Virus record (IMG/VR): IMGVR_UViG_3300042731_005935
Coordinates: 1 to 64,000 of that record
From: a virus
DNA: 64,000 nt
Direction: 5' to 3' (one strand)
Shown: piece by piece, positions 1-64,000 of the stretch
Position numbering within the stretch: position 1 is the first letter of the stretch
How the letters are laid out: the number at the start of each line of letters is the position of its first letter
Notes under the pieces: model-generated
Databases searched by the model: none
What the model was told of the DNA's origin: nothing
The model's input: only the letters and a program-made list of their open reading frames with translations
Position numbers and translations under genes: made by a program

Positions 1-21
1 ATATGTATTGTGTTATTTTGG

Positions 22-81
22 CTACCATCGTCAGACGGCTGGCACCACCCAGCCGTGACCGCTCCGAAGAGCGGTTTCGGT
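22..81 (-). ncRNA. Hammerhead ribozyme, type II (copy 1)
   Basis: Minus strand reads ACC-GAAA-CCGCUC(UUCG)GAGCG-GUC-ACGGCUGG(GUGGUG)CCAGCCGU-CUGACGA-U-GGU. The full catalytic core (GAAA, GUC cleavage triplet, CUGAnGA) and perfect stems III and I are present. Predicted cleavage is between 57 and 56. Confidence 0.9.
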
Positions 82-267
82 TTACTTTATTCTCCATACT
101 TTTTCCGCTTGTCTGAAACCGACATATTCGCCGTCTTTGTTTAAGCCGCGGTTTGCTATTTCTTTTTTGATCATTTTCATAGCATCAACCTCACCATTGG
201 CGAATTTAAGAAGTAATTCGGTATCCATCGTCTGAAAAGCAAATTCTGGATTCTTTTTGTCTTTCAT
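82..267 (-). CDS. Small hypothetical phage protein (61 aa) between two ribozymes
   Basis: AAGGAG RBS 7 nt before the ATG; the stop codon abuts hammerhead copy 1. Confidence 0.85.
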   Translation of the reverse strand: MKDKKNPEFAFQTMDTELLLKFANGEVDAMKMIKKEIANRGLNKDGEYVGFRQAEKVWRIK

Positions 268-292
268 TGTTTATCTCCTTTTAAATGTTTAG

Positions 293-366
293 CTACCATC
301 GTCAGTTGACAGGCACCACCCTGTCAAGACCGAGGAGACGATAAATTGTCAACTCGGTTTCGGTAA
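293..366 (-). ncRNA. Hammerhead ribozyme, type II (copy 2)
   Basis: UUACC-GAAA-CCGAG...CUCG-GUC-UUGACAGG(GUGGUG)CCUGUCAA-CUGACGA-U-GGUAG. Same core and loop as copy 1, with compensatory changes in stem I. Predicted cleavage is between 328 and 327. Confidence 0.9.
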
Positions 367-369
367 TAA

Positions 370-780
370 CACTGTAAGGAGGAGAACATTTATGCAACAC
401 ACTGAGGATTTACTTGGTTGATTCAATCCCGTGCTTCCAGTCAATGCATCTGGATTTTACTTAATTCAGCGCCCGATGGCCAAGTCTTTAGTATGTCTGG
501 CAGTCGTTTGCTTATTCAAACCCGCGGCGGATGCTGTGTGCGCCGAAGCGACTTATTAATTTGTTGATTGGTTTTTCGCGTGGTGGCTAACTTTTTACAC
601 TGATTCGAATCAATTCCGAGGTTCTCTTTGAAGACTCGCTCCCGAAATCGTTGGAGGTCATTGCCTTCGCGGTGTCGTTTGAGATGTTTTTTATGGGGTT
701 TACTCACTGGGTCCGTTTCCCGCTGACCCTCTCAAACTCGCTCTTGCTAATTCCGTGCGCTTTGTTTCGTGTTTCGCGCT
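370..780 (-). ncRNA. Candidate long structured leader/ncRNA
   Basis: No convincing ORF. Serial hairpins on the minus strand: GUUUGAGA/UCUCAAAC enclosing GGGUC/GACCC, CGC(UUCG)GCG, GUUUG/CAAAC, UCCAG/CUGGA, GGAUU/AAUCC. Confidence 0.35.
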
Positions 781-781
781 A

Positions 782-793
782 TGTCAAAGAACA
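782..793 (-). promoter_or_regulatory. BoxA-like antitermination element
   Basis: TGTTCTTTGACA resembles rRNA/lambda boxA (TGCTCTTTAACA) and lies downstream of the leftward promoter. Confidence 0.45.
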
Positions 794-919
794 CTTTAAA
801 TAAATGCAATTTTTGTGCAGGATCCACGGAAATACCGAAAAAATAACCGTTATTTTCCTTAATGGTTCCAGTGGTTTAACCGTGTTTGTGATTCGTATAC
901 CGAGGATATGGCTCAGGAT

Positions 920-964
920 ATCAAAAAACTGACAAAAAACGTCAAAAAACTGACAAAAATCGTC
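920..964. repeat. 21-bp tandem repeat with phased A-tracts and TGAC-N7-GTCA palindromes
   Basis: atcaaaaaactgacaaaaaac / gtcaaaaaactgacaaaaatc / gtc. Confidence 0.8.
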
Positions 965-984
965 ATAGCCAACCACCAGTAAAC

Positions 985-1013
985 ATTATAAATATTTATA
1001 TTAAAAAATGCAA
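985..1013 (-). promoter_or_regulatory. Sigma70-like leftward promoter
   Basis: TTGCAT-17 bp-TATAAT on the minus strand. Confidence 0.6.
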
Positions 1014-1365
1014 TATGTCAAAAAATGTCATATATGGGTATTATATCATGCTTTATATGGAACCCGGATAACCTGATATTTGGATATGACATAAGTATCT
1101 GATACTATGAACAATGTCCGAGGACGGAATAGGGTAACAGATTACATAACCTCCGTATACGGAATTGTACAGTCAACACAAGGGTACGGACCTCTGCAAT
1201 GTCTTGTGCCGTAAGTATCCATGGTTTCTGGTAGTTGTGGATACAGAGCCAGTAAGCATTTGCTAAACAAGTGACCCTAAACTTTCAACCTTACGGCCAG
1301 CCATAGCCTGCCATCTGCCATGGTTAGTGGTATGTCCGACTAAATACTATCAAGAGAAAAACAAC

Positions 1366-1395
1366 TTGACACGCTCAAATTAACATACTTATAAG
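1366..1395 (+). promoter_or_regulatory. Sigma70-like promoter upstream of terminase small subunit
   Basis: TTGACA-18 bp-TATAAG. Confidence 0.45.
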
Positions 1396-1441
1396 TACAC
1401 CTGATTATATACGAGGAGTAAATACTTCAAATTACGGAATC

Positions 1442-1993
1442 ATGGATAAGCTGCCAAAGAGAAGAAAACGCAAACCCAACCCGATGGATAAGTTTAATCG
1501 ATCCACACGGGTCATTATATATAAGGCATTAAAAGCACGATTACCTATCCACCGTGCATGTAGTTTGGCAAATGTGAACCGATCCACGTATCGTGATTGG
1601 ATGAAGAAAGGAGAGAATCCTCGTCGCTACCCAAAACATGCCATGTTCCGTAAGACCATTACCATGATTGAATCAAAGAAAGAACAAGAGGCGTTAAGGG
1701 TGATAGAACTTGCCCAGTACGGTGGGCAAGAGATTGTGGAAACCAAGATACATATCGGCGGTAAGTATGGAAGAGAAATTACCAGAATACGAAAACAACT
1801 TAAACCACATTGGGGTGCAGCAGCATGGTGGTTGGAAAAGACCAAACCAAACGATTACGGCGGTGACCAAATTGGTGAGACTAACCAGACACCTGAGGAA
1901 CTGGCAAGAGAAATTCGCGAGGCGATGCAGGCAATGGATGAATCAGTTCCGGAAGAAGATTGTTGCCTGGAAGAAATACAATCTTGTGGATAG
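1442..1993 (+). CDS. terS: Terminase small subunit (N-terminal HTH)
   Basis: HTH-like 'IHRACSLANVNRSTYRDW' and 'WGAAAWWLEK' motif; lies upstream of TerL. Confidence 0.7.
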   Translation: MDKLPKRRKRKPNPMDKFNRSTRVIIYKALKARLPIHRACSLANVNRSTYRDWMKKGENPRRYPKHAMFRKTITMIESKKEQEALRVIELAQYGGQEIVETKIHIGGKYGREITRIRKQLKPHWGAAAWWLEKTKPNDYGGDQIGETNQTPEELAREIREAMQAMDESVPEEDCCLEEIQSCG

Positions 1994-2003
1994 GAGATAC
2001 GGC

Positions 2004-2207
2004 ATGGAAACAAAAATATTTAAAATCACCTATGACCCGACCGAAGGTACATTAAATGAAGAAAATATCCTTTTAATGGGTGAGTATTTTGGCAATTTAC
2101 AGATTGAAGATATTACCGATCAGGTAATAACCAACATTGCCGACACCGATAAGAGGCATAGATGGTTAAAATTCCATGCCCGATCAAGGGAAATAACAAA
2201 TGAATAA
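2004..2207 (+). CDS. Hypothetical protein
   Basis: AGGAG RBS before ATG 2004 (trimmed from the 1710 ORF). Confidence 0.6.
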   Translation: METKIFKITYDPTEGTLNEENILLMGEYFGNLQIEDITDQVITNIADTDKRHRWLKFHARSREITNE

Positions 2208-2694
2208 TGTAATCGATCTGACCACTCGCACCGAAGTAAAATGGACGCTTTCCAACGGGTGGAATATTTACATTTGGAACAGGATGCTCCAAGACCAGGT
2301 TAATGCCGAAGAAGAAAATAAACTTTTATCTACCGCCAAAAAACCGCTGTTGGATCCTGCCGATATCGGGATGGAGATTGATCCTGATAACCTAAACAAC
2401 TTTCCCGAGGAGTTGTTTGATTCAACACCTTTAGGGGATAACTATTTTTATGACAATTATATCCAGCGCTTGAATCAACGAGAAGAATCAACCTTTACCT
2501 GGCCGACACCAAAAGAAGTAAGGGTTTCCGACCGAGACTTCCCAGCAGACTATAGCGCCAATATTACTATGGCGGATATTCCCAGCTTGGTTGGTGATGG
2601 GAAAAAGATTGGGTGTCCTCAACACAACTCCAAAGAATCAAGCCAGCAGGAAAATTCCTGCCGGATTCAAGACACCACCGGAAGAGAGGAGTAA
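2200..2694 (+). CDS. Hypothetical protein
   Basis: ORF tightly packed in the operon. Confidence 0.65.
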   Translation: MNNVIDLTTRTEVKWTLSNGWNIYIWNRMLQDQVNAEEENKLLSTAKKPLLDPADIGMEIDPDNLNNFPEELFDSTPLGDNYFYDNYIQRLNQREESTFTWPTPKEVRVSDRDFPADYSANITMADIPSLVGDGKKIGCPQHNSKESSQQENSCRIQDTTGREE

Positions 2695-2697
2695 TTA

Positions 2698-4122
2698 ATG
2701 CCAGCCAAAGTGATTATTAATGATTCGCGCCTAACCAAACGATGGGAAAAACTTGGCTACCATCAGGAGCAGAGTAATTGCTACCGATCACCGGCGCGTT
2801 TTAATATTAATCACTCTGGGCGGCGGTCAGGAAAAACAGAACTCCAAGGCAAAAGAAAGGTAGTAAGAAAAGCACTTAGAGGCGCCACAATATTCCCCGA
2901 CTGGAGATGTTTTATTGGTGCGCCTGTACGGCACCAAGCAAAGAAGATTTATTGGTCGGATATTAAACAACTGGTGCCAAAGAAATTCATGGCCGGCCCA
3001 CCGAACGAATCGGAGTTAATTGTTCGGCTTATCAACGGAAGTGAGATACACGTGGTTGGTATGGACCGTCCCGAACGTGTTGAGGGTCAACCCTGGGACC
3101 ACGGTATACTCGATGAATACGGAAATATGAAGCCACAGACCTGGGAAGAGCATGTCCGCCCAGCCTTATCAGATAGAAAAGGATCATGCGATTTCATTGG
3201 TGTGCCAGAGGGTAGAAATCATTATTACGACCTGGTACAATTGGCCAAGGAAGATAAGACTGGATCATGGAGAGTCTGGCACTGGCCATCATGGGAGATA
3301 CTCGATGCCGAAGAAATTGAAGCCGCCCAGCGAGACATGGACCCGCTTATCTATGAACAGGAATATGGTGGAGAATTTGTTAATTTCACTGGAATGGCCT
3401 ACTATGTTTTTGATGAAACTCGGCACGTCGGAAAGTACCGACGTTTTTATGATCCCAAGCGGCCATTGGTTTTCTGCTTCGATTTCAATGTATCACCTGG
3501 CGTGGCAGTAATCTGCCAGGAGATGGGTAGCGATGTTTTTGATTTACCTATCGGGATGACGATTACTGCTATTATCGGAGAAGTATACATCCCACGCCAA
3601 AGCAATACCATCCGTGTGTGCAAGAAATTAATTGAAGACTGGGGCCAAGATGGAGAAGACCATCAAGGATTAATCATTTGTTACGGTGATTCAACTGGTG
3701 GCGCTGAAGGAACAGCGAAGATATCCGGTAATGATTGGGACCTGATTAAACAACAATTATATCCGTATTTCGGTGACCGTCTTTACTTCAAGGTGCCGAC
3801 CAAGAACCCGAAAGAACGCCAGCGGGTTAATGCTGTTAATAGCCGGTTGATGACATACTCTGGCGATGTTCGAATGGTAATGGACGGCAAGCATTGCAAG
3901 AAGACGATTAAGGATTTTGAGGGTGTACGAGTTATTGAAGGCACGGCGGGAGAGATTGACAAGAAGTCCGACCCGCTGCTCACCCATTTAACCGATGCCG
4001 TCGGCTACTATGTCCATAAGGAATTCCCGGTGCAGAAATACTACACCGCCGACGATATTCGCGATATGATGGCGCGCAGAAACAAAGAGCGCATTGATAC
4101 GGCTTTGAGGAGAGCCGCTTAA
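2698..4122 (+). CDS. terL: Terminase large subunit
   Basis: Walker A GRRSGKT, Walker B ILDE, RNase H-like nuclease 'CFDFN' and 'HLTDAVGY'. Confidence 0.97.
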   Translation: MPAKVIINDSRLTKRWEKLGYHQEQSNCYRSPARFNINHSGRRSGKTELQGKRKVVRKALRGATIFPDWRCFIGAPVRHQAKKIYWSDIKQLVPKKFMAGPPNESELIVRLINGSEIHVVGMDRPERVEGQPWDHGILDEYGNMKPQTWEEHVRPALSDRKGSCDFIGVPEGRNHYYDLVQLAKEDKTGSWRVWHWPSWEILDAEEIEAAQRDMDPLIYEQEYGGEFVNFTGMAYYVFDETRHVGKYRRFYDPKRPLVFCFDFNVSPGVAVICQEMGSDVFDLPIGMTITAIIGEVYIPRQSNTIRVCKKLIEDWGQDGEDHQGLIICYGDSTGGAEGTAKISGNDWDLIKQQLYPYFGDRLYFKVPTKNPKERQRVNAVNSRLMTYSGDVRMVMDGKHCKKTIKDFEGVRVIEGTAGEIDKKSDPLLTHLTDAVGYYVHKEFPVQKYYTADDIRDMMARRNKERIDTALRRAA

Positions 4123-4144
4123 CCCAAACAAAGGAGATACGGCA

Positions 4145-4714
4145 ATGAAGAAAACAAAAACATTTCAGGAAACTTGTATTTTAATTAATTCTCTTTTTAC
4201 TAATGACATCAATATCATTGCAAGAGAATTAGAGAATATCCTTCTCGGTGAAACAGTGACTACAGACATGAATCCTGAAAAACTTATTGATGGTACGGCA
4301 GAATTTAGTCACTGCTTCCATGAGGAGGATATACTTCGGGTGTATCGGAAGATTAAAGCGATCCAAAGGAATTGTGAAAAGTTAGAGCGGGACCTTGAGG
4401 AAGAAGATATTCCGGTGATGGAAGAATTCATGGACGCGGATCATATAGCAAAGCCCGATACGGTGAAAATTGTGGCTATTAAGCAACCCGACGGAAGTAC
4501 TTTTATTACCGACAACGTCCAAGCAGAGATGACTTGCAAGTGTGGCAAGTCAAAGTTGTGGATGCACGCCGGGCAGATATCCACACCATGCCCGTATTGT
4601 AGGAGACAATATCTTGCTGTACATCATCTTAAAACAGGACAATTTAAGTTTATCCATTGTAATGCGTGGTGGAGAACTCTTTGGTATAAGATGATCGGAA
4701 GGAGCCAGGCATGA
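4145..4714 (+). CDS. Hypothetical protein with C-terminal Zn-ribbon (CxC...CxxC)
   Basis: AAGGAG RBS; CKCG...CPYC. Confidence 0.7.
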   Translation: MKKTKTFQETCILINSLFTNDINIIARELENILLGETVTTDMNPEKLIDGTAEFSHCFHEEDILRVYRKIKAIQRNCEKLERDLEEEDIPVMEEFMDADHIAKPDTVKIVAIKQPDGSTFITDNVQAEMTCKCGKSKLWMHAGQISTPCPYCRRQYLAVHHLKTGQFKFIHCNAWWRTLWYKMIGRSQA

Positions 4715-4935
4715 AATGGTGTAAGAAGACAAACCGGATGAAGTATAATTGGTGGGAGCGCCTTGTAGCCAATGTCCGCGTTTATCTATCCGGCCATTTT
4801 GAATTCGGGCTGGTTAGGAAAGAAGATACCTTCGGACATAACTATAAAGGCAATTATAAACACTTTGGTCATAAGGAGATGGTTAAGGAGTATTTATCCA
4901 AGGGTTCTTGGCATCGGAAGTGGAGGGTAGCATGA
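4711..4935 (+). CDS. Hypothetical protein
   Basis: ATGA overlaps at both ends. Confidence 0.6.
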   Translation: MKWCKKTNRMKYNWWERLVANVRVYLSGHFEFGLVRKEDTFGHNYKGNYKHFGHKEMVKEYLSKGSWHRKWRVA

Positions 4936-5084
4936 AGAAAATCAAAATCAATTGGACCTGTTCTGATTACTGTCACCACTCTCACCGATTTAAATGGATA
5001 GCGTATTTGTGTGGGCGCGTTCAATTATTCAAACACTTGTGGAATGCGGAAGCAAAGTATAGTACCGCTCCATTGAGGAGATGA
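4932..5084 (+). CDS. Small hypothetical protein (50 aa, not in ORF track)
   Basis: MKKIKINWTCSDYCHHSH...; GGAGG RBS and ATGA overlap. Confidence 0.55.
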   Translation: MKKIKINWTCSDYCHHSHRFKWIAYLCGRVQLFKHLWNAEAKYSTAPLRR

Positions 5085-5405
5085 TTATTGAGTAAAGAAA
5101 ACAAAGAAAGTCTGTTGGTGACTTCGCCTATTCGTCCTATAGAGCAGATTTCAACGGTTTGCGTCGGTAAACCAAACGCCGTATCTCCTCACCCGACGCA
5201 CTCAAGCCCGGTCGGCTCCTCTGGTAGGGAGCTGCCGCCCGAAGGAGACGGCCGACCGGGTATTCCTCTCCCTCTATGCGCCGACCGGTCCGGGTATGGC
5301 CCGGACTGTGTCGGCTGCATAAAGGAGCAGGAATGCGAGGAGATAGAACGTAGTATTTATGAGAAATTTATGGCAGATATGACTGAAACAAATGGAGGAG
5401 ATCTA

Positions 5406-5960
5406 ATGGCAGATAAAGTACAAATATGGAATCCGAAAGGTATGTGCTGGACCCTGATAGATCGAGAATTGGGACAGATTGTTGACCATTCACCGGGCAA
5501 GTTTCTGGACGTGCCGATTTTTACTCATAAATCTGTTATGGAGTCATGCAATGGAAATCTCCCTCTTCCGCAATTTCCGCCCGAGGTAGTAATTGAGGAA
5601 TGTTCATTTGAACAGAGTGGATATACAACCAGAGGGAATCATTGGAATGTTCCGACATTGTTAAAAGCGGCAAATGACCAACATTGCCTCGTATTTGATC
5701 TTCCGTTGTCCGCAATCGATTTGAGTGCATGTCCGTGGAAAGATACCCAAAGTGTGGAAGACATTATTTATCATGCCAACCGTGCTTACAAATCGGACTT
5801 GAAATATCCGATTATACTTGATTGGCACGGTTATATTTGTGATGGATGGCACCGGGTAGTCAAAGCGGTAATACTTCAGCATAAAACAATCCGAGCATAT
5901 AGGCTTAAAAAATATGTTGAACCTGATTTTATCAAGGAGGGGGAGAATGCCGGTAATTAG
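5406..5960 (+). CDS. ParB/Srx-like N-terminal domain protein
   Basis: 'YPIILDWHGYICDGWHRVVKA' matches the ParB/Srx DGxHR motif. GGAGG RBS before ATG 5406; an alternative TTG start exists at 5088. Confidence 0.7.
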   Translation: MADKVQIWNPKGMCWTLIDRELGQIVDHSPGKFLDVPIFTHKSVMESCNGNLPLPQFPPEVVIEECSFEQSGYTTRGNHWNVPTLLKAANDQHCLVFDLPLSAIDLSACPWKDTQSVEDIIYHANRAYKSDLKYPIILDWHGYICDGWHRVVKAVILQHKTIRAYRLKKYVEPDFIKEGENAGN

Positions 5961-6255
5961 TGAACGCGATGAATGGAGGGCCCAGGAAGATGCATACACC
6001 TTGGCTGAAGCAAAGAAGATTCAGAAAGACCAGGTTCGTCTCACTCGGGCGCAACAGGCAGCAAAGAAATTGGCAGACGAAAGGGCGGAGGATGCTCAAT
6101 CAATGCGACAAGTCGCCGGAAGAAAAGAAAACAATTCCACACCGGCGAAGGGCAATGCAAAGATGGTTCGTGATTCAAAACCGCAGGCGCAAACAGGTCG
6201 TCCTCGGCAGGGCCAGGGAGCAAGCCAATTTAACGTTTTCAAAAAGATTGGATAA
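5947..6255 (+). CDS. Hypothetical basic protein
   Basis: RBS GGAGG; 'WRAQEDAYTLAEAKKI'. Confidence 0.7.
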   Translation: MPVISERDEWRAQEDAYTLAEAKKIQKDQVRLTRAQQAAKKLADERAEDAQSMRQVAGRKENNSTPAKGNAKMVRDSKPQAQTGRPRQGQGASQFNVFKKIG

Positions 6256-6336
6256 ATTGCTTGAGTGGCTGAAGACACCAGAAGCCGCAGAAGCATTAAG
6301 GAAAGCAAGTCGGCGATCGGAATTAGGAGAATCGGT

Positions 6337-6498
6337 ATGAAGTATAAAATATTCTGGCTGGATAATAAAGGAGAGAAAAAAGAAAAGCAGGTCAAAAAGG
6401 ATCGCCAGGAAGAAGCATTATTGGAGGCGTTTTTCGGATATTTAAAGGATAATTCGGAATCAGCACCTTTTGGAATAGTCGAAGAAATTGAGGACTAA
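6337..6498 (+). CDS. Small hypothetical protein
   Basis: AGGAG RBS before ATG 6337. Confidence 0.55.
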   Translation: MKYKIFWLDNKGEKKEKQVKKDRQEEALLEAFFGYLKDNSESAPFGIVEEIED

Positions 6499-6509
6499 AG
6501 GAGAAACAA

Positions 6510-8123
6510 ATGCCTGAAGAAAAGAAACCGACCGGCAGCGGCGGAATGAAGAAACAACTTACCGTTGGTGATCTTATTGCAACTCATGAGTTGTACGACC
6601 AAAACGAAAGTGAATGGACATTCTTAACTGCCGTATATGAAGGGATTCGGGAAATTATTCGCCATGACCTCATTGAACGCCACGAACGCGAACCAATAAT
6701 CGCATACCAGCGGCGAATTAAAGAATTATTCAGTTTCGGTTATTCCAAGTCTGTAGTGGAGATATTCCATTTCTTTTTGTTTAAGAAAGAGCCAACTCAT
6801 AAACTCGGCAAATTATTAGAAGATAAACGCTGGAAACTCTTCCAGGAGGATGCTAACTTATATGGTATGGATTATAATGCTACCATCATGGAGATTGCAC
6901 TCTGGGCAGCAATACAAGGTCATATGGGTATTCTGGTAGACAAAGCGAATGCAGGATTCCAAACAGTTGAACAACAAGTCAACGCCAAGGTCTATCCGTA
7001 TCTTGCTAAGTATCACCCAAAGGCGATACTTGACTGGCAATGGGAACGTGATGAATACAATCGTCCGTACCTCTCCTATCTCAAATTGGAAGATGATGAT
7101 GGGCAATATCGTATTTGGGAGCCTGATCACTGGGAAATATGGGAGTTGCCAGAAGATAAAGATGGTAACCCAGATAAAAGTAGTGAAGGCGCCGATGCAG
7201 TATTTATTGATGCCGGCCCGAATCCAATTGGAATAATTCCTTTTATCTGGTTCTATAACCAACGGTCGAAAAAAGCTAACATTGGCAACTCCGATATCCA
7301 TGAAGTGACACGCATTGATCTTTCCATTATTCGAAGTATGTCTCAGATAGAGGAGACGATTTATTTTGCTGCATTCCCAATGATGCGAAAACCAATGCGT
7401 GATGCTAAACCAACGGAAATAAATTCTCCACAGCAGGACGATGAAGTTAGTGTTCAAACTGTGCTTGAATTCGATCCTGAACATCCTGAAAGTAAACCGG
7501 ATTGGCTTGATTCCGCAGTTGCCGAGCCTGTTCAAGCAACACTTAGTACAGTAAACAAGAAAATTGAAGAAATCTACCGGGCAGCAAATATTGGCGGTAT
7601 GGCAGCAACCGAACCGAGCAAATATCAGCAATCGGGAGTTGCCAAACGTATTGATTTCCAATTACTTAATTCCAAGATGGTATCGAAAGCGATTAACCTT
7701 GAGGACGCGGAGAACAAAATCCTTGAGCTTTGGTGCCGATGGGAGAATTTGTGGGATCATTATAAAAATGAATCAAAGATGGGTCGTGCCAAGACATTTG
7801 ATATTGAGGAACTTTCCACTACACTTGATGACGCATTAACCGCCAAGACGGTGGTTATCTCCAATCGCTTTAATGAATTACTTCAGAAACAAGTTGCCAG
7901 ACAGGTACTCCCAACAGCCACTGAACAACAGATGGTGGATATTGATAAAGAGATCGAAGCAAATGTCCAGAGAGAGACACCGACAGGAGAGAATATTCCG
8001 GATATCGATAACCCAGACCTTAAGCCCGGCGACCGTGACATTGTTAACAGCGGCACCTCTCCTGAAGAAACACCTACAGCCAGCGACAAGACTGGTCAAG
8101 TTCAACAGGGAGGTGAGGAGTAA
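6510..8123 (+). CDS. Portal protein
   Basis: 537 aa, after TerL and before the minor head protein; 'QQSGVAKRIDF' motif typical of SPP1-like portals. Confidence 0.9.
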   Translation: MPEEKKPTGSGGMKKQLTVGDLIATHELYDQNESEWTFLTAVYEGIREIIRHDLIERHEREPIIAYQRRIKELFSFGYSKSVVEIFHFFLFKKEPTHKLGKLLEDKRWKLFQEDANLYGMDYNATIMEIALWAAIQGHMGILVDKANAGFQTVEQQVNAKVYPYLAKYHPKAILDWQWERDEYNRPYLSYLKLEDDDGQYRIWEPDHWEIWELPEDKDGNPDKSSEGADAVFIDAGPNPIGIIPFIWFYNQRSKKANIGNSDIHEVTRIDLSIIRSMSQIEETIYFAAFPMMRKPMRDAKPTEINSPQQDDEVSVQTVLEFDPEHPESKPDWLDSAVAEPVQATLSTVNKKIEEIYRAANIGGMAATEPSKYQQSGVAKRIDFQLLNSKMVSKAINLEDAENKILELWCRWENLWDHYKNESKMGRAKTFDIEELSTTLDDALTAKTVVISNRFNELLQKQVARQVLPTATEQQMVDIDKEIEANVQRETPTGENIPDIDNPDLKPGDRDIVNSGTSPEETPTASDKTGQVQQGGEE

Positions 8124-8272
8124 TGCCTGCAGCATTTGATAGATGAGTAGCTAAAGGTGGCCGAGTTCGGACCAAGAAATTAAAAGGACGCAAATATCAA
8201 CATATTTGCTTTATTGGTGGCAAGAGTTATGTTGGTGAGGTAAAAACCAAGAAAGGGAAGAGGAGAAAATAA
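8123..8272 (+). CDS. Small basic protein with in-frame UGA at codon 8 (candidate selenoprotein)
   Basis: GGAGGT RBS and TAATG overlap with the portal stop. Reads MPAAFDR-UGA-VAKGGRVRTKKLKGRKYQHICFIGGKSYVGEVKTKKGKRRK and fills most of the gap to the next gene. Confidence 0.65.
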
Positions 8273-8297
8273 TAATGGCATCGGGAGAAATGTCATA

Positions 8298-9173
8298 ATG
8301 TCGAATCCTCGCCGTATAAGAACCGTAGCCGAAAGGACCGATAAATGGTTATTGGCCCGGCAGCGGAAACATGTCAAGATGGTAGAGAAAAGCGTGGAGA
8401 ACTTGCAAAACAAGATTATAAACTCCGTGCAAACACTCTCTACCAAGCGAGGACAGCTTGAAGGTGTGCGTGTAAATCTAAAGCAAGCTCAGAAAGTACA
8501 CAAGGATGTTATACGTCTTTTCGGTGATCAGTTCAGCCGTGACATGCGGCGTATGATTGATGACTTTAGTTCGGTGGAGAGTTTAATTGAATCGAGTTAT
8601 TCCTATTTAGGTGAGTCAGTAAAATTCACCGGGCTTGACCGTACAACTATGGACATTTTGAAAGATGGTTATTGGAGAGATTACTTGGCGATTGGTGATC
8701 AACAAAAAAATAAAGTTATCCAAGAGATATATAACCAAGTGATTGCCGGAGGAGAATTCTCTCAACTTGTTGGTTCGGTCGAGCAAGCACTCCTCGGAAG
8801 TAATCTTACCGGTGTGACCGGGCGCCCGCTTGTAGGCTATGCGCGCCTGTATGCCCGGGATATGATAATGAATTTCCATAATGAGGTGAATATAAAAAAG
8901 GCAGAAGAAATTAATATTAAACACTTTCTTTATGTGGGAGATATTATTGCCACCACCCGACAGTTTTGCAAGACCCGTGTGGGAAAGTACTACACAAAGA
9001 ATCAAATTCAATCATGGACTTACCGCTGGGCTGGTAAGAGCGGTCCCGCGTTCACTCATAGAGGCGGATGGAATTGTCGTCATCATTGGCAACCAATAAG
9101 ACCAGAATGGCTTGAGGGAAAGAAGAAATTAGATGTTGCCGATTGGAATCTTGAGAAAAGAGGGAATGGTTAA
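8298..9173 (+). CDS. Minor head/head morphogenesis protein (MuF/SPP1 gp7-like)
   Basis: Follows the portal; 'TRQFC...RGGWNCRHHW' motif. Confidence 0.85.
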   Translation: MSNPRRIRTVAERTDKWLLARQRKHVKMVEKSVENLQNKIINSVQTLSTKRGQLEGVRVNLKQAQKVHKDVIRLFGDQFSRDMRRMIDDFSSVESLIESSYSYLGESVKFTGLDRTTMDILKDGYWRDYLAIGDQQKNKVIQEIYNQVIAGGEFSQLVGSVEQALLGSNLTGVTGRPLVGYARLYARDMIMNFHNEVNIKKAEEINIKHFLYVGDIIATTRQFCKTRVGKYYTKNQIQSWTYRWAGKSGPAFTHRGGWNCRHHWQPIRPEWLEGKKKLDVADWNLEKRGNG

Positions 9174-9667
9174 TGAGACTTGATAATTTGACAGATGGAA
9201 GGGTTCATCCTTCGGATGGTGGTGTAAATGATCATCATGCTGCTCCGATTTCTGTTGATTTCATAAATACAACCCAATCCTTGCCACCCGGGACTTCGTA
9301 TAACCTTGATGTCTCTTTGGGTCGTGATGATTTTCGGTTCGCCCGGGTTATGATAATTGGACCGAATGATTCAGCAGGATTAAATTCTCCTTGGAAAGAG
9401 TGTGCCGAATTATTAGTGACCAGGGACTCTACCAAGGCTATGGGACATAGTATTTCGAACGCTGGTCAAAAGAAAGTTTATGCGTCCACTTATTCGAAGC
9501 AGAATTCGGATTCATATTTAACTCACAAGATTTTCAATGCTGGGGTCGGTGATTATATTGCCGTGGAAAATGCAGTATTAACCGGCAGTGTTCTTCGGTT
9601 AACCTTCCGAAGTTTTTACGGTGGCTCAATGACCCTGAATGTTCGGGGTCAAGCTTTGTTATGGTAG
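9173..9667 (+). CDS. Beta-rich putative virion protein, paralogue A
   Basis: N-terminal H...DHH motif and 'YSK..SDSYLTHKIF' shared with the next two ORFs. Confidence 0.7.
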   Translation: MRLDNLTDGRVHPSDGGVNDHHAAPISVDFINTTQSLPPGTSYNLDVSLGRDDFRFARVMIIGPNDSAGLNSPWKECAELLVTRDSTKAMGHSISNAGQKKVYASTYSKQNSDSYLTHKIFNAGVGDYIAVENAVLTGSVLRLTFRSFYGGSMTLNVRGQALLW

Positions 9668-9673
9668 GTGATC

Positions 9674-10165
9674 ATGAAACTTGATGCAAATAGAAAAATT
9701 ACTGACCATGATTTAATGACTGGTATTGGAGAAGATGATCACCATAACCGGGGAACATCAGTTAAGGTTTTGATCAACTCCCAGTCAATATCTGCTCAAT
9801 CTGCTTATGAAGTTCGGATCGATCTGGGAGCCAGTGGTTATCGGACATTCCGTGTTTTGTTACGGGGCAGTAGTAATGTTGATATCCAAGGTCACACCGG
9901 GGTTTTTGTAATTGCCGGCGGGGCAAGCGAAGATTGCTCCGGAATTGGGATTGAACCCTATGGAGCAGCAGAGTATACAATTTCATATATGGGGGCTTAT
10001 TCTCGGATTCACGGAGACTCTTATTTATCTCCGATCGGTACCTTCGGTACAAATATAGCATTACGGGATGCCTATATCGATGATAACGAGGCGGTCCTTG
10101 AATTTTATAATGCGTCAGTATCTACCCAGGATTTAAAAGTTTACGGGACATTAGTGGTGAAATAA
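9674..10165 (+). CDS. Beta-rich putative virion protein, paralogue B
   Basis: 'DHDLMTGIGEDDHH', 'YSRIHGDSYLS', 'IALRDAYI'. Confidence 0.7.
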   Translation: MKLDANRKITDHDLMTGIGEDDHHNRGTSVKVLINSQSISAQSAYEVRIDLGASGYRTFRVLLRGSSNVDIQGHTGVFVIAGGASEDCSGIGIEPYGAAEYTISYMGAYSRIHGDSYLSPIGTFGTNIALRDAYIDDNEAVLEFYNASVSTQDLKVYGTLVVK

Positions 10166-10689
10166 TGAGATTAAAAGAGTATAGGGAACATCCAGCAACA
10201 CATGCAGCTTTGTCTAATGTTGGAATCGATCAACACCATGATCGTCCAGAGAATATTGAGGTTTCTAATACTTCTCTATTGGTTTATCCATTGCCGTCCG
10301 GGCCTTATACATGGGATATATCGGTCCCTTTGAATGCTAAGGTTGTTAAGTTTTCTTTTCGAAGCAATCATACGGTCGCCGAGGGAGGTGGTAAAGCCGG
10401 AGTTCATGGGATAGCAACAAGAAATCAATTCGAAACAACTGTATTTTCTTTGGGTGGTCATGGCACAACTTCAATTACTTCTTACAATGCGGTTTATTCT
10501 AAAGTTGCCTCGGCTACGAATCTATCCCATAAGGTCTTTTCTCAAGCGGATACCGAAAGTGTCTGCCTAACAGATGCTTATCTAACATTAATATCTGGAA
10601 CCGAAAGAGTTCTCAGAACAATCTGGACAAATTATGGGGGATCAATTGAGACCCTGAATTGCTGGGGAGAGGTTCAGGTTATCGGATGA
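10165..10689 (+). CDS. Beta-rich putative virion protein, paralogue C
   Basis: 'HAALSNVGIDQHH', 'YSKVASATNLSHKVF', 'LTDAYL'. Confidence 0.7.
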   Translation: MRLKEYREHPATHAALSNVGIDQHHDRPENIEVSNTSLLVYPLPSGPYTWDISVPLNAKVVKFSFRSNHTVAEGGGKAGVHGIATRNQFETTVFSLGGHGTTSITSYNAVYSKVASATNLSHKVFSQADTESVCLTDAYLTLISGTERVLRTIWTNYGGSIETLNCWGEVQVIG

Positions 10690-11918
10690 AAGATAAATTA
10701 AAAGTATTGGCAATTTGTCAGGAAGATCCTGAATGGTTACTTGGAGGTATGGGTCGGCATCTACAAGAACTTTATAAAGCTATGGCCAAAAGGGAAGATG
10801 TTTCGGTGGATTTATTAGTAGGAGGTCCATCTCATATCTCCTATGAATACAACGGTTTCCAAAAACACCATAGCCACAAATTATTGTGCTACAAACCGAA
10901 GGCAGCAAATATGGCAAGTCTCCTTATTACTGATATACAGCTTGCCACAACCCTAATGAAGTTAATTGCTGATGGGAATCGATGGGACCTTATTCATGTT
11001 CATGAATGGAACTCAATCCAGGTTGCCCGTATGGCTCGGGAAGCATTGGATATTCCAATGGTGGGTACAATGCATCTTTGTATCACAAAGTTGATGGAAG
11101 AAGCTCACCAGGATCCGACGAAATTACGGGAACCGGATATCTATTTAATGCAACAGGAGGGTCATTTGATTGTGGATGTTGATGAATTAATTCTTTGTTC
11201 GCAGGCTTATATTGATATGGCCAGAAGAACATTCATGACCGACCGCCCAATCAACCTAATTTACAACGGCATTGATATGAAGAAGTGGAGTAAAGATAAC
11301 GAGGCAGGGATTGAAGTAAAAAAACATCTTTCAATTTGTACAGATAAACCAATCGCCTTGTATGTCGGTCGTATTGCTGAGATGAAGGGGATTCGTGATC
11401 TCCTTAAAGCAATAGAAATATGGGATGACTGTCCCTATATGTTTGTTTTGGCAGGCGAAGTTAACGCAAATAGTGAAGCGGATAGAGAAAATTGGGACGT
11501 AACAAGAAAAATCAAAGAACTTGAAGAAATATGTCCTCAAAGAATACGGTGGGTAGGATTTCAAAACGACGATGATCTTAGAGGTCTTTATTCGCTTGCA
11601 GAAATAGGAATTATGCCGTCTGTCCATGAACCATTTGGGATAGTTGCACTTGAATTTATGGCAACTGGTGTACCACTTATTTGTACCGAAGTTGGAGGTC
11701 TCGGTGAAATAGTAATTGATGAAAATGGTAATGAATATGCGTTTATCATTGATCCTTGTTCTCCAGATCAGATAATAGAAGCTGCTAAACACCTACGTGA
11801 TAATACTTGCGCGAAAGAGGAGCTGTGTAGAAATGGAATCAAGAGAACAACAAAGTTTACTTGGGAATGTGCAGCAGAACAAACAGTTGCGCTCTACAGA
11901 AAAACAATTTCAAAATAA
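10686..11918 (+). CDS. Glycosyltransferase, GT-B/GT4 family
   Basis: GGMGRH N-terminal loop, 'YVGRIAEMKG', Ex7E motif 'EPFGIVALE'; ATGA overlap with paralogue C. Confidence 0.93.
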   Translation: MKDKLKVLAICQEDPEWLLGGMGRHLQELYKAMAKREDVSVDLLVGGPSHISYEYNGFQKHHSHKLLCYKPKAANMASLLITDIQLATTLMKLIADGNRWDLIHVHEWNSIQVARMAREALDIPMVGTMHLCITKLMEEAHQDPTKLREPDIYLMQQEGHLIVDVDELILCSQAYIDMARRTFMTDRPINLIYNGIDMKKWSKDNEAGIEVKKHLSICTDKPIALYVGRIAEMKGIRDLLKAIEIWDDCPYMFVLAGEVNANSEADRENWDVTRKIKELEEICPQRIRWVGFQNDDDLRGLYSLAEIGIMPSVHEPFGIVALEFMATGVPLICTEVGGLGEIVIDENGNEYAFIIDPCSPDQIIEAAKHLRDNTCAKEELCRNGIKRTTKFTWECAAEQTVALYRKTISK

Positions 11919-11931
11919 GGAGAAATTGAAA

Positions 11932-12438
11932 ATGTCTTTAAAGCCTTTGGTTCTTGCGACTCCTTACAGCTCGGTATCGCTTGATCACGTAAAAATAGCA
12001 AGATATCTTTTGGAAGATAACGATACATCAGGGCAACATTGGGTTGAAATATGGGTTATCCTTGGATATTTGGCAACTCCTGGCGATGAAAGCACATTTA
12101 TTCAACATGTTCATCCAATTTCTGGAGACGCCGCCTTTGGATATATGAAATTCGAAGATGGATTTCATCCATTAAATCCATCTACAGCTCTTGGAAAATG
12201 TGATGATTGCGGAACTTGGTATCAACAAACTTCTGGTGATTGCACGGAGCAAGGATGTAATGGTTCCATAGAACCTTATGATGGATATACAAGAATTATG
12301 GATGAAAATCCTCGCGGCCCCGGCGGCGCATTTGAAAAAACATATAATGCAATTCAATATTTTTTAATCAATGAGGCTGTTCCAAACCCCAATACATGGG
12401 TAGAAGAACCGATTATAGATGGTATGGAGTGGACATAA
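11932..12438 (+). CDS. Hypothetical protein with Cys cluster
   Basis: AGGAG RBS; CDDC...C....C. Confidence 0.7.
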   Translation: MSLKPLVLATPYSSVSLDHVKIARYLLEDNDTSGQHWVEIWVILGYLATPGDESTFIQHVHPISGDAAFGYMKFEDGFHPLNPSTALGKCDDCGTWYQQTSGDCTEQGCNGSIEPYDGYTRIMDENPRGPGGAFEKTYNAIQYFLINEAVPNPNTWVEEPIIDGMEWT

Positions 12439-12439
12439 A

Positions 12440-13111
12440 ATGGAAACAAGAATTCAAACAGATGAAACCGAAAGAATAGAAGTTTTATTATTGGATGGTT
12501 CACTTTCGCCACTTACAAGTCTCTCCAATGCTTTTCTTTCTATTCGTCGTGTAAGTGATGGTTATTGGTATGATTTTAATGATGACACTTTTAAAAATTC
12601 CGGCTGGACAACGCGCCAACAAGTTATGACAGAAACAGACTCAACAAATGATCAAGGAGTCTATCATTATGATTTTGATACTTCTGCCATCACTAACGTT
12701 TCTGCTAATGATACTTATGAATTAAGGGTTGATTGCGCTTCGGCAACAAATGTCCCTCAAATAGGAGAGATTAAAGTTGGACAGTTTATAGATTATATAA
12801 ACGGTTCAATTTCTTCAAGAGCTTTAGAAGCAAATGTTGAAGGACATGTAACTACCGCATTAAATACTTATGATCCTCCAACAAGATCCGAAGCTACATC
12901 AGACAAGGAAGAAGTACTTGCAGCAATCAATATTGCACAAAGTGATATTACCTTCTTAAAAGATATTGAAGGCGGAAGGTGGAAAATCGAAGGGGTTCAA
13001 ATGATTTTCTACAAGTCTGATAATTCAACTGAGGTTGCACGGTTTAATTTATTTGATGCTGCCGGAAATCCAACTTCGGCAGTGGAAGTATTTGAAAGAA
13101 GAAGAATATAA
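12440..13111 (+). CDS. Putative structural protein (Ig-like N-terminus)
   Basis: 'GVYHYDFD' beta-rich N-terminus; C-terminal 'FNLFDAAGNP' motif. Confidence 0.6.
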   Translation: METRIQTDETERIEVLLLDGSLSPLTSLSNAFLSIRRVSDGYWYDFNDDTFKNSGWTTRQQVMTETDSTNDQGVYHYDFDTSAITNVSANDTYELRVDCASATNVPQIGEIKVGQFIDYINGSISSRALEANVEGHVTTALNTYDPPTRSEATSDKEEVLAAINIAQSDITFLKDIEGGRWKIEGVQMIFYKSDNSTEVARFNLFDAAGNPTSAVEVFERRRI

Positions 13112-13112
13112 C

Positions 13113-13406
13113 ATGCAGACAATTATTATACGTGGCTTTAGTTTAGAAGGTGGCCACCAGAAGATTATAACCAGGGGTTATGGTTATTTTCTTGATAATA
13201 TTCAGAAAGAAATATTGCGTTTGGATTCATTGGTAACCCGTGTTACATCTATTGATGGAGGGGTTTGCTTAAATAAAAGTTTCAATTCGGAAATAATTAA
13301 TAATTTTGTTTTGAAATGTGAAATAAAGAAAATCGAAGAACAAGAATCGATTTTGCAAAAATCAATAACTTCCGATAGTTCAATACAGTTGGAGGATATT
13401 TTATGA
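13113..13406 (+). CDS. Hypothetical protein
   Basis: Tightly packed ORF; repeated IIxRG(F/Y). Confidence 0.6.
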   Translation: MQTIIIRGFSLEGGHQKIITRGYGYFLDNIQKEILRLDSLVTRVTSIDGGVCLNKSFNSEIINNFVLKCEIKKIEEQESILQKSITSDSSIQLEDIL

Positions 13407-13693
13407 CAACGACAACCGTTTTTGTTAATGATGTTGGAACAATTATCCGTCTCGATACCGGTGTTGATATATCAAACGCCACGGAGACGGTTATTGTAAT
13501 GAGAAAACCAGATAAAACAACAGTGGAGTTAAGCGCCACTATTTATGATACAACCACTTTACAATATATTACCGTTGATGGGGATATTAGTGCTGCTGGT
13601 ACCTATAAAGTTCAGGCAAAGGTTGTTACACCTGATTGGAGTGGGCGTGGATCAATAGCTACGTTTAATGTTTTGTCTGGGCTTTCAGACTAA
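13403..13693 (+). CDS. Small beta-sandwich protein (BppU N-terminal-like)
   Basis: 'NDVGT..DIS..RKPD..GDI..AGTYKVQ' pattern. Confidence 0.6.
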   Translation: MTTTTVFVNDVGTIIRLDTGVDISNATETVIVMRKPDKTTVELSATIYDTTTLQYITVDGDISAAGTYKVQAKVVTPDWSGRGSIATFNVLSGLSD

Positions 13694-13706
13694 GGAGGAA
13701 GTAATT

Positions 13707-14186
13707 ATGTATTACAAACCTAAACATTTTGTTGTAGAAGAGATATTTCCTCCAGGAATTATTGCCGAACATAACTCTATTGGTAAACTTGATCAGATTT
13801 GGAGACTTATGGATTGGAGAGTCCTTTGGACACAAGATCAACTCCGAGAGAGATATGGTTCAATGATTTGTAACGATTATTTGTGGGGCGGTAGTAATCA
13901 ATACCGTGTCTACCGCCCGGCAATTGGTTTGATTGACTGGGATTATTTCAGAAGATTCCGGGAAGTCAAAGCTAAATGGTCTTCTTTTACTTCTCAGCAC
14001 TGTTTTGGACGTGCAAGTGATAGTAAGTTTAAGAAGGTAACAACGGAAGAAGTGCGCCAGGATATCAAAAGGAATCCGGACCACGAAGCATTTAGGTATA
14101 TTACTGCTGTTGAGGATAAGGTCTCCTGGCTACATTTCGATACCCGCTCATGGAATCGAACCGAGAGCGGAATACTTTTTTTCTAA
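13707..14186 (+). CDS. Peptidase M15 family Zn peptidase (probable endolysin)
   Basis: 'SQHCFGRASD' (SxHxxGxAxD) and 'WLHFD'. Confidence 0.85.
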   Translation: MYYKPKHFVVEEIFPPGIIAEHNSIGKLDQIWRLMDWRVLWTQDQLRERYGSMICNDYLWGGSNQYRVYRPAIGLIDWDYFRRFREVKAKWSSFTSQHCFGRASDSKFKKVTTEEVRQDIKRNPDHEAFRYITAVEDKVSWLHFDTRSWNRTESGILFF

Positions 14187-14299
14187 GGAGGTGATGTTTG
14201 AATTGTCTATTGGTAAGAACTTTAAACGGCTTGAGGAAACTCTGGATAGAGAAGTACTCCGGCCATAACGAGCCTGGATGGGCCAAGGAGTAAAAAACT

Positions 14300-15181
14300 A
14301 TGACATGGAAACTAAAGACAGACCCCGAAAACAATGACGCCCCGGTGATTGACGACCAAGGTCGAATTGTTTACATCGATCCCGATGGCAAAGAACTGCC
14401 GCTTGATCCGCCGCAGATGTATAACAAGATATCCGAATTGGGTAAAGAAAATCAGACCCATCGAACAAAGCACGAAGAGGTGGTAAAGAAATTCGAAGCC
14501 TTCAAGGATATCGAAGACATTGCCAAGTGGAAGGAAGAGGCAGACAAAGCCTTGGAAGCCGTCGCCAACTTCAACGACAAAGACTGGATGAAGGCCGAGA
14601 AGGTAGATAGCATGAAGAAGCAGATTACCGATGCCTATGAACAGAAATTGAAAGATAAGGATAAAGGTATTGGTGATTTGAAGACTGAGCACCAACTGGC
14701 CATCGAGAAGTTGAATCAGCAAATCAGGCGGCTGCTTGTCTCCAATAAATTCGCCGTATCGAAATACTTCTCCGGCGGCGGGGACAAATCAGTCACCATT
14801 CTGCCTTCAAACATTGCCGAAGACCATTTTGGAAAATACTTCCAAGTGGAAGAAGGAAACGACGGCATGCCGACTATCAAGGCACTTTATGCTAATGGCG
14901 ATCCGGTTTTATCAAAGGTCAATCCTGGAGAGCCCGCGGACTTCGAAGAAGCCATCGGGTTGATCATCGATCAATATCCAGGGAAGGAGTCAATTCTCCG
15001 CGGTACTTCCGGTGGTTCCGGAGGCGGCGGAGGCGGTGGCGAAGATGAAACAGGGGATTCTGGCGACCTCGCTAAACTGAAAAAGCAGTACGCCGAAGCC
15101 CAAACAGCAGGTAATTCACGGCTTTGTGTTACCCTCAAAAATCGAATCTTCGAATTGGAGAGGAAACTAAAAGCTGCATAA
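14300..15181 (+). CDS. Head scaffolding protein
   Basis: Charged coiled-coil with a Gly-rich C-terminal linker, directly before the major capsid gene. Confidence 0.8.
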   Translation: MTWKLKTDPENNDAPVIDDQGRIVYIDPDGKELPLDPPQMYNKISELGKENQTHRTKHEEVVKKFEAFKDIEDIAKWKEEADKALEAVANFNDKDWMKAEKVDSMKKQITDAYEQKLKDKDKGIGDLKTEHQLAIEKLNQQIRRLLVSNKFAVSKYFSGGGDKSVTILPSNIAEDHFGKYFQVEEGNDGMPTIKALYANGDPVLSKVNPGEPADFEEAIGLIIDQYPGKESILRGTSGGSGGGGGGGEDETGDSGDLAKLKKQYAEAQTAGNSRLCVTLKNRIFELERKLKAA

Positions 15182-15232
15182 CCTCTAAATGGGCGGCTGG
15201 TAGTACTGCGGAAAACAAGGAGAATAAACACC

Positions 15233-16195
15233 ATGGCAAATACGAACAATCCAGCAACTATGTGGAACTGTCCGAACTATACCGGTGAACTTTACATGAT
15301 TGGCGCGAATCAAACGCCTTTCTTGAATATGATCGGTGGGCTCCAGGGCGGTCTCGTTCGGACCGTATCTTCGTTTGAATTCCCGTTGGCTCAACCGTGG
15401 GCCCTTGAATCCGCTTCACAACCCGAGGTTACGGAAACTGCTTCTCTTACGGCGCCCGATCCGTGGACTTATGTTCGCGGTCAGGATACAAACACTGTAC
15501 AGATCTTCCATCGTGCGGTGACCGTATCTTATGCCAAGCAGTCCGTGACGGGAGCAATCGTGGCCGATGCAACCACTGGCCTGGTTGATAAAAACGAAAA
15601 TCAGCCGGTTCAAAATGAGAAAGACTTCCAAATCACTGCGCATATGCGTCAAATTGCTGTGAATGCGGATTACACCTTTCTCAACGGTGCCTATCAGAAA
15701 GCCACAGATTCGGGAACGGCTGCCAAATCCCGTGGTATCATCACCGCCTGTGTGACCAACAGTGTGAACGCGAATTCCGCCGCACTGTCCCGGACCCTGA
15801 TCAACCAGTTGATCCGGACAATGGCCAACAACGGTGCCGAGTTCATGAACCCGGTTATTTTCTGTAATGCTTTTAACAAACAGAATATTTCGGAAATCTA
15901 CGGGTATGCCCCGGATTCCCGAAATGTCGGCGGAGTGAATATCAACCAAATTGAGACTGACTTTGCTATCCTTGGGGTTGTGTGGGCGCCGAACGTTCCG
16001 GCCTCTACCTTGCTGATTGCCGATTTGGCGGTCTGCAACCCGGTCTTCCTGCCCGTGCCCGATAAGGGAGTTCTGTTCTATGAAGAACTATCCAAGACGG
16101 GTGCTGCCGAGAAAGGTCAGATTTATGGCCAAATCGGTCTTGACTATGGTCCGGAAGAGTATCACGGCAAAATCACCAACCTGGCCACCAGCTAA
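15233..16195 (+). CDS. Major capsid protein
   Basis: 320 aa after the scaffold; 'TPFLNMIG', 'NTVQIF', 'LSKTGAAEKGQIYGQIGLDYGPE'. Confidence 0.9.
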   Translation: MANTNNPATMWNCPNYTGELYMIGANQTPFLNMIGGLQGGLVRTVSSFEFPLAQPWALESASQPEVTETASLTAPDPWTYVRGQDTNTVQIFHRAVTVSYAKQSVTGAIVADATTGLVDKNENQPVQNEKDFQITAHMRQIAVNADYTFLNGAYQKATDSGTAAKSRGIITACVTNSVNANSAALSRTLINQLIRTMANNGAEFMNPVIFCNAFNKQNISEIYGYAPDSRNVGGVNINQIETDFAILGVVWAPNVPASTLLIADLAVCNPVFLPVPDKGVLFYEELSKTGAAEKGQIYGQIGLDYGPEEYHGKITNLATS

Positions 16196-16244
16196 GTCTT
16201 CTTGACTTTTTACTTCCTAAAATAGGAGAAAGGAGACAGAGCAC

Positions 16245-16475
16245 ATGTCCAGTAAAGACAGGTTAGAAATCAGGAACTGGGTTAAGAATAACCCCGGTGT
16301 CCATCCCAAATTGCGCGAGTTCTTTGAGGTGCTTGACCGCGACTTGAAGGCGAACAATGTTTGGAGCACCACAACCACAACCACTTCAACTACGACCACC
16401 ACAACGTCGTCGACCACAACGTCGTCGAGTACGACCACGACGACCAGTAGTAGCACCACGACGACTACGGAATAG
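16245..16475 (+). CDS. Small protein with 35-residue Thr/Ser (mucin-like) C-terminal tail; possible capsid decoration
   Basis: AAGGAG RBS; ~40-aa domain followed by STTTTTTSTTTTTTSSTTTSSSTTTTTSSSTTTTTE. Confidence 0.8.
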   Translation: MSSKDRLEIRNWVKNNPGVHPKLREFFEVLDRDLKANNVWSTTTTTTSTTTTTTSSTTTSSSTTTTTSSSTTTTTE

Positions 16476-16505
16476 TTGAAGCAACGGTTCTGGGAGGATA
16501 ACCCA

Positions 16506-16946
16506 ATGGCAAAAACAAAACAAAAAGCCAGCGAACCAAAAGCATGGCGATTTTATCGGTCGAATCTTTCGACTATCGTATGGAACCCGAAATCGGAGCA
16601 ACCATTGGCCGATTTCACCGCTGGGCACTTTACTACCGATGACCCGAAGGTAGCCCGGACATTAAGAGAACTTGGATATCCTGAGATTCCGCTTGATGCT
16701 TCTGAGCCACCTGCAAATGTCATTATTAGTCAACCGACTCAAGCAATTGATGGAGATGTACCAATCGTTAGGTCATTAATGAATCAGGCGATTACTCCAA
16801 CGCCAAGTCAAGAGAAGGCAGTGGAGAAAAACCTGGCCATGAAGACCCATTCAGTTGGCGGGCCTCCTGCATTGAGATCGGAGGAGCAAACACATTCCAG
16901 CGGGATTACAAAGCTACCGCGTAGGCGGAAGAAAAAGACCGCGTAG
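16506..16946 (+). CDS. Hypothetical head-associated protein
   Basis: GGAGG RBS; 'FTTDDPKVARTLRELGY'. Confidence 0.7.
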   Translation: MAKTKQKASEPKAWRFYRSNLSTIVWNPKSEQPLADFTAGHFTTDDPKVARTLRELGYPEIPLDASEPPANVIISQPTQAIDGDVPIVRSLMNQAITPTPSQEKAVEKNLAMKTHSVGGPPALRSEEQTHSSGITKLPRRRKKKTA

Positions 16947-16956
16947 GAGATAGGCA

Positions 16957-17394
16957 ATGACGTACTGTGTTGACAGTGACCTTGTCAAATATCGCCCGAA
17001 CATCCTGTCCCTTGGTGTTGCCTCATGGGAAGACCAGCGGGAGGAAGCATATGCGTTGATCAACCGAGTTATTCAGGCTCGGTGGTATCGCAAAGTTGCG
17101 CCGGAGATGGGTTATGATCCGAATGTTACCTTGTTCGATCCGACCCAAATACGCACTGGTACGCTAACCAGGCTTGAGTGTTTCAAAACGCTTGAGCTTG
17201 CTTACATGCTCATGATGAAAGACTCTCCGGAAGCGGATGGCTTCGAAAGGAATATGAAGACTTTTCGTGACCGATACAATGAGGAATTGGAACTTATACT
17301 TGCGGTTGGTATTGATTACGATTGGTCGGATTCGGATTCATTTGATGATGACGAATTATATCTTCGGGCACCGCGGAGACTTGTACGGGGGTAA
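16957..17394 (+). CDS. Head-tail adaptor
   Basis: 'MTYC...DL' N-terminus, size and synteny. Confidence 0.7.
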   Translation: MTYCVDSDLVKYRPNILSLGVASWEDQREEAYALINRVIQARWYRKVAPEMGYDPNVTLFDPTQIRTGTLTRLECFKTLELAYMLMMKDSPEADGFERNMKTFRDRYNEELELILAVGIDYDWSDSDSFDDDELYLRAPRRLVRG

Positions 17395-17397
17395 ATC

Positions 17398-17871
17398 ATG
17401 GCAAACGCCATAAGCATAGACCTGGTTGGAATTACTCGTATTCAAAGGAAGTTAACACTTCTCCAAAATAGTATTTTCTCCAGGGCTTTGATGACGGAGA
17501 TTGGCCTCTTTGCCATGACCCGTATTAAGTCAAGAACGGTTGAAGGCAAGGATGTGGATGGTACACCATTCAAGCCTTATTCTCCAAAATACGCAATGTT
17601 CCGACAAGAGCATGGTCATCCGACCAATAAAGTCAACCTGACTTTTTCTGGTTCCATGTTATCTTCAATGACGTTTAACCCGGATGCGGATAAAGTAACA
17701 CTTTACTTCTTAAACACTTATGGATTTGGTGCTGGTAACAAAAGTCATACCAGTAATCCTAAAAAAGCATTCTTTTTGAATGAGGAACGGAGATTCTTTG
17801 CATTATCCGGAGAAGACGTTGAAGACATTGTGGATATCGTAGAACGTTATTACAGGAGGTTAATAGCATAA
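17398..17871 (+). CDS. Virion morphogenesis/neck protein (Mu gpG-like)
   Basis: 'GKDVDGTPFKPYS', 'NLTFSGSMLSSM', 'RRFFALS'. Confidence 0.75.
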   Translation: MANAISIDLVGITRIQRKLTLLQNSIFSRALMTEIGLFAMTRIKSRTVEGKDVDGTPFKPYSPKYAMFRQEHGHPTNKVNLTFSGSMLSSMTFNPDADKVTLYFLNTYGFGAGNKSHTSNPKKAFFLNEERRFFALSGEDVEDIVDIVERYYRRLIA

Positions 17872-18320
17872 TGGCCGCCAATTCAATACGCGAACGCTTA
17901 ATTCTTGCTGATAAGGCAATCCTTGATGAATTGTCTTTCATCAAGACGGTGGAGAGGAGACTTCCATCATATAAAGACTTGCAAAATTTCGCACTCACGC
18001 AACTGCCTGTAGCAGCAATTGTCGGACGTATACCGAAACCGACCAACAAGGTGAGTAGTCGAACAGGTCAGGTGGATCAGATCCTTTCGGAACTTCGTGT
18101 GGATATCTATGTTTTTCTCCAAGAAAATGAATCTGCGGACTCGGCAATATCGAGCTACTTGGATGATTTGTGGCCGCAACTTTACGCCGACCCGACACGT
18201 GGTAGACTTTGCATGTTTACTACCCTTGAAGCAACGGAGAATACAGAGACGTGGCCGCCATTCGTAGCATTTCAATTAACTTGTGTTCATAACTACCAAC
18301 ATTCAACCGGAGGAATTTAA
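17871..18320 (+). CDS. Tail terminator/completion protein
   Basis: Size and position directly before the tail tube gene. Confidence 0.65.
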   Translation: MAANSIRERLILADKAILDELSFIKTVERRLPSYKDLQNFALTQLPVAAIVGRIPKPTNKVSSRTGQVDQILSELRVDIYVFLQENESADSAISSYLDDLWPQLYADPTRGRLCMFTTLEATENTETWPPFVAFQLTCVHNYQHSTGGI

Positions 18321-18323
18321 AAG

Positions 18324-18902
18324 ATGACCGAAGCCCACAGTACCTCATTGTATTCACCAGCAGGGCGAGGTATCCTCTATATTGCGGAGTGGAGTGGAAC
18401 TACTCCTCCGACGGATCCCGACGATTACACTGAAGTCGGTAACTGTCCGTCGCTTGAAGCGGAGCCTACTATTGAACGCCGCCCGCATTATTCTAGCCGT
18501 TCTGGTCTCCGTACCCGCGACCTTAACCCGGTCGTGCAAACGGAGTATAATATCACCTTTGAGTGTGACGAAATGTCCGCCAAGAACCTTGCACGGTTTT
18601 TCTTGGGCACTCTAAATGCTTCAACCAAGGTGATCGCTGGTCTTCAGAGCGCGGATAAAGAGTATGCCTTGAAGTTCGTTTCCGACAACCCGATCGGGCC
18701 CAACCAGATTTTTTACTACTGGAGAGTAACACTGGGGCCCAACGGACCGCTGCAACTTATCGGCGATGAATACCTGATAATGTCGTTCACGGGAGAGGGC
18801 TTGAGCGATAGTGCCAATCATGCTTCCAGCCCGTATTTTGATATTAAATATGTGACGACAACTACCACAACTACCACAACTACCACAACTACCACAGAGT
18901 AA
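18324..18902 (+). CDS. Major tail tube protein with C-terminal poly-Thr14
   Basis: 'EVGNCPSLE...HYSSRSG' tube motif; position before the chaperone and TMP. Confidence 0.85.
   Translation: MTEAHSTSLYSPAGRGILYIAEWSGTTPPTDPDDYTEVGNCPSLEAEPTIERRPHYSSRSGLRTRDLNPVVQTEYNITFECDEMSAKNLARFFLGTLNASTKVIAGLQSADKEYALKFVSDNPIGPNQIFYYWRVTLGPNGPLQLIGDEYLIMSFTGEGLSDSANHASSPYFDIKYVTTTTTTTTTTTTTTE
18861..18896 (+). repeat. (ACTACCACA)x4 perfect tandem repeat encoding poly-Thr
   Basis: Read directly from the sequence. Confidence 0.95.
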
Positions 18903-18929
18903 TTGTGTGGTATAGCAAAGGAAACGCCA

Positions 18930-19376
18930 ATGCCGAGGAAAAGAGAAGTCGTGAAAATCGACGACAAGGAGTATACCATTAAAGAACTAACCGTCGGGGA
19001 GATTATCAATATCACCCAAGGGTCGGTGTTTTTTAGTGGTCCGCTGAAAGGTAACGGTGTTGGAGACAAAGATAAGTCCAAAAAAGGAGATGAAGCAAAA
19101 GGAAAGAAATCCGAAAACCTGACTGATGAAATCACTGATATTATGTCTGATTTCAAAAGATTAATGAAGACCTGTTGTGATTTCGGTCCGGAAGACTTGG
19201 TTAAGTTGACTCCTTCTCAAATTCGCGAAATTTACGATGGTTTCAAAAAAGTGAATTCGGATTTTTTATCTTCGTTAAAAGCACTGGGGGTGGCGGAAGC
19301 CCTGGTAAATATCAGGGACGTAGCTCTCAATCGCTTTTCAAAAATGCTTGTCACCTTGTTGAATCAGGACATGTAA
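18930..19376 (+). CDS. Tail assembly chaperone (gpG-like)
   Basis: Between tail tube and TMP; 'IKELTVGEII'. Confidence 0.8.
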   Translation: MPRKREVVKIDDKEYTIKELTVGEIINITQGSVFFSGPLKGNGVGDKDKSKKGDEAKGKKSENLTDEITDIMSDFKRLMKTCCDFGPEDLVKLTPSQIREIYDGFKKVNSDFLSSLKALGVAEALVNIRDVALNRFSKMLVTLLNQDM

Positions 19377-19528
19377 ATGTCTTCCAATACGGCTTTTCAT
19401 TTTTTCTCCAAGCGTTGAATGAGCATCAAATTATTTCCAACATTCAACGAAAAAACATGGCTATTGCCATGCGGGTTGCCCGATGGGCGTCTGATAGAGA
19501 ATGGAAGAAATTCATGAAAAGGAAGTAA
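19262..19528 (+). CDS. -1 frameshift extension of the tail assembly chaperone (gpGT-like)
   Basis: Slippery T TTT TTA at 19262-19268. The -1 frame is open to TAA 19526-19528, just before the TMP ATG (...LVESGHVNVFQYGFSFFLQALNEH...). Confidence 0.75.
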   Translation, partial: FFIFVKSTGGGGSPGKYQGRSSQSLFKNACHLVESGHVNVFQYGFSFFLQALNEHQIISNIQRKNMAIAMRVARWASDREWKKFMKRK

Positions 19529-19529
19529 A

Positions 19530-22500
19530 ATGACCGAACGACTGGATATAATAGTCCGGATTAGAGATGCCGCCCAAGCTGGAGTGCGGTCGGTTAAAAA
19601 GGGTCTTGCAGGAATCGGAAGTACTGCTTCAGCAACAACTGGAGCAATCCGTGGAATGTATGGACAACTTGCAGCCGTCACCGCACTCTTTGCCGGTGGA
19701 GCATTTCTTGGCAGCGCCGTCAAAACTTTTACCCAGTTTGATGATGTAATGAGGCAAGCTGGTGCTGTAACAAATGCCACCAAGGGAGAAATGGAGGCGA
19801 TGACGGAGCAGGCAAAAGAAATGGGTAAGACAACTCGTTTTACTGCTTCCGATGCTGCCAATGGTTTGCGTTTGCTCGGTATGGCGGGGTTTGAAGCCAG
19901 TGAATCTACCGCAGCACTTCCTGGAGTACTTAATCTCGCTGCCGCTGGTAGTATTGATCTTGGAACTGCGGCAGATATTGCAACGAATGTCTTGGCTGGC
20001 TTTGGTTTAGAAGTGGAGAATTTAGGTCAGGTTAATGATGTTCTGGTTCAAACTTTTACTTCTTCAAACACTACCATCACCGAACTTGGCGAAGCGTTTA
20101 AACTTGTTGGCCCAATTGCAAAAGGTGTTGGATCAAATTTTGAAGACTTATTCGCCGCGATTGGAAAGTTAGGTGATGCAGGTCTGAAAGGAACACTTGC
20201 CGGTACAGCATTAAGAGGAGCAATCAACGCCCTATTGAATCCAACCAAAGAAGAAGAGAAATTAATGGAAGGATTGCAAAAACGTCTTGGCGGAGTTGCT
20301 CTAAAAGTCAAAGATGCCGAAGGAAATTTTATTGGCTTTACTTCGATTATCAAGCAATTGGAGGATGCTGGCTTAAAAGGAGATGAAGCCCTCAAGCTTT
20401 TTGGATTGAGGGCTGGGCCAGGTATGGCAGCATTATTAAACCAGGGCTCGGAAGCACTTGCAGAACTTGAACGTAAAATAAATAATGCTGGTGGAGTAAG
20501 TGAAGAAATTGCTGATAAGATGGAGTCAGGAATCGGTGGTGCGGCACGTGAGGCGGCCGCAGCATTTGAGGCGGTAAAGATTGCTATCGGAGAAGCATTT
20601 TCGGAAGATATTATTAAGGCAATTAGAGGGTTCCGCGATCGGATGCTTGAGGTTATTGATATTATCAAGCAATTAAAAAAAGAAGGAACCCTTAAAGCAT
20701 ATGTTGACGCGGTGTCCGCAACATTAAATTTTCTTGGCAGGAGAATTGAAGAAATTACAACCGGATTTAAGGAACTTACCAAGGTTATAGTTGCGGGAAT
20801 TGCTGCAATAAATGGAGATTTAGGAATAGCAAAGGAGGCATTAAAAGATATTGGGTCTGATTTCGATAGACTTCTTGTTAAGAGGGGTTTACTTGAATCA
20901 CAAACCAAGAGAGAGTCAATGGCAATAAAGGAGCAAATTAATGCCATTCAAAATCAAATTGTTATCTCTGAAAAGAAAATAGAGCAGGATAAAGAGGATC
21001 TGAACGGTTGGAGGGCCAAAATTGCAGGTTCCAAAGTTTATCAGAAACAACTTGAAAAACACCAAAGGCAGTTACAATCATTATATGATGAGCTTGACAA
21101 ACTTAATAAGAAGAAAACACAAATTGATGTTAAATTAAATATTGAACAAATAAAAGAGGAAGGGGAGTATATTGATTATTGGGCAAGAAGTGTTGGTAAA
21201 AAATTAGAAGAAGAGTCAAAGCCAAGCGGTCCGATTGGAACCGGCGGGAAGAAAGTTGCAGAGACAATTGCGGAGTCAATTGTTCCTGATTCTCCAACAA
21301 TGGAAGCATTAATGAAAGCCGGTCTCACCAAACTCACTGCTACACTTCAGACAGAAGCAGCAAAGATTGAAGGCCAGTATGACCAGAATTTGATTTCTCT
21401 TGATGAATATTTCAATCAAAGGCGAACATTGATTGAGAGGAGAATTCAACAGGAACTCGCTCTCCTTAGAGCCCAGGCGGAATCGGAGACTGATACCGAC
21501 AAACGTGCCTTAATTAATGCTCAGATATTCGCCAAAGAGCAACAACTCCAAACAGCCTTACTCCAGTTGGAGAATGAACGCTATGAGGAACAAGATCGAT
21601 TAAAACAAGATCAACTCCGAAAAGAGGATCAACTCAATAACCTCCGGTTAAAAGCAGAGAAGGCATTTCAGGATCAAAAGGCTCGGGTTGCTGGTGGTCC
21701 TTCGTTTGGTCTTGAAGCTACATTCTTGGAAGAACAAGCAAAACTCCAGCAGCGTCAGAATGCGGAACTTGCAGCAATCCAAGAATTTTATTCCCAAAAA
21801 CTCCAATTACTCCGGGAGAATAAAGCTGCCGAAGCTGAAATCGAAGCAGCTTTTCAGGAACAGAAGGCTTCAATTGAAGAACAACACAGGTTACAACAGA
21901 AGGAGAAGATTAGATTAACGCAAGACCAGGAACAACGCCTGGCCGAATATAGACTCAACAATATTGCTCAGACAGCGCAAGGAGTCTCCCAAATCTTCAC
22001 CCAATTGTATCAGTTAACTGGGAAGAAACAGAAAGAATTCTTTTACATTGCCAAAGCGGCAGCAATCGCAGAGGCAACCATAAATGTAGCACAAGGTGTT
22101 ACTAAAGCTTTAGCGCAGGGTGGCTTCTTTGGAATTATTACGGGTACTCTTGTCGCAGCCGCAGGCGCAATTCAGATTGCTACAATTGCAAATCAGAGCC
22201 TTGCTGAGGGTGGCCTTGTTGCTGGTAAATCTCCAACGAAATCTTCGGATGATAAATTGATTAATGCAACATCTGGAGAATTTATGCAGCCGGTTGATGC
22301 AGTGAATTATTATGGTCTCGGTGTTATGGAAGCAATGCGCCGAAAATCAATTCCTAAAGGAATCTTTGATGGATTTTCTATGCCTGGGGTTCGATACGGA
22401 ACGAGCCACTTTGCAGAGGGTGGAGCAGTTAAAGCACAAAACAGTGGTATTGGAGATACCAAGAATGATACGAAAAAAGGACAACAAACAAATATTGTAA

Positions 22501-22625
22501 ACGTACTTGATCCGGCTGTGTTTGAGCAGTGGTCAAGCAGTACTCCCGGCCAGCGCAATATTTTGAATGTATTGTCTCAAAATATCTTCGAAGTCAGGCA
22601 GATGGTTTTTGATAACCAAAGTTAA
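19530..22625 (+). CDS. Tape measure protein
   Basis: 1031 aa, Ala/Gly-rich, TP901-type core 'GKTTRFTASDAA..LGMAGF'. Confidence 0.95.
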   Translation: MTERLDIIVRIRDAAQAGVRSVKKGLAGIGSTASATTGAIRGMYGQLAAVTALFAGGAFLGSAVKTFTQFDDVMRQAGAVTNATKGEMEAMTEQAKEMGKTTRFTASDAANGLRLLGMAGFEASESTAALPGVLNLAAAGSIDLGTAADIATNVLAGFGLEVENLGQVNDVLVQTFTSSNTTITELGEAFKLVGPIAKGVGSNFEDLFAAIGKLGDAGLKGTLAGTALRGAINALLNPTKEEEKLMEGLQKRLGGVALKVKDAEGNFIGFTSIIKQLEDAGLKGDEALKLFGLRAGPGMAALLNQGSEALAELERKINNAGGVSEEIADKMESGIGGAAREAAAAFEAVKIAIGEAFSEDIIKAIRGFRDRMLEVIDIIKQLKKEGTLKAYVDAVSATLNFLGRRIEEITTGFKELTKVIVAGIAAINGDLGIAKEALKDIGSDFDRLLVKRGLLESQTKRESMAIKEQINAIQNQIVISEKKIEQDKEDLNGWRAKIAGSKVYQKQLEKHQRQLQSLYDELDKLNKKKTQIDVKLNIEQIKEEGEYIDYWARSVGKKLEEESKPSGPIGTGGKKVAETIAESIVPDSPTMEALMKAGLTKLTATLQTEAAKIEGQYDQNLISLDEYFNQRRTLIERRIQQELALLRAQAESETDTDKRALINAQIFAKEQQLQTALLQLENERYEEQDRLKQDQLRKEDQLNNLRLKAEKAFQDQKARVAGGPSFGLEATFLEEQAKLQQRQNAELAAIQEFYSQKLQLLRENKAAEAEIEAAFQEQKASIEEQHRLQQKEKIRLTQDQEQRLAEYRLNNIAQTAQGVSQIFTQLYQLTGKKQKEFFYIAKAAAIAEATINVAQGVTKALAQGGFFGIITGTLVAAAGAIQIATIANQSLAEGGLVAGKSPTKSSDDKLINATSGEFMQPVDAVNYYGLGVMEAMRRKSIPKGIFDGFSMPGVRYGTSHFAEGGAVKAQNSGIGDTKNDTKKGQQTNIVNVLDPAVFEQWSSSTPGQRNILNVLSQNIFEVRQMVFDNQS

Positions 22626-22635
22626 GGAGTAAATT

Positions 22636-23949
22636 ATGCCTTTAAATGGAGCAATTCAGACAGGAACAGTCACCAGTTTCTCCGGTGCAAACGGACTTTT
22701 GCAGGCTTTGTTGGATTTTGTGGCTGGAACAAAAGTAACAGGAGCAACAACGACTGGTTCTGGCTCAGGACCATACACGGCAACCTTGACCACTACTGTT
22801 GGTTTAGGATCTGTTATCATCAATTATACAGTTGGCGGGATAGATTTCGAGGCACAAGATGATGGTGCGAACGGCTTAAATGATGCAACAGATGGATATA
22901 TCTCTTCAGGATCGATTGATTATGGAACCGGAGCGTTTACAGTAACTTTTACCACAACACCAGATGCAAATCCAACAATTGATTATGTACACGGAGATGA
23001 TGGTCAGGACTGGGAAATTAAATATCAACGTAATACGAGAGATAGCGATAAGTTAACACCAGAGGAGCCATTCGGAAGTGATTGTGAGGAGGTTATTCTA
23101 CACAACCGTGGACTATCTGGTGCTGAGAATGTTCTGATTGGTATCCGTGAATGGAAGTATGTTGCTGGCGCTGCATATGGTTGGGATCTTACTGGCTATC
23201 AGGCATACACGGATGGGATGTATTGGGGAAAGACAATCATTGATGATTTGTCTCTTGATTATGATTCATTATGGGATCATTTTGATGATACTCCAATCCT
23301 CCCGCTCATTGATGATACAATGTACTACTGGTTTTATAGTAACCGTCAGCGCATAGTTGTTATAGTAAAAGTACAGAGCAATTATGAATGTTGTTACATG
23401 GGTTTCGCAAACCGCTTCGGGAATCCAGAAGATTATCCATATCCGCTTGTTATTAAGGGTTGTGGATATGGTAATATCAACAACACAAGTACTTCACAAA
23501 GTAACCATTCATATATACCGTATGGACCATCTAATGGAACAGAAATGCTCCATAATGTTCTTCCTAACAATGCTTGGAGTATAAACTGGGGAACAGGATC
23601 GACCTACTTTGCAACATGGCTGTTCCCAACGGCGAATTGGGCAGATACAGGACAGATGTACGAGGCTCCGGCTAAGAAGGAAGTAATGATGACTCCTGTT
23701 ATTGGTATGAATGCGCTAATAAATGCTGGACTTTGGGAACTGGATGGAGTATATCATGTTTCCGGTATCGGTGTCCAATCCGAAGACTACATTCGGGCGC
23801 ATGATGGAATAAAGTACCGGGCTTTTCAGGATATTGCCAGAATAGAATACGACGATTGGATGGGTGTGGCAGAAATAGAATTTACTACCACAAGCACTTC
23901 TACAACCACAACAACTACTACATCAAGTACCACAACAACTACAGTATAG
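22636..23949 (+). CDS. Tail structural protein with Thr/Ser C-terminal tail
   Basis: Follows the TMP; ends TTTSTSTTTTTTTSSTTTTTV. Confidence 0.8.
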   Translation: MPLNGAIQTGTVTSFSGANGLLQALLDFVAGTKVTGATTTGSGSGPYTATLTTTVGLGSVIINYTVGGIDFEAQDDGANGLNDATDGYISSGSIDYGTGAFTVTFTTTPDANPTIDYVHGDDGQDWEIKYQRNTRDSDKLTPEEPFGSDCEEVILHNRGLSGAENVLIGIREWKYVAGAAYGWDLTGYQAYTDGMYWGKTIIDDLSLDYDSLWDHFDDTPILPLIDDTMYYWFYSNRQRIVVIVKVQSNYECCYMGFANRFGNPEDYPYPLVIKGCGYGNINNTSTSQSNHSYIPYGPSNGTEMLHNVLPNNAWSINWGTGSTYFATWLFPTANWADTGQMYEAPAKKEVMMTPVIGMNALINAGLWELDGVYHVSGIGVQSEDYIRAHDGIKYRAFQDIARIEYDDWMGVAEIEFTTTSTSTTTTTTTSSTTTTTV

Positions 23950-23961
23950 GAGAAGCGAGTC

Positions 23962-24903
23962 ATGCCGTATGTACTTTCAGAATCAATACACTATAATCCG
24001 ACTGATACAAAAGAAGCTATTGACTACATACGCCAGTTTGCCTTATCCGTTGGGTGGACCGTAGATACATGGGTTACCGGAGAGCCGACGCAATTACAAT
24101 TGTGGTCTCCTGGTTATGTTGCACAAGAACTTTGCTACCGAATCCAGGTAGTGGATGTTGATGCTCAGGAGCAAACATTATCATTGAAGGGGGTTGTGCC
24201 CGGGTATCGTTCAACAAGTTTTTCAGTTACAGACTCAGTATCTACCTGGGGTGGTAACAGTACATCATATTACAACACCTCTCTTACAGCCTCTTTTTTT
24301 GATGCGTTATATTTGTATGGTAATAAGCATTTTATTTGCGCTATTTTCCATGTAGATCCGATTGCTGTGATTACTCTTCAGATTGGTTCATGGGATCTTT
24401 ATCCAAGTTGGTGGTATTATAGCCCTGGTATAAACTTTGTATACAACCCACAGGATAATTGGGGGTCTTCCTCTACATATAAATGGTATAATATGACAAG
24501 TAATCCGACTCGTTGGGCACCACCAATGTCCCAGAGATGGTCTATTTCGTTAGGGTCCAATGTGTGGTATGAAGGAGCAAAGAGAGGATCATCAGATTAT
24601 GCTTGTAACTACAGGCCAGCAGCCGATATTTCTCTTGGTTTAGAAGCAGGAGAATTTAATCGAGCGAAAGGAATCTTAACCTATAATAGTTATACAGCAA
24701 AGAGGATGGCTTTTCAATCATCCTTCTTTGTTAGAAACCCATCACTTGGTATTTGGTACCCAGTTGGTGTTAGTCCATTTGCATGGATAAATGGTAGGAA
24801 CCTGACTATTGGAGAAGTAGTTAAGTTTGGAGCAGATGAATACAGATGCTTCCCAGGGGTATTCAGTACTTATGAACACTGGCAAGCGTATAGGATTGCA
24901 TAA
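23962..24903 (+). CDS. Tail/virion structural protein
   Basis: Synteny; aromatic, beta-rich composition. Confidence 0.7.
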   Translation: MPYVLSESIHYNPTDTKEAIDYIRQFALSVGWTVDTWVTGEPTQLQLWSPGYVAQELCYRIQVVDVDAQEQTLSLKGVVPGYRSTSFSVTDSVSTWGGNSTSYYNTSLTASFFDALYLYGNKHFICAIFHVDPIAVITLQIGSWDLYPSWWYYSPGINFVYNPQDNWGSSSTYKWYNMTSNPTRWAPPMSQRWSISLGSNVWYEGAKRGSSDYACNYRPAADISLGLEAGEFNRAKGILTYNSYTAKRMAFQSSFFVRNPSLGIWYPVGVSPFAWINGRNLTIGEVVKFGADEYRCFPGVFSTYEHWQAYRIA

Positions 24904-26003
24904 TGGCAAATGATGGAGCTATAAACTCAATAATCAATGGGATTGAACGCACTATTGTTCGGAAGAATTATGAGCAGCAGTATGCTGATAGAACACCTGT
25001 GCTTCAAAATCCAATTGTTAATAAGATCTGTGCCGTGTATACAACAATAGGAGAATCTGAGAAGAGAAGACAAACTCCTGTCATAACACCAGCTCAGGAC
25101 AATCATGCTGGGCTATTTTCTACAGACCCTGGCGGAGGCTTTTTCTTTGAGAGGGTTTGGGTAGAACCCTTGCTTTTTGCTTTACAATTTATTACAGAAG
25201 ATAACGAATATGAAATCAAGATCTGGAACGCATACCGTTCAAAGAATGTTCAAACCACTTCTGTTATCGTTCTAAATCAGGAAGGTACTAATTTAACATA
25301 TCCTACACTTCCTGATACAATTAATATTTTTGGTGATACAATTTACACACTTGACGTCTATGGAGATGGACCACCGCTACAGGACACTTCTTATACCCTT
25401 ACTATTGACGGTGAGGAATATGTAATTGAAATAACTGGCATTCGGATCATTCCATTTGATCTTGATCCGAATTGGGATGAAAATTTGCAATTTACATATG
25501 ATTTTGCTACAACCATCTGGTCAAATGATAGATTCACGGAACAACGGAGACCTTTGAGCCGAGAAAGTTGGTTTACAATGGTTGCATCTTTTGACGCTTC
25601 TGGTGCCCGTAATCGGAAGGTGATGAATCTTCTTGGATATGGAAAAGATAAAGTATTTGGTATTCCAGTCTTTACAGAGAAGATGACGCCAGTGTCAGCG
25701 GCGGCTGAATCTTCAACTATAATAGTAAATGAAGATTTTACATACTTCTACAATTTAAAGAGTCGGGCTGGATATATTATCATTGTTGATCATAATGTAG
25801 GGCAAGCGGAGATTAAAGTGATATCGAGCCTAACAGGAACAAACCAGATTGACCTAACCCAGCCGATCTCCGCAACATTTGATTTGAAGTATACATATAT
25901 ATATCCATGCATGTTTGTTATCATTAATTCATTTTCAGGCAATAATATTACGGATGATTTTGATAATGTGAAGATAAACTTTAAGGAGTTTAAAAGTGGT
26001 TGA
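24903..26003 (+). CDS. Tail/virion structural protein
   Basis: 'IKIWNAY', 'PNW...TEQRR' pattern of distal tail proteins; synteny. Confidence 0.7.
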   Translation: MANDGAINSIINGIERTIVRKNYEQQYADRTPVLQNPIVNKICAVYTTIGESEKRRQTPVITPAQDNHAGLFSTDPGGGFFFERVWVEPLLFALQFITEDNEYEIKIWNAYRSKNVQTTSVIVLNQEGTNLTYPTLPDTINIFGDTIYTLDVYGDGPPLQDTSYTLTIDGEEYVIEITGIRIIPFDLDPNWDENLQFTYDFATTIWSNDRFTEQRRPLSRESWFTMVASFDASGARNRKVMNLLGYGKDKVFGIPVFTEKMTPVSAAAESSTIIVNEDFTYFYNLKSRAGYIIIVDHNVGQAEIKVISSLTGTNQIDLTQPISATFDLKYTYIYPCMFVIINSFSGNNITDDFDNVKINFKEFKSG

Positions 26004-26634
26004 TAGTCTTCTTGACATCGGTGGTGAACCTGAATTCCCACTATCCATTGATTGGAGTAGCCAGCCTAGTTATAATTTTCAAATCAGCAGGTACCTATTC
26101 GAAGGGCGCGGAACAGCATCTAAGATTGAGGAGAAAAACCCGGAGACACCAATTAGCTTTGAAGCAAAGTTTTATGTTGGGGACCGTGAGACTGAATATG
26201 CTTTTCTGGACTTTATTCATACAACTGTTGGAAGAACAAACCGCTTTTGGCTTAGATATCCAAAACAGTCGTTTATCCCAACGGAAGGACTTTCAAACGG
26301 TTCTATGATTTTAAAGGTTGAACCAAATAATTTTGATCTATTTCACGTTGGACATGAACGGATATATATCCAAACAATTTATGGGGATACAATAACAAGG
26401 CATGTTAGTAATGCGACTTATGATGCAACATTTGATGAAATAAGTCTCCAGTTGCTAACTGCAATTGATAGAGATATCTCCTTGGATGAATTCTTAATAA
26501 TTGGGAGATACTTGCTTGTAAGGTTTGATCACGATGACTTTAACATAAATGTTTTAACTGAGGATAAATTTGACTTCTCATTAAAGTTTATTGAATTAAT
26601 AAGAGATTATTCGGATCTTGCGGCTAATCCATAG
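25996..26634 (+). CDS. Distal tail protein-like
   Basis: 'GRTNRFWL', 'LVRFDHD'; position before the hub gene. Confidence 0.6.
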   Translation: MVDSLLDIGGEPEFPLSIDWSSQPSYNFQISRYLFEGRGTASKIEEKNPETPISFEAKFYVGDRETEYAFLDFIHTTVGRTNRFWLRYPKQSFIPTEGLSNGSMILKVEPNNFDLFHVGHERIYIQTIYGDTITRHVSNATYDATFDEISLQLLTAIDRDISLDEFLIIGRYLLVRFDHDDFNINVLTEDKFDFSLKFIELIRDYSDLAANP

Positions 26635-26643
26635 GAGTAGAAA

Positions 26644-27453
26644 ATGGCAGAGTATGAAGAAAATTTAGAAGCTGTACAACAATCTCCAGTACCTGAGTTT
26701 TTTCTATTCAATGCGTCAGGAACCGTTGAAAGATATACATCATACTCCTCTTCTCTTACGTTCCTTGGACAGTATTGGGCGGCTGCATCTATAACCCGTG
26801 GTGGTATTAAGCAAGATTTAAACTTTGGTGTGACAACACTTAACATTACTACTCCGATCACGCCAAATATTGCAAAGTACATCCCGAATCAGCCGGTTGA
26901 ACCGGTAGATGTGACAATCTACCGTAGCCATATTGATTACCTTGACCAGTATGATATTTTTTTCAGAGGTAAGGTTAAATATGTTCAGTTGAAAGGGAAA
27001 CTGGCATCGGCTCAATGTGAGGCAAAGAATAAGTATATGGCAACGAAGATTCCAAATATTATCTACCAGTCAAATTGTAACCATGATATATATGATGATG
27101 GATGCGGAGTTGACGAATTTGCATACCGTCGAACTGCGAACGTATCAAATATTGTTGGTAGTAAATTGTATTTCTCCTTCACAGATGGTGGTAGCCCTGT
27201 CTCCACCGGATACTTCACAGGTGGAAAAGTTAAATATGGCAATGATCTCCGGTTCATAACCTATGCAACTAATACATATCTTGATCTCCATATTCCGTTT
27301 GATAGTAAAGTTGCAATTGGTACAGAAGTTTATATATATCCTGGTTGTGATGGCAATCCTGCCACATGCGTTGGAAGATATAACAATTTGAATAACTTCT
27401 TGGGAATGCCATATATTCCTGAGACAAACCCGGTAATCTGGGGGTTTAAATAA
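26644..27453 (+). CDS. Tail tip/hub protein (DUF2163/BR0599-like)
   Basis: 'YQSNCNHDIYDDGC' and 'PGCDGNPATCVGRYNNLNNFLGMPYIP' Cys motif. Confidence 0.88.
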   Translation: MAEYEENLEAVQQSPVPEFFLFNASGTVERYTSYSSSLTFLGQYWAAASITRGGIKQDLNFGVTTLNITTPITPNIAKYIPNQPVEPVDVTIYRSHIDYLDQYDIFFRGKVKYVQLKGKLASAQCEAKNKYMATKIPNIIYQSNCNHDIYDDGCGVDEFAYRRTANVSNIVGSKLYFSFTDGGSPVSTGYFTGGKVKYGNDLRFITYATNTYLDLHIPFDSKVAIGTEVYIYPGCDGNPATCVGRYNNLNNFLGMPYIPETNPVIWGFK

Positions 27454-27968
27454 TGTGGACGCCTTATTTTAATGATGATGCCATCTGGAAGAAGTATAGG
27501 GATGAAGTATTGTCCTGGGAAGGTACGCCGTATAAGCATTTGAAAATGGTAAAGGGAAGGGGAGCCGATTGTACAATGTTTATTGGGGCTCAATGGTTGT
27601 ATATGGGTATCCTTAAGCAGGTGGAGTATGACTACTATCCGAAGGACTGGTACATCCATAAACCAACAGAGTTCGTCATTCAACAATTACACTACCATTG
27701 GCAGAATTACTCAGCACCGGGTTTTGACATTTTGAAGATAGACACCCGTTATGAGAAAGACTTCATAAGAGGAGATGTGCTTTGTTTTGCTCTATCTACA
27801 ACCGGAGTGACGAACCATGCAACAATTTGGTTTGGGTATTTTGATGAGACGAGGCAGCGCCGGCAAATGTATAATTCAATAAATGGTCATGGAGTCTGCA
27901 GAATGACATATGGTAGTTTTTGGAGAGATAAACTGACAACTATTTTCAGGGTGATGAGGGACGTATAA
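27453..27968 (+). CDS. NlpC/P60 family tail protein
   Basis: 'WEGTPY...GADC' plus a His; canonical position after the hub gene. Confidence 0.88.
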   Translation: MWTPYFNDDAIWKKYRDEVLSWEGTPYKHLKMVKGRGADCTMFIGAQWLYMGILKQVEYDYYPKDWYIHKPTEFVIQQLHYHWQNYSAPGFDILKIDTRYEKDFIRGDVLCFALSTTGVTNHATIWFGYFDETRQRRQMYNSINGHGVCRMTYGSFWRDKLTTIFRVMRDV

Positions 27969-27969
27969 G

Positions 27970-30537
27970 ATGGTAACTGGACTAATTATAGCAATTGTCG
28001 TTCTTGTTGCTGGTTTGTATATGGCATCTATGAATAGGCCTGATACGGAGCAACAAGATATGTCTCCAAACACCCTGGAGTCATTTAAAGCAACAACAAA
28101 TCAGGAAGGTGCTGTTGTTCCTCTTGTCTTTGGACAGGCAAGAATATCCGCTAATCTTTTGTGGTATGGAAATCTTGAGACCGAAGAAGTAACAGAAGAG
28201 GTTGAAACAGGTGGTAAGGGTGGTGGCGGCGGAAATAAAGAAGATGTTACTGTTGGATATAGATATTACATGGACATATGGGAAGCGCTCTGCATTGGTC
28301 CTGGTGTATCAGTACTTGGGACTTTTGTTAATGACAAGTTTGCCGGTGGAGCACTTGGAACCCTTAATCCAGGTGATACAACTTATTATCCGACGGAACC
28401 TGGTAGTTATGCGGCGCCTTTAAACCCGGTCGCACATGTTTTCATGAAACGCCAATATCTTGGTGAAAATGTAGCATCAGTGCCAACCTATCATTGGATA
28501 GTAAAAAGGCTTAGTGATGCGCCTTTAACACATGCTAACCTATCAAACGGAGTTAATCCAGCCGCAGCTATCTATGATATGTTACGGATGTCTGGTGCCG
28601 AACCTTCTGCATTTGTTCTATCTACCTTTCAAGATGCGGCTACTTATTGGTATACCAAAGGATATGGAATTAACATTACTCTCTCCAGGCAGGAGGAGAC
28701 AAGAAATGGAATTAAAAGGATCTTTACTTATGTTGATGGCAATCTTCGGGTGGATAATCAAGACCGCTTTGAACTAATTGCATGGAAAGATACAGATACA
28801 TATCAGTATACAATTGATCAAAACGATATCAAGGAATTTAACTTCAGGCGACGGAGTTGGTATGATGTATATACAGACTTCAGGGCAAACTTTATAGATA
28901 GTACACGTTCATATACTCAGCGAACAATCAGAGTGCGCAACACAGCCGTTCGGGATATAACTGGACAAGATCGCCAACTAACGGTAGATTTGACAGCATT
29001 CATTGACGTAAATACAGCAAGTAAACGCCTTTGGGAGATTATGAAGCAAATGTCTTATCCAGAAGCGGAAGTGTCAATGAAGGTAAGTTGGAAATATATT
29101 GGTGTTCGGGTTGGTGATGTTGTTCGTGTAAGCTATAATGATTATGGGATATCAGATCTTGATTTCCGCATTATTGGTATAGATATATCCAAAGCTGATT
29201 CCAATGAAATAACATGGACTTGTAAGCAACTTTTAAGCACTCTCTTTGATGCAAATTTTGAATTAGGAGGAGATCCACAATGGGTTGCTCCAAGTTATTC
29301 TCCACAGGTTCCATATGCGGCGCAAGTATTTGAATTACCCTACAATGAATTCACCGGACGTTCTCCTGCTTATTTACTACTCTGTGCCAGAAAAGGAGCG
29401 GAGACTGGCTTCAAGTGTATGTTATCTATAACCGGAACGGATTATGTAAGTAAAGGAACCTTCGGAACATTCACCCAACATGGTACACTGGATGAGACTT
29501 ATCCAGCAACAACGTATACAATTGATGATGAAATAGGCGTTCTATATACTCCAGATAGGGAAGATCCGCTATTTGATGATCTTGATAGAGCAGACCTTTT
29601 TTCAACAATGCGCTTTGTGATTATAGATGATGAAATTATGGCTTTCCAGAATGTTGATTATGAGGGTGGTGCTGGAGCTATAAGACTGACTGGAATTATT
29701 CGTGGAATCCTGAATACTACTATTGCCCAGCATAACTCCGGCGCTCATATCTGGATCACTGCTCTTCGGAATAATATCTTGAAAAACGTTACATCAACAA
29801 ATTTTTATATTAAGATGTTGCCATATTTTGGAACAGAAGTGGTTGACGCCTCTTCGGTTAGTCCAATATCTGTAACCTATGAAGAGAAGGCTGTGACACC
29901 TTGGACTCCATGGAATGGTGTTGCAACTCGCTCTGGCTCAGATATCTCCGTTGTCTTGAATAATACTACACAAGAGATCCTTGGAGCTGGAATGAGGGCC
30001 GCTGAGAATCAAACGCTTGAGGAGGTTCATCAGATAGAAGGCTTCATTCAATATGGTATTAACTCCCAGGCAGCACAATACGAATCGGTAACAGCGGAGT
30101 TTTCTTATGTCCAGGCTGGTTCACATTATCTTTATATGCGGCAATACCTTGAAGGAAGATATACCAACTGGGTAAGTATCTATGTTGGTGCGGCAGATGG
30201 TGATTACTATGTAGCTGCGAATCAGCTTACAAATACAGGTTTGGAGAAGGTTCAATGGGGGTCCCAGGGATTTATCGAAGTAATAAACAGAAATCTTTCA
30301 AGACTTAATGATGAATTACTTCTCGTATCGGGACTCCTTGATGTAGACCTTTCTGGCCTTGCAGATACAAATGCGTTGACGTGGAATGAATCAGCGCAAA
30401 AGTTTGAACCACTTGATTTTGAGGTTGCATTTTCAACTACCACGACAACAACCACCACCACAACCACTACAACCACAACCAGCTCAAGTTCCACAACCAC
30501 AACAACCACATCAAGTACCACAACAACTACAGTATAG
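27970..30537 (+). CDS. Central tail tip/host-specificity protein with Thr/Ser C-terminal tail
   Basis: 'VPLVFG..RISANLLWYG', 'GGKGGGG', 'NPAAAIYD'; ends with a ~33-residue S/T run. Confidence 0.88.
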   Translation: MVTGLIIAIVVLVAGLYMASMNRPDTEQQDMSPNTLESFKATTNQEGAVVPLVFGQARISANLLWYGNLETEEVTEEVETGGKGGGGGNKEDVTVGYRYYMDIWEALCIGPGVSVLGTFVNDKFAGGALGTLNPGDTTYYPTEPGSYAAPLNPVAHVFMKRQYLGENVASVPTYHWIVKRLSDAPLTHANLSNGVNPAAAIYDMLRMSGAEPSAFVLSTFQDAATYWYTKGYGINITLSRQEETRNGIKRIFTYVDGNLRVDNQDRFELIAWKDTDTYQYTIDQNDIKEFNFRRRSWYDVYTDFRANFIDSTRSYTQRTIRVRNTAVRDITGQDRQLTVDLTAFIDVNTASKRLWEIMKQMSYPEAEVSMKVSWKYIGVRVGDVVRVSYNDYGISDLDFRIIGIDISKADSNEITWTCKQLLSTLFDANFELGGDPQWVAPSYSPQVPYAAQVFELPYNEFTGRSPAYLLLCARKGAETGFKCMLSITGTDYVSKGTFGTFTQHGTLDETYPATTYTIDDEIGVLYTPDREDPLFDDLDRADLFSTMRFVIIDDEIMAFQNVDYEGGAGAIRLTGIIRGILNTTIAQHNSGAHIWITALRNNILKNVTSTNFYIKMLPYFGTEVVDASSVSPISVTYEEKAVTPWTPWNGVATRSGSDISVVLNNTTQEILGAGMRAAENQTLEEVHQIEGFIQYGINSQAAQYESVTAEFSYVQAGSHYLYMRQYLEGRYTNWVSIYVGAADGDYYVAANQLTNTGLEKVQWGSQGFIEVINRNLSRLNDELLLVSGLLDVDLSGLADTNALTWNESAQKFEPLDFEVAFSTTTTTTTTTTTTTTTSSSSTTTTTTSSTTTTTV

Positions 30538-30578
30538 GAGATAACCTAATATTATATGCGAAAGTGTAGGTAAACAAA

Positions 30579-30788
30579 ATGACAGTACTATCTCCAAGCG
30601 GACTTGAAACATTTGACTACGGGACACCCGGATGGAACCACATTTACAATCGTAATATGGATCTTCTTGAGAATCAGCTATTGAAACTGGCTGCTTTGCA
30701 GGATGTAGATGTAACAGGCTTAACCGATGAAGATGTTTTAATCTGGAGTACTTCTGCAAATAAATGGATTAGGACGGAGAGGTATTAA
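30579..30788 (+). CDS. Small protein paralogous to the C-terminal segment of the tail tip protein
   Basis: LSPSGLE...NRNMDLLENQLLKLAALQDVDV...LIW...KW. Confidence 0.8.
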   Translation: MTVLSPSGLETFDYGTPGWNHIYNRNMDLLENQLLKLAALQDVDVTGLTDEDVLIWSTSANKWIRTERY

Positions 30789-30789
30789 T

Positions 30790-31002
30790 ATGTCTATAAA
30801 CTTGAACCCATCAGGACTTGACCAGAGTGAGGTTGGTGATAGTAATTGGGTAAATACGCAGAATTCGAATATTACTTATCTCAACAGCACCTTGCTTAAA
30901 TTAAATTCACTCGGAGATGTTAATGTTTCGTCTCAACAGGATTTTGATGGATTGCAATGGGGTGAAGGTGCTGGTGAATGGGTGAATGTACCAACTATAT
31001 AA
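30790..31002 (+). CDS. Second small paralogue of the same segment
   Basis: LNPSGLD...NSNITYLNSTLLKLNSLGDVNV...LQW...EW. Confidence 0.8.
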   Translation: MSINLNPSGLDQSEVGDSNWVNTQNSNITYLNSTLLKLNSLGDVNVSSQQDFDGLQWGEGAGEWVNVPTI

Positions 31003-31016
31003 GGATAAATGAACCT

Positions 31017-31286
31017 ATGTCTGGATCAATTGACAAGGGTGTAGCGGATGTCGCCACTGGGATAGCTAAATTGATTGGAGATCCTGTGTTGATTGTACTT
31101 ACAATCGTTATTATTTCTCTTATCATCTTGCTATTCCTTATGACGAAATCTATGGAAAGGAAGGATAAAGCTCATAAACAATCAATAAAAGAACTTACAC
31201 ATGAATTGCATGAGAATAGTCAAACTCTCATGCGGCTTGCTACTTTAATCGAGGTACTTGTCCATGGAAGAAAACAAACTAGTTAA
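31017..31286 (+). CDS. Single-TM protein with coiled-coil (holin-like candidate)
   Basis: Hydrophobic 'VLIVLTIVIISLIILLFLM' followed by a charged helix. Confidence 0.55.
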   Translation: MSGSIDKGVADVATGIAKLIGDPVLIVLTIVIISLIILLFLMTKSMERKDKAHKQSIKELTHELHENSQTLMRLATLIEVLVHGRKQTS

Positions 31287-31527
31287 TCAGGAAGGCAGCA
31301 CTATGAATATTTTTAAAATGTTAGCAAATACAATACTCTATAAAGGATCTAAAGTTGCTGATTCAATGGTGATAGAGGCCAAGAGTAGAGCCAAAGAAGC
31401 CAGAGATGTTACACAACAGAAGATTGAAAATGTTTACGCACAACTGAATAGTTGTGTTGAGCGCGGAGATAGATGGTTTCTTGTACCGAATACTCCAATT
31501 GATGAATGTGGTAGAGAAGATAAATAA
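31264..31527 (+). CDS. Hypothetical protein
   Basis: ORF in operon; start uncertain (31264 or 31303). Confidence 0.55.
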   Translation: MEENKLVNQEGSTMNIFKMLANTILYKGSKVADSMVIEAKSRAKEARDVTQQKIENVYAQLNSCVERGDRWFLVPNTPIDECGREDK

Positions 31528-31623
31528 TTTTACCCCCGCATAAATAATATTTCAAAAGAATAGGAGGTGAAAAAAAAGTAAAATTGGTGGCAGAAAACAA
31601 TTACTTTGAAAAGGAGAAAAATA

Positions 31624-32016
31624 ATGCTTCAACAATTTACCATGTTTGTGGTTAACGCCTTGCTGTCCGTTTTGACACCTGAAAAGGTACGTGGATTCCT
31701 TCAATCCGGTATTGCCAAAATCAAGGAGTATGTCAGATCGACGCCAACCGATATTGATAATTCCCTTGTTATTCCGGCTTGCAATCTGGTGCTTGCTGCC
31801 CTTGAAATTCCCGGCCCAGACGGACAGATTGACATTAATGGAGAACTCAGAAAATTGTTTGACGCTCTGGGTGATCTGAAAACAATTTTTCTTGATGCTG
31901 GCCTGGATTATATTGAAGATAGGGTGATTGCCTCGGAGAACAAAGTTGACAATGCACTTATCCTGCCGGCGTGCAGTTTGGTACGTACCGTTCTCCGCGT
32001 ACCCGATAATGATTAA
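31624..32016 (+). CDS. Hypothetical protein with two internal repeats
   Basis: TPTDIDNSLVIPACNLVLAALEIP vs SENKVDNALILPACSLVRTVLRVP; AGGAG RBS. Confidence 0.75.
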   Translation: MLQQFTMFVVNALLSVLTPEKVRGFLQSGIAKIKEYVRSTPTDIDNSLVIPACNLVLAALEIPGPDGQIDINGELRKLFDALGDLKTIFLDAGLDYIEDRVIASENKVDNALILPACSLVRTVLRVPDND

Positions 32017-32042
32017 CTAAAATGGCAAAAGGAGGGACTCTA

Positions 32043-32432
32043 ATGTTTCAAAGAAAACAATTCATAATGCTCCTGGTAATGTTTATTACCATGGTATTTC
32101 TCTTTGGCTGTCCAATGATGCCAACTGGAGCGAAATCGGTTTCCCAGATGACACCGAAAGAAAAAGTCACCTGGATGTATGGAGTCTACAATTCGCAGTA
32201 TGCGGATTATCAATCGATGACTGGACATATCTGGGACGATACATCAGAGACATGGAAGAAGACTTCTTCTCCAACTTTGTCGGAAGATCAAAAGGAAATT
32301 CTGCGGAAACGCAAAGAAATCCTTACCAGGGTATATCCAATTATTAAATTATATGATTCTATGTTGAACAGCGGTGCTGTGCCGGACAGGGAGACCGAGC
32401 AAAAGATCATTGATCTTTTGAACGGATTGTAA
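32043..32432 (+). CDS. Putative lipoprotein
   Basis: Basic N-terminus, hydrophobic signal, lipobox-like LFGC; GGAGG RBS. Confidence 0.7.
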   Translation: MFQRKQFIMLLVMFITMVFLFGCPMMPTGAKSVSQMTPKEKVTWMYGVYNSQYADYQSMTGHIWDDTSETWKKTSSPTLSEDQKEILRKRKEILTRVYPIIKLYDSMLNSGAVPDRETEQKIIDLLNGL

Positions 32433-32509
32433 CTGATATAATCCGTTCCAAAACCTTGTAAAATATAGTATAATGGAAGTATAACTTTAGAAGCAAAGGA
32501 GATCGAACC

Positions 32510-32677
32510 ATGGCCGATCCGGCACTTGTTGTAATTGAAGGAGGCAAATTAATCCTGCAAGCGTATCTTAATTATATGCGGCAGGCGGGCAAGACGGAGG
32601 AAGAGGCTGAGGCACTCTACCGATCGGAAAAATCCCAGTTTGATTTCAATAAGCCGTCCAGCCTGGAAGACGTCTAA
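32510..32677 (+). CDS. Small hypothetical protein (55 aa, not in ORF track)
   Basis: AAGGAG RBS; MADPALVVIEGGKLILQAYLNYMRQAGK... Confidence 0.65.
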   Translation: MADPALVVIEGGKLILQAYLNYMRQAGKTEEEAEALYRSEKSQFDFNKPSSLEDV

Positions 32678-32698
32678 ACCCCCACACACCCATCGAAT

Positions 32699-32718
32699 GC
32701 CCCGGGTTCGCCCGGGGC
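32699..32718. terminator. Strong GC hairpin (possible terminator or processing stem)
   Basis: GCCCCGGG-TTCG-CCCGGGGC; no clear U-tract on the + strand. Confidence 0.45.
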
Positions 32719-32835
32719 AACTAAGGAATAAATTATAAAAAATCAAGATAACCAATTAATATATCCACCTAATCTTTTAAATATCCATAATTGCTCCGCT
32801 TGGCGGAAAGTAAATGGAGAAAAGAGGAGTAGAAA

Positions 32836-34326
32836 ATGAAAAAGAAAGATAAAAGAACCATTGGCATTTTCACGAATTTTCAAGAGTTTAATCCTGGTTA
32901 TAGCCTAACCGGCATTGTTGTTGATCAATCATTAATGCTCCTGGAAAACGGACATGATGTTCATGTGTTCGTCAATGAAACCTTCAATTCGAAATACAAT
33001 CAGGACGCAAGAATCTCCTACCTAATGAATAAATTCAGAGGGAAATTTCATTTACATAAAGCGACCAAGTTTATGCATTTGATTGATTATGAAACAAAAT
33101 CCACCCTTACGGAAGACCACAAAAAAGCCCTAATCGATGCTGCAAAGATCTTTACAGATAGCATTTTAAAATTTGACATTGATCGGATTTATACCCACGA
33201 TTTTATTTTTACTGGATGGAATCTTCCGTATGCTCTTGCAATAAAAGAAGCAAGCAGACTTCTATCCATAGCTGGCAAACAAGTTTATTGGCTCCATTGG
33301 ATCCATAGTGTGCCAGGATCCCATCGGAGAGATTGGTGGGATATTAATCAGTATGGGGATAATCATCTGATTGTATTTCCAAATAATATTGAAATTAATC
33401 GGATATGTGAAACATTTATGACAAATCCGTCAAGGGTCCGTATGATTCCACACATTAAAGATATCCGTACATGGTACGATTTTTCTGATGAATCGTGGGA
33501 ATTCACAAAACGGTATCCTCAGATAATGGAAGCAAATGTGGTCCAAGTTTATCCTATCTCAACCGACCGCATGTCAGCAAAGCAATTACAATTGGTGATC
33601 AAAATATTTGGTTATATGAAACAAGCCAAAGTTCCTGTTTTCCTGTGTGCTGCAAATCAATGGGCTACCGGTCGCCGGCGCAAGGAAGATGTTAATAAAT
33701 ACATCCTTCTTGCGGAACATTGTGGTCTTGAATATGGTAAGGAATTTGTCTTTACTTCTGAATATTCATATGATCCAGTACTTAATGATATTATCGAAAG
33801 CTCGGAGAATTTCGAGGAATTAGATCAAAGATTACCGAAATGCGAATCTTCCGGAGATGAAAAAGATGATACATATGGGCAATTCCTAAAAGGTATTAAA
33901 TGGGATGGTGATTTTGCGGAAGAAAAAGTCCGACTTCTGCAACTCTCCCAACCATATGCTACAGGTATCAGCCGCCGGATGCTTCGCGAACTTCAACTCC
34001 TATCTAATTTATTTATTTTTCCAACCCGTGAGGAGAGTTTTGGATTGGTTGGGCCAGAGGCAGCATTTTCAGGTGCCTTATGTATTATTAATCGAAGCTT
34101 AATTATGCAGTTTGAGGTTATGGGTTCAAATGCTCCGGCGTTTGACTTTGGTTCACACTATAATAATACTCCAAGTATTAATGATGAAAAATATATCCGT
34201 GGAGTCTCCTTTGCGATTCTAAATCGGATTTATTCTAATGAGGCGATCACGACCAAAATCCATTGTCGCCGGCGATACAACATGAACTCGATTTATAACC
34301 GGTATTATGTTCCCAATGCAATATAA
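32836..34326 (+). CDS. Glycosyltransferase, GT-B/GT4-like
   Basis: Ex7E motif in 'FIFPTREESFGLVGPEA'; N-terminal Rossmann strand 'GHDVHVFV'. Confidence 0.85.
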   Translation: MKKKDKRTIGIFTNFQEFNPGYSLTGIVVDQSLMLLENGHDVHVFVNETFNSKYNQDARISYLMNKFRGKFHLHKATKFMHLIDYETKSTLTEDHKKALIDAAKIFTDSILKFDIDRIYTHDFIFTGWNLPYALAIKEASRLLSIAGKQVYWLHWIHSVPGSHRRDWWDINQYGDNHLIVFPNNIEINRICETFMTNPSRVRMIPHIKDIRTWYDFSDESWEFTKRYPQIMEANVVQVYPISTDRMSAKQLQLVIKIFGYMKQAKVPVFLCAANQWATGRRRKEDVNKYILLAEHCGLEYGKEFVFTSEYSYDPVLNDIIESSENFEELDQRLPKCESSGDEKDDTYGQFLKGIKWDGDFAEEKVRLLQLSQPYATGISRRMLRELQLLSNLFIFPTREESFGLVGPEAAFSGALCIINRSLIMQFEVMGSNAPAFDFGSHYNNTPSINDEKYIRGVSFAILNRIYSNEAITTKIHCRRRYNMNSIYNRYYVPNAI

Positions 34327-34335
34327 GTGGGCGCC

Positions 34336-35010
34336 ATGCATATTGCTATTATACCAACAATGGAGATGGATCGTTGTCTCGATCTTGTTTACTCTATAAA
34401 TAAAGGGAAAATTAAACCAAGCAGAATTATTATTATCAATAATTCTGGTTCTGTTTACACTAAGGATTTATCTTTATATAATACTATTGTATGTAATTAT
34501 TCTAAAAATATTGGTGTAAATGCAGCATGGAACATTGGTTTAAAACTTGCCAAAGAGCAGTCCTCGCATTTATCTATATTAAATGATGATATTCTAATCA
34601 AAGAAGACTTTTTCAAAAGGATCAATCTCCTTCTTTCCATTAGATTATTACTCGATGTTCCTGTCTTTTGCCCATCTACAACTCATGATAAAACTTTATT
34701 TGATCGGTCGGAAGTAAATAATCATACAAGCCGGACTCATTATATGAGGAAGAAAGAAGGTTGGGCTTTTACAATCCGAGACCGGTTTGTTAAAATGATC
34801 AAACCGATTCCAGAGGAATTATTTGTTTTCTGTGGAGATGATTGGATTTGGAATGAAACGGTTAAGTATGGTACGATGTGGGTAAAAGATGAAAGAAATA
34901 TTATCTACCATACGGTTGGAGCAACTTTAAAAAATAACCCCAAACTCCGTGCTTTATTGAAGCATGAGAAAAGGATATTTCATGGGAAGGGTAAGTCTTG
35001 GAAGGCATAG
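34336..35010 (+). CDS. Glycosyltransferase, GT-A/GT2-like
   Basis: 'IIIINN', 'NIGVNAAWNIGL', 'ILNDDI', 'FCGDDW'. Confidence 0.85.
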   Translation: MHIAIIPTMEMDRCLDLVYSINKGKIKPSRIIIINNSGSVYTKDLSLYNTIVCNYSKNIGVNAAWNIGLKLAKEQSSHLSILNDDILIKEDFFKRINLLLSIRLLLDVPVFCPSTTHDKTLFDRSEVNNHTSRTHYMRKKEGWAFTIRDRFVKMIKPIPEELFVFCGDDWIWNETVKYGTMWVKDERNIIYHTVGATLKNNPKLRALLKHEKRIFHGKGKSWKA

Positions 35011-35494
35011 TTATGGAGATATTAAAGTAATTGGACAACGTTGCCATGTCTATGTTGGTAACTTTTGCTCTATTGCTGACCATGTTAAGGTGATTGTCCT
35101 CGGGCATGATCCAAACAATGTTTCCACATATCCTTTTAATAAGAAAAACTGGCAAAGGGCCGCCGATTCAAAAACGCATCCGGTTGTTTACGGAGATGTC
35201 CATATCGGGAATGATGTTTGGATCGGTTACAATGTAACGATAATGGGTGGAGTAAAGATTTGTGATGGAGCAGTGATTGCTGCCGAATCAGTTGTAACGA
35301 AAAATATTGAACCTTATACAATTAATTATGGTGTTCCAACCAGAGTAAAACGTTTAAGATTTACTCCATCAATTGTTTATAAATTATTAAATATAAAATG
35401 GTGGGAGTGGCCGGATGAAAAGATCGCCGAAAACGCTCATTTGCTTTGCAGTAAAAACATTGATGAATTCATAAGACTTCACGGGAGGAAGTAA
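34982..35494 (+). CDS. Hexapeptide-repeat O-acetyltransferase (CatB/Vat-like fold)
   Basis: 'VGNFCSIA', 'STYPF', 'HIGNDVWIG', 'WWEW'. Confidence 0.9.
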   Translation: MGRVSLGRHSYGDIKVIGQRCHVYVGNFCSIADHVKVIVLGHDPNNVSTYPFNKKNWQRAADSKTHPVVYGDVHIGNDVWIGYNVTIMGGVKICDGAVIAAESVVTKNIEPYTINYGVPTRVKRLRFTPSIVYKLLNIKWWEWPDEKIAENAHLLCSKNIDEFIRLHGRK

Positions 35495-35495
35495 A

Positions 35496-36068
35496 ATGGC
35501 AATCAAGACACCGAGGGAATATCGGCAGATGGAATTCAGGCAATTACTTTTCGAATTGGTATGCCTGCTCAAACCACATACTTATGTGGAGATTGGAGTA
35601 AAAGACGGGTGGACATTCAATAAGATTGCTCCACTTGTTGAACGCGCCGTTGGTGTGGATATTGTAGCGTCTCCAGTAGAAAGACTTCCACATGTTGAAT
35701 TTATCCATGATAATTCTGCCAGGTTTGCAAAAACATGGAAGGATCCAATCGATTTCCTTTTTATTGATGCATACCACGAATGTGAAGGAGTCTTACTTGA
35801 TTTCTACCGTTTGCATCCTTTCGTTCGGCCAGAAACCGGAATGATTTTTCTCCATGATACATATCCTGTGAAACCGGAATTACTTCTTCCAGGTTATTGT
35901 CACAATGCATGGAGAGCGGCAAAGACGATCCGGGAGAAGTTTGTTGAAGAATTTGAAATTGTTACACTCCCCGGTCCGTGGGCAGGCCTCTCAATACTTC
36001 GGAAATTGAAAGATGGCAGGCACGGGTGGATGGACAAAGATGCCTTCGCTGGAGGGAGAGGAAGATGA
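35496..36068 (+). CDS. Class I SAM methyltransferase (Methyltransf_24-like)
   Basis: 'YVEIGV', 'DFLFIDAYH', 'FLHDT'. Confidence 0.85.
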   Translation: MAIKTPREYRQMEFRQLLFELVCLLKPHTYVEIGVKDGWTFNKIAPLVERAVGVDIVASPVERLPHVEFIHDNSARFAKTWKDPIDFLFIDAYHECEGVLLDFYRLHPFVRPETGMIFLHDTYPVKPELLLPGYCHNAWRAAKTIREKFVEEFEIVTLPGPWAGLSILRKLKDGRHGWMDKDAFAGGRGR

Positions 36069-37207
36069 CTAAATTACTTTTTCTTTTTATGAGCCAAGGG
36101 GCAGCATCTCCTGGAACGACTAAACGGGTGTATCCAACAAATGATTGTGGAACAAAATATATGGATGCATTTGCAGGAGAAGGCTATTTCAAGATGCTGG
36201 ATGTACTCCTCAAAAATAAAGTGATTGATGACTTGAAGATTTTCTTTGAGTCGAATGTCCAGCCCGGCATAGCGTCCTGGGTGAAGGGCCCTTCAACATA
36301 TTGCGAAGTAATTCCGGAGATTCGTTTTGTTGAGGAGTATATTGAGGAGGACACAATCATCTTTGTCCGCGGCGGGTTTAAACACTGGCATGATTTACTT
36401 TTGAAATACAAAAATAAAAATTGGCTTTTACTTTATGGTGCAAATACCGGAAGAGAAAGATGGACATGGTGGGATATTATTTTTGATGATATCTTGTGTA
36501 AAAATGAAATTGATCGGCATGGAAGATATTGGTTTCCTTTTATCAAACCAATAAATGAGGAGATGTTTTTTCCGGAAGATACGATACGGCAGCAACCAAT
36601 TCCTCAATGGGACTTTTGCATCGGAGCATCTCATATTCATGACAGGAAAGGACAATGGAGAATTTTTAACGCTATACTGGAATATAATAAAAAATATGGA
36701 GAACTTCATACGATTATGCCTGGCGGACCGCGACGTGGATTGAAAACGCTTGAGATGATTAAAAATCTTCCGAATGCAAAGTATGTAGAAACGCCCGGTC
36801 ATGTTCATCGAACCGAACTTCAGAGAATTTTTAATGATTCAAAATATTTTATCCACTTTGGTGCTCATGGACAAAATGACCGCGGTCCGATTGAGGCACT
36901 TGCATGTGGGACACCTGTAGTAATTGGTTCTCCGAGTTATCATGCACCATTCTTATCTGATATATGTTACACGGGTTGCAATATTAATGATCCGGTTTCG
37001 ATAGCAGAGAGTTTGAAGATATTACTTGAACGCTGGACAATTGAGGAGAAAAGTAAAACATATTGGAAATATAAGAAGAAAAGTGGATTCAATGAAATAA
37101 TTATTCCAAGGATGATAATGCTATTTTCTCTCATAAAACACATGAAACCAACAATAAAGGCAAAACAACTTATAATGGAGGAGGTAATGAATCATGCGAT
37201 CAGTTAG
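36065..37207 (+). CDS. Glycosyltransferase, GT-B-like
   Basis: 'DRKGQ' and 'NDRGPIEALACGTPVV' donor-binding motif. Confidence 0.75.
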   Translation: MTKLLFLFMSQGAASPGTTKRVYPTNDCGTKYMDAFAGEGYFKMLDVLLKNKVIDDLKIFFESNVQPGIASWVKGPSTYCEVIPEIRFVEEYIEEDTIIFVRGGFKHWHDLLLKYKNKNWLLLYGANTGRERWTWWDIIFDDILCKNEIDRHGRYWFPFIKPINEEMFFPEDTIRQQPIPQWDFCIGASHIHDRKGQWRIFNAILEYNKKYGELHTIMPGGPRRGLKTLEMIKNLPNAKYVETPGHVHRTELQRIFNDSKYFIHFGAHGQNDRGPIEALACGTPVVIGSPSYHAPFLSDICYTGCNINDPVSIAESLKILLERWTIEEKSKTYWKYKKKSGFNEIIIPRMIMLFSLIKHMKPTIKAKQLIMEEVMNHAIS

Positions 37208-37820
37208 TAAAATGTATGGTGATAGTTTCTTCCATCGTAGGAAGAAGTTGATTTGGCGCGCTCCAATACTTTGTGAAATTATTAAAGAAATATTTCCTGG
37301 TGCAAAAAGTATCATTGATGTTGGTTGCGCCATTGGAGAGTTTGTACATCAATTCCAAAAAATGGGGATATCTTCAGAAGGTATTGAGGGTAGTGAAAGT
37401 GCATTAAAGTACGCATCTCCAGAGACCGGTATATCATTATGGGATATTAGAACACCATTACCTACCTCAAAAACCTGTATTGGTAAAACATGGAATTTGT
37501 GCATGTGTCTTGAAGTTGCAGAACATATCGAAGAGGAATATACAAATATATTTATTGATAATCTTTGCTTCTTATCAAATACTATTTTGATATCTGCTGC
37601 ACCCCCAGGACAACAAGGATACGGTCATTTTAATTGTCAAAAAATGGAATATTGGGAAATCAAATTCGGAATTAGAGACTACAGGAGAAGAGTTGAAAAA
37701 GAAAAGCGTTTTAAAAGTCTCCTTGAACCTTACAAGAGGAAGAAGGGTTTGAGTGGATATTATAACAATATCATGATTTATGAACATAATGATATTATAT
37801 TGCATAAATATTGGGGGTAA
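37194..37820 (+). CDS. Class I SAM methyltransferase
   Basis: 'IIDVGCAIG', 'CLEVAEH', 'SAAPPGQQGYGHFNCQ'. Confidence 0.88.
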   Translation: MRSVSKMYGDSFFHRRKKLIWRAPILCEIIKEIFPGAKSIIDVGCAIGEFVHQFQKMGISSEGIEGSESALKYASPETGISLWDIRTPLPTSKTCIGKTWNLCMCLEVAEHIEEEYTNIFIDNLCFLSNTILISAAPPGQQGYGHFNCQKMEYWEIKFGIRDYRRRVEKEKRFKSLLEPYKRKKGLSGYYNNIMIYEHNDIILHKYWG

Positions 37821-37821
37821 A

Positions 37822-38592
37822 ATGAATAAGGAAATATTTGATATTACTTGTACAGCAACACTTCGACCAGGACTCCTCGATAGAACACTTTCTTCATTTA
37901 CAAAGAATTTATTCAAGGAAAGGATATCTTGTGCAAGGCTTATTATTAATATTGATATGGCTGGTGCAGAAAAAAGCAGAGAAAAACAGAAATTGATTGA
38001 TGTAATCAATGTAATAGATAAATATCCTTTTTGCAGAAGAGAAATTAGGATTGGAAGAGAGCCGCATTTCCCAACAGCTTTTACTTGGTGTATGGATGAA
38101 GTCTACAGCAAGTATTTTTTTCATCTTGAGGAAGATTGGGAATTGCTTTTTCCTATCGATTTTGAAGCAATGTGGGGTTTACTTGACAAGTATGGAGACC
38201 TTGCCCACCTTCGATTATCGCAATTTACTTCCGAAGAGTTTCGGTGTAAAAATTGGAACAAGTTTCTTGTCTGGAACGGAGAATTCTTTGAAGTGCCGCT
38301 CGATGAAAAATTGGTGATCGGATGGGCTGGCCATCCGTCGCTCAATCGATCATCTTTTATAAAAGACTGTCTACCATACATTGATCGAATGGCAAATCCC
38401 GAAAAGCAGATCAAAGGCAAGATACATCCATGTATAACTCAATCAATTAATGCACACAGGTTTGGTTCATTTCATCCACAAAACTCGCCGAATTCAATTG
38501 TGGATATCGGGCGAGAGTGGATGGTCAATAATGGGTGGAGTAAAGCAGGCAATAAAGCCTGGTTCACCAATTGGGAAAGGAGTAATCAGTAA
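37822..38592 (+). CDS. Glycosyltransferase, GT-A-like
   Basis: 'TATLRPGLL', 'INID', 'YFFHLEEDW' acidic metal-binding motif. Confidence 0.7.
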   Translation: MNKEIFDITCTATLRPGLLDRTLSSFTKNLFKERISCARLIINIDMAGAEKSREKQKLIDVINVIDKYPFCRREIRIGREPHFPTAFTWCMDEVYSKYFFHLEEDWELLFPIDFEAMWGLLDKYGDLAHLRLSQFTSEEFRCKNWNKFLVWNGEFFEVPLDEKLVIGWAGHPSLNRSSFIKDCLPYIDRMANPEKQIKGKIHPCITQSINAHRFGSFHPQNSPNSIVDIGREWMVNNGWSKAGNKAWFTNWERSNQ

Positions 38593-39632
38593 TGGATTTA
38601 TCTATCATCATTCCGTTTGTTGGAGAATACCCGCAAGTATTATGGACAATTCAATCGATTGCACAAGGCTTGATTGAAACGGAGATTGAGTTTGAAATTA
38701 TTGCAGTGGATAACTACTGCGAACAGGCTGTCCGTCAATGTAATGTGGCAACTCAGAAAGCAATTGACAAATTGAAACAGATTTACTTCAACGAAGGAAG
38801 AGAAATTGAGGCTTCCGATATGTTTGAAATCCATGACATGATCCCGCCAATTTATAAAAATAGAAGCGGAGAGGCAATCAAGGCTTGTGCGCGTGGGAAT
38901 CCGTGGCTCCGTTATGTTGAATATCCTGACAGTTTATCACATTGGCAGGCAAAGCGTGTTGGTGTTCAAGAATCAGATGGAAAAGTTCTCCTGTTTGTTG
39001 ATGCACATACCATTCCGTCGGTTGATGCAATTGAAGAAATGTTTTTAGAATATACACGTGGATCATACAATGAAAATGGAACAATGCATTTACCTTTAAC
39101 ATACAAGATCCTTGAATGGCACCGATTGATCTACAAGTTTTTTGTTGAGAATGAATTTTTCTACAGTTATAAGTTTACTCCTTTCAGACAAGCCAAAGAG
39201 CCGTACGAGGTACAATGCATGTCAACTTGTGGCATGATGATCTCCAGAAGTATTTATGATCAACTCGGCGGCTGGCCAGCAACTCTTGGAGTTTATGGTG
39301 GCGGAGAAAATTTCATGAATTATACGCTGGCAGTATGCGGTTTTAAGAAGTGGATATATCCGCATGGGACGCTTTTTCATCATGCGGATAGACGTGATTA
39401 CCATTGGTATGGTGATAATTTGATTTATAACAGGATGCTTGCTCATTATCTTTTCGGGGGTAAAGACTTGTTGGCGAAGTTTACTTCTATTTGTAAAGGT
39501 AGACCATCTACTCTGCAAATGTTTGCAGAGATGGCCCTTAAGGAAGGTTTCGATCAACGGCAGCAAATCAAATCAATTCAAAAAATGACTATTGAGGAAT
39601 GGGCGGAGAAATGGAGAGAAAATGAACTTTAA
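38592..39632 (+). CDS. GT-A glycosyltransferase resembling polypeptide GalNAc-transferase catalytic domain
   Basis: 'SIIIPF', DxH motif 'LLFVDAH', Gal/GalNAc-T-like 'LGGW...YGGGEN...VCG...LFHH'. Confidence 0.8.
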   Translation: MDLSIIIPFVGEYPQVLWTIQSIAQGLIETEIEFEIIAVDNYCEQAVRQCNVATQKAIDKLKQIYFNEGREIEASDMFEIHDMIPPIYKNRSGEAIKACARGNPWLRYVEYPDSLSHWQAKRVGVQESDGKVLLFVDAHTIPSVDAIEEMFLEYTRGSYNENGTMHLPLTYKILEWHRLIYKFFVENEFFYSYKFTPFRQAKEPYEVQCMSTCGMMISRSIYDQLGGWPATLGVYGGGENFMNYTLAVCGFKKWIYPHGTLFHHADRRDYHWYGDNLIYNRMLAHYLFGGKDLLAKFTSICKGRPSTLQMFAEMALKEGFDQRQQIKSIQKMTIEEWAEKWRENEL

Positions 39633-40041
39633 AGATTACCTTTGTAAATTCGAAAGACAAGTAATTTATACAGGGTTTATGATGGGTCGTTTCGGAGAAC
39701 GCAAGGAAGAGATTGTGCCTCTCCGATATGGAAAATTATCAAAGTCGGAATTTGGAGAATTCATTGAAAAGACATTTGATGCTGGTGTTTTACTTGCGAT
39801 CAATTATTATGGACTTTTCAAACTATCGACTGAAATAATTAAAGCGGCTGAATCTGTGAGACATATTTTTGGAGAAATTCGATCCATAAAATCTCCAGTT
39901 GTTCATTTTAATTCCATAAAAATTGAGGATGTTAAGGAACTTGCACCAGAGTTGTTTCCGGATTATCTAGAATTCAAGAAGTATATTGTGGAATTGAGAT
40001 GGGGCCAGCGTGATGCCAGCCCAGATTTAAAGATTATTTAA
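39622..40041 (+). CDS. Hypothetical protein
   Basis: Last gene of the + strand block; overlaps the convergent gene. Confidence 0.6.
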   Translation: MNFKDYLCKFERQVIYTGFMMGRFGERKEEIVPLRYGKLSKSEFGEFIEKTFDAGVLLAINYYGLFKLSTEIIKAAESVRHIFGEIRSIKSPVVHFNSIKIEDVKELAPELFPDYLEFKKYIVELRWGQRDASPDLKII

Positions 40042-40417
40042 GAGAGTTCAGGAAGTTAATGAATTTCTGAAACATTGCAAACCATTTTTCACGAATAAGC
40101 CCGCCAAATCCATTTGTCCAGAATTCATTGTTAGCTTGTTGAATTCTTTCCTTATCTGTTTCATATTGCTTCACATAAGGCGGCCAGTTTGGTGTATTTC
40201 CATAGATGGAGATGAGTTCATTTATTTCTGCTTTTGTTTTACAATCAATCAACGGCCGTTTGAAATTTCTGATAAAATTTTCTTGTGCAAGTCTGATTTG
40301 AAGACCAAAACCATCATTGTAAAAATGGGCTTGGTAATGTTCATCAGTCGGTGATACAGGTTGGAGAATTTGAGCTGCTTCTGCCAATGTTTCCTTATTG
40401 AAATATTTTGGTTTCAT
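40034..40417 (-). CDS. Hypothetical protein
   Basis: AAGGAG RBS. Confidence 0.65.
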   Translation of the reverse strand: MKPKYFNKETLAEAAQILQPVSPTDEHYQAHFYNDGFGLQIRLAQENFIRNFKRPLIDCKTKAEINELISIYGNTPNWPPYVKQYETDKERIQQANNEFWTNGFGGLIREKWFAMFQKFINFLNSLK

Positions 40418-40438
40418 TTGTTTCTAAATCTCCTTTGT

Positions 40439-40699
40439 TTAAAACTTTTTAAGAAATGTACCAGGATTGATTGCGGTTATAACTCTTTTCAGGCATTCAA
40501 GCATACCTTGAAAAGAAGGATGTACGAGGATCATAATAGCTACATTAAGTTCGTGACCACAACCTATGCAGTTATCTCTCCATATTTTGGTTACGTCCTT
40601 GTCGAAGATACGAAGGTCAATCTTCTGAACCTTGCCGCATTTCGGGCATTGCACCATTGGGGTTCTTTCTTCTTGTTGGATTTTAATTAGTTCGCCCAT
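40439..40699 (-). CDS. Zn-ribbon protein
   Basis: CPKC...CIGC. Confidence 0.7.
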   Translation of the reverse strand: MGELIKIQQEERTPMVQCPKCGKVQKIDLRIFDKDVTKIWRDNCIGCGHELNVAIMILVHPSFQGMLECLKRVITAINPGTFLKKF

Positions 40700-40707
40700 G
40701 TTTTCTC

Positions 40708-41328
40708 CTATTCTTTGAATGCTGTAGGTTTGATTTCGGATTCGATTGGCAATTGCTCCAAACGATGGATTAAGTTCAGGAATTCCGAGGAGATTTTGTT
40801 TACATCAATCTCCTCCTTGATTAACCTGGCAAGTGTACGTCGGCCTTTCTCGATATGCTTCCTGGCACCAGCACCGCCAAATTTGGTGCGTTTTTTCATT
40901 ACTTCGGTTATAAGGTGATAAGTGTTCCACCAGTAGGCGTAGACATAGACAAAACGACGACGAAGGTTGACAAGTTGTTCATCCTTTTCTAAATCCAGGT
41001 CTTTTATTTTCGCTCGGAGTATTTTATTAAAATGATGACTCCAGATCCCAAATTCGGTTTCAATGTCTTCCCACATCAACATCCATTTGGCCCTGGATGC
41101 GCGTTCTTTTTTCTTTGCACCCGTCGGTTTTCGAAATGGCAGGATGTATTTTTGCAAAGTTGCAGTTACCAAATCAACCTGTGCCATCATATCAATAGGA
41201 TGCATTTCTTTTAACTTATCTTCATCCCACTCCATGATATTTTCAAGACCAAGTGTGTAAACAAATCCAATTGACTCGATCATCTCCAGTGGAGTTTTTC
41301 TTTTTTCCTCGGTCGTCGTTTCTTCCAT
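40708..41328 (-). CDS. Hypothetical protein
   Basis: 206-aa ORF in operon. Confidence 0.7.
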   Translation of the reverse strand: MEETTTEEKRKTPLEMIESIGFVYTLGLENIMEWDEDKLKEMHPIDMMAQVDLVTATLQKYILPFRKPTGAKKKERASRAKWMLMWEDIETEFGIWSHHFNKILRAKIKDLDLEKDEQLVNLRRRFVYVYAYWWNTYHLITEVMKKRTKFGGAGARKHIEKGRRTLARLIKEEIDVNKISSEFLNLIHRLEQLPIESEIKPTAFKE

Positions 41329-41552
41329 TATCGCACCCTTTCACGTTGTTTGATTATCTTCACATTCCGCCTTACCTGCATAATAACCTGGAAAACAAGA
41401 TATGGCCAAATAAGGCAGAAGAAAACTATTAACACGGCGACCCAGAAAGGTTTCTTCCCACGAAGTATTGGGTTACCGATAATTCTGATAATCGTGGCAA
41501 CAAGCCCGATCACCGCTATCGCCAAATAGATTTTTAGAATAAGAAATAACAT
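41328..41552 (-). CDS. Small membrane protein (2 TM)
   Basis: Two hydrophobic segments; GAGG RBS. Confidence 0.65.
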   Translation of the reverse strand: MLFLILKIYLAIAVIGLVATIIRIIGNPILRGKKPFWVAVLIVFFCLIWPYLVFQVIMQVRRNVKIIKQRERVR

Positions 41553-41569
41553 GGTTTTACCTCATAAGT

Positions 41570-41968
41570 TTATTTGATTTGGATATCTTGGTAGATTTGT
41601 ATAATAATCTTTGTTTTCAGGTTGACAGTTATCTCCGTCCAATAACGGTGTTTGACACTACCACTTGATACTTCAAATTCCAGAGAATACTTTAGATATT
41701 TATCATTCTGATTCCATTTCTCACTTCCATCGATGACTCTTACATCTCCACCAGATGCAAGTTGGAATTGATATAAACCACGCATCATGATTCGCTTGGT
41801 TTTGGTATAAATATCTTCGGCGTCCGCTCGTCCGTGAAAAATCACAATCAAAAGAAGTATTACTCCGATTGTGATGATTGATAATGCTTTAGTAAGTTTT
41901 TCCGGTGTCATCTTAATGTTCCTTCCTGAAGAAGTCATAATCATAAGTGTTGTCAGTTTCATCTTCAT
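41570..41968 (-). CDS. Hypothetical protein with signal/TM segment
   Basis: Hydrophobic N-terminal segment; start may be internal (MTPEK). Confidence 0.55.
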   Translation of the reverse strand: MKMKLTTLMIMTSSGRNIKMTPEKLTKALSIITIGVILLLIVIFHGRADAEDIYTKTKRIMMRGLYQFQLASGGDVRVIDGSEKWNQNDKYLKYSLEFEVSSGSVKHRYWTEITVNLKTKIIIQIYQDIQIK

Positions 41969-42242
41969 CTAAGATTCCATATTTTTTTCTGAACTGATAT
42001 TCTCGATCAGCAGCCCAACAGATCGCTTTGTTTTGCTCTGAATCTTCCCGCCAGTTTTCTGCTACCCATTTAAGATACCAAGATGGACATTTGGAGACTG
42101 GAGTCCATACTTTTTTAAATGGAATCTTTATCTCCTTCGGTTCAACCTTCCTGAGTTTCTTCCGTTTTTCCATTAATTGGCTCCTGTAGCTTATCAATTG
42201 TTGTTTCAATATGGATTTCTCTAATGCCAATCCCATCGACAA
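41913..42242 (-). CDS. Hypothetical protein
   Basis: 'CPSWYLKW' motif; start probably internal (MEKRKK). Confidence 0.55.
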   Translation of the reverse strand: MSMGLALEKSILKQQLISYRSQLMEKRKKLRKVEPKEIKIPFKKVWTPVSKCPSWYLKWVAENWREDSEQNKAICWAADREYQFRKKYGILDEDETDNTYDYDFFRKEH

Positions 42243-42672
42243 ATTTTCCTAAAGCCTTGATCGATTGGTGAATATAGGCATCAGTGGATATTGACGTAAC
42301 ATAACATCCAGACCGTTCTTGGAAGCGTTGGATAGCTTGAAGGATATCACCTTCAAATATTTGCTTTGCTTCATCATATGCTTGTTTGGGGTTGATATTC
42401 CTGAACTTCTCCTTGATCCGCTCAGCATATACTTTTGAACCATAAGGGGTAACTGGAATAATATCTTCGGAAGCCTGATCCCAGAAGAAATGATTATCCA
42501 ATTTAAATTCATTCATTATTTGACCGCTTGTGCCGAAGTTTATCCTTTCTCCTGTATCAATATTTTCCATTGTTAGTGATGGACTGGAACAGTATGCACA
42601 AACACGCCAGAACCCTTCTCCCTGGTAACTGTAAACTCCTCTTTGCAATGTGAAGTCCTTTGATGGTATCAT
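42142..42672 (-). CDS. Hypothetical protein
   Basis: GAGG RBS; 176 aa. Confidence 0.6.
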   Translation of the reverse strand: MIPSKDFTLQRGVYSYQGEGFWRVCAYCSSPSLTMENIDTGERINFGTSGQIMNEFKLDNHFFWDQASEDIIPVTPYGSKVYAERIKEKFRNINPKQAYDEAKQIFEGDILQAIQRFQERSGCYVTSISTDAYIHQSIKALGKFVDGIGIREIHIETTIDKLQEPINGKTEETQEG

Positions 42673-42679
42673 TATTTCC

Positions 42680-43048
42680 TCACTTTTTTGGAATTTCTAA
42701 TACTTTCATACCGAAAACTTTTTCAATGCATTGTTTGCCACTTCTGTATGCATTTATTTTCGATTGATATTCCTTTTTATCATTCGGTTTAATAACATAA
42801 TCATGTGTGGTTATTTCGTTTCCTCTTCCTCTTATTCGACAAACATATGCAATCCATGAAAAATAGAAATCTCCAGGCTCCTTTGACCTCCTAATTTTTA
42901 CTCCTTCGACATGGCAGCCGCGTTTTATTTTTATGCGATGGTTCTTTTTCTCCTGGTCGCGGATAGCCGTATTTACACATTGAGTAATCCGGTTTGCTTG
43001 GGTGTTTGACATACTCATAACCCTCCTCGTTTTCCTGATATAATCCAC
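42680..43048 (-). CDS. Hypothetical protein
   Basis: GGAGG RBS before the internal MSMSN start. Confidence 0.55.
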   Translation of the reverse strand: MDYIRKTRRVMSMSNTQANRITQCVNTAIRDQEKKNHRIKIKRGCHVEGVKIRRSKEPGDFYFSWIAYVCRIRGRGNEITTHDYVIKPNDKKEYQSKINAYRSGKQCIEKVFGMKVLEIPKK

Positions 43049-43736
43049 GGAAGTTTATAATTCGATTGCCACCATATCTCCCGCGGTTCCATATTTTCCT
43101 TCTCGACGATAAAATGTTGACCTTCCGAAAGAAAGCATTTGGTGGACACCAATGGAGAAAATCTTCAAGTCTGAAAATATGGAAGTTAAGGTGGAAAAGT
43201 AATATTTGACAAGACTGTCCATCTGTCATTGTAAAATTCCGGTAATTATTTCGGAGCATTTTGTAAGTATGATCCATAATTATAATGCAGGAGACTTTGC
43301 GATCACGTCGGAATATAATGATCGGATGATCCTTTTTGTGCTGTTTTGCTTCTTTGATTGCTTTATCGATCCAGCGTAGTAATACAGGACCCCTTTTTAG
43401 TTTTTTGGAAAGAGGTGCGTCAAGCATATTTAAAATGGATATTCCATTATTTGTATGATCCGAATACCCACGTTTTAACTCAATCATACAAATCCTGGTA
43501 AGTTTTCTTCCGATCCGATGCAAGGCCATTACATCTCCACAGGAATTGGCAGTTCTAATATCCTTTTTCATGCGAACGGTTGCCCTCGCACCGGATGCGG
43601 AAGTTCTCCAAAATATATCGTCACGTGGTTCACCAAATGATTTTGAAAACCACAGAGAGAGTTCCTTGCATGTGGAACGTTCGTATGCTCCACCTTTTTT
43701 TGGATTACCCTTCTTCTTTTTTTTCTTTTTTGGCAT
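42891..43736 (-). CDS. Holliday junction resolvase-like PD-(D/E)xK nuclease
   Basis: 'KGGAYER', 'RTSASGA', 'GDV', 'IELKRGY'. Confidence 0.75.
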   Translation of the reverse strand: MPKKKKKKKGNPKKGGAYERSTCKELSLWFSKSFGEPRDDIFWRTSASGARATVRMKKDIRTANSCGDVMALHRIGRKLTRICMIELKRGYSDHTNNGISILNMLDAPLSKKLKRGPVLLRWIDKAIKEAKQHKKDHPIIIFRRDRKVSCIIIMDHTYKMLRNNYRNFTMTDGQSCQILLFHLNFHIFRLEDFLHWCPPNAFFRKVNILSSRRKIWNRGRYGGNRIINFRGLYQENEEGYEYVKHPSKPDYSMCKYGYPRPGEKEPSHKNKTRLPCRRSKN

Positions 43737-43772
43737 CTTTCAACCCTTCTTATGCTGCGAACTTCTCTTCCA

Positions 43773-44393
43773 TTATAACATGTTTTTGCGGATCACCTTG
43801 ACCCGGGATTTGCCTTTTACATGTTCAATTTTAAATACTTTGTCGGCAATTTCAATTAGATCGTCATCATGTGTAATTAGGATAACCTGGAATCGAAGTT
43901 TTTTGGAAAGTTCTTTCATTATCATTCCGGTTAAGGAGATAAGTTTGCCAGTCCACTTGAATGGTTCGTCAAGAATAAATACGTTCCGTGTTTTAGGAGA
44001 AGACATATGCCACAAGATAATTCGAAACGTGAAAGATATTATATCTATAATGCTGCCACCAAGATCATCTTTAGGATCGAGTTCCTCTCCATTCTCTTTT
44101 ACTATAATCCTGGATTCAATTTCATTTCTTTTCACTTTGTAAACGAGTTCAAAGGATAAATCCCTATTAAATATCTGCCGAATCGATCTTGTTACTGTTG
44201 CTTCGATCCTATTTTTAAATTTCTTGTGGATAATTTCAATTGCTTTATTGAGTAAATTCCTGGCATCAATATGATCTTTTATCTTCCGCCTTGTCTTGCG
44301 GATTTTCCTGGTAAGTTTTCTTTCCTCTATTAGGAGGCTTGCCTTCTTTGCAAATAACCTATCGTACCGATTTTTAATATCTTCGAATTCCAA
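43773..44393 (-). CDS. Rad50/SbcC-like ATPase, C-terminal half
   Basis: Degenerate ABC signature 'LGGS', Walker B 'ILDEPF', H-loop 'LITH'. Confidence 0.85.
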   Translation of the reverse strand: MEFEDIKNRYDRLFAKKASLLIEERKLTRKIRKTRRKIKDHIDARNLLNKAIEIIHKKFKNRIEATVTRSIRQIFNRDLSFELVYKVKRNEIESRIIVKENGEELDPKDDLGGSIIDIISFTFRIILWHMSSPKTRNVFILDEPFKWTGKLISLTGMIMKELSKKLRFQVILITHDDDLIEIADKVFKIEHVKGKSRVKVIRKNML

Positions 44394-44394
44394 T

Positions 44395-44646
44395 TTATAT
44401 CTCCAATGTAAATTTTCTGTATCTTATATAATTATATAAACATGTTGGAAGACCTATAGGTATCCAAAAAACAAGAATCATTCCCGGTAATATAAGATTC
44501 ATAAATGGAATTATTCCAAAAAATACAGATATAAAATAATGAAACCAGTATTGTTTTCTACCATCCATATCATTTATAGTATAAATAAAAGCAATCCAAA
44601 TTGGAATACATATAACACATGATAAAATATAATAAAGTAATTCCAT
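44395..44646 (-). CDS. Small membrane protein
   Basis: Multiple hydrophobic segments; AT-rich DNA. Confidence 0.6.
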   Translation of the reverse strand: MELLYYILSCVICIPIWIAFIYTINDMDGRKQYWFHYFISVFFGIIPFMNLILPGMILVFWIPIGLPTCLYNYIRYRKFTLEI

Positions 44647-44879
44647 TACCTAACCTTATCCAGAATACGTCTTGCTTTCTCTTTGAGGGTTTTCGCCCTA
44701 CTGGAGAGTTCTTTTAGTTTGTCGTCAATCCTCTCCAATTCTTTTTCAGCCTTCTGTGGAGTACTAAGATCAAAATCACCAAGTTCTGATTTCTTCTTCT
44801 TGATGATTTCATCCTTTACACCGATTTGAATTTTTATATCCTGCAACTCCTTGGATAGTTCTCTAATATCAGTTTTCAT
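44646..44879 (-). CDS. Small coiled-coil protein
   Basis: Heptad-like charged helix (MKTDIRELSKELQDIK...). Confidence 0.65.
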   Translation of the reverse strand: MKTDIRELSKELQDIKIQIGVKDEIIKKKKSELGDFDLSTPQKAEKELERIDDKLKELSSRAKTLKEKARRILDKVR

Positions 44880-45181
44880 TTTCTTCCTTCTTATTTGGTG
44901 ATGGGTCTGCAATTAATTTCATTCTACCAGATTTTCCGCATTGACCACAAAAAGAATCTTCATCATTTAAAAAAGTAAGACAATCCCACGGGATATCATA
45001 TTGATTTCCACATTCGCATCCAACTAATACAGTATCAAGGTCAGCTTCATTTGGTTTCCAATCAATTTTCTCCCTTTTTTCTTCAACTACCTTTCCATTT
45101 TTAAATCTTGTTGTAATTAATTCACCTGGTTTTATATTTTTTTGGAACGATATTCAATAGATAATCTATTATTTTTTTCAT
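44869..45181 (-). pseudogene. Zn-ribbon protein interrupted by a frameshift in an A7 run
   Basis: The ATG 45181 frame stops after 19 codons. Removing one A at 45137-45143 gives a continuous ORF with CEC...CGQC. Confidence 0.45.
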
Positions 45182-45182
45182 T

Positions 45183-45392
45183 TTAAAATCCTTCCACATC
45201 AATTCCAAGGTCTAATGCTTTTTGAATTATGTTTAGGTAGCATTGGGTAAGTAGCCTAGATTTATATGACCTGTCTTCTATCTTGTGGGCCCTTATTTGA
45301 CCAAATCTTGACATGTTAAGCCTTATCGCCATGCATAAATCCGTATACTCCAGTAAGTTAAGTTTATCAAATACTATCGGTTTCAATATCAA
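45183..45392 (-). CDS. Hypothetical protein
   Basis: AAGGAG RBS; TTG start. Confidence 0.5.
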   Translation of the reverse strand: MILKPIVFDKLNLLEYTDLCMAIRLNMSRFGQIRAHKIEDRSYKSRLLTQCYLNIIQKALDLGIDVEGF

Positions 45393-46305
45393 TCTCCTTT
45401 GCTACCTCAGCGAGGACACTTTTGATCCCGCGTTTATTTTTTGCTTTCATTAGGAGCATTTCGATAACCCTTAAAATGTTAACTTCTTCAATTTGTTTAG
45501 TACTTATATACAAATCACCGAGGGTTTCTTCGGTGACAATTTCTTCATGGACACCAAAGTTTAAAACATCTCTGGCTGGAGCAACCGGGATATCAACAAC
45601 ATCAAAATTCCTATCCGTCGAATCATAAACTACCACACGTGGTTTATGCTCTTTCATGTAGTCTGTGACCTCAAGACGCATCATTGGACCAGTGTTTGCA
45701 AAAACTCCCGGTTTTTGGCTTTTCGTATAGTAGTAATGCATTGATGATCGATGGATATCTCCCATTACAATAAAGTCAAATAAATTGCCGTATGTATCTA
45801 TCCACCTGGTTGTCTTCTTAAATTTGTGTCCAGGAAATAGGGAATTCCTTGTTATTGGAGCATGAGCAGCAAGAACATTCCTATATGGGTCCCTTCGGAA
45901 ATGCTTCGGGACAGGAAATTTATCTCCCCAATTACATCCATACAAAAAACAATTTCCACATTTTATTGGTTCACTTCCGAGTAATTCGATTACTCCAGAA
46001 CGCGCCAGAATCGCAAGGTTATTGATTACTTTTTTATTCCTCATATACATATCATGTTGACCATAAACAGTATAAAAGGGAACGTCTGGGAACCGCATGG
46101 TGATGGATAAAAACTTAAACAAGGCGAGAATATCCCGTGGAGAGTTAAAAAGATCACCCGCACAAATTATTGGAGCGTTCCCCAAATCCGATGCAAGTTT
46201 GAAGACAAACTGCATTTTATTCCTGAAGTCAGAAAGTGGATTACCAAGTCTACCTCTTGGAATCCTGCTCGTACAATGTGGATCACTAATGCCGATTAAT
46301 TTCAT
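45367..46305 (-). CDS. Mre11/SbcD-like metallophosphoesterase nuclease
   Basis: 'SDPH', 'AGDLF', 'GQHD', 'GDIH' phosphoesterase motifs. Confidence 0.9.
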   Translation of the reverse strand: MKLIGISDPHCTSRIPRGRLGNPLSDFRNKMQFVFKLASDLGNAPIICAGDLFNSPRDILALFKFLSITMRFPDVPFYTVYGQHDMYMRNKKVINNLAILARSGVIELLGSEPIKCGNCFLYGCNWGDKFPVPKHFRRDPYRNVLAAHAPITRNSLFPGHKFKKTTRWIDTYGNLFDFIVMGDIHRSSMHYYYTKSQKPGVFANTGPMMRLEVTDYMKEHKPRVVVYDSTDRNFDVVDIPVAPARDVLNFGVHEEIVTEETLGDLYISTKQIEEVNILRVIEMLLMKAKNKRGIKSVLAEVAKEIDIETDSI

Positions 46306-46415
46306 TTTTACTCCTAATTTATTTTACAAGCGATTGTAAAAAACGACCAATAAAACTCCCAAGTGATAATGAAAAAAATGTTAAAATAATTATTCCCATA
46401 ATGAGTAATTCAAAT

Positions 46416-47381
46416 TTATTTTTCAATTTCATTTCGTATTTCCTTAATCCTCTCTGCGGTGATTCTCGAAAGACAAGTTGGACATCTCCTCGATTTTTTT
46501 AATTCTTTTATGTAACTATTAAGCTTTTTAGAAAATTTCTCCCGAAGTTTTTCAAGTTCCGATTGATTGTCAAGTAAGGATATAATTCCATCCTGTTTAT
46601 CTTCCAAATCCTCAAGTTGTTCTCCAATTTTAATCGCTTCTTTAATTATATCTTCAGCTTTTAAAGCTCGCTCAAGTCTTCTCTTTGCCTGCTCTGCTGC
46701 TTTAATTTCAGCCACTATTGATTCTATAGTATAATATTTTCTTTCCAATTTTATTTGTTGTTGTTCGATTTTCTGGAGTTCTTCCATTATTGGTTCAAGT
46801 TTCTCCAGGTCTTTCAATGCGGCAATATCTTCTCGGACGCTTTTGCGTTCCTGAACGGCATCATCTAATATAATAGATAGACTTTTAACGTCCTGGTTTA
46901 TTCGTTTGATCCAATTATCTACCGAACTAACTTTTGTTATGTCGTTAATGATCTTTGTTACCTGACCGGCAGAATTGGAGACAATGTAAGGAAGATCAAG
47001 TTGACTTTGAAAGTTTATCTCCTTTAGATTTAATGCATCTTTAACCTCAGATGGAACTGTTTTATTTATCTTCCTGAAAGTTTGCGTTTTACCTGATTTA
47101 TTCTGCAAGGTATAAACCGGTTTTGATTCTCTTCCTTGTTTTAAATTAACAATAAATCCATCCGATGTTTTAAGTTCAATTTCAGATAGTGTATTTTTTG
47201 GAGCAAAGTGGCTCATAAACTTGAGATTAATCGGACGAAAATCTTTTATCCTTCTGATTGCTCGTAGGATGTTAGACTTACCTGCCAAGCCTTCTCCAAT
47301 GATAGCATTGACTCCACGGTGGAAGACAAATTTTTGATCCTTATAACTTCGGAAATTTTTAACTGTTAATATTTTTAACAT
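46416..47381 (-). CDS. Rad50/SbcC-like ATPase, N-terminal half ending at the Zn-hook
   Basis: 'VKNFRSY', Walker A 'GEGLAGKS', coiled coil, terminal CPTC. Confidence 0.88.
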   Translation of the reverse strand: MLKILTVKNFRSYKDQKFVFHRGVNAIIGEGLAGKSNILRAIRRIKDFRPINLKFMSHFAPKNTLSEIELKTSDGFIVNLKQGRESKPVYTLQNKSGKTQTFRKINKTVPSEVKDALNLKEINFQSQLDLPYIVSNSAGQVTKIINDITKVSSVDNWIKRINQDVKSLSIILDDAVQERKSVREDIAALKDLEKLEPIMEELQKIEQQQIKLERKYYTIESIVAEIKAAEQAKRRLERALKAEDIIKEAIKIGEQLEDLEDKQDGIISLLDNQSELEKLREKFSKKLNSYIKELKKSRRCPTCLSRITAERIKEIRNEIEK

Positions 47382-47625
47382 TTTTTCGATGCTTTCTTAT
47401 TCGCCTGATTATTGCTGCAAATTCCCTGGAAAAAGAACTTATTTTGTGAAGTTTTACTCCTAATTTCCTCGCTGGTAAATCTCTGCCTTGGTTGAAACTG
47501 GCTACATTTTTGGATAAGTCATCTACCATCAAGATTAATCGTTTGAACAGGTGGTCAATATTATCCTTTTTTATTGTCTTTTCAATTTCTTCTTCCATGT
47601 TTTGTATGACTCGCCTACGTGGCAT
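47359..47625 (-). CDS. Hypothetical protein
   Basis: AAGGAG RBS. Confidence 0.6.
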   Translation of the reverse strand: MPRRRVIQNMEEEIEKTIKKDNIDHLFKRLILMVDDLSKNVASFNQGRDLPARKLGVKLHKISSFSREFAAIIRRIRKHRKNVKNINS

Positions 47626-47763
47626 ATTAAAATCTCCTTAGCCAGTTATTAAATTTATCCAATGATGATTTGTGAATAAATTTCCAAATAAGTATAATTA
47701 AATTACTGGTGTATTTGCGAAAGCAAATCAAAAATAATCCAATAAAAAGATAATTAATTGAAT

Positions 47764-48663
47764 TCACCTCAAGAAAACTCTTTCCCACTGATCGAAAGTC
47801 TCCTTTTCAAGAAAACTCTTAAAATGATATTTATCGAAAACCTGGATAAATTTCTTGCGCGTACATTTATCCCGGCGGATAAAAGGATCTTTCATTTTTT
47901 CTGGCATATATGGAAGAGTAACGATTGGAAGATTTTTCTTTATTATCTTTTGACCTTCGTCAGAAGTAATTCGATCATATATAACGCCTGTTGATATCTC
48001 TCCGCGGACATATTGCATGGTACGACTTCTTGGACCCTTTTTCATGTCTTTCGGGTCTCCACAACCTTTAATGCCAATAACATTATCTCCAGAACAACCG
48101 CCGATTGATTTGCAAATTGGCCATTGTGACGGAAGCACTTTATAAATTGAAATAAACTTCTCCGCCGTCATCCGTTTAAATGTTGTTGGGTTTATAATAT
48201 CACAATGATCTAAACATTGCCACATGTCGTTGTCCGCTGTTACCATCAAGACTTTCTTTGTTTTGAGTCGTTCAGCAATTACCGCCATAAAGTCGTCAGA
48301 TTCGTAGCCTCTTTGTTGGAAATGGTTCATAAATCCCATGTGATGGAGTGTGGAATCTTTTAATTCGTTTTCTTGTTTGAATTTAAGTTTATATTCTTCC
48401 TCTTCTGTTGGGGTAAGATCTGTTCGGCGATTAAATTTATAAATTGGATAAACTTCTTTCCGGAAATTAGTTGGGTGGTCCCAGCAAAATAGGATATGGC
48501 GGGTCCTAAATTTCTTTCCTAATTGTAGAACTTTTTTTAGAAATCCATAGATTACTCCAGTTGGTTTATTGTTATATGTTAACACCGGTCCGAATGCAAA
48601 GAAAGCAGCATAAACCAAACTGGAGCAATCAATTACCAAATGATTTTTATTAAAAATCTTCAT
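47764..48663 (-). CDS. 5'-3' exonuclease/flap endonuclease (T4 RNase H/T5 D15-like)
   Basis: 'LVIDCSS', 'YKFNR', 'YESDD', 'TADND', 'DNVIGIKG'. Confidence 0.92.
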   Translation of the reverse strand: MKIFNKNHLVIDCSSLVYAAFFAFGPVLTYNNKPTGVIYGFLKKVLQLGKKFRTRHILFCWDHPTNFRKEVYPIYKFNRRTDLTPTEEEEYKLKFKQENELKDSTLHHMGFMNHFQQRGYESDDFMAVIAERLKTKKVLMVTADNDMWQCLDHCDIINPTTFKRMTAEKFISIYKVLPSQWPICKSIGGCSGDNVIGIKGCGDPKDMKKGPRSRTMQYVRGEISTGVIYDRITSDEGQKIIKKNLPIVTLPYMPEKMKDPFIRRDKCTRKKFIQVFDKYHFKSFLEKETFDQWERVFLR

Positions 48664-48836
48664 TTTTTATGATATCTTTCATCGGTTAATATTTCATCAA
48701 GAAGAAGTTTTGCATATTCCGGTTCTTCTGGAAGTTTTCTCATTGCTTCATCAATCTTATTGCACATCCAATTGATTGTTCGCTGCAATTCAAGAATATG
48801 GTTTTTTCTTTTTTCTGCCTGCTTATAAATATCCAT

Positions 48837-49958
48837 CTATAATTCCTTGCCACCAAGTTGATCAATTTCTCCATCAAAAGCTTCCTCAACTCGGTTCCAA
48901 ATTCTTTCGACTTTTCTGGAGAGTTTATCCTCAAGACCGCGTTTCTTAACTTCCGATGCAAACTTCAGCCAGTTTGCTTCTGAAGTATCGAGACCTTTCC
49001 ATTTTTCGATCTTGTGCTTTTTCAGGTAATTTGCCATGGCGATAACATCACTCATACCATGGTTTCGAATAATGACAAATTCTTGAGTGTTGAATGCCGG
49101 CCCAACTTTGCTTCTTTCAACATTAACTCCGCAAAGTGTTCCATAAACCCTGTATTCTCCGAGGCGTTGTTTGGAGAGTTTCTTGATTACTCTTATCCAT
49201 GGCACCAGGTGAGTGTAGAAGTTAAGAGCATCTCCACCACTCCTGTATTGTTTCTTTCCAAATGTAATGCCGATCCTTGATTTTGTTTGACTGATGATAA
49301 TCAAAGTGGCGTCCACCTTGTTGCTTTCGATAAGTTCACAAACATCGGCGAAAAACTGCCAGGCAAATTGTTGCTTTTTCAGTTTCATGCTTTTGGCAAT
49401 ATCTTCATCCTTTGTTTCCCTGATCTTGTTATCATGGATCGATCGGAAGGAATCCCATGAATCGATGATATAAAGAAGAGCCTCTCCTTTTTTGAGTTTG
49501 TCCGCCTCTTCAAGAAAGTCCCGGCCGGCGGATTCAATTGTTTTACTCCTCCGCCATGTTATCATCTTTTCGAATTTCTCTCCATACATGCGTTTCAATG
49601 GAAAGTCCATAACTCCCTCTCCATTATTATACACGACTTTAGCTTTTTTTACCTTGCCAAATATGTTGCTTTTGATGGAGTAAATGAATTTCAGGAACCA
49701 GAAGACAAGTTCAAGAGCAAGCAATGTCTTTCCGCTTGATCCATCTCCTACAATATTTGAAACTCTGGCACGTGGCCACCCAAACTTTGCTAAACCAGTT
49801 AGAGCAAGATTGAGCATTGTGGCACCAGAAGTAAAGAACTCAACCTTTTTGCTCCTCTCCCTGGAACCTTTCTTCGATTTCCCTGACAATTTCACGGACT
49901 TTGCGAGAGTCTGCGTTTTCTTCCTCCGTTTCGGTAATACCTTCATAGTTCCTCCCAT
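48837..49958 (-). CDS. RecA/UvsX-like recombinase
   Basis: Walker A 'GDGSSGKT', 'IIDS', 'SGGDALNFY'. Confidence 0.92.
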   Translation of the reverse strand: MGGTMKVLPKRRKKTQTLAKSVKLSGKSKKGSRERSKKVEFFTSGATMLNLALTGLAKFGWPRARVSNIVGDGSSGKTLLALELVFWFLKFIYSIKSNIFGKVKKAKVVYNNGEGVMDFPLKRMYGEKFEKMITWRRSKTIESAGRDFLEEADKLKKGEALLYIIDSWDSFRSIHDNKIRETKDEDIAKSMKLKKQQFAWQFFADVCELIESNKVDATLIIISQTKSRIGITFGKKQYRSGGDALNFYTHLVPWIRVIKKLSKQRLGEYRVYGTLCGVNVERSKVGPAFNTQEFVIIRNHGMSDVIAMANYLKKHKIEKWKGLDTSEANWLKFASEVKKRGLEDKLSRKVERIWNRVEEAFDGEIDQLGGKEL

Positions 49959-50128
49959 TTCTTACGCCGCGCTTTCCTTTGTTAAATTCAATCATACTTC
50001 TTTTAAGGAATTCAATACTGTTAATTAAATCCCTCGTGGTGAACTTTTTGGAGTTATCTCCAATAATAGATTCATTCCTATAGATTTCCTCGGAAAATCC
50101 TTTGCTTGAGTAAATTCCAATTTTAATA

Positions 50129-50347
50129 TCAATCTTCGGCATCTTTTTCTCCAATTTCTTCAAAGCTAACCGTAAATACTTGGAGGACGACATACTTTTG
50201 ACCAGGAACGGTTAAATCTATTATTGCGGCATTAATTTCGTCTTTACTGCCAGATTTTATAAATTGGAGCCTTCCTTTTGTATGGATGCGGAAGAGTCCA
50301 AGTTCTGTGTGATATTGGAAATTCAAAGGTTCTGTAGGCATATCCAT
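50129..50347 (-). CDS. Hypothetical protein
   Basis: Tightly packed ORF. Confidence 0.5.
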   Translation of the reverse strand: MDMPTEPLNFQYHTELGLFRIHTKGRLQFIKSGSKDEINAAIIDLTVPGQKYVVLQVFTVSFEEIGEKDAED

Positions 50348-50352
50348 TTTCC

Positions 50353-50637
50353 TTATATCTTTAATGCTTCAGTAAGTTGCTCCGGCCATGGATGACCAGA
50401 CTCTGCCAGATAGTTATTTATTAATGCTTTGATATCAAATATGCGTTTATTGGTGGAAGCAAAGTCTCCGTGGAAAAGTGAGAGCGCCCGATACATTCCA
50501 GCTTCAAGTTCTCTCCTGAAATTTGAATTTGGATTTATGTCATAGAAAGAAATTTCGTAAAATTTTTCACCATATTTAATAATAATTTTAGTAGGAATAT
50601 TGCCCATTATTTTCTCCTCCTTAGAATGGAATATCAT
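50353..50637 (-). CDS. Hypothetical protein
   Basis: GGAGG RBS before the internal MGNIP start. Confidence 0.55.
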   Translation of the reverse strand: MIFHSKEEKIMGNIPTKIIIKYGEKFYEISFYDINPNSNFRRELEAGMYRALSLFHGDFASTNKRIFDIKALINNYLAESGHPWPEQLTEALKI

Positions 50638-51052
50638 CCTCCCTATCTTCTACTTTCTTATCATATTGGTAAAATTTTCTATCATAATCCTCATTTATCT
50701 GTGGTTTCGGTGTTCTTTTTACTTTTGAATTTTTAATGTATTTTAGAATCCCGGTTGCAGCAGCTTTCCAATGGTCTCTCCTTGGGATCTTATTTGCTGG
50801 TTTGGATGCTCTATCAATAATCCGTATAAGTCTTTTATATAGGTAGTTTGGGATAACATAGCATTTTATCCTCGGAGTATAATTCATCGCTCGATTAATA
50901 GAATTAAATTCTACATCTGTATAGAAAATTTGAGCAAGAAAAGCGCCAGGCTTCTTCTTCTCGGACATGCGAGTTAAAACTTTAGTTGCGCCTTCCATTT
51001 TCTTCACTTGCTCTGGAGTTAATTCGATTTCAATTTGCAGGATTGGTTTCAT
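50621..51052 (-). CDS. Hypothetical protein
   Basis: Tightly packed ORF; ends in DDIPF. Confidence 0.6.
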   Translation of the reverse strand: MKPILQIEIELTPEQVKKMEGATKVLTRMSEKKKPGAFLAQIFYTDVEFNSINRAMNYTPRIKCYVIPNYLYKRLIRIIDRASKPANKIPRRDHWKAAATGILKYIKNSKVKRTPKPQINEDYDRKFYQYDKKVEDREDDIPF

Positions 51053-51053
51053 T

Positions 51054-51422
51054 TTATTCTTTCTTGTAACGAAGATATTTCCTATTGTAGTGAAGATATT
51101 TCCACACTTTGTGGCTTTTTAAAATCATTGACCGTTCAACATTATTTGTAGAAATATCTCCTCTTTGTGCCATCAAATGGATTGCAAACATCAAATGTCC
51201 GAGTTCCGTTTCAAGATCTCCACGGTTGTTATACTCAATACCTTCGAAACTCGCGTGGTAACCGTGTCTCTGGATTTTACCGATTATTTGTAATACTTCA
51301 CCGATTTCTTCCACGAGAAGTGAAAATCGTTCGTATTCTTCCGGAGTCATCGTGTCATAGCCAGATGGAGGTGGATGATTTTTCATTGAATTGTTTTTCC
51401 TTCTTTCACAATAAGGTTGCAA
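51054..51422 (-). CDS. MazG-like NTP pyrophosphohydrolase
   Basis: 'LVEEIGEVLQIIGKIQRHG...ETELGHL' all-alpha NTP-PPase motif. Confidence 0.75.
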   Translation of the reverse strand: MQPYCERRKNNSMKNHPPPSGYDTMTPEEYERFSLLVEEIGEVLQIIGKIQRHGYHASFEGIEYNNRGDLETELGHLMFAIHLMAQRGDISTNNVERSMILKSHKVWKYLHYNRKYLRYKKE

Positions 51423-51555
51423 AGTATCGCCTCATTTTCATCGATATTCCGGTCAAGATGACATTGACACCTCCAGTCTGGTTTTTCTTCTCCGACCGGG
51501 TTATTGCGGAATAATGGTTCATCAAAACAACTGACATAGCAAACAGAGCAATGCA

Positions 51556-52101
51556 TCACAACCTCCTATCGGAAGTAAAGGACATTATGATTCTTTTGAT
51601 TTGGTTTATTTCGGAATGTGTGAAATGGATTTCTTCCGTTTCAAGTTTATATTCCTCTGCCTTCTTGAGCCAATATCTATCGCGTTCCTCGTCATCACTC
51701 TGGTAAATAAGTTCATAATATATTTTAGTGATTCCGACTCGTTTGATATTCTTTAGACAGTGAATGCATGGGAATAAAGTGCAGTAAAGAACAGAACCAC
51801 GGAGACCGATTCCGCCGAATTCTGCTATTTGGTTGATGGCGTTTTGTTCTGCATGAATCGATGGGCAGTCCTGGTACTTTTTAATTCCGGAATCATCTCT
51901 TCCAAGTTCTCTCCGCAAACAGAATTTGGGCCCTTTATCCGTGCATTGCGGCTCGCCAGGCATACTGCCATTATAGCCGGTTGCAACGACTCGCCTACCG
52001 GAAACAATTACTGCTCCGGTAGGACGAGAGTTGCAACCGGACCTCACGGCGGCCAGTTTTGCCAACGCCATGAAGTACTTATTCCAAGGAAGCCGGTTCA
52101 T
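51556..52101 (-). CDS. dCMP deaminase
   Basis: 'TGYNG', 'HAEQNA', 'PCIHC'. Confidence 0.93.
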   Translation of the reverse strand: MNRLPWNKYFMALAKLAAVRSGCNSRPTGAVIVSGRRVVATGYNGSMPGEPQCTDKGPKFCLRRELGRDDSGIKKYQDCPSIHAEQNAINQIAEFGGIGLRGSVLYCTLFPCIHCLKNIKRVGITKIYYELIYQSDDEERDRYWLKKAEEYKLETEEIHFTHSEINQIKRIIMSFTSDRRL

Positions 52102-52307
52102 TAATCTGCCGCTCTGGAATACGGAAATTTCCGCATCCGCAGGGCACATTCAAAAGCATCGCGGAGTTTTTCGTCCGAAGCATGGAAGTTTTCTTTGATC
52201 CATTCAAGGACGATTCTGGGCGACGAAGCATCTTGGGCCCGCAAGGTAAACATTTCCTCATCGTCTCCAATTTTAACCAATGTTGGACATGTTGATTTAA
52301 GTGCCAT
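52101..52307 (-). CDS. Hypothetical protein
   Basis: 'DEEMFTLRAQD' motif; AAGGAG RBS. Confidence 0.65.
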   Translation of the reverse strand: MALKSTCPTLVKIGDDEEMFTLRAQDASSPRIVLEWIKENFHASDEKLRDAFECALRMRKFPYSRAAD

Positions 52308-52424
52308 ATTTCTTCTCCTTTCTTTAGTTAAAGTATATCATATAAAGAACCCCTAATGATATACCAATCCATATTCCGGATGAAAAGCCTTGCCACCAAA
52401 TTTTCCAAAAATCTTTTTTGTTAT

Positions 52425-53180
52425 TCATTTAATTTCATCAATCCTTTTCTCCCTGGGATTCTTCCGAAGATAAGCTGCTACCGCTTCAATCTGATAATGA
52501 TAACAGTGGAGTCCTTGGGAGTAAAACGAAAGTGGGCCGGGTTCAATACCGAGTTGGTCGGCGATGTATTGGTTAAGGAGTGTAAATCCTCCCATATTCT
52601 CCGGGAACCCAGCATATAAGTCCCATGAACGGTAAACAATGCCAAGAAGTACTTTCTTGGCTTTGACTTTGATATCAAGACCTCGAAGACATGGCGATGT
52701 CCTCCGCTCGGTTTCAGTCGTGTAAGGGATATCATAATTGAAGTTGATTCGTGGGTCGCCAACAGTAATAAAACAATGGTTGTTTCCGAATCCTTTGGTG
52801 GCAAGATGTCTAATGCACCAATCAAGCTGAGTGATCATTGCTCCGCTGAATGGATGTGCAAAGTGACCATTGATCCATGTAGAATACCTGTACTCCTCAT
52901 TTGGATTGAGTTCAGGGTCCATAAGATAGTTGGTGAAGTACTTCTCGATTTCTTCATCCGTAGTGGTTGCAGGAATGCCGGTTGGCATGATTGGTGCAAG
53001 CGGACGGGTATGCGGGTAGTGAATGAATCCAGCGGCGACCGGGAATTCTAATCTTCCGCCGCCCTTGCCTGAACCTTCATCAATAGCGATATTGTATCCG
53101 GTTTCGTAGCATTTTGAAATCAATTGGAAGTATGCTTCATCCAACGTCATTGCTTCGACAAATGCTGGGACGAATTTCAT
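52425..53180 (-). CDS. thyA: Thymidylate synthase (divergent ThyA type)
   Basis: Catalytic 'SPCL', 'YRSWD', Asn in 'GFPEN', 'GLHCY'. Confidence 0.85.
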   Translation of the reverse strand: MKFVPAFVEAMTLDEAYFQLISKCYETGYNIAIDEGSGKGGGRLEFPVAAGFIHYPHTRPLAPIMPTGIPATTTDEEIEKYFTNYLMDPELNPNEEYRYSTWINGHFAHPFSGAMITQLDWCIRHLATKGFGNNHCFITVGDPRINFNYDIPYTTETERRTSPCLRGLDIKVKAKKVLLGIVYRSWDLYAGFPENMGGFTLLNQYIADQLGIEPGPLSFYSQGLHCYHYQIEAVAAYLRKNPREKRIDEIK

Positions 53181-53267
53181 TTTACCTCCTCCTTTTTTTC
53201 AAGAACACCTCCGCAACAACATAAATCTCCGTCATCAAACGGCGCTGATTCCTCATAGCCACAGTTT

Positions 53268-53528
53268 TCACAACAGAGTAAATCTTTCATTGAAATCCGA
53301 TTTGAAATTGTTGCGGATATTTTTTGCTAATGCTTCTTGCATATCATGAAGACAAGCGGAACAGATTCTTAAACTCCTACTCCGGTTATTTAATTTTGTA
53401 TCCATGAAGGTTGTTTTTGGAATACATAGAACTTGTGAAGCAAACCGCTGGCAGAAGTCGCATGGATATTCCATGCTAAAGCTGTTTGCTTCTGTTCGCT
53501 TATTTCGAAGGATATTGAATTGGGTCAT
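53268..53528 (-). CDS. Zn-binding hypothetical protein
   Basis: CDFC...CSAC. Confidence 0.6.
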   Translation of the reverse strand: MTQFNILRNKRTEANSFSMEYPCDFCQRFASQVLCIPKTTFMDTKLNNRSRSLRICSACLHDMQEALAKNIRNNFKSDFNERFTLL

Positions 53529-53546
53529 TTCCCCTACCTTTTATGG

Positions 53547-54722
53547 TTAATCATTGATTCCGAGTTCGTCGCAAATTTCATCCCGGAGGTCATCAATGCT
53601 GTCCTTGTCATAATCATCGATATCAACGTCCAGGCCTTCTTCTTTGATTAACTTCTTCAGTTTAACCCAGGACATGTCGTCAATATCGTCCCGGTCGTAA
53701 TCTGGCTCATTGTCATCTCCGCCGCTATTTTCTTCCGCTTCTTCCAATCTCTCCTTCAGATAGGCAATAACCTTCTTCTTCTCCTTCTTAAACCTGCCTT
53801 TCTCATCGAAGTCAGCATCATCCAGGTCATTATCATCAACAAATTCCTCCAATTCGTCCATTTTATCGATGTCTTCCAATTCATCGATCAATTCCTGGAT
53901 TTCTTCGACGGCATTGGCGACGCCATCTTCAGTGCCACCTTTCGGTTCGCCTACGTCGCCATCTTCGAGACAGGATGCATCTTTGATTTCGTCATAGGTT
54001 GCAATTACAACAATTTCATCCAAGACGAAAGCGGCATCCAGGATATCGTCATCAATTTCATATTCCCGGTCATCAAAAGAGTGGCCAACAAAGGATGGAA
54101 AGTCATTTTTACTTTTTGCAGGCTCGATGGTAAACGTAATGGACTTGCCATCTTCAGGATGGACAAAGTTAACTGTCTTTTCCTCTTTGCCATCCCGACT
54201 CGGTTTGCGACTAATAGCCATCAATTGTTTTTCGAAGTAATACCATGAAACATCCCAAATTTGGACACCCTTCTTTGCTTCCTTCTTGTCGTCGTATGAA
54301 ATAACGTTGTAAAGATTACGAGTCTTTGGAAAGTAATCTTTATACCGGTCATCATCCTTATCCCGAAGTTTTTGGCGATATTCGCAAATCGGACATTTTT
54401 TATCAAACATTGCCGGGCAAATATATTGCTTATTGGCAGGGCCGACGTTCGTATGGACTTGGTATTCAAAAGTATAAGTCGGACTTCCTTCCTCAGTTGC
54501 AGGATCACGTTTGCCGGCCAGGTAGGGAATAATATCAATAATATGAGTCCCATCCTTCGGTTTCCAGATCGGAAGACTTTTGTCCTCCGGGAAGATATTC
54601 GAGCGGCGACCTTTTGACTTTTGTTGACCGGTCTTTATCCGTTTCTGAAGACCATTACCTTTAAATAATCTTGCCTTCCGACTTTCTTTTGTTGATTTCT
54701 TTTCTTTGCGATTTCTTTTCAT
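53547..54722 (-). CDS. Single-stranded DNA-binding protein (T4 gp32-like) with long acidic tail
   Basis: 'IIPYL', 'H...CP...CPIC' Zn site, very acidic C-terminus. Confidence 0.75.
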   Translation of the reverse strand: MKRNRKEKKSTKESRKARLFKGNGLQKRIKTGQQKSKGRRSNIFPEDKSLPIWKPKDGTHIIDIIPYLAGKRDPATEEGSPTYTFEYQVHTNVGPANKQYICPAMFDKKCPICEYRQKLRDKDDDRYKDYFPKTRNLYNVISYDDKKEAKKGVQIWDVSWYYFEKQLMAISRKPSRDGKEEKTVNFVHPEDGKSITFTIEPAKSKNDFPSFVGHSFDDREYEIDDDILDAAFVLDEIVVIATYDEIKDASCLEDGDVGEPKGGTEDGVANAVEEIQELIDELEDIDKMDELEEFVDDNDLDDADFDEKGRFKKEKKKVIAYLKERLEEAEENSGGDDNEPDYDRDDIDDMSWVKLKKLIKEEGLDVDIDDYDKDSIDDLRDEICDELGIND

Positions 54723-54888
54723 GGAAAATTCCTCCTTTTCTACCCCGTTTTAGGTCTTTAGCTTGGTAAATACTTTTTGCAATTGCTAAGGTTAGAAGTC
54801 TTACAAATATGTAAACGATTGCTACACATACAAGCAATGCGCTAAATGCCATAAATCCGTTTCCGATTATTTCAATTATATTTCTCAT
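54661..54888 (-). CDS. Small membrane protein
   Basis: One long hydrophobic segment. Confidence 0.55.
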   Translation of the reverse strand: MRNIIEIIGNGFMAFSALLVCVAIVYIFVRLLTLAIAKSIYQAKDLKRGRKGGIFHEKKSQRKEINKRKSEGKII

Positions 54889-55415
54889 TTATATCCTCGC
54901 CGCCGTTTTAATTTTCTGTTTCCACTTGGTCGGTAAGTCCCACGTAATTGATTTTCAATATCCTTGCGTGTGTCTTCACTCATACGCTTTTGCTCTTCAC
55001 GCGGTACACGGACATCTCCTTCCATTTTTTTATTCCGATAGTAAAGATAGGCTTCAAGCATACGCTTCCGCTGTTCAAATGCTTTCTCTGCCTTTTTCAA
55101 TAGATTAAAGTTTGTCCTTGCGTGTGTCCACTTGCGCCGGGCGCGTTTTACTTTGCTGTTAGAATTAAGGGCGGATTTGATTGCGCCTTCGGTAATATTC
55201 GAATCGGAATCGAAGTACTTATCAGGATTTGTTCTGATATCATATTCCACATCGATCAAAACCAGGTCATAATTATCTTTTGCATCATCCCGTTCAACTT
55301 CTGCTTCCGCTGTGGCCTGGGCCCAGTCGTAGTACTTTTGTGGTTGCTCCAGCAATTCATCGTCCAAACGGTGCTTGTTGATTCTCAAATCCGCCCTATA
55401 TCTATTTTTTGCCAT
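54885..55415 (-). CDS. UvsY-like recombination mediator candidate
   Basis: Helical protein with 'ITEGAIKSAL' and 'AFEQRKRML'; next to the SSB. Confidence 0.55.
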   Translation of the reverse strand: MAKNRYRADLRINKHRLDDELLEQPQKYYDWAQATAEAEVERDDAKDNYDLVLIDVEYDIRTNPDKYFDSDSNITEGAIKSALNSNSKVKRARRKWTHARTNFNLLKKAEKAFEQRKRMLEAYLYYRNKKMEGDVRVPREEQKRMSEDTRKDIENQLRGTYRPSGNRKLKRRRGYK

Positions 55416-55573
55416 TATTCGGTTTCTCCAGCCTCTTGCGCGTCGGCGTCAATGTAGCCTTCATTCCAGATTTTAATATCTCTTTCCTTTGTATAAGGAC
55501 AGGAATCGGAACTTTCCCCTTTTCTGAATGCTTCCGCGCCTTTGTAGTAAATATTCAATTGCTTTTTATTCAT
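55415..55573 (-). CDS. Rmf/CrpP-like small protein (52 aa, not in ORF track)
   Basis: 'KGAEAFRKG...CPY......WNEGY' matches the G..A...G.....CPY......W..GW pattern; GGAGG RBS. Confidence 0.65.
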   Translation of the reverse strand: MNKKQLNIYYKGAEAFRKGESSDSCPYTKERDIKIWNEGYIDADAQEAGETE

Positions 55574-56034
55574 TTTCCCTCCTTAATCTTGTTTTCGGTT
55601 TTCCTTGCTAATCTTGTAGCACCAAGTGGTTTGAATACATTCTTTTGGTGTGCAACCTTGATCATATGGATAATTAGTGCAGGGTACCATGTGGCAGGCA
55701 AATTAGAAAGAATATTTATTAAGTTATCCCATCCGAGAGCATCAATACCAGCGCATTTTGGAAGTATTTGATCTTTACTTCCAAAATGCGCCTCACCAGA
55801 TTTCTGATCACCTCCTAAGATTATATCTCCACAATGAAAACATCTGTAATGTTGGGCTTGATAATCGATTGAAAGTGGATTGAAATGGCATTCCCATGCT
55901 TGATGGTCATTATCTCCGCAGACGGCGCAGCAATTACCATCTGGTTTTAATTGTTCCATGGCAAGTTTGCATTTATGTATTATTTCTACATAGTCGCGTT
56001 CTGTCGGCAATCTTTTCGGTTTAGGTATCTGCAT
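55570..56034 (-). CDS. Cys/His-rich hypothetical protein
   Basis: CAVC..H...C and CFHC motifs. Confidence 0.65.
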   Translation of the reverse strand: MQIPKPKRLPTERDYVEIIHKCKLAMEQLKPDGNCCAVCGDNDHQAWECHFNPLSIDYQAQHYRCFHCGDIILGGDQKSGEAHFGSKDQILPKCAGIDALGWDNLINILSNLPATWYPALIIHMIKVAHQKNVFKPLGATRLARKTENKIKEGK

Positions 56035-56036
56035 AG

Positions 56037-56423
56037 CTAAATCCTAAATGTTTCTTGCTTAATATTGTTTTTCTCCGCTTTTTTCTTCTGGGCAGCATTG
56101 ATTTTGCGAAGTTTGTGTCCGCATTTCCGGATGAAACGCATTCGCCTTTGAAAAGTCTTCAAGGTATACATTTCACCAACGCGCAGGACAAATAATTCAT
56201 CATTTTCTTTCTTATCGATAGTGAATAGGGCGTCGACCTTTCCTTTAGTGGTGATGTATGTATCACGGAAGACATTATAGGATTGATTGAGGTACTGGTT
56301 TGGTAGTTCTTCGCGGCGTAATGCTTCAATTTTAACCACCTCAATTTTCACCGACGGAGTTGTCAACATTTGATCGCTGTGGAGTTTTCTTTGATATTGT
56401 TTAGCTTTTATTATTATTGCCAT
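56037..56423 (-). CDS. Hypothetical protein
   Basis: GGAGG RBS. Confidence 0.65.
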   Translation of the reverse strand: MAIIIKAKQYQRKLHSDQMLTTPSVKIEVVKIEALRREELPNQYLNQSYNVFRDTYITTKGKVDALFTIDKKENDELFVLRVGEMYTLKTFQRRMRFIRKCGHKLRKINAAQKKKAEKNNIKQETFRI

Positions 56424-56436
56424 TTTCTCCCTCCTT

Positions 56437-56655
56437 TTAGTTTTTTATTTCATGTATTTTAAATTTTATTCTTAAAAATGGTTTAATATTTTCGGCAAAT
56501 ATTTTTGGATTAATATTTTCAGTCCCGGATGTATGACTAAGTTCCTGAATCGGATGAACCTGTCTGTGTTCAAGTATTATTTCCTCGATTATAACGTCAT
56601 TTCTCGGTCTGGCATAATCGATTACTTCATTGATTAATTTGTCTATTATTTTCAT
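56437..56655 (-). CDS. Hypothetical protein
   Basis: AAGGAG RBS. Confidence 0.55.
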   Translation of the reverse strand: MKIIDKLINEVIDYARPRNDVIIEEIILEHRQVHPIQELSHTSGTENINPKIFAENIKPFLRIKFKIHEIKN

Positions 56656-56658
56656 TTT

Positions 56659-59600
56659 TTATCTCCTTCTCTTCCTATTATATACTGTTTTATCAGAAAG
56701 TCCGGGCGCTAATATCCGCATTAATCGGAAGAAATTTTTCATCCCTGCGATATAAAATGATTTATTATCAGGATTATGGAATGTTGCTGCTGGATGTAAA
56801 CACCAAGCAATCCAACAACCATACTTTTCATTCCATGTAGTTCTGCCGCTCATTCCGGTAATACCAGATTTTATTCCTTCAAAGAATTGAAGAGAAGTGT
56901 TACCAAATGCAAGAATTAAAACGGGTTTAATTTGCTTTAATTCATCATTAAGATATCTGGAAGTACATTCTTGAATTTGCTTTGAGTTTGGTTTTCTACT
57001 TTTGCTTGGATAGCATTTATTGATATTGGTTACATGAAATAATGATCGTTCATATCCTTTTCGATTTATATCTCCCCAGAGTAACCCTCCTGCCGGTGCT
57101 TCTTCGTAAAAACCCCAACCAAATTGGTCTTCCTTTGGACCAGGTGCTTCTCCAGCTAATACTATATTATATTTTCCTGGGCTGGGCATAACAGGTCGAT
57201 GGCATTCATTTCTCAATTTGCAAGCAGTACAGGATTGTAGTTCATAATATCCATATTTCTTGAATCTTCTCCTTTTAACTGCATTGCCGCCAAGTTTTTT
57301 AAGTTCTTTTGTCTCCCCATTCAAAGTATTATCAAGTCGATCCAAACGGATACTACCTCCAAAGAGATTATAAAGATTTTTGTAATTCTCTTTTGGATTA
57401 GAAACCACTCTAAAATCAAAGTATTCACGCATTTCTTCGGTAATTGTTGTGTCAGTTGGATCATATGCCTTGATGGCATCGAGTTTCTTTCCCAGATCAC
57501 CAGGATGTCTTTTTATCTTTTTAACTTTCATTTTATTTTCCTTATTAAAGAATTTAGTAATTCCAGGATCATCGTCTTTTATTCCACCACCTCTTGCTGC
57601 CTCAACTGCTTTGACAGGTCCAAGTCCTCCAACTTCTTTAAATGGAATAAAAAGCATATTATCACGCGCAACCCACTTGGTAGCATGGCTGATACCAATC
57701 TTCGGCAGTCGCATTACAAGTCCGAGCCGATATGCTTCTTCCACAATCTCTCTTTTTTTCTCTTTTGCTCCAAATGTTAATGATGCACAAATAAACTCTG
57801 TCGGATAGTAATGCTTTATCCACATACACCACATTCCAAGGATTGCATATTCCACAGCATGGGCCCGGTTGAAACCATATCGTGACCACTTTTGCAAACC
57901 AGCCCAGAATTGCGTTGCTTCACGTTCTGAGAATATCTTCGTTTTCCGGCAACCGCGCATGAACTTCCGTTCGAACTTCTTAAATTCTTTGGCATCACGT
58001 TTCTTACCAATAATTTTTCGGATTTTATCTGCCGTTTCATATGGTAGACCAGCAACCTTATTAATTACTGCCATAATCTGCTCTTGAAAGACAAGAAGTC
58101 CGTAGGTATCAGAAGTTAATTCTTCATAAACATGGTGCATTTTGTCCCAGTGTTCTCCACGTTTTCTCTTTATATAATTATCGGTCATTCCCGATTCAGT
58201 TGGGCCGGGTCGTACGAGAGAGATTGCATGGGCTATATGATTAAACTCTTCCACACCCATGTCTTTGATCAAATTTGTCATTGCCCAAGTATTTATTTGA
58301 AATGCTCCTACCGTATTGCCCTCACTTATCTCCTTTAGCACTTGTGGGTTTTCAAGTTCAAGGAGATCAAGTTCGATGTTTTTGTTGTGGTTCTGTTTAA
58401 TGAGTTCGATGGCATGGGATAGAATAGAGAGGAGTTTTAATCCAAGGGAGTCAAGTTTCATCAAACCGACAAATTCTGTATCATCCTTCTCCCAATTAAT
58501 GTTTCTTCCTTTTTTGGTATCGATAAGAACACAACGACCAGACTTGCCGATTTCTTGCATGGAAACAATGATCGCCGCGGCGTGCTTTCCATAGTTCTTT
58601 ACCTGCCCTGCAAGTTGTTTTGCATACTTAATTATCCTCGGATAATTCTCTGCAAACTCTTGACAGACCTGGTATTCATCAATAGCGTTTTGAATCTTTT
58701 CCGCTTCGGTACCAGGGAACTTATCATCAATCATTTTTGTAAAAGAGTTCGCTTCACCTTCGCTAACCTCAAAAACTCTGGCGACGTCTTTGACTGCCGC
58801 TTTTGCTTTCATTCTATTGAAAGAAGAAACACCGGAAATATTTCCTTCCCCATATAATTCTTCCAAATGTTCCTTAATAAGGTGGCGCTTTGTGTCTTCA
58901 AAATCAATATCAATATCCGGATAGTCAATACGATCTTTGTTAATAAATCGATCAAAAATCAAATTGTGTTTTATTGGATCAACAGAAGTAATTCCGAGGA
59001 GATAAGCCATTAAACTTCCGCCAACAGAACCGCGGCCGGGTCCAATTAAGATTCCTTGTTTCTTGCACCAACTGCATAGTTCCCATACAATTAGAAAGTA
59101 TCGTGTAAACTTTTTCTCCACGATAAGGTCGTATTCCATCTTTAATCGCTCTTTGTATTCAGTATTATGGGAAACACTTCGATGGAATCGATCCCTATAA
59201 CCGTCCACGCAAAGTTGCCAAAGTGTTTTGTTTTCTTTGTCTGGATCAATACCTGGGACATGTGGAAGTTTAATGTCTCGTTTTGGGATTCTGTAGTCCG
59301 AACATTTTTCTGCAATCTCTAAAGTATTAATAAGGAATTTTTCATTATATATTCCAACCGCTTTCATTGCTCGGATCATTTCGTTAGTTTTACGAAGATG
59401 AAGTCCGTGGAATCCAAAACTCCATCTTTTAGGATCATTCCATGTTACCTTACGCTGAATTGCGAGAAGTACATCATGGACTTTCCAATCAGACCGATCA
59501 ATATAATGGCAGTCATTAGTGACGATTACTTTTACTCTTGTTTCTTTGGCAAGTTTCAGGATTCTTTTGTTATGCTCCGCCTGGATTTTAATATCATGAG

Positions 59601-60093
59601 GCATTAATTCCAGATATAGATCATCTTTCATTCTTTTATGGAGTTTATGAAAGAAATCAATACCGCCTTCAACATTAATGAAACTCATAACACAAGCAGT
59701 TCCAATAACCAGTCCGCGTCTGTATTTCATCAAAGTTTTGAAATCAATTCTTGGTTTGTAGTGATAGCCCTCCAGATTTGCTATGGTTAGCATTTTGCAG
59801 AGATTTCGAAATCCGGTGTTATTTTTTATCCATAAAGAGACGTGACCTCGGACCGCTTTCTTCTTCCATTCATTGACCAGGTAACCTTCGCAACCGAGAA
59901 TTGGTTTGATTCCTGCCTGGTCACATGCTTTCTGGAATTTAATAAGTCCATCGATATTACCGTGATCAGTACAGGCCAAGAATTTCTGACCATTAGCCAC
60001 GGCCTTCTCCGCATATTTGGACGCAGAGCCGAATCCATCAAGTTGAGAATATTCGGAGTGGAGATGTAAATGGCAAAAGTCTTCTTTATTCAT
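56659..60093 (-). CDS. dnaE: DNA polymerase III alpha (DnaE) fused to C-terminal family-4 uracil-DNA glycosylase
   Basis: PHP 'HLHLHSEYS..DG' and 'TDHG'; 'GPGRGS', 'PDIDIDF', 'YGFNRAHA'; UDG 'CTAC', 'GEAPG', 'KCYP', 'HPAA'. Confidence 0.95.
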   Translation of the reverse strand: MNKEDFCHLHLHSEYSQLDGFGSASKYAEKAVANGQKFLACTDHGNIDGLIKFQKACDQAGIKPILGCEGYLVNEWKKKAVRGHVSLWIKNNTGFRNLCKMLTIANLEGYHYKPRIDFKTLMKYRRGLVIGTACVMSFINVEGGIDFFHKLHKRMKDDLYLELMPHDIKIQAEHNKRILKLAKETRVKVIVTNDCHYIDRSDWKVHDVLLAIQRKVTWNDPKRWSFGFHGLHLRKTNEMIRAMKAVGIYNEKFLINTLEIAEKCSDYRIPKRDIKLPHVPGIDPDKENKTLWQLCVDGYRDRFHRSVSHNTEYKERLKMEYDLIVEKKFTRYFLIVWELCSWCKKQGILIGPGRGSVGGSLMAYLLGITSVDPIKHNLIFDRFINKDRIDYPDIDIDFEDTKRHLIKEHLEELYGEGNISGVSSFNRMKAKAAVKDVARVFEVSEGEANSFTKMIDDKFPGTEAEKIQNAIDEYQVCQEFAENYPRIIKYAKQLAGQVKNYGKHAAAIIVSMQEIGKSGRCVLIDTKKGRNINWEKDDTEFVGLMKLDSLGLKLLSILSHAIELIKQNHNKNIELDLLELENPQVLKEISEGNTVGAFQINTWAMTNLIKDMGVEEFNHIAHAISLVRPGPTESGMTDNYIKRKRGEHWDKMHHVYEELTSDTYGLLVFQEQIMAVINKVAGLPYETADKIRKIIGKKRDAKEFKKFERKFMRGCRKTKIFSEREATQFWAGLQKWSRYGFNRAHAVEYAILGMWCMWIKHYYPTEFICASLTFGAKEKKREIVEEAYRLGLVMRLPKIGISHATKWVARDNMLFIPFKEVGGLGPVKAVEAARGGGIKDDDPGITKFFNKENKMKVKKIKRHPGDLGKKLDAIKAYDPTDTTITEEMREYFDFRVVSNPKENYKNLYNLFGGSIRLDRLDNTLNGETKELKKLGGNAVKRRRFKKYGYYELQSCTACKLRNECHRPVMPSPGKYNIVLAGEAPGPKEDQFGWGFYEEAPAGGLLWGDINRKGYERSLFHVTNINKCYPSKSRKPNSKQIQECTSRYLNDELKQIKPVLILAFGNTSLQFFEGIKSGITGMSGRTTWNEKYGCWIAWCLHPAATFHNPDNKSFYIAGMKNFFRLMRILAPGLSDKTVYNRKRRR

Positions 60094-60313
60094 ATTTTTT
60101 TTCACTCCATAATAAACAGGGGCCTTGTCCTGAACCAACAATATACCATCCTATTTTTTTATGCCTTCCGATGCCAATAAGTGGCTCGGAGTTATCAACT
60201 ACTTCCTTGCATTCTTTTGGCATTATGTCATAAAAATGTTTCCATAATTCAGAAGGAAGCATTATTTTTTCAAGTTCTAAATATCCAGTTTCTTTTGTTC
60301 TCATAAGAAGCAT
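60086..60313 (-). CDS. Hypothetical protein
   Basis: Tightly packed ORF. Confidence 0.55.
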   Translation of the reverse strand: MLLMRTKETGYLELEKIMLPSELWKHFYDIMPKECKEVVDNSEPLIGIGRHKKIGWYIVGSGQGPCLLWSEKKYE

Positions 60314-60597
60314 TCCTTTTCTTCCGTATTGAATTCCGGATTGTCGAACGTAAAGTAAATATTGTTAAGTCCAAGAATCTCAATCAACTCCATGGCCGAC
60401 ATCTCTTTCAATCGATCAATTGTGAAACCTGATATCGCTCCTCCGGCTTTATGTATTGATTGGAGAAGACTATGGAGACAAGCCGTCCTTGAAACCAGGA
60501 CGTATTTATTCTTGATCATTTCCATCATCCTTTCCGAGCAATTCTTTCGCCGCGATGTTTTTCCATTGTTCTTTCCATTGTTCTTTGTTTTTCTCAA
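60301..60597 (-). CDS. Hypothetical protein
   Basis: Start likely internal (MMEMIK). Confidence 0.5.
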   Translation of the reverse strand: MRKTKNNGKNNGKTSRRKNCSERMMEMIKNKYVLVSRTACLHSLLQSIHKAGGAISGFTIDRLKEMSAMELIEILGLNNIYFTFDNPEFNTEEKECFL

Positions 60598-61228
60598 TCT
60601 CTTCTATTATATCATCCATTATATCATGCTTTAAAAAATATGCCGTGAACGATTTAAAAGCAATTCCAATCCATGACGCCAGTAATGCGTTTCCTTTGGT
60701 GATCTCCTCAAGTCTCTTGGATATCTTCGCATATCGAGACATGAACCGTTCTTGATTGTTTTCGGTGATTATAGCTATATGTGGATGTTCAAACCTTAAA
60801 TCTTCTACTATGTTTCCTTGGGCAATCTTCCATATCAATTCATACCTATCCGTGTAGTATTTCCCCCAGTTCTTTTTGATTCTCTCCCATACTTCTTCCG
60901 TGTAGTTGTCGAATACCTCTTGGATAACTTCGTGAATATTGGTACAGGAGAAGAAAACGCGGGAGCCAATTGGTGGGATATAATTTGGAGTGAATCGATC
61001 ATGACTCCAATTAATGTGTTGCATCGTGCCACGACAGAAAGGACAACCAACCATGAATGGTGTTACTCCGTCACGGCTATTCCAGATGATTTCTACCTTG
61101 CCGCATTCCTCGCATCCATACTCCATCAAGGCAAATGCTTCATGTGGATATTGAAAGGAGTTTTTCATTTGGATATCCATGAATGGCGGTTCTTTGATTG
61201 TTAATTCTACAGACGGTTTGTTTTCCAT
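60506..61228 (-). CDS. Zn-ribbon-containing hypothetical protein
   Basis: 'CEECG..IWNSRDGVTPF..CPFC'; GAGG RBS. Confidence 0.7.
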   Translation of the reverse strand: MENKPSVELTIKEPPFMDIQMKNSFQYPHEAFALMEYGCEECGKVEIIWNSRDGVTPFMVGCPFCRGTMQHINWSHDRFTPNYIPPIGSRVFFSCTNIHEVIQEVFDNYTEEVWERIKKNWGKYYTDRYELIWKIAQGNIVEDLRFEHPHIAIITENNQERFMSRYAKISKRLEEITKGNALLASWIGIAFKSFTAYFLKHDIMDDIIEEIEKNKEQWKEQWKNIAAKELLGKDDGNDQE

Positions 61229-61237
61229 TTCCTCACC

Positions 61238-61480
61238 TCACGGTTTTAAAATATAAAGTTTTTCGGCAATATCGAGTAGGCGATCAAATTGCTTCTCGGT
61301 CACCTTCATTTTCTCTCCATGCAGGCGAAACTTTTGGATCAAGTTGTTAACCAGGTCTACCTCAAATTGTGTCATCATTACCGTGTGAGGGTGGAGGTCC
61401 CTCAGAGTGATGATAAGGTCAGCAACTTCCTCCTGATCAATATTTTTGTCTTTGTCTTCTTTTGGGTAATATGCTGCCAT
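61238..61480 (-). CDS. Hypothetical protein
   Basis: AAGGAG RBS; 'TEKQ..L..I'. Confidence 0.65.
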   Translation of the reverse strand: MAAYYPKEDKDKNIDQEEVADLIITLRDLHPHTVMMTQFEVDLVNNLIQKFRLHGEKMKVTEKQFDRLLDIAEKLYILKP

Positions 61481-61943
61481 GTTTTTTACTCCTTATTAAA
61501 TTGTTAATTGTTACGCGCCGGCACATTACCAGCCCCTTTATTATATTGTTCTTCCATGCAATATCTCCTACTTTCCGAAACCGATTGCGTTTGTAGAATT
61601 TAATTGCCTGGTAATTATCTGCTTTGACGTTTAGGAAGACAGTTCTACCGTGGCAAAACTTCTCTATAATTTGGTGAGCGTAACCGCTCTTTGGGGATGT
61701 ATTGATTAATTGGTGGAGCATGTAAGAACCTTTCGGAGCAAGTACTGTTCCGAGTCTTACCGCCTTGACGTATTTCTGGAAGACTATGACCACGCCTTTT
61801 TCAAATATAACCAAGTCATTGTCGATCATACGCTGGAGATAATCTTTACGAATATGAGAAAAGATATCCCTTAATTCGGTCATCCTTTTAAAAATAAAAT
61901 CCAGATCTTTCTCCGTTGCCATTTTAAACTTTTTGGAAGACAT
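61437..61943 (-). CDS. GNAT-family acetyltransferase
   Basis: 'LHQL...KSGYA' and 'VKADNYQAIKFYKRNRF' (motif B). Confidence 0.7.
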   Translation of the reverse strand: MSSKKFKMATEKDLDFIFKRMTELRDIFSHIRKDYLQRMIDNDLVIFEKGVVIVFQKYVKAVRLGTVLAPKGSYMLHQLINTSPKSGYAHQIIEKFCHGRTVFLNVKADNYQAIKFYKRNRFRKVGDIAWKNNIIKGLVMCRRVTINNLIRSKKHGSILPKRRQRQKY

Positions 61944-62946
61944 ATATTTTCTCCATCTTTTTCGGTGTGTCTTCACAACCAAAAAGACTATTCATCGGAA
62001 GCGCCAATATCTCTTTTAGGTTTCCGAATATTTTTGTGCCAAATCGTTCCGCATCTCTACCACAAGGATAATTTTTACCTTTAATATTTATATCTGCAAT
62101 ATTTATTATAAAATAACCACCAGATTTTAACAGTTTGTAGCAGTTCTTTATGGTCTTGCGAAGGAAGAAGATTCTCCACATGTCGTAGGTTGGGTATTTT
62201 TTAAAAGATTGCTCATTGTCTTCCGAGTAAAGTTCTTTGCAGAAGTAGGGAGGAGAAGAAAAAGCAAGATCGATAGTGCTATGGAGTTCGTTTGGACAAA
62301 ATGCTTCAGCAATAGTTTTGTGTATAACCGCTTTATTCTTTGCATGGAGAAATCCTATCATATTATTGAGGCCATCAACGGCCGGGGTTGAAGGGTCAAC
62401 TCCAATATATTTCGAAGTCCTGGCATACTTGCTTGCAAGAAATCCAGAAAGTCTCCCGCCGAACCCAGCGCAAAAATCATAGGCGACCGAACCGTTTCGG
62501 AGATACCGTTCATATATTGCTTTTGCTGCGGCTGGCCTAAAGTTTGTTGCAAATTGATGCCATTCTATTCGTGACAAGTACGAGCGGACCGATGTGTTGG
62601 TTATCTTTCCACTGTACTGGTATGCCATTCTTATTGATTTTCGGAGAAGTCTTCTTTTACTGAATGCATCAACTGGACTTCCCATCGAGCCGAATACCTT
62701 CACGGTGTATTGGTGTGGCATAAAGTGTTTGCAGAATTCAATGCCAGCAAGGCCGGTTCCAACTGAGTAGAAAAGTCTGCCTTTATAGTCATAGCGTTTT
62801 GTGATGACTGGCTTTGATTCCAGGAGTTTTTTAAAGTCTACCAACAATTCGTGAGGAGTCAAAGAAACAAAAGGGAAGCCGACGCACTTATAATAATTGT
62901 ATGCTTCCTTTAATATCCAGTGGTCAACGTTTTTTACTTCAATCAT
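61924..62946 (-). CDS. Amino (N4-C/N6-A) DNA methyltransferase
   Basis: Motif I 'YDFCAGFGG' and motif IV 'SPPY'. Confidence 0.85.
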   Translation of the reverse strand: MIEVKNVDHWILKEAYNYYKCVGFPFVSLTPHELLVDFKKLLESKPVITKRYDYKGRLFYSVGTGLAGIEFCKHFMPHQYTVKVFGSMGSPVDAFSKRRLLRKSIRMAYQYSGKITNTSVRSYLSRIEWHQFATNFRPAAAKAIYERYLRNGSVAYDFCAGFGGRLSGFLASKYARTSKYIGVDPSTPAVDGLNNMIGFLHAKNKAVIHKTIAEAFCPNELHSTIDLAFSSPPYFCKELYSEDNEQSFKKYPTYDMWRIFFLRKTIKNCYKLLKSGGYFIINIADINIKGKNYPCGRDAERFGTKIFGNLKEILALPMNSLFGCEDTPKKMEKIYVFQKV

Positions 62947-63140
62947 GATAGAATATCCTTATATTTTTGCAATAGTACTTTCCGCCTATGTCCATTTTTA
63001 AATTTTATTTTAATTCCACAATTCGGACAATATTTATAACTGGATAAAATTTTGTCACATGTACATTTAGGACAATTAAACCACTCGGTATATAATTCGT
63101 CATATCCAGTACTATCATCAATATCTATTTTTATTATCAT
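62943..63140 (-). CDS. Zn-ribbon small protein
   Basis: CPKC...YCPNCG. Confidence 0.65.
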   Translation of the reverse strand: MIIKIDIDDSTGYDELYTEWFNCPKCTCDKILSSYKYCPNCGIKIKFKNGHRRKVLLQKYKDILS

Positions 63141-63520
63141 TTCGGCTTCTCCATTCCAAATAATGATTCTGGTTTTATGTTCATCCTGCGATACAATTCA
63201 ATGGTTTGGCGTCCATGTTTGCTATTACAATTGAATGCACGGCAAATCTTCTGGAGTAAAATTGGTTCTTGTTTCGGTTTTTTCTTTGGGTACCGAACCC
63301 ATGGAGCATTTTTAGTGCCGACAAATTTCCGATAAATCAGAAGCAAAAGTTTGTTTGGGATTCGACCAACGAATTGATTGCATATAATGGAGATAACAAA
63401 ATCATCCGTTAATGACATTAGACGGTTGGCCATAAAAGGAGAGGTTAAATCCATATCGTCGTCGGATTCAAATATCTCCTTAAATTCAGCGAATATCGGA
63501 TTACCCTTTTTGTTTATCAT
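63137..63520 (-). CDS. Clamp-loader small subunit-like (T4 gp62-like) candidate
   Basis: 'PFMANRLMS' and 'PWVRYPKK' pattern; located in the replication block. Confidence 0.5.
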   Translation of the reverse strand: MINKKGNPIFAEFKEIFESDDDMDLTSPFMANRLMSLTDDFVISIICNQFVGRIPNKLLLLIYRKFVGTKNAPWVRYPKKKPKQEPILLQKICRAFNCNSKHGRQTIELYRRMNIKPESLFGMEKPK

Positions 63521-63521
63521 A

Positions 63522-64000
63522 TTAGTTATTCCATCTTTTATTATTAATTATTAACCCAACATGACCGGTTGAAACCATAAATACTTTCCCTAACTCCTTT
63601 TGTGTATACTTACCAGTCTTATATAAATTCCTTATCCATTTTACTTTCTTTTTGGTTAGTTTGGATTGGGAATTATTCTCACCATAACTATTCCTTAAAC
63701 CAATTTTAAAAGCGTGAATTTTATTATTTGAAGATGTTACCCACTCCAAGTTTCCTATCCAATTAAACGACTTATCTCCATCTTTATGATTACATTCATG
63801 AATTGGAGATGGTTTTGTCGGACCGAAGTATTCCAGGACGAGTCTATGAATATAAAATGTTTTCTTTTTACCAAATTTTGATAATGTTATTATTTTATAA
63901 TTCCATTTATTTTTGCTTTGTTTTAGAATTATTTTGTTTCTGATAGACCTAATCCTACCAAAATTCGATACTTTGTAATGCCAACCCGATATTTTCTTCC
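63522..64000 (-). CDS. NUMOD4-HNH homing endonuclease (5' end outside window)
   Basis: The frame reads 'YKVSNFGRIRS...IHRLVLEYF...NHKDGDKSFNWIGNLEWVT...' followed by an HTH-like tail. Confidence 0.85.
   Translation of the reverse strand, partial: KKISGWHYKVSNFGRIRSIRNKIILKQSKNKWNYKIITLSKFGKKKTFYIHRLVLEYFGPTKPSPIHECNHKDGDKSFNWIGNLEWVTSSNNKIHAFKIGLRNSYGENNSQSKLTKKKVKWIRNLYKTGKYTQKELGKVFMVSTGHVGLIINNKRWNN

Follow-up and report, generated by a model that had tools for sequence, protein, structure and literature searches.

The question raised by this locus is whether a reading frame that is interrupted after seven codons by an in-frame TGA is a selenoprotein gene encoded by a phage, with the UGA read as selenocysteine (Sec). 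The window, by which we mean the whole stretch of 64,000 nucleotides analysed here, comes from an uncultured wetland phage, and the frame in question adjoins the portal protein gene (Table 1). Gene callers find no gene at 8123-8272 and leave an apparent intergenic gap of 174 nt. An earlier note on this DNA had proposed that the gap is filled by a hidden gene with a GGAGGT ribosome-binding site and TAATG coupling to the portal stop, reading MPAAFDR, TGA and 41 further open codons with one Cys, and we find each of these elements in the sequence: the portal TAA (8121-8123) overlaps the ATG (8123-8125), the seven codons are followed by the TGA, and the 41 open codons, with their single Cys at position 29, run to a TAA at 8270-8272. 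With Sec inserted, the product has 49 residues and is basic. The note had also described the following gene as a minor head gene; a gene does start at 8298, but its identity rests on weak matches only (phrog_7625, E 1e-3; phrog_581, E 7.5e-3; Pfam Phage_min_cap2, E 0.17). Judging from the sequence and its relatives alone, we consider it most likely, with a good deal of confidence, that 8123-8272 is a phage-encoded selenoprotein gene; there is no experiment showing selenium in the protein.

Table 1. Features at and around the small gene, in window coordinates.
Feature	Position	Strand	Basis
Portal protein gene	6510..8123	+	phrog_145, E 3.4e-50; ORF list
Shine-Dalgarno-like GGAGGT	8109..8114	+	8 nt 5' of ATG; sequence
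Small gene (putative selenoprotein), 49 codons plus stop, MPAAFDR-U-VAKGGRVRTKKLKGRKYQHICFIGGKSYVGEVKTKKGKRRK	8123..8272	+	translation
In-frame TGA, codon 8, candidate selenocysteine codon	8144..8146	+	aligns with the family's conserved Cys8
17-nt SECIS-like hairpin, 6 bp, bulged A8171, loop AGUU 8164-8167	8158..8174	+	same structure in 10/10 TGA forms
Cys29 codon TGC, conserved partner of position 8	8207..8209	+	Cys in 10/10 TGA forms
Next gene, probable minor head / head morphogenesis protein (weak evidence)	8298..9173	+	weak profile matches

The window derives from a metagenome assembly, and phages with recoded genetic codes exist, meaning that the TGA could in principle be a sequencing or assembly error or a sense codon throughout this genome. 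With respect to error, a Logan contig from what is probably the source run shows the identical sequence at a depth of 15, and the TGA is unchanged in three other runs as well as at nine other loci. For the variant contigs from these three runs (two other studies), no difference is listed in either the TGA or the hairpin, and they differ at 8128, 8140, 8201, 8203, 8218, 8221 and 8232, mostly synonymously. One low-depth variant contig, from run X3 (depth 2), carries an extra nucleotide after 8125. This 1-nt insertion would disrupt the frame between the ATG and the TGA, and it could be an error or reflect a damaged copy. With respect to the code, TGA is an ordinary stop elsewhere in the genome, as the earlier note had stated: of 116 ORFs picked greedily on the phage contig, 25 end in TGA, and it terminates the same small gene in five of the nine other TGA loci. 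Since TGA serves as a stop elsewhere, any recoding is local, and we give next to no credence to either error or a TGA-as-sense code.

The read-through peptide belongs to a family of small proteins of phages that is widespread and without annotation, with 15 homologues among database proteins (E 2e-16 to 6e-5) and 445 cluster representatives matching the family profile at E ≤ 1e-3. Neither Pfam nor PHROGs holds a family for the small protein (best PHROG match among 16 family members, E 0.011), and a profile search of the PDB returned only a weak match (E 1.2e-3) to the repeated blades of the fucose-binding lectin 6htn, which we read as a shared beta-hairpin pattern and rejected as homology. For 7600-8800, the region around the gene, no DNA match was found among 50,697 phage records, and the homologue P0002 had no tblastn match in those records either.

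What the homologues carry at position 8 bears directly on the Sec reading, and the suggestion in the earlier note that similar small phage proteins have Cys there is borne out by 14 of the 15 database homologues. In the gene set, which comprises 132 fetched loci plus the window and yields 116 distinct sequences (metagenome relatives being the best 80 of 194), codon 8 is TGT in 69, TGC in 37 and TGA in 10, i.e., Cys in 106 and TGA in the remainder. The 10 TGA sequences amount to about eight lineages and come from several independent assemblies. We thus observe what is asked of a Sec/Cys pair, a UGA aligned with a conserved Cys and conservation on both sides of it. Furthermore, positions 8 and 29 behave as a unit: both are Cys in 140 of 150 family representatives and both are Ala in 4 of the 150, and both Cys are also missing together in P0016. 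This joint loss fits the proposal that Sec8 works with the downstream Cys. Two protein calls, P0129 and P0139, begin only at codon 16. All 10 TGA forms retain Cys29, the start codon and a purine-rich SD-like motif upstream of it; the N-terminal M-P-x-x-F is kept as well, and the frame stays open for 36-57 codons past the TGA.

These features also bear on the possibility that the TGA is a real stop, produced by nonsense mutation or used for programmed termination, the 41 codons behind it being in decay or not translated in this protein. Only a single base change separates TGT or TGC from TGA, and the failure of gene callers to find a gene here and the frame-breaking insertion upstream in the low-depth X3 variant would both agree with a dead frame. 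Among the TGA forms, though, codons flanking the hairpin have a saturated pS of 0.90 and a pN/pS of only 0.24, from which we infer that the codons downstream of the UGA are under purifying selection; upstream, in codons 2-7, pN/pS is 0.46 in TGA forms versus 0.50 in Cys forms. An open frame held at such divergence in 10 sequences (about 8 lineages), together with the retention of Cys29, start codon, SD motif and M-P-x-x-F, is not what a real stop predicts. Reinitiation offers no way out, with no in-frame ATG, GTG or TTG start in the post-TGA stretch (window sequence and ORF list), and a hairpin specific to the TGA forms would be left unexplained. We regard a real stop as very improbable.

The hairpin is the second line of evidence. 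The earlier note had described it as GGU-GG-CCG(AGUU)CGG-ACC, and these 18 nt are present at 8156-8173 as quoted, but the register favoured by ViennaRNA and RNAalifold is 8158-8174, with pairs U-A, G-C, G-C, C-G, C-G and G-C and a bulged A8171 between the third and fourth, instead of GGU/ACC pairing with a GG bulge. Invariant columns cannot separate the two registers. In the favoured register the hairpin starts 11 nt after the UGA and occupies positions 15-31 counted from U8144. Taken by itself, the window hairpin is no better than chance: the 17 nt fold at -6.1 kcal/mol and the 45 nt from the UGA at -6.9, and for 8135-8200 the minimum free energy of -11.4 kcal/mol corresponds to z = -1.28, with 22 of 200 shuffles folding as well. 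What makes the hairpin significant is solely the comparison with relatives.

That comparison separates the two forms of the gene clearly. The consensus structure has an energy of -6.1 or -5.4 kcal/mol in all 10 TGA forms, while the 106 Cys forms placed on it average +2.9, with only one reaching -4 (best -4.0); a stable 17-nt hairpin at positions 15-31 is accordingly present in 10/10 TGA genes and in 0/106 Cys genes. Counting pairs gives a similar picture, with three upper and at least two lower pairs in every TGA form versus 10 of the 106 Cys forms (Mann-Whitney, p 7e-6). RNAalifold recovers the same structure independently, and 98.1% of cells are paired in the consensus pairing versus 24-43% with the partners slid. 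The pair 8161-8170 covaries (C-G in five sequences, G-C in five, no breaks); it is the only pair to do so, and the others are partly fixed by the conserved amino acids GGRVRT. The loop is AGUU in 9 of the 10 TGA forms and GGUC in the tenth, with G22 and U23 invariant. In codons 12-17, which make up the hairpin, pS is 0.29 in TGA forms versus 0.80 in Cys forms, indicating, as far as substitution patterns can, that constraint on the synonymous sites of the hairpin is confined to TGA forms. The check on hairpin conservation proposed in the earlier note is therefore passed, with a compensatory change and with no stable hairpin in the Cys forms; its refuting case, a TGA unique to this genome with an unconserved hairpin, does not apply.

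The number of independent events behind these 10 sequences is less certain. Mean identity among the TGA forms (8 lineages) is 64% outside the hairpin versus 89% inside it. The tree of the small gene (72 columns) is unresolved, with the Sec label taking 6 changes, and since so short a gene does not resolve, the TGA forms could still go back to one origin. By terL or portal, at least 6 of the 10 TGA sequences belong to relatives of the phage studied here, so that there are fewer independent events than 10. Neighbouring genes differ among the loci (195 neighbour ORFs fall into 119 clusters), and no upstream-gene tree was obtained.

Searches for known or further elements of this kind were uninformative. 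Rfam, scanned with 7900-8500 at E ≤ 10, yielded chance-level matches only (ylbH at 16.9 bits, Y_RNA, SorX) and no SECIS family, a result that says little, as bacterial SECIS elements are poorly modelled there. A crude scan of the phage contig for more ORFs with a UGA and a hairpin yielded 210 unfiltered candidates, none convincing; the strongest was rejected as a stop-start overlap, UGAAUG.

The hairpin can be set against published models. The bSECIS model (PMC13188914) has an apical loop 3-9 nt long, in which one or both of the first two bases are G and the next base is most often G or U, an upper stem of 4-16 bp and a minimum free energy of at most -7.5 kcal/mol. The 4-nt loops of the TGA forms (AGUU or GGUC) satisfy the loop rule, and the spacing from UGA to loop is within the model as well; it is 17 nt in every one of the 10 TGA forms (8147-8163 in the window). 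The stem has 6 bp in total, 3 above and 3 below the one-base bulge, and the available description does not state whether pairs are counted across a bulge. When 45 nt starting from the UGA are folded, the window (-6.9) and L015 (-7.2) miss the energy limit, and the remaining 8 of 10 TGA forms lie between -7.5 and -14.4; the 66-nt segment 8135-8200 of the window gives -11.4 and the 17 nt alone -6.1. The shape of the hairpin agrees with most of the published bacterial SECIS criteria. In Escherichia coli fdhF (PMC8659212), the 17-nt upper stem-loop spans positions 15-31, separated by 11 nt from the UGA, exactly where the phage hairpin lies, and the bases that SelB contacts are U17, bulged out of the 5' strand, and the loop bases G23 and U24. 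These contacts are not reproduced: the phage bulge is A28 on the 3' side and its loop GU is at 22-23, one position earlier, and the element is therefore not of the E. coli type in detail; E. coli SelB may fail to bind it. SECIS elements vary between bacterial lineages (PMC13188914).

The short stem and marginal energy could also point to a UGA read through without Sec, by a near-cognate Trp or Cys tRNA at low frequency and perhaps with help from the hairpin, so that full-length protein would be made in small, regulated quantity alongside the heptapeptide. A protein needed in few copies per virion could be supplied in this way, and one family representative (P0082) does have Trp at position 8. 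It is harder to reconcile with a UGA placed exactly on a Cys conserved in 106 of 116 sequences and lost jointly with Cys29, which argues that the identity of the residue matters, or with SelB-type spacing, loop size and loop GU, none of which is needed merely to slow a ribosome. We consider Sec-free read-through unlikely, though less so than a real stop, and prefer decoding as Sec.

Compared with bacterial SECIS genes such as fdhF, the small gene is alike in that its UGA aligns with a Cys of homologues, the hairpin lies directly 3' inside the coding sequence and the 4-nt loop has G followed by U and begins 17 nt from the UGA; as in bacterial selenoproteins, a nearby conserved Cys is the likely redox partner. 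It differs in being encoded by a bacterial virus within a head/packaging module and in specifying a basic protein of 49 residues with no recognisable redox fold or family. Unlike in fdhF, the UGA is the eighth codon, there are only 6 bp in the stem and the bulge is a 3' A instead of the 5' U17, and, measured against the bSECIS model, the energy is near or above the -7.5 kcal/mol limit. The only viral selenoproteins named in the available part of PMC8310308 are the poxvirus glutathione peroxidases (GPx) of molluscum contagiosum and fowlpox viruses. They share with the phage gene a viral Sec UGA that relies on host Sec machinery, and the fowlpox SECIS is likewise in the coding region; they differ in belonging to eukaryotic viruses, in being captured cellular GPx genes and in using a eukaryotic-type SECIS, whereas the phage gene has a bacterial-type hairpin beside the UGA and belongs to a phage-specific small family for which no cellular counterpart was found.

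A Sec-decoding host would be required, and the metagenomic bin that holds the phage contig has matches to all four Sec components over cut-off, including selA (624 bits) and tRNA-Sec (75 bits). Its selB match covers the N-terminal part (274 bits), with the C-terminal part on another contig, and its selD carries an in-frame TGA of its own, followed by a hairpin whose loop also starts 17 nt after the UGA. The phage contig closes into a circle of about 83.2 kb and is linked to the bin, whose contamination is 6.3%, only by binning; no spacer-like match, and none of at least 16 nt, exists between it and the bin's other 832 contigs, leaving no CRISPR-type host link. The matches to selA, selB, selD and tRNA-Sec are all on contigs other than the phage contig, so the phage is without Sec machinery of its own, and ARAGORN detects no tRNA in the window.

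On the Sec reading, ribosomes would start at the AUG at 8123, by translational coupling to the portal stop or via the SD motif at 8109-8114, and reach the UGA at 8144-8146 after seven codons. Host SelB carrying Sec-tRNA(Sec) and bound to the hairpin at 8158-8174, with its loop GU, would insert selenocysteine, and 41 more codons would be translated to the UAA at 8270-8272. The product would be a basic protein of 49 residues that contains Sec8 and Cys29. No RNA data set was listed as containing the stretch, and this scheme is drawn without evidence on expression. That SelB and Sec are the decoding agents is inferred, selenium incorporation being untested. We also infer that Sec8 and Cys29 act together, in a selenylsulfide/disulfide or at a shared metal site.

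With respect to function, a 45-residue domain of this family, with both Cys, occurs at the N-terminus of some prohead proteases (matched by the family profile at E 1e-11 to 1e-12), fused to Mu-like_Pro (PF10123) in P0144 and P0156 and to Peptidase_S78 in P0134. These fusions carry Cys, while in the window the domain is free-standing after the portal gene and TGA replaces the first Cys codon. Fusion to head maturation proteases places the domain in head assembly, and this, together with the position of the gene in the terminase/portal module, is why we infer that the small protein acts there. A more far-reaching scenario, which we put forward tentatively and think somewhat less probable than its negation, is that in wetland, salt-marsh and sediment phages a small head-assembly family switched its first Cys to Sec in several lineages, evolved its own minimal 17-nt SECIS and, through host SelB and tRNA-Sec, builds a Sec8-Cys29 selenylsulfide or a Se-ligated metal site into a component that acts within or on the procapsid.

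A literature search, outside the scope of which lay subscription journals and supplementary files, found no description of a phage selenoprotein, and the words phage, virus and viral are absent from the main text of two 2026 papers on prokaryotic selenoproteomes; family lists in supplements, those of BSepDB and of the reviews among them, could contain entries that stem from phages. Selenocysteine has been treated as a trait of cells; a phage Sec gene family would mean that phages exploit the recoding machinery of their hosts, with UGA-containing genes of this kind being systematically missed by gene callers. The 17-nt hairpin would be among the smallest natural SECIS elements and as such useful for engineering. 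The Sec/Cys pair marks functionally critical residues and thereby points to Cys8/Cys29 as the site at which an otherwise uncharacterised family with 445 cluster representatives does its work. If the Sec reading is true, production of the small protein would depend on the selenium supply of the host, and phage fitness could depend on selenium availability in anoxic sediments. Should the tentative procapsid scenario also hold, the gene would encode a phage selenoprotein of a structural module that is not an enzyme, and virion production would depend on the selenium status of the host.

The reading frame behind the portal gene that the earlier note had proposed is confirmed in the sequence, with its start, in-frame TGA, 41 further codons and stop. 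The ATG of the small gene overlaps the portal stop (TAATG), and the frame runs through MPAAFDR to the TGA. Because the frame is interrupted by the TGA, contains no ATG, GTG or TTG 3' of it, and is followed by a listed gene that starts only at 8298, a 174-nt gap appears under the standard code. The gene behind this gap shows only weak matches to head morphogenesis or minor head PHROGs (E 1e-3 to 7e-3), and the only one of the three tandem ORFs after it that was tested, 9173-9667, has no Pfam or PHROG match.

Positions of features in the window and in the bin that holds the phage contig
Feature	Position	Strand	Remark
Portal gene	6510..8123	+	phrog_145, E 3.4e-50
GGAGGT	8109-8114	+	precedes ATG 8123-8125
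Portal stop TAA	8121-8123
Small gene	8123..8272	+
Codon 8 (TGA)	8144-8146
Hairpin	8158-8174
Small-gene stop TAA	8270-8272
Apparent gap	8124-8297
Next listed gene	8298-9173
Three tandem ORFs	9173-10689		~165 aa each
selD, locus L150	G000:C224:6342-7268	-	one in-frame TGA, motif VKGSG-U-ASKLG

As for the hairpin, the 18 nt quoted in the earlier note (8156-8173) are present, but the fold is unremarkable on the window sequence alone: the segment 8135-8200 has an energy of -11.4 kcal/mol (z = -1.28), which 22 of 200 shuffled sequences equal or better. Taken alone, the observation could be chance.

A protein search with the read-through peptide, in which Cys was substituted for the UGA residue, yielded 15 matches of only 46-76 aa (E 2e-16 to 6e-5), of which 14 align with Cys at both positions 8 and 29 and the fifteenth (P0016) lacks both. 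Since TGA forms cannot be called by gene callers, the DNA of 49 loci on viral contigs, the best 80 of 194 relatives on metagenome contigs and 3 loci on genome contigs was fetched. The small gene is present in all 132 loci and in the window, giving 116 distinct 150-nt sequences within this sampling, with TGT (69), TGC (37) or TGA (10) at codon 8, the position at which the earlier note had proposed looking for Cys or UGA in homologues. The TGA forms (the window, L014, L015 (=L085), L022, L046, L076, L077, L103, L106 (=L115) and L124) come from several different samples and assemblies; because L103 matches L124 exactly through nt 93 and L015 shares 94% identity with L106, we count about eight TGA lineages.

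A profile of 101 family members (A3) matched 445 cluster representatives with an E-value cut-off of 1e-3, of which 160 also pass 1e-10. Among the 150 best representatives, positions 8 and 29 are both Cys in 140 and both Ala in 4, with single losses being rare (G,C in 2, W,C in 1 and C,S in 1) and 2 calls starting at codon 16. This joint loss suggests that residues 8 and 29 act as a pair. In one representative, P0082, position 8 is Trp, whose codon TGG differs from TGA by a single base; the gene calls of P0129 and P0139 begin only at codon 16, as expected had the caller restarted past a hidden TGA.

Other assemblies and the use of TGA as a stop contradict the view that the TGA is an error or a sign of a different genetic code. 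A Logan contig (24,930 nt, depth 15.4) from the probable source run shows zero differences across 7800-8600. The TGA and the hairpin are also covered in three further runs (salt marsh and wetland, two other studies) by contigs of related variants, for which the stretch 8141-8200 has no listed change; these variants differ at 8128, 8140, 8203, 8218 and 8221, all synonymous in the small-gene frame, and nonsynonymously at 8201 (His27 to Tyr) and 8232 (Val37 to Ala, the family consensus). A 269-nt contig from another wetland study (run X3) carries a C inserted after 8125, which, if real, would leave start codon and TGA in different frames; the contig's depth is only 2, and the insertion may stem from misassembly or mark a broken gene copy. 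The TGA is not an assembly error. Across the whole phage contig C1, TGA ends 25 of 116 greedily chosen ORFs, which bears out the earlier note's statement that it is an ordinary stop elsewhere. Because the small gene itself terminates with TGA at normal length in five of the nine other TGA loci, the TGA at position 8 is read through and one about 40 codons later is obeyed. The recoding is local and does not reflect a different genetic code.

Conservation of the hairpin among TGA homologues, which the earlier note had left to be checked, holds in all ten. Their codons 12-17 (G G R V R T) are near-fixed (GGT 9/GGG 1, GGC 5/GGG 5, CGA 9/CGG 1, GTT 9/GTC 1, CGG 5/CGC 5 and ACC 10), and the 106 Cys forms use every synonymous codon here, including AGA/AGG for Arg. 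Numbered from the U of the UGA, MFE and RNAalifold agree on lower pairs U15-A31, G16-C30 and G17-C29, a bulged A28, upper pairs S18-S27, C19-G26 and G20-C25, and a loop at positions 21-24. Pair 18-27 shows compensatory change, being C-G in five and G-C in five TGA forms with zero breaks, and the observed covariation score was reached by 2 of 500 shuffles; 98.1% of cells pair, against 24-43% with the 3' partners slid by 1-3 columns. Consensus-structure energy is -6.1 kcal/mol in nine TGA forms and -5.4 in one, and averages +2.9 in the 106 Cys forms (best -4.0). All three upper and at least two lower pairs can form in 10/10 TGA forms versus 10/106 Cys forms, and the hairpin is specific to the TGA forms. 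Four Cys forms (L041, L026, L069 and L012) keep weakened hairpin codons (GGT GGT CGA GTT CGR ACY), with consensus-structure energies no better than -4.0, and may represent remnants or forerunners of a Sec/Cys switch.

Mean pairwise identity of the eight TGA lineages is 64% outside and 89% inside the hairpin, and the conservation of the hairpin does not stem from close kinship of the TGA forms. By Nei-Gojobori counting, the TGA forms have a synonymous difference of 0.29 in the hairpin codons and of 0.90 in the codons flanking them, and the hairpin codons of 30 sampled Cys forms have 0.80. Synonymous constraint is thus confined to the hairpin and to genes with TGA, as predicted for an RNA element needed for decoding the TGA. 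In the nine other TGA loci, of which one is cut by a contig end, the frame is open for 36-57 codons past the TGA, and pN/pS in codons 9-11 and 18-31 is 0.24 in TGA forms and 0.34 in Cys forms (codons 2-7, 0.46 and 0.50). Cys29, a start codon (ATG 9, TTG 1) and an SD-like motif are each retained in 10/10 TGA forms. These patterns indicate that the frame beyond the UGA is translated in TGA forms. Both the selection data and the recurrence of the TGA contradict a nonsense allele, and a decaying one is unlikely because the frame, Cys29, start and SD-like motif are kept across saturated synonymous divergence.

According to PMC13188914, bacterial SECIS elements have a loop of 3-9 nt with at least one G among its first two bases and mostly a G or U next to it, a UGA-to-loop distance of 16-37 nt, an upper stem of 4-16 bp and an MFE <= -7.5 kcal/mol. 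The phage hairpin meets this model in loop length (4 nt), loop sequence (AGUU in nine forms, GGUC in one, with G22 and U23 invariant) and UGA-to-loop distance (17 nt); its upper stem is 3+3 bp around the bulge, and the MFE of 45 nt is -6.9 for the window, -7.2 for L015 and -7.5 to -14.4 for the other eight TGA forms. Its 17 positions (15-31, starting 11 nt from the UGA) coincide with those of the Escherichia coli upper stem-loop described in PMC8659212. That element bulges at U17 and has G23/U24 in its loop; the phage hairpin instead has a 3' bulge (A28), and its GU lies one position earlier. It would work like a minimal bacterial SECIS and is not of E. coli type in detail. The only serious rival, not excluded without experiment, is read-through of the UGA independent of selenocysteine (Sec), which leaves unexplained why the UGA is placed on a functionally paired Cys and does not account for the SelB-type hairpin geometry. 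Sec insertion at the UGA through the hairpin, as the earlier note interpreted it, is supported by comparative evidence only, and we consider it likely.

The bin with the phage contig, G000 (833 contigs, 85% complete, 6.3% contaminated), encodes selB (N-terminal part, 274 bits, on C42; C-terminal part on C423), tRNA-Sec (75 bits), selA (624 bits) and selD (364 bits). Downstream of the selD UGA lies a 9-bp hairpin; 17 nt separate its loop, GUC, from the UGA, as in the phage hairpin, and selD is itself a predicted selenoprotein gene. The window corresponds to C1:2297-66296. C1 is 83,343 nt long and the 100 nt at its start are repeated from position 83,166, at the contig end, so it is a circularly closed phage genome of ~83.2 kb and not an integrated prophage. 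Its GC content is 40.0% versus 41.7% for the whole bin, and no match of at least 16 nt, hence none spacer-like, links it to the other 832 contigs. The Sec machinery is consistent with a Sec-using host without proving one, phage and bin being linked by binning only, and host identity remains an inference.

The nearest terminase is from an uncultured Caudoviricetes (52% identity). The small gene follows the portal gene in the window and L046, just precedes it in L076, and follows the large terminase gene in L015/L085, L115, L103 and L124; in most other phages unrelated genes adjoin it. No family assignment of the small protein was found in Pfam, PHROGs or PDB, and tblastn with a natural homologue gave zero matches in 50,697 deposited phage genomes. 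A full-text literature search found no description of a bacteriophage selenoprotein; the only viral selenoproteins named in the available part of a recoding review (PMC8310308) are the molluscum contagiosum and fowlpox glutathione peroxidases, and "phage", "virus" and "viral" do not occur in the main text of either a 2026 review (PMC13188914) or the paper on BSepDB (PMC13326102). What appears new here is a putative bacterial-type Sec gene that is phage-encoded, in a new, very small protein family, with a minimal SECIS.

In longer representatives the 45-residue domain forms the N-terminus of head maturation proteases. Among the fusion proteins examined (P0065, P0144, P0156 and P0134), P0144 and P0156 match Pfam Mu-like_Pro (E 1e-20 and 9e-27) and phrog_328, and P0134 fuses the domain to Peptidase_S78; further single cases involve DUF6582 / phrog_16160 and a deformylase fragment. 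The architecture of the Mu gpI-like or S78 prohead protease and DUF6582 fusions is in neither Pfam nor PHROGs. The function of the small protein is inferred: we tentatively propose a small basic domain in or on the procapsid, with a Cys8-Cys29 disulfide or shared metal site, although the spatial proximity of the two residues is unconfirmed. If this reading of the Cys pair is true, the TGA forms would have a selenylsulfide or a selenium ligand instead.

Follow-up and report, generated by a model that had tools for sequence, protein, structure and literature searches.

A GT27-like glycosyltransferase encoded in a phage glycan cassette downstream of poly-Thr-tailed virion protein genes

Thr-tailed virion genes and the glycan cassette

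The stretch of DNA analyzed here (64,000 nucleotides, hereafter the window) comes from an uncultured tailed phage. It includes four + strand ORFs that end in Ser/Thr runs, the shortest of 14 and the longest of about 35 residues, all four Thr codons being used. The Thr tails to which a previous sequence-only reading of this DNA had referred are thus real. The first of these ORFs is a small one located after the major head gene (16221–16475); its start codon is not fixed, and it ends in about 35 Ser/Thr residues. The second encodes the major tail (tube) protein (18324–18902; phrog_807, E 2e-29), which ends in T14-E. A structural protein encoded after the tape measure gene (22636–23949; phrog_687) also has a Ser/Thr-run end (...TTTTTTTSSTTTTTV), and the fourth ORF encodes an 855-aa tail protein (27970–30537; phrog_1101, E 1.9e-79) with about 33 Ser/Thr residues at its end.

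Downstream of these four genes, a glycan cassette is present in the late operon. It includes the gene studied here, GT27L (38592–39632, + strand), a single ORF with an ATG start that encodes a GT27-like GT-A glycosyltransferase of 346 aa, soluble and without a lectin domain. The cassette totals five glycosyltransferases: in addition to GT27L, it encodes two GT-A and two GT-B enzymes, together with two methyltransferases and one O-acetyltransferase. Its first gene (32836–34326, + strand) encodes GTB496, a 496-aa GT4-type GT-B protein with weak Pfam and PHROG glycosyltransferase matches, which is a rival candidate for the initiating enzyme. A 2.3-kb interval with two small, unassigned ORFs (31606–32016 and 32022–32432) lies in the window between the tail genes and GTB496. 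Following GTB496 on the + strand, Pfam, PHROG and NCBIfam matches identify genes for a 227-aa GT-A protein (34327–35010), a hexapeptide O-acetyltransferase (34964–35494), a Methyltransf_24 protein (35496–36068), a GT1-type GT-B protein (35978–37207) and a further methyltransferase (37194–37820). With occurrences in 17 to 38 of 70 related loci, these decorating genes are variable members of the cassette.

Two further ORFs of the + strand overlap the GT27L gene. The end of the upstream one, unk270 (37780–38592), overlaps the start of GT27L. It encodes a 270-aa protein that has no Pfam or PHROG match; its ESM Atlas model has a GT-A fold and aligns with GT2 clusters (TM 0.67–0.78), and homologues are present in 40 of the 70 loci. 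The 3′ end of GT27L is overlapped by o149 (39622–40041), a small conserved partner ORF of about 139 aa when read from the ATG at 39622, for which no match was found in Pfam, PHROG or the Protein Data Bank. Homologues of o149 occur in 24 of the 70 related loci, and in 16 of these 24 they adjoin the GT27L gene, on either side (coordinates read by eye).

Motifs and fold of the GT27L protein

The sequence-only reading attributed to this protein the motif layout of the eukaryotic polypeptide GalNAc-transferases (ppGalNAc-Ts, family GT27). Every motif that it quoted is present in the translation, and in the order given: SIIIPF (residues 4–9), LLFVDAH (133–139), PYEVQCMSTCGMMISR (204–219), YDQLGGWPATLGVYGGGENFMNYTLAVCG (222–250) and LFHH (261–264). 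The DxH metal motif, D137-x-H139 (39000–39008, + strand), aligns with DSH/DCH of GalNAc-T10, PGANT9 and T4. The Asp and the His are kept in all 71 non-gap ORFs, which come from 69 viral loci, and they do not vary in A1 either. The segment Y235-G-G-G-E239-N240 (39294–39311, + strand) is the putative counterpart of the GT27 WGGEN (Gal/GalNAc-T) motif and aligns with IWGGE(N/Q) of the ppGalNAc-Ts. E239 is kept in all 72 ORFs. Position 240 is Asn in 49 of the 72, His in 13 and Asp in none, which we take to fit a retaining GT27-type site and not a GT7-type inverting one. The full Gal/GalNAc-T motif reads WGGENxE; when YGGGENFMN of GT27L is aligned to IWGGEN/Q..E, the second acidic residue is replaced by Asn (N243).

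A candidate third metal ligand is H263 (39378–39380, + strand), which pairs in the HMMER alignments with the "VGH" His of PGANT9 and GalNAc-T4. Of the two His in the previously listed LFHH motif, it is H263 that is conserved (72 of 72 non-gap ORFs); at the adjacent position 264, no more than 39 of the 72 have His. In the HMMER alignments with T10, PGANT9 and T4, D137, H139 and H263 coincide with the GT27 metal ligands, and these counterparts are retained even in family members of 22–28% identity. In mouse GALNT1 the metal ligands are Asp209, His211 and His344, according to PMC4202792.

The only Pfam family matched by GT27L is PF00535, Glycos_transf_2 (E 3.3e-9; 37.3 bits vs a cut-off of 23.3), which is likewise matched by 45 of 45 family members. 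Because PF00535 also covers GT27 catalytic domains, it cannot separate GT2 from GT27; in the ESM Atlas ppGalNAc-T cluster, 98% of the members carry it. PF02709 (Glyco_transf_7C), which covers the Gal/GalNAc-T motif, gives weak matches in 5 of the 45 family members (best E 0.01) and none in the window protein. That a ricin lectin domain is lacking, as had been claimed, is borne out both by Pfam, with no PF00652 match along the 346 aa, and by the AlphaFold model, which ends in helices (residues 274–345). GT27 enzymes have a type II membrane topology, with an N-terminal anchor and a stem. In GT27L no membrane anchor was found (the maximal Kyte-Doolittle mean over 19 residues is 1.04), and the first beta strand begins at residue 3. 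As the protein is devoid of a membrane segment, it is expected to work where virion proteins are made. The cytoplasmic and protist polypeptide alpha-GlcNAc transferases of family GT60 are related to GT27. The corresponding Pfam family, PF11397 "GlcNAc" (CAZy GT60), was not matched at E up to 1 by the window protein, nor is it among the 25 families listed for 45 relatives. Phage proteins named "Glycosyltransferase, GlcNAc" are weaker fold matches to GT27L (E 1.9e-8 and weaker).

When the GT27L sequence alone was compared with the Protein Data Bank, the best match was weak (GalNAc-T7, 6iwq, E 0.059). With a family profile built from 45 homologues, the best nine sequences are all ppGalNAc-Ts, 2d7i being the best (E 3.8e-5; range to 0.11), and in these matches SIIIPF, DxH, the GGE motif and the downstream His all align. 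The AlphaFold model (pLDDT 95.5) shows a single GT-A domain, behind which the C-terminus forms helices. In Foldseek, which had been suggested as a check, ranks 1–49 are occupied by ppGalNAc-T chains throughout (best E 4.5e-14). When 48,161 chains were compared with VIA-align, the top matches were the GT27 chains 8v9q_A (Z 26.9) and 8uhv_A (Z 25.8), the next match being K4CP, the best outside GT27 (Z 19.7, 230 residues aligned). With mouse GalNAc-T1 (8v9q_A), 285 of the 346 residues superimpose onto residues 116–422 with an rmsd of 2.9. The GT-A domain is common to the eukaryotic GT27 enzymes compared (mouse GalNAc-T1, 8v9q/1xhb; human T2, T4, T7, T10 and T12; Drosophila PGANT9; Toxoplasma GalNAc-T3), as is the order of SIIIPF-x-E, DxH, the GGE motif and the downstream His. 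The fold is therefore GT27-like over that of any other solved GT-A enzyme, the resemblance exceeds chance, and among solved structures the GT27L family is the closest relative of the eukaryotic GT27 catalytic domain. All the closest solved relatives act on peptides.

GT27L differs from the GT27 enzymes in several respects. Identity is of 13–15% only, and the profile match does not go beyond E 3.8e-5. Signal anchor, stem and C-terminal ricin lectin domain are missing, N243 takes the place of the second acidic residue of the motif, and residues 44–100 form a variable helical insert. In addition, the protein is cytoplasmic and encoded by a phage. The caveat made previously, that some bacterial GT2 enzymes share parts of these motifs, proved correct: uncharacterized, structurally unsolved bacterial proteins of about 300 aa that combine Glycos_transf_2 and Glyco_transf_7C (Bacillota, Actinomycetota; ESM Atlas) align with GT27L over 281–288 residues at TM 0.74–0.75, the same as the eukaryotic ppGalNAc-T cluster (0.74). 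These proteins, compared by predicted structure only, are like GT27L lectin-less, single-domain and of similar length, but are bacterial and not viral.

A comparison with 1.84 billion representatives gave 118 clusters of the family at E up to 1e-30, and relatives bear the source name "glycosyltransferase involved in cell wall biosynthesis". As to a peptide acceptor, there are two leads. The relative P0253 (E 1e-25) has a PqqD peptide-recognition domain at its N-terminus, a fusion seen in just this sequence, on a contig of 3,098 bp; and in one structural neighbour cluster of the Atlas, 36% of the members have a LanC-like domain.

Enzyme, tails and GT-B in related phages

Thr tails or runs are present in 45 of the 57 assessable related records that bear GT27L. 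Within 10 kb of the GT27L gene, a Ser/Thr-tailed ORF is present in 25 of 70 related loci. The tailed ORFs of these loci, which hold 9,502 ORFs altogether, number 32 on the GT27L strand and 1 on the opposite strand. Elsewhere in further GT27L-bearing records, runs of at least 7 Thr codons were found in 5 of 5 and then in 15 of 25; the other 10 of these 25, including the complete genomes G021 and G023 (enzyme 31% identical), have no seven-Thr-codon run. In most loci the GT27L gene runs in the direction of the late structural genes and is tightly linked to them. It is confined to the phage contig within its assembly; ten genomes from the same genus yielded weak partial GT2 matches only (best E 7.3e-9). 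Related MAG contigs are titled Deltaproteobacteria and Desulfobacteraceae.

The tails or runs in 45 of 57 records, the linkage with late genes and the confinement to the phage contig, together with the lack of a membrane segment, argue against GT27L being an ordinary GT2-type transferase with a target outside the virion, for instance a host envelope glycan or a lipid-linked sugar, the Thr tails then being an unrelated trait of the lineage. Scanning of the cassette genes with Pfam, PHROG and NCBIfam also revealed no gene for a flippase, a polymerase or a lipid carrier. Such a function would agree with the sole Pfam match to PF00535 and with the cell wall names given to the relatives. It would also agree with the cultured phage Tunturi_4, which has a distant member of the family and no poly-Thr tails; when GT27L was compared by tblastn with 50,697 phage records, Tunturi_4 was the only match, and no mycobacteriophage was found. 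Thr tails in relatives that lack the enzyme fit as well, and so does G010, where the GT27L gene is located among replication genes and not behind the tail genes. Taken together, we consider an ordinary GT2 function improbable.

In G010, recombination and nuclease genes adjoin the enzyme gene, and the window encodes a thymidylate-synthase-like protein (52425–53180; phrog_160, E 1.2e-13). Thymidylate-synthase-like enzymes start some DNA hypermodification pathways, and GT27L might on these grounds be thought to glycosylate a modified base of the phage DNA. Both in the window and in the majority of its relatives, however, GT27L comes last among the glycosyltransferases of a multi-enzyme cassette for sugar decoration that follows the tail genes, and it lies on the late strand at a great distance from the polymerase arm. 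Moreover, no DNA-acting transferase is found among its fold matches, T4 alpha-glucosyltransferase appearing among those of GTB496 only. A role in DNA modification is thus very hard to sustain.

A different picture comes from two complete close relatives, G032 (87,217 bp) and G033 (83,017 bp), the capsid proteins of which are 76% and 74% identical to that of the window. G032 has nine Thr-tailed ORFs and G033 six. Among these tailed ORFs are, in both genomes, homologues of the tube protein and of the small head ORF at 16221–16475, and in G033 also one of the post-tape-measure protein. GT27L has no homologue in either genome: hmmsearch with --max gave nothing below E 0.08, the positive control recovering 4 of 4 known cases. 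The only cassette gene common to the window, G032 and G033 is the GT-B homologue of 32836–34326. Among 30 relatives without GT27L, 13 carry Thr runs, and hence the tails do not need GT27L. GTB496 occurs in 4 of these 13 and in none of the 17 without runs. It is also present in 54 of the 70 loci that carry GT27L, and in 27 of 34 whole records and 13 of 16 near-complete records examined. GT27L and GTB496 form the conserved core of the late-operon glycan cassette, and the GT-B is a steadier companion of the Thr tails than GT27L.

A further possibility follows from this distribution, namely that the GT4-type GT-B adds the first sugar to the Thr tails and that GT27L is a conserved early elongating enzyme, adding a second sugar or a branch. 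Where gene order was inspected, the GT-B gene is the first of the glycosyltransferase cassette after the tail genes, immediately so in G033 and after 2.3 kb in the window. There is a precedent in the Ser-rich-repeat adhesins of streptococci and staphylococci, which are glycosylated cytoplasmically by GtfA/GtfB and SdgA/SdgB (GT4 GT-B enzymes): in that system a GT-B starts O-glycosylation of long disordered Ser/Thr stretches and further transferases extend the glycan. GtfA (4pqg) and SdgB (7ec1) are among the structural matches of GTB496. Furthermore, the GT2 plus Glyco_transf_7C architecture, structurally near GT27L, is also found in sugar-acceptor enzymes such as K4CP. Against this, GTB496 shows no specific signal of a peptide enzyme. 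Its profile, A2, matches BshA among solved structures (5d00, E 1.3e-5), and its model (pLDDT 93.6) has generic GT4 enzymes as tied top matches (Z 15.4–14.0), GtfA being at rank 23 (Z 13.1) and SdgB at rank 43; generic GT4 enzymes (Z about 15) thus lie at least as near to it as GtfA does. The phage tails differ as well from the adhesins, since they are Thr-dominated and C-terminal instead of Ser-rich repeats. The GT-B homologues of G032 and G033 are only 22–24% identical to GTB496, so that they need not share its job. In G010 (93% complete), three structural ORFs are Thr-tailed and GT27L is present, but a GTB496 homologue is missing, as it is from G017 and from the complete genome G023. The peptide-acting nature of the closest solved relatives of GT27L speaks in the same direction. 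We regard initiation by the GT-B as a possibility to be taken seriously, though as a minority view, and the same applies to GT27L adding a later sugar.

A putative mucin-like coat on the phage particle

GT27L probably helps to sugar-coat the Thr tails of the phage's own particle proteins. Whether it is the enzyme that starts the process, as the sequence-only reading had proposed, is a separate matter. Fold, solubility and cassette context are in keeping with an initiating peptide O-glycosyltransferase, but G032 and G033, which are tailed without it, and the rival GT-B weaken the case for its being the initiator. Being common to the window and to these two genomes, the GT-B is an equally good candidate initiator. 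That GT27L glycosylates Thr directly is our working view, held tentatively. In the same best explanation, GT27L is a soluble, cytoplasmic GT-A glycosyltransferase, presumably metal-dependent, that dispenses with the membrane anchor and ricin lectin domain of GT27.

In the mechanism that we envisage, D137, H139 and H263 would, judging from the alignment, hold the divalent metal that binds the UDP-sugar. GT27L would then move the sugar to the Thr (or Ser) hydroxyl of disordered poly-Thr C-terminal tails, probably with retention. The acceptors would be the tails of the small head-associated protein, the tail tube, the post-tape-measure protein and the tail-tip protein. Other enzymes of the cassette may extend and decorate the glycan, and the outcome would be a mucin-like coat on the virion. 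The natural acceptors of GT27 enzymes are Thr/Ser-rich disordered stretches, and the phage encodes Thr-rich disordered tails upstream of GT27L.

To our knowledge, glycosylation of phage particles has been proved experimentally in mycobacteriophages only. It was reportedly described there by Freeman et al. in Cell Host Microbe in 2023. The systems concerned include Che8 gp108–110, Corndog gp38 and Myrna, according to PMC12363180, PMC11256854 and PMC12582341; in the first of these papers, gp110 is called essential for capsid glycosylation of Che8, and in the first two, glycosylation of the particle is stated to alter antibody recognition. In Che8, the capsid and tail tube proteins are targets of soluble glycosyltransferases and of a Methyltransf_24-type methyltransferase, all encoded by the phage itself. 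The window cassette also has a Methyltransf_24 gene, as does Che8 gp108, and its late-operon context downstream of Thr-tailed virion genes fits such a system. It is, however, larger than that of Che8, with five glycosyltransferases, and instead of poly-Thr tails, Che8 has the C-termini ...NKTGS (capsid protein) and ...YSDGS (tube protein). Che8 gp108, gp109 and gp110 match GT-A-type Pfam families only, apart from the Methyltransf_24 domain of gp108, and hhalign found no relation of the GT27L family to gp109 (probability 1.7%) or gp110 (0.5%). In the literature, we found no paper that describes an enzyme of this type together with poly-Thr tails.

A broader proposal, which we put forward as conjecture and think unlikely to hold in full, is that tailed phages of uncultured bacteria employ a lectin-less cytoplasmic homologue of the mucin initiators to modify genetically encoded poly-Thr "mucin tags", with which their head, tube and tail-tip proteins end. 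Alpha-linked HexNAc (or another UDP-sugar) would be attached to these C-terminal tags directly, and other enzymes would elaborate the glycan. Mucin-type initiation would then not be a eukaryotic invention, but would have a branch in viruses of prokaryotes consisting of a minimal catalytic domain, and the tags with interchangeable initiators (GT27-like, GT-B and others) would form a general modular coating system.

Unlike the mycobacteriophages, the window and its relatives belong to a far larger group of phages that are uncultured. In this group, encoded poly-Thr tails on several virion proteins are paired with a conserved enzyme, and the solved structures nearest to that enzyme are those of the mucin-initiating transferases of animals and protists. 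The fact that the tails persist where another cassette replaces GT27L suggests that the Thr tag is the stable part and that the glycan chemistry is swappable. If GT27L acts on the tails, it would be a minimal, soluble and lectin-free peptide O-glycosyltransferase, useful in bacterial glyco-engineering, and questions on the origin of GT27 and on the determinants of peptide recognition would become directly testable. It would also suggest that glycan coats are common among environmental phages, with a bearing on their adsorption, stability and recognition.

The GT27-like enzyme, its conserved residues and its fold

Nucleotides 38592–39632 (+) of the window correspond, in the ORF listing, to one ATG-started ORF encoding a protein of 346 aa. 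The sequence-only reading had likened this protein to the polypeptide GalNAc-transferases (ppGalNAc-Ts, CAZy family GT27) and had quoted several motif strings, all of which are present in the translation and in the claimed order: SIIIPF (residues 4–9), LLFVDAH (residues 133–139), PYEVQCMSTCGMMISR (residues 204–219), YDQLGGWPATLGVYGGGENFMNYTLAVCG (residues 222–250) and LFHH (residues 261–264). The sole Pfam match of the enzyme is PF00535 (Glycos_transf_2, E = 3.3e-9), and searches of PHROGs and NCBIfam gave no match. The ricin lectin domain is absent, as that reading had stated, and so is a membrane anchor; hydrophobic segments are lacking (highest Kyte-Doolittle mean over 19 residues, 1.04), and the protein is therefore soluble.

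In HMMER alignments, FvDah of the phage family aligns with FLDSH/FLDCH of the ppGalNAc-Ts and YgGGen with IWGGE(N/Q), while the first His of fhh is placed opposite the His of VGH and is followed by a shared Arg and a shared Tyr. In mouse GALNT1 the DxH and distal His residues of importance are, according to PMC4202792, Asp209, His211 and His344. Residue conservation was counted in 74 ORFs drawn from 69 independent viral loci. All 71 non-gap ORFs keep D137 and H139, and E239, H263, Y270 and N280 are present in 72 out of 72; position 240 is Asn in 49/72 ORFs and Asp in none of the 72. D137 (in at least 90%), H139, Y235, G237, E239, H263 and N280 are retained even in members with only 22–28% identity. 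The place of LFHH in the motif order thus stands, but its functional His has to be specified: H264 is His in just 39/72 ORFs and H263 is invariant, and the candidate functional residue is therefore H263. Family resemblance is the one basis on which we infer a mechanism with retention.

As a single sequence, the enzyme has its best Protein Data Bank match in GalNAc-T7, and this match is weak (E = 0.059). A database search yielded 639 homologues at E ≤0.001, many of them on contigs of 60–85 kb. When a 45-sequence alignment of the family was used as a profile, nine ppGalNAc-T sequences ranked top across the whole Protein Data Bank, led by T10 (E = 3.8e-5) and followed by PGANT9, T4, Toxoplasma T3, T7, T12 and T1, with heparosan synthase (E = 0.16) below them. 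The confident AlphaFold model obtained from the same alignment (pLDDT 95.5, pTM 0.93) was submitted to the Foldseek comparison that had been proposed as a check, and ppGalNAc-T chains fill Protein Data Bank ranks 1–49 without exception (best E = 4.5e-14, TM ≤0.68). An exhaustive VIA-align comparison of the model with 48,161 representative chains placed mouse GalNAc-T1 first (Z 26.9, rmsd 2.9 over 285 residues, model residues 1–345 onto chain residues 116–422) and Toxoplasma GalNAc-T3 second (Z 25.8). Below GT27 there is a clear drop in Z to K4CP (19.7), WrtF (19.1), heparosan synthase (18.9), SpsA (17.9) and TarS (17.6), and these chains align over about 230 residues. The likeness of the phage enzyme to GT27 is real.

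This likeness has its limits. Identity to GT27 is 13–15%. Pfam Glyco_transf_7C matches, weakly, five of the 45 members of the family alignment, and PF11397 (GT60) does not appear among the families listed for them. We also compared the enzyme with the nearest ESM Atlas structures outside its own phage clusters. Bacillota GT2 plus Glyco_transf_7C proteins of about 300 aa reach TM 0.74–0.75, a Bacteroidota cluster (36% of its members carry a LanC-like domain) reaches 0.76, and a chordate ppGalNAc-T cluster reaches 0.74. The caveat that bacterial GT2 enzymes share parts of these motifs is hence borne out, and, the bacterial and eukaryotic clusters being equally near, GT27 is the closest solved family and not the uniquely closest one. 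The best viral matches in BFVD are phage GT-A proteins that have yet to be characterised. The family has sharp bounds: of 1.84 billion representatives, 118 match at E ≤1e-30, 227 at ≤1e-10 and 866 at ≤1e-3. As the enzyme lacks the lectin domain and the membrane topology of GT27 and its sequence similarity is borderline, we class the enzyme in a GT27-like phage family and not as a GT27 member; it is distantly related to the GT27 catalytic domain and is predicted to work like it.

The cassette and the Thr-tailed virion proteins

The window belongs to a tailed phage. Genes for terminase, portal, major head protein, an Ig-like major tail protein, tape measure and tail proteins lie on the + strand, and a replication arm on the − strand encodes DNA polymerase, a UvsX-like recombinase, exonucleases and a thymidylate-synthase-like protein. 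The latter gene (52425–53180, −; phrog_160, E = 1.2e-13) could encode a thymidylate synthase proper or else a pyrimidine hydroxymethylase belonging to a pathway of DNA modification. The enzyme gene is present in a single copy in the 6.6-Mb, 833-contig assembly in which the window is on contig C1, and ten genomes of the same genus gave weak partial GT2 matches only.

The GT27-like gene is the last glycosyltransferase gene of a tightly packed + strand cassette that follows the tail genes. The cassette comprises, in order, a 496-aa GT4-type GT-B (GTB496, 32836–34326, +), a 227-aa GT-A, a hexapeptide O-acetyltransferase, a Methyltransf_24 enzyme, a 409-aa GT-B, a methyltransferase, a 270-aa protein with a GT-A fold in its Atlas model, the GT27-like enzyme and a small partner ORF (39622–40041, +) which overlaps the 3′ end of the enzyme gene. 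A promoter and terminator scan of positions 30400–40600 gave nothing informative. At one related locus (L052, 7240–8445 and 8833–10029), the GT27-like gene is directly preceded by genes for a further GT2+7C paralogue (Glyco_transf_7C, PF02709, E = 6.5e-5) and for a protein that fuses GT2 to a methyltransferase; in G017, the complete high-GC phage that holds this locus, Thr runs are internal and not C-terminal. Three MAG contigs titled Deltaproteobacteria or Desulfobacteraceae bear an enzyme 46–48% identical to that of the window, and two of the three have both cassette and Thr tails.

Upstream of the cassette, four virion ORFs of the window terminate in S/T runs: a small ORF (16221–16475) that follows the head gene, the tube protein (18324–18902), which ends in T14-E, the post-tape-measure protein and an 855-aa tail protein (27970–30537, +). 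All four Thr codons are used in these tails, which points to selection at the protein level and not on a DNA repeat. A scan of the viral collection provided 70 loci with a relative of the enzyme, and an S/T-tailed ORF is found within 10 kb of it in 25 of them; across the 9,502 ORFs of these loci, 32 tailed ORFs are on the strand of the enzyme and one is on the opposite strand. Whole records were searched for Thr runs, defined as seven consecutive ACN codons, with the reversed pattern as control. Runs were found in 5/5 and then in 15/25 further enzyme-bearing records and lay, with few exceptions, on the same strand as the enzyme gene; matches to the reversed pattern were few. The records without runs include the complete genomes G021 and G023, whose enzyme is just 31% identical. 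Two further enzyme-bearing records are positive through other loci (L001 via L072, L038 via L083).

Overall, tails or runs are present in 45 of 57 assessable enzyme-bearing records. This count combines 23 flank cases, L001, L038 and the 5/5 and 15/25 records; L020 (a poly-Ser run short of the C-terminus) and L066 (minus strand) were dropped from the 25 flank cases, and 13 short loci, examined at their flanks only, stand outside the 57. Since the seven-ACN pattern is strict, mixed S/T tails escape the Thr-run counts. In three of the enzyme-lacking relatives treated below (G039, G040 and G042) the reversed control gave 7, 4 and 7 matches against 2, 8 and 2 for the pattern itself, and with control rates so comparable these three calls are doubtful. 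Four phage records of 113–277 kb with enzyme and GT-B (G016, G018, G019 and G030, corresponding to loci L051, L054, L055 and L057) contain 72 to 114 seven-Thr-codon matches, dozens of them within the first 25 kb of G030; in these records the proteins or long Thr-rich tracts that serve as targets may be far more numerous.

Stretches of ten Thr codons occur in at least 117 loci of the viral collection. Among the 117 listed, 18 have the run near a C-terminus and about five resemble real tailed structural proteins. The enzyme was not found in the short DNA of these loci, except for a weak match in L152; L083 shares a contig with L038, an enzyme carrier. Relatives of the 855-aa tail protein were found at 10 loci only, and eight distant ones (34–36% identical) have neither tails nor the enzyme in their flanks, which is suggestive, although these are fragments.

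Tailed relatives lacking the enzyme, and candidates for the initiating step

The capsid protein is 50–97% identical over 80 related loci. The enzyme was found in none of 30 relatives collected through the capsid or a tail protein, in a search that recovers 4/4 known carriers, and Thr runs are present in 13 of the 30. Two of these relatives are complete genomes with terminal repeats, G032 (87,217 bp; L283–L287) and G033 (83,017 bp; L278–L282), with nine and six ORFs, respectively, ending in Thr-dominated runs. Both have tailed homologues of two proteins of the window, that of the small head ORF and the tube protein, and G033 also has one of the post-tape-measure protein. Unfiltered hmmsearch detected no relative of the enzyme in either genome (best E = 0.08, spurious frames). 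The tails are thus independent of the GT27-like enzyme.

The sequence-only reading had assigned to this enzyme the initiating transfer onto the Thr tails. Its participation in glycosylating the tails is likely; that it is the initiating enzyme is a tentative assignment, to which we give slightly less than even confidence, as the tails persist without it in G032 and G033. The cassette gene which these genomes share with the window, and the only one, is a GTB496 homologue (E = 3e-22 and 3e-17), and a somewhat less probable reading is that this GT-B initiates instead. Its homologues in G032 and G033 are, however, just 22–24% identical to GTB496, and are followed by a small nucleotide-sugar-transferase-like (Nucleotid_trans-like) GT-A, an SDR epimerase/dehydratase and a Methyltransf_24 enzyme, to which G032 adds a sulfotransferase and a small GT2. 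Initiation by the GT-B accords with the presence of GTB496, a family distinct from that of the 409-aa GT-B, in 54/70 enzyme-bearing loci and in 27/34 whole records (13/16 of the near-complete ones). It also accords with its presence in 4/13 enzyme-lacking relatives with Thr runs and 0/17 without, although these are kin and mostly fragments and do not amount to a proper test. Against it, G010 (93% complete) combines three Thr-tailed structural ORFs with a GT27-like enzyme, and a GTB496 homologue was not found there; its enzyme gene lies among replication genes, beside a relative of the 270-aa GT-A. Furthermore, the model of GTB496 (pLDDT 93.6) yields only tied generic GT4 matches (Z 15.4–14.0), with GtfA at 13.1 and SdgB at 11.5. 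A tblastn search of GTB496 against deposited phage records gave no match.

Neither family is universal among tailed genomes. In enzyme-bearing cassettes the conserved core consists of the GT27-like enzyme and the GT-B, the other genes being variable; L012, seemingly minimal when judged by homology to the window, also has a GT9-like/methyltransferase fusion, a methyltransferase and a sulfotransferase-like gene. Given this core, the GT27-like enzyme would act at the first or second step. L058 was considered as a case in which the enzyme is the sole glycosyltransferase and rejected: the neighbouring genes scanned encode none, yet GTB496 is encoded elsewhere on its record. The simplest interpretation takes the Thr tag as the element that stays constant and the glycan cassettes, which look exchangeable, as what is swapped.

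Leads on a possible peptide acceptor, and comparison with known systems

One relative of the enzyme (P0253, 423 aa, E = 1e-25), encoded on a 3,098-bp metagenome contig, carries an N-terminal PqqD domain (E = 1e-10), a peptide-recognition (RiPP recognition) element. This single sequence hints at peptide glycosylation in a non-phage setting. Other fusions are tandem GT2 plus GT27-like proteins and a DUF6065 fusion in Caldilineaceae MAGs. The partner ORF of the window has homologues in 24/70 loci, and according to their coordinates 16 of the 24 directly adjoin the enzyme gene, upstream or downstream, which argues for a functional pair; its product might serve the enzyme as a partner or adaptor. 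It gave no Pfam or PHROGs match, its profile has a best Protein Data Bank E of 0.7, and no likeness to the PqqD-fused P0253 was detected with that profile.

That phages glycosylate their virions is established in the case of the mycobacteriophages Che8, Corndog and Myrna, as described in PMC12363180, PMC11256854 and PMC12582341. The Che8 enzymes (gp108, a GT2 plus Methyltransf_24/TylF fusion; gp109, GT2-like; gp110, GT25-like) show no relation to the GT27-like family by hhalign, and the capsid and tube proteins of Che8 terminate in ...NKTGS and ...YSDGS and not in poly-Thr. Searches of the open-access literature turned up no description of GT27-like phage enzymes or of virion proteins with poly-Thr tails. 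The sole relative of the enzyme in 50,697 deposited phage genomes, 22% identical, belongs to Tunturiibacter phage Tunturi_4, a cultured Acidobacteria phage. Its gp2 (L296; PP885687.1, 1567–2565) keeps the D-N-H motif and the distal His and is encoded between terminase and portal; the head and tail proteins of this phage are without poly-Thr tails. Tunturi_4 is a tractable system for finding out what such enzymes modify.
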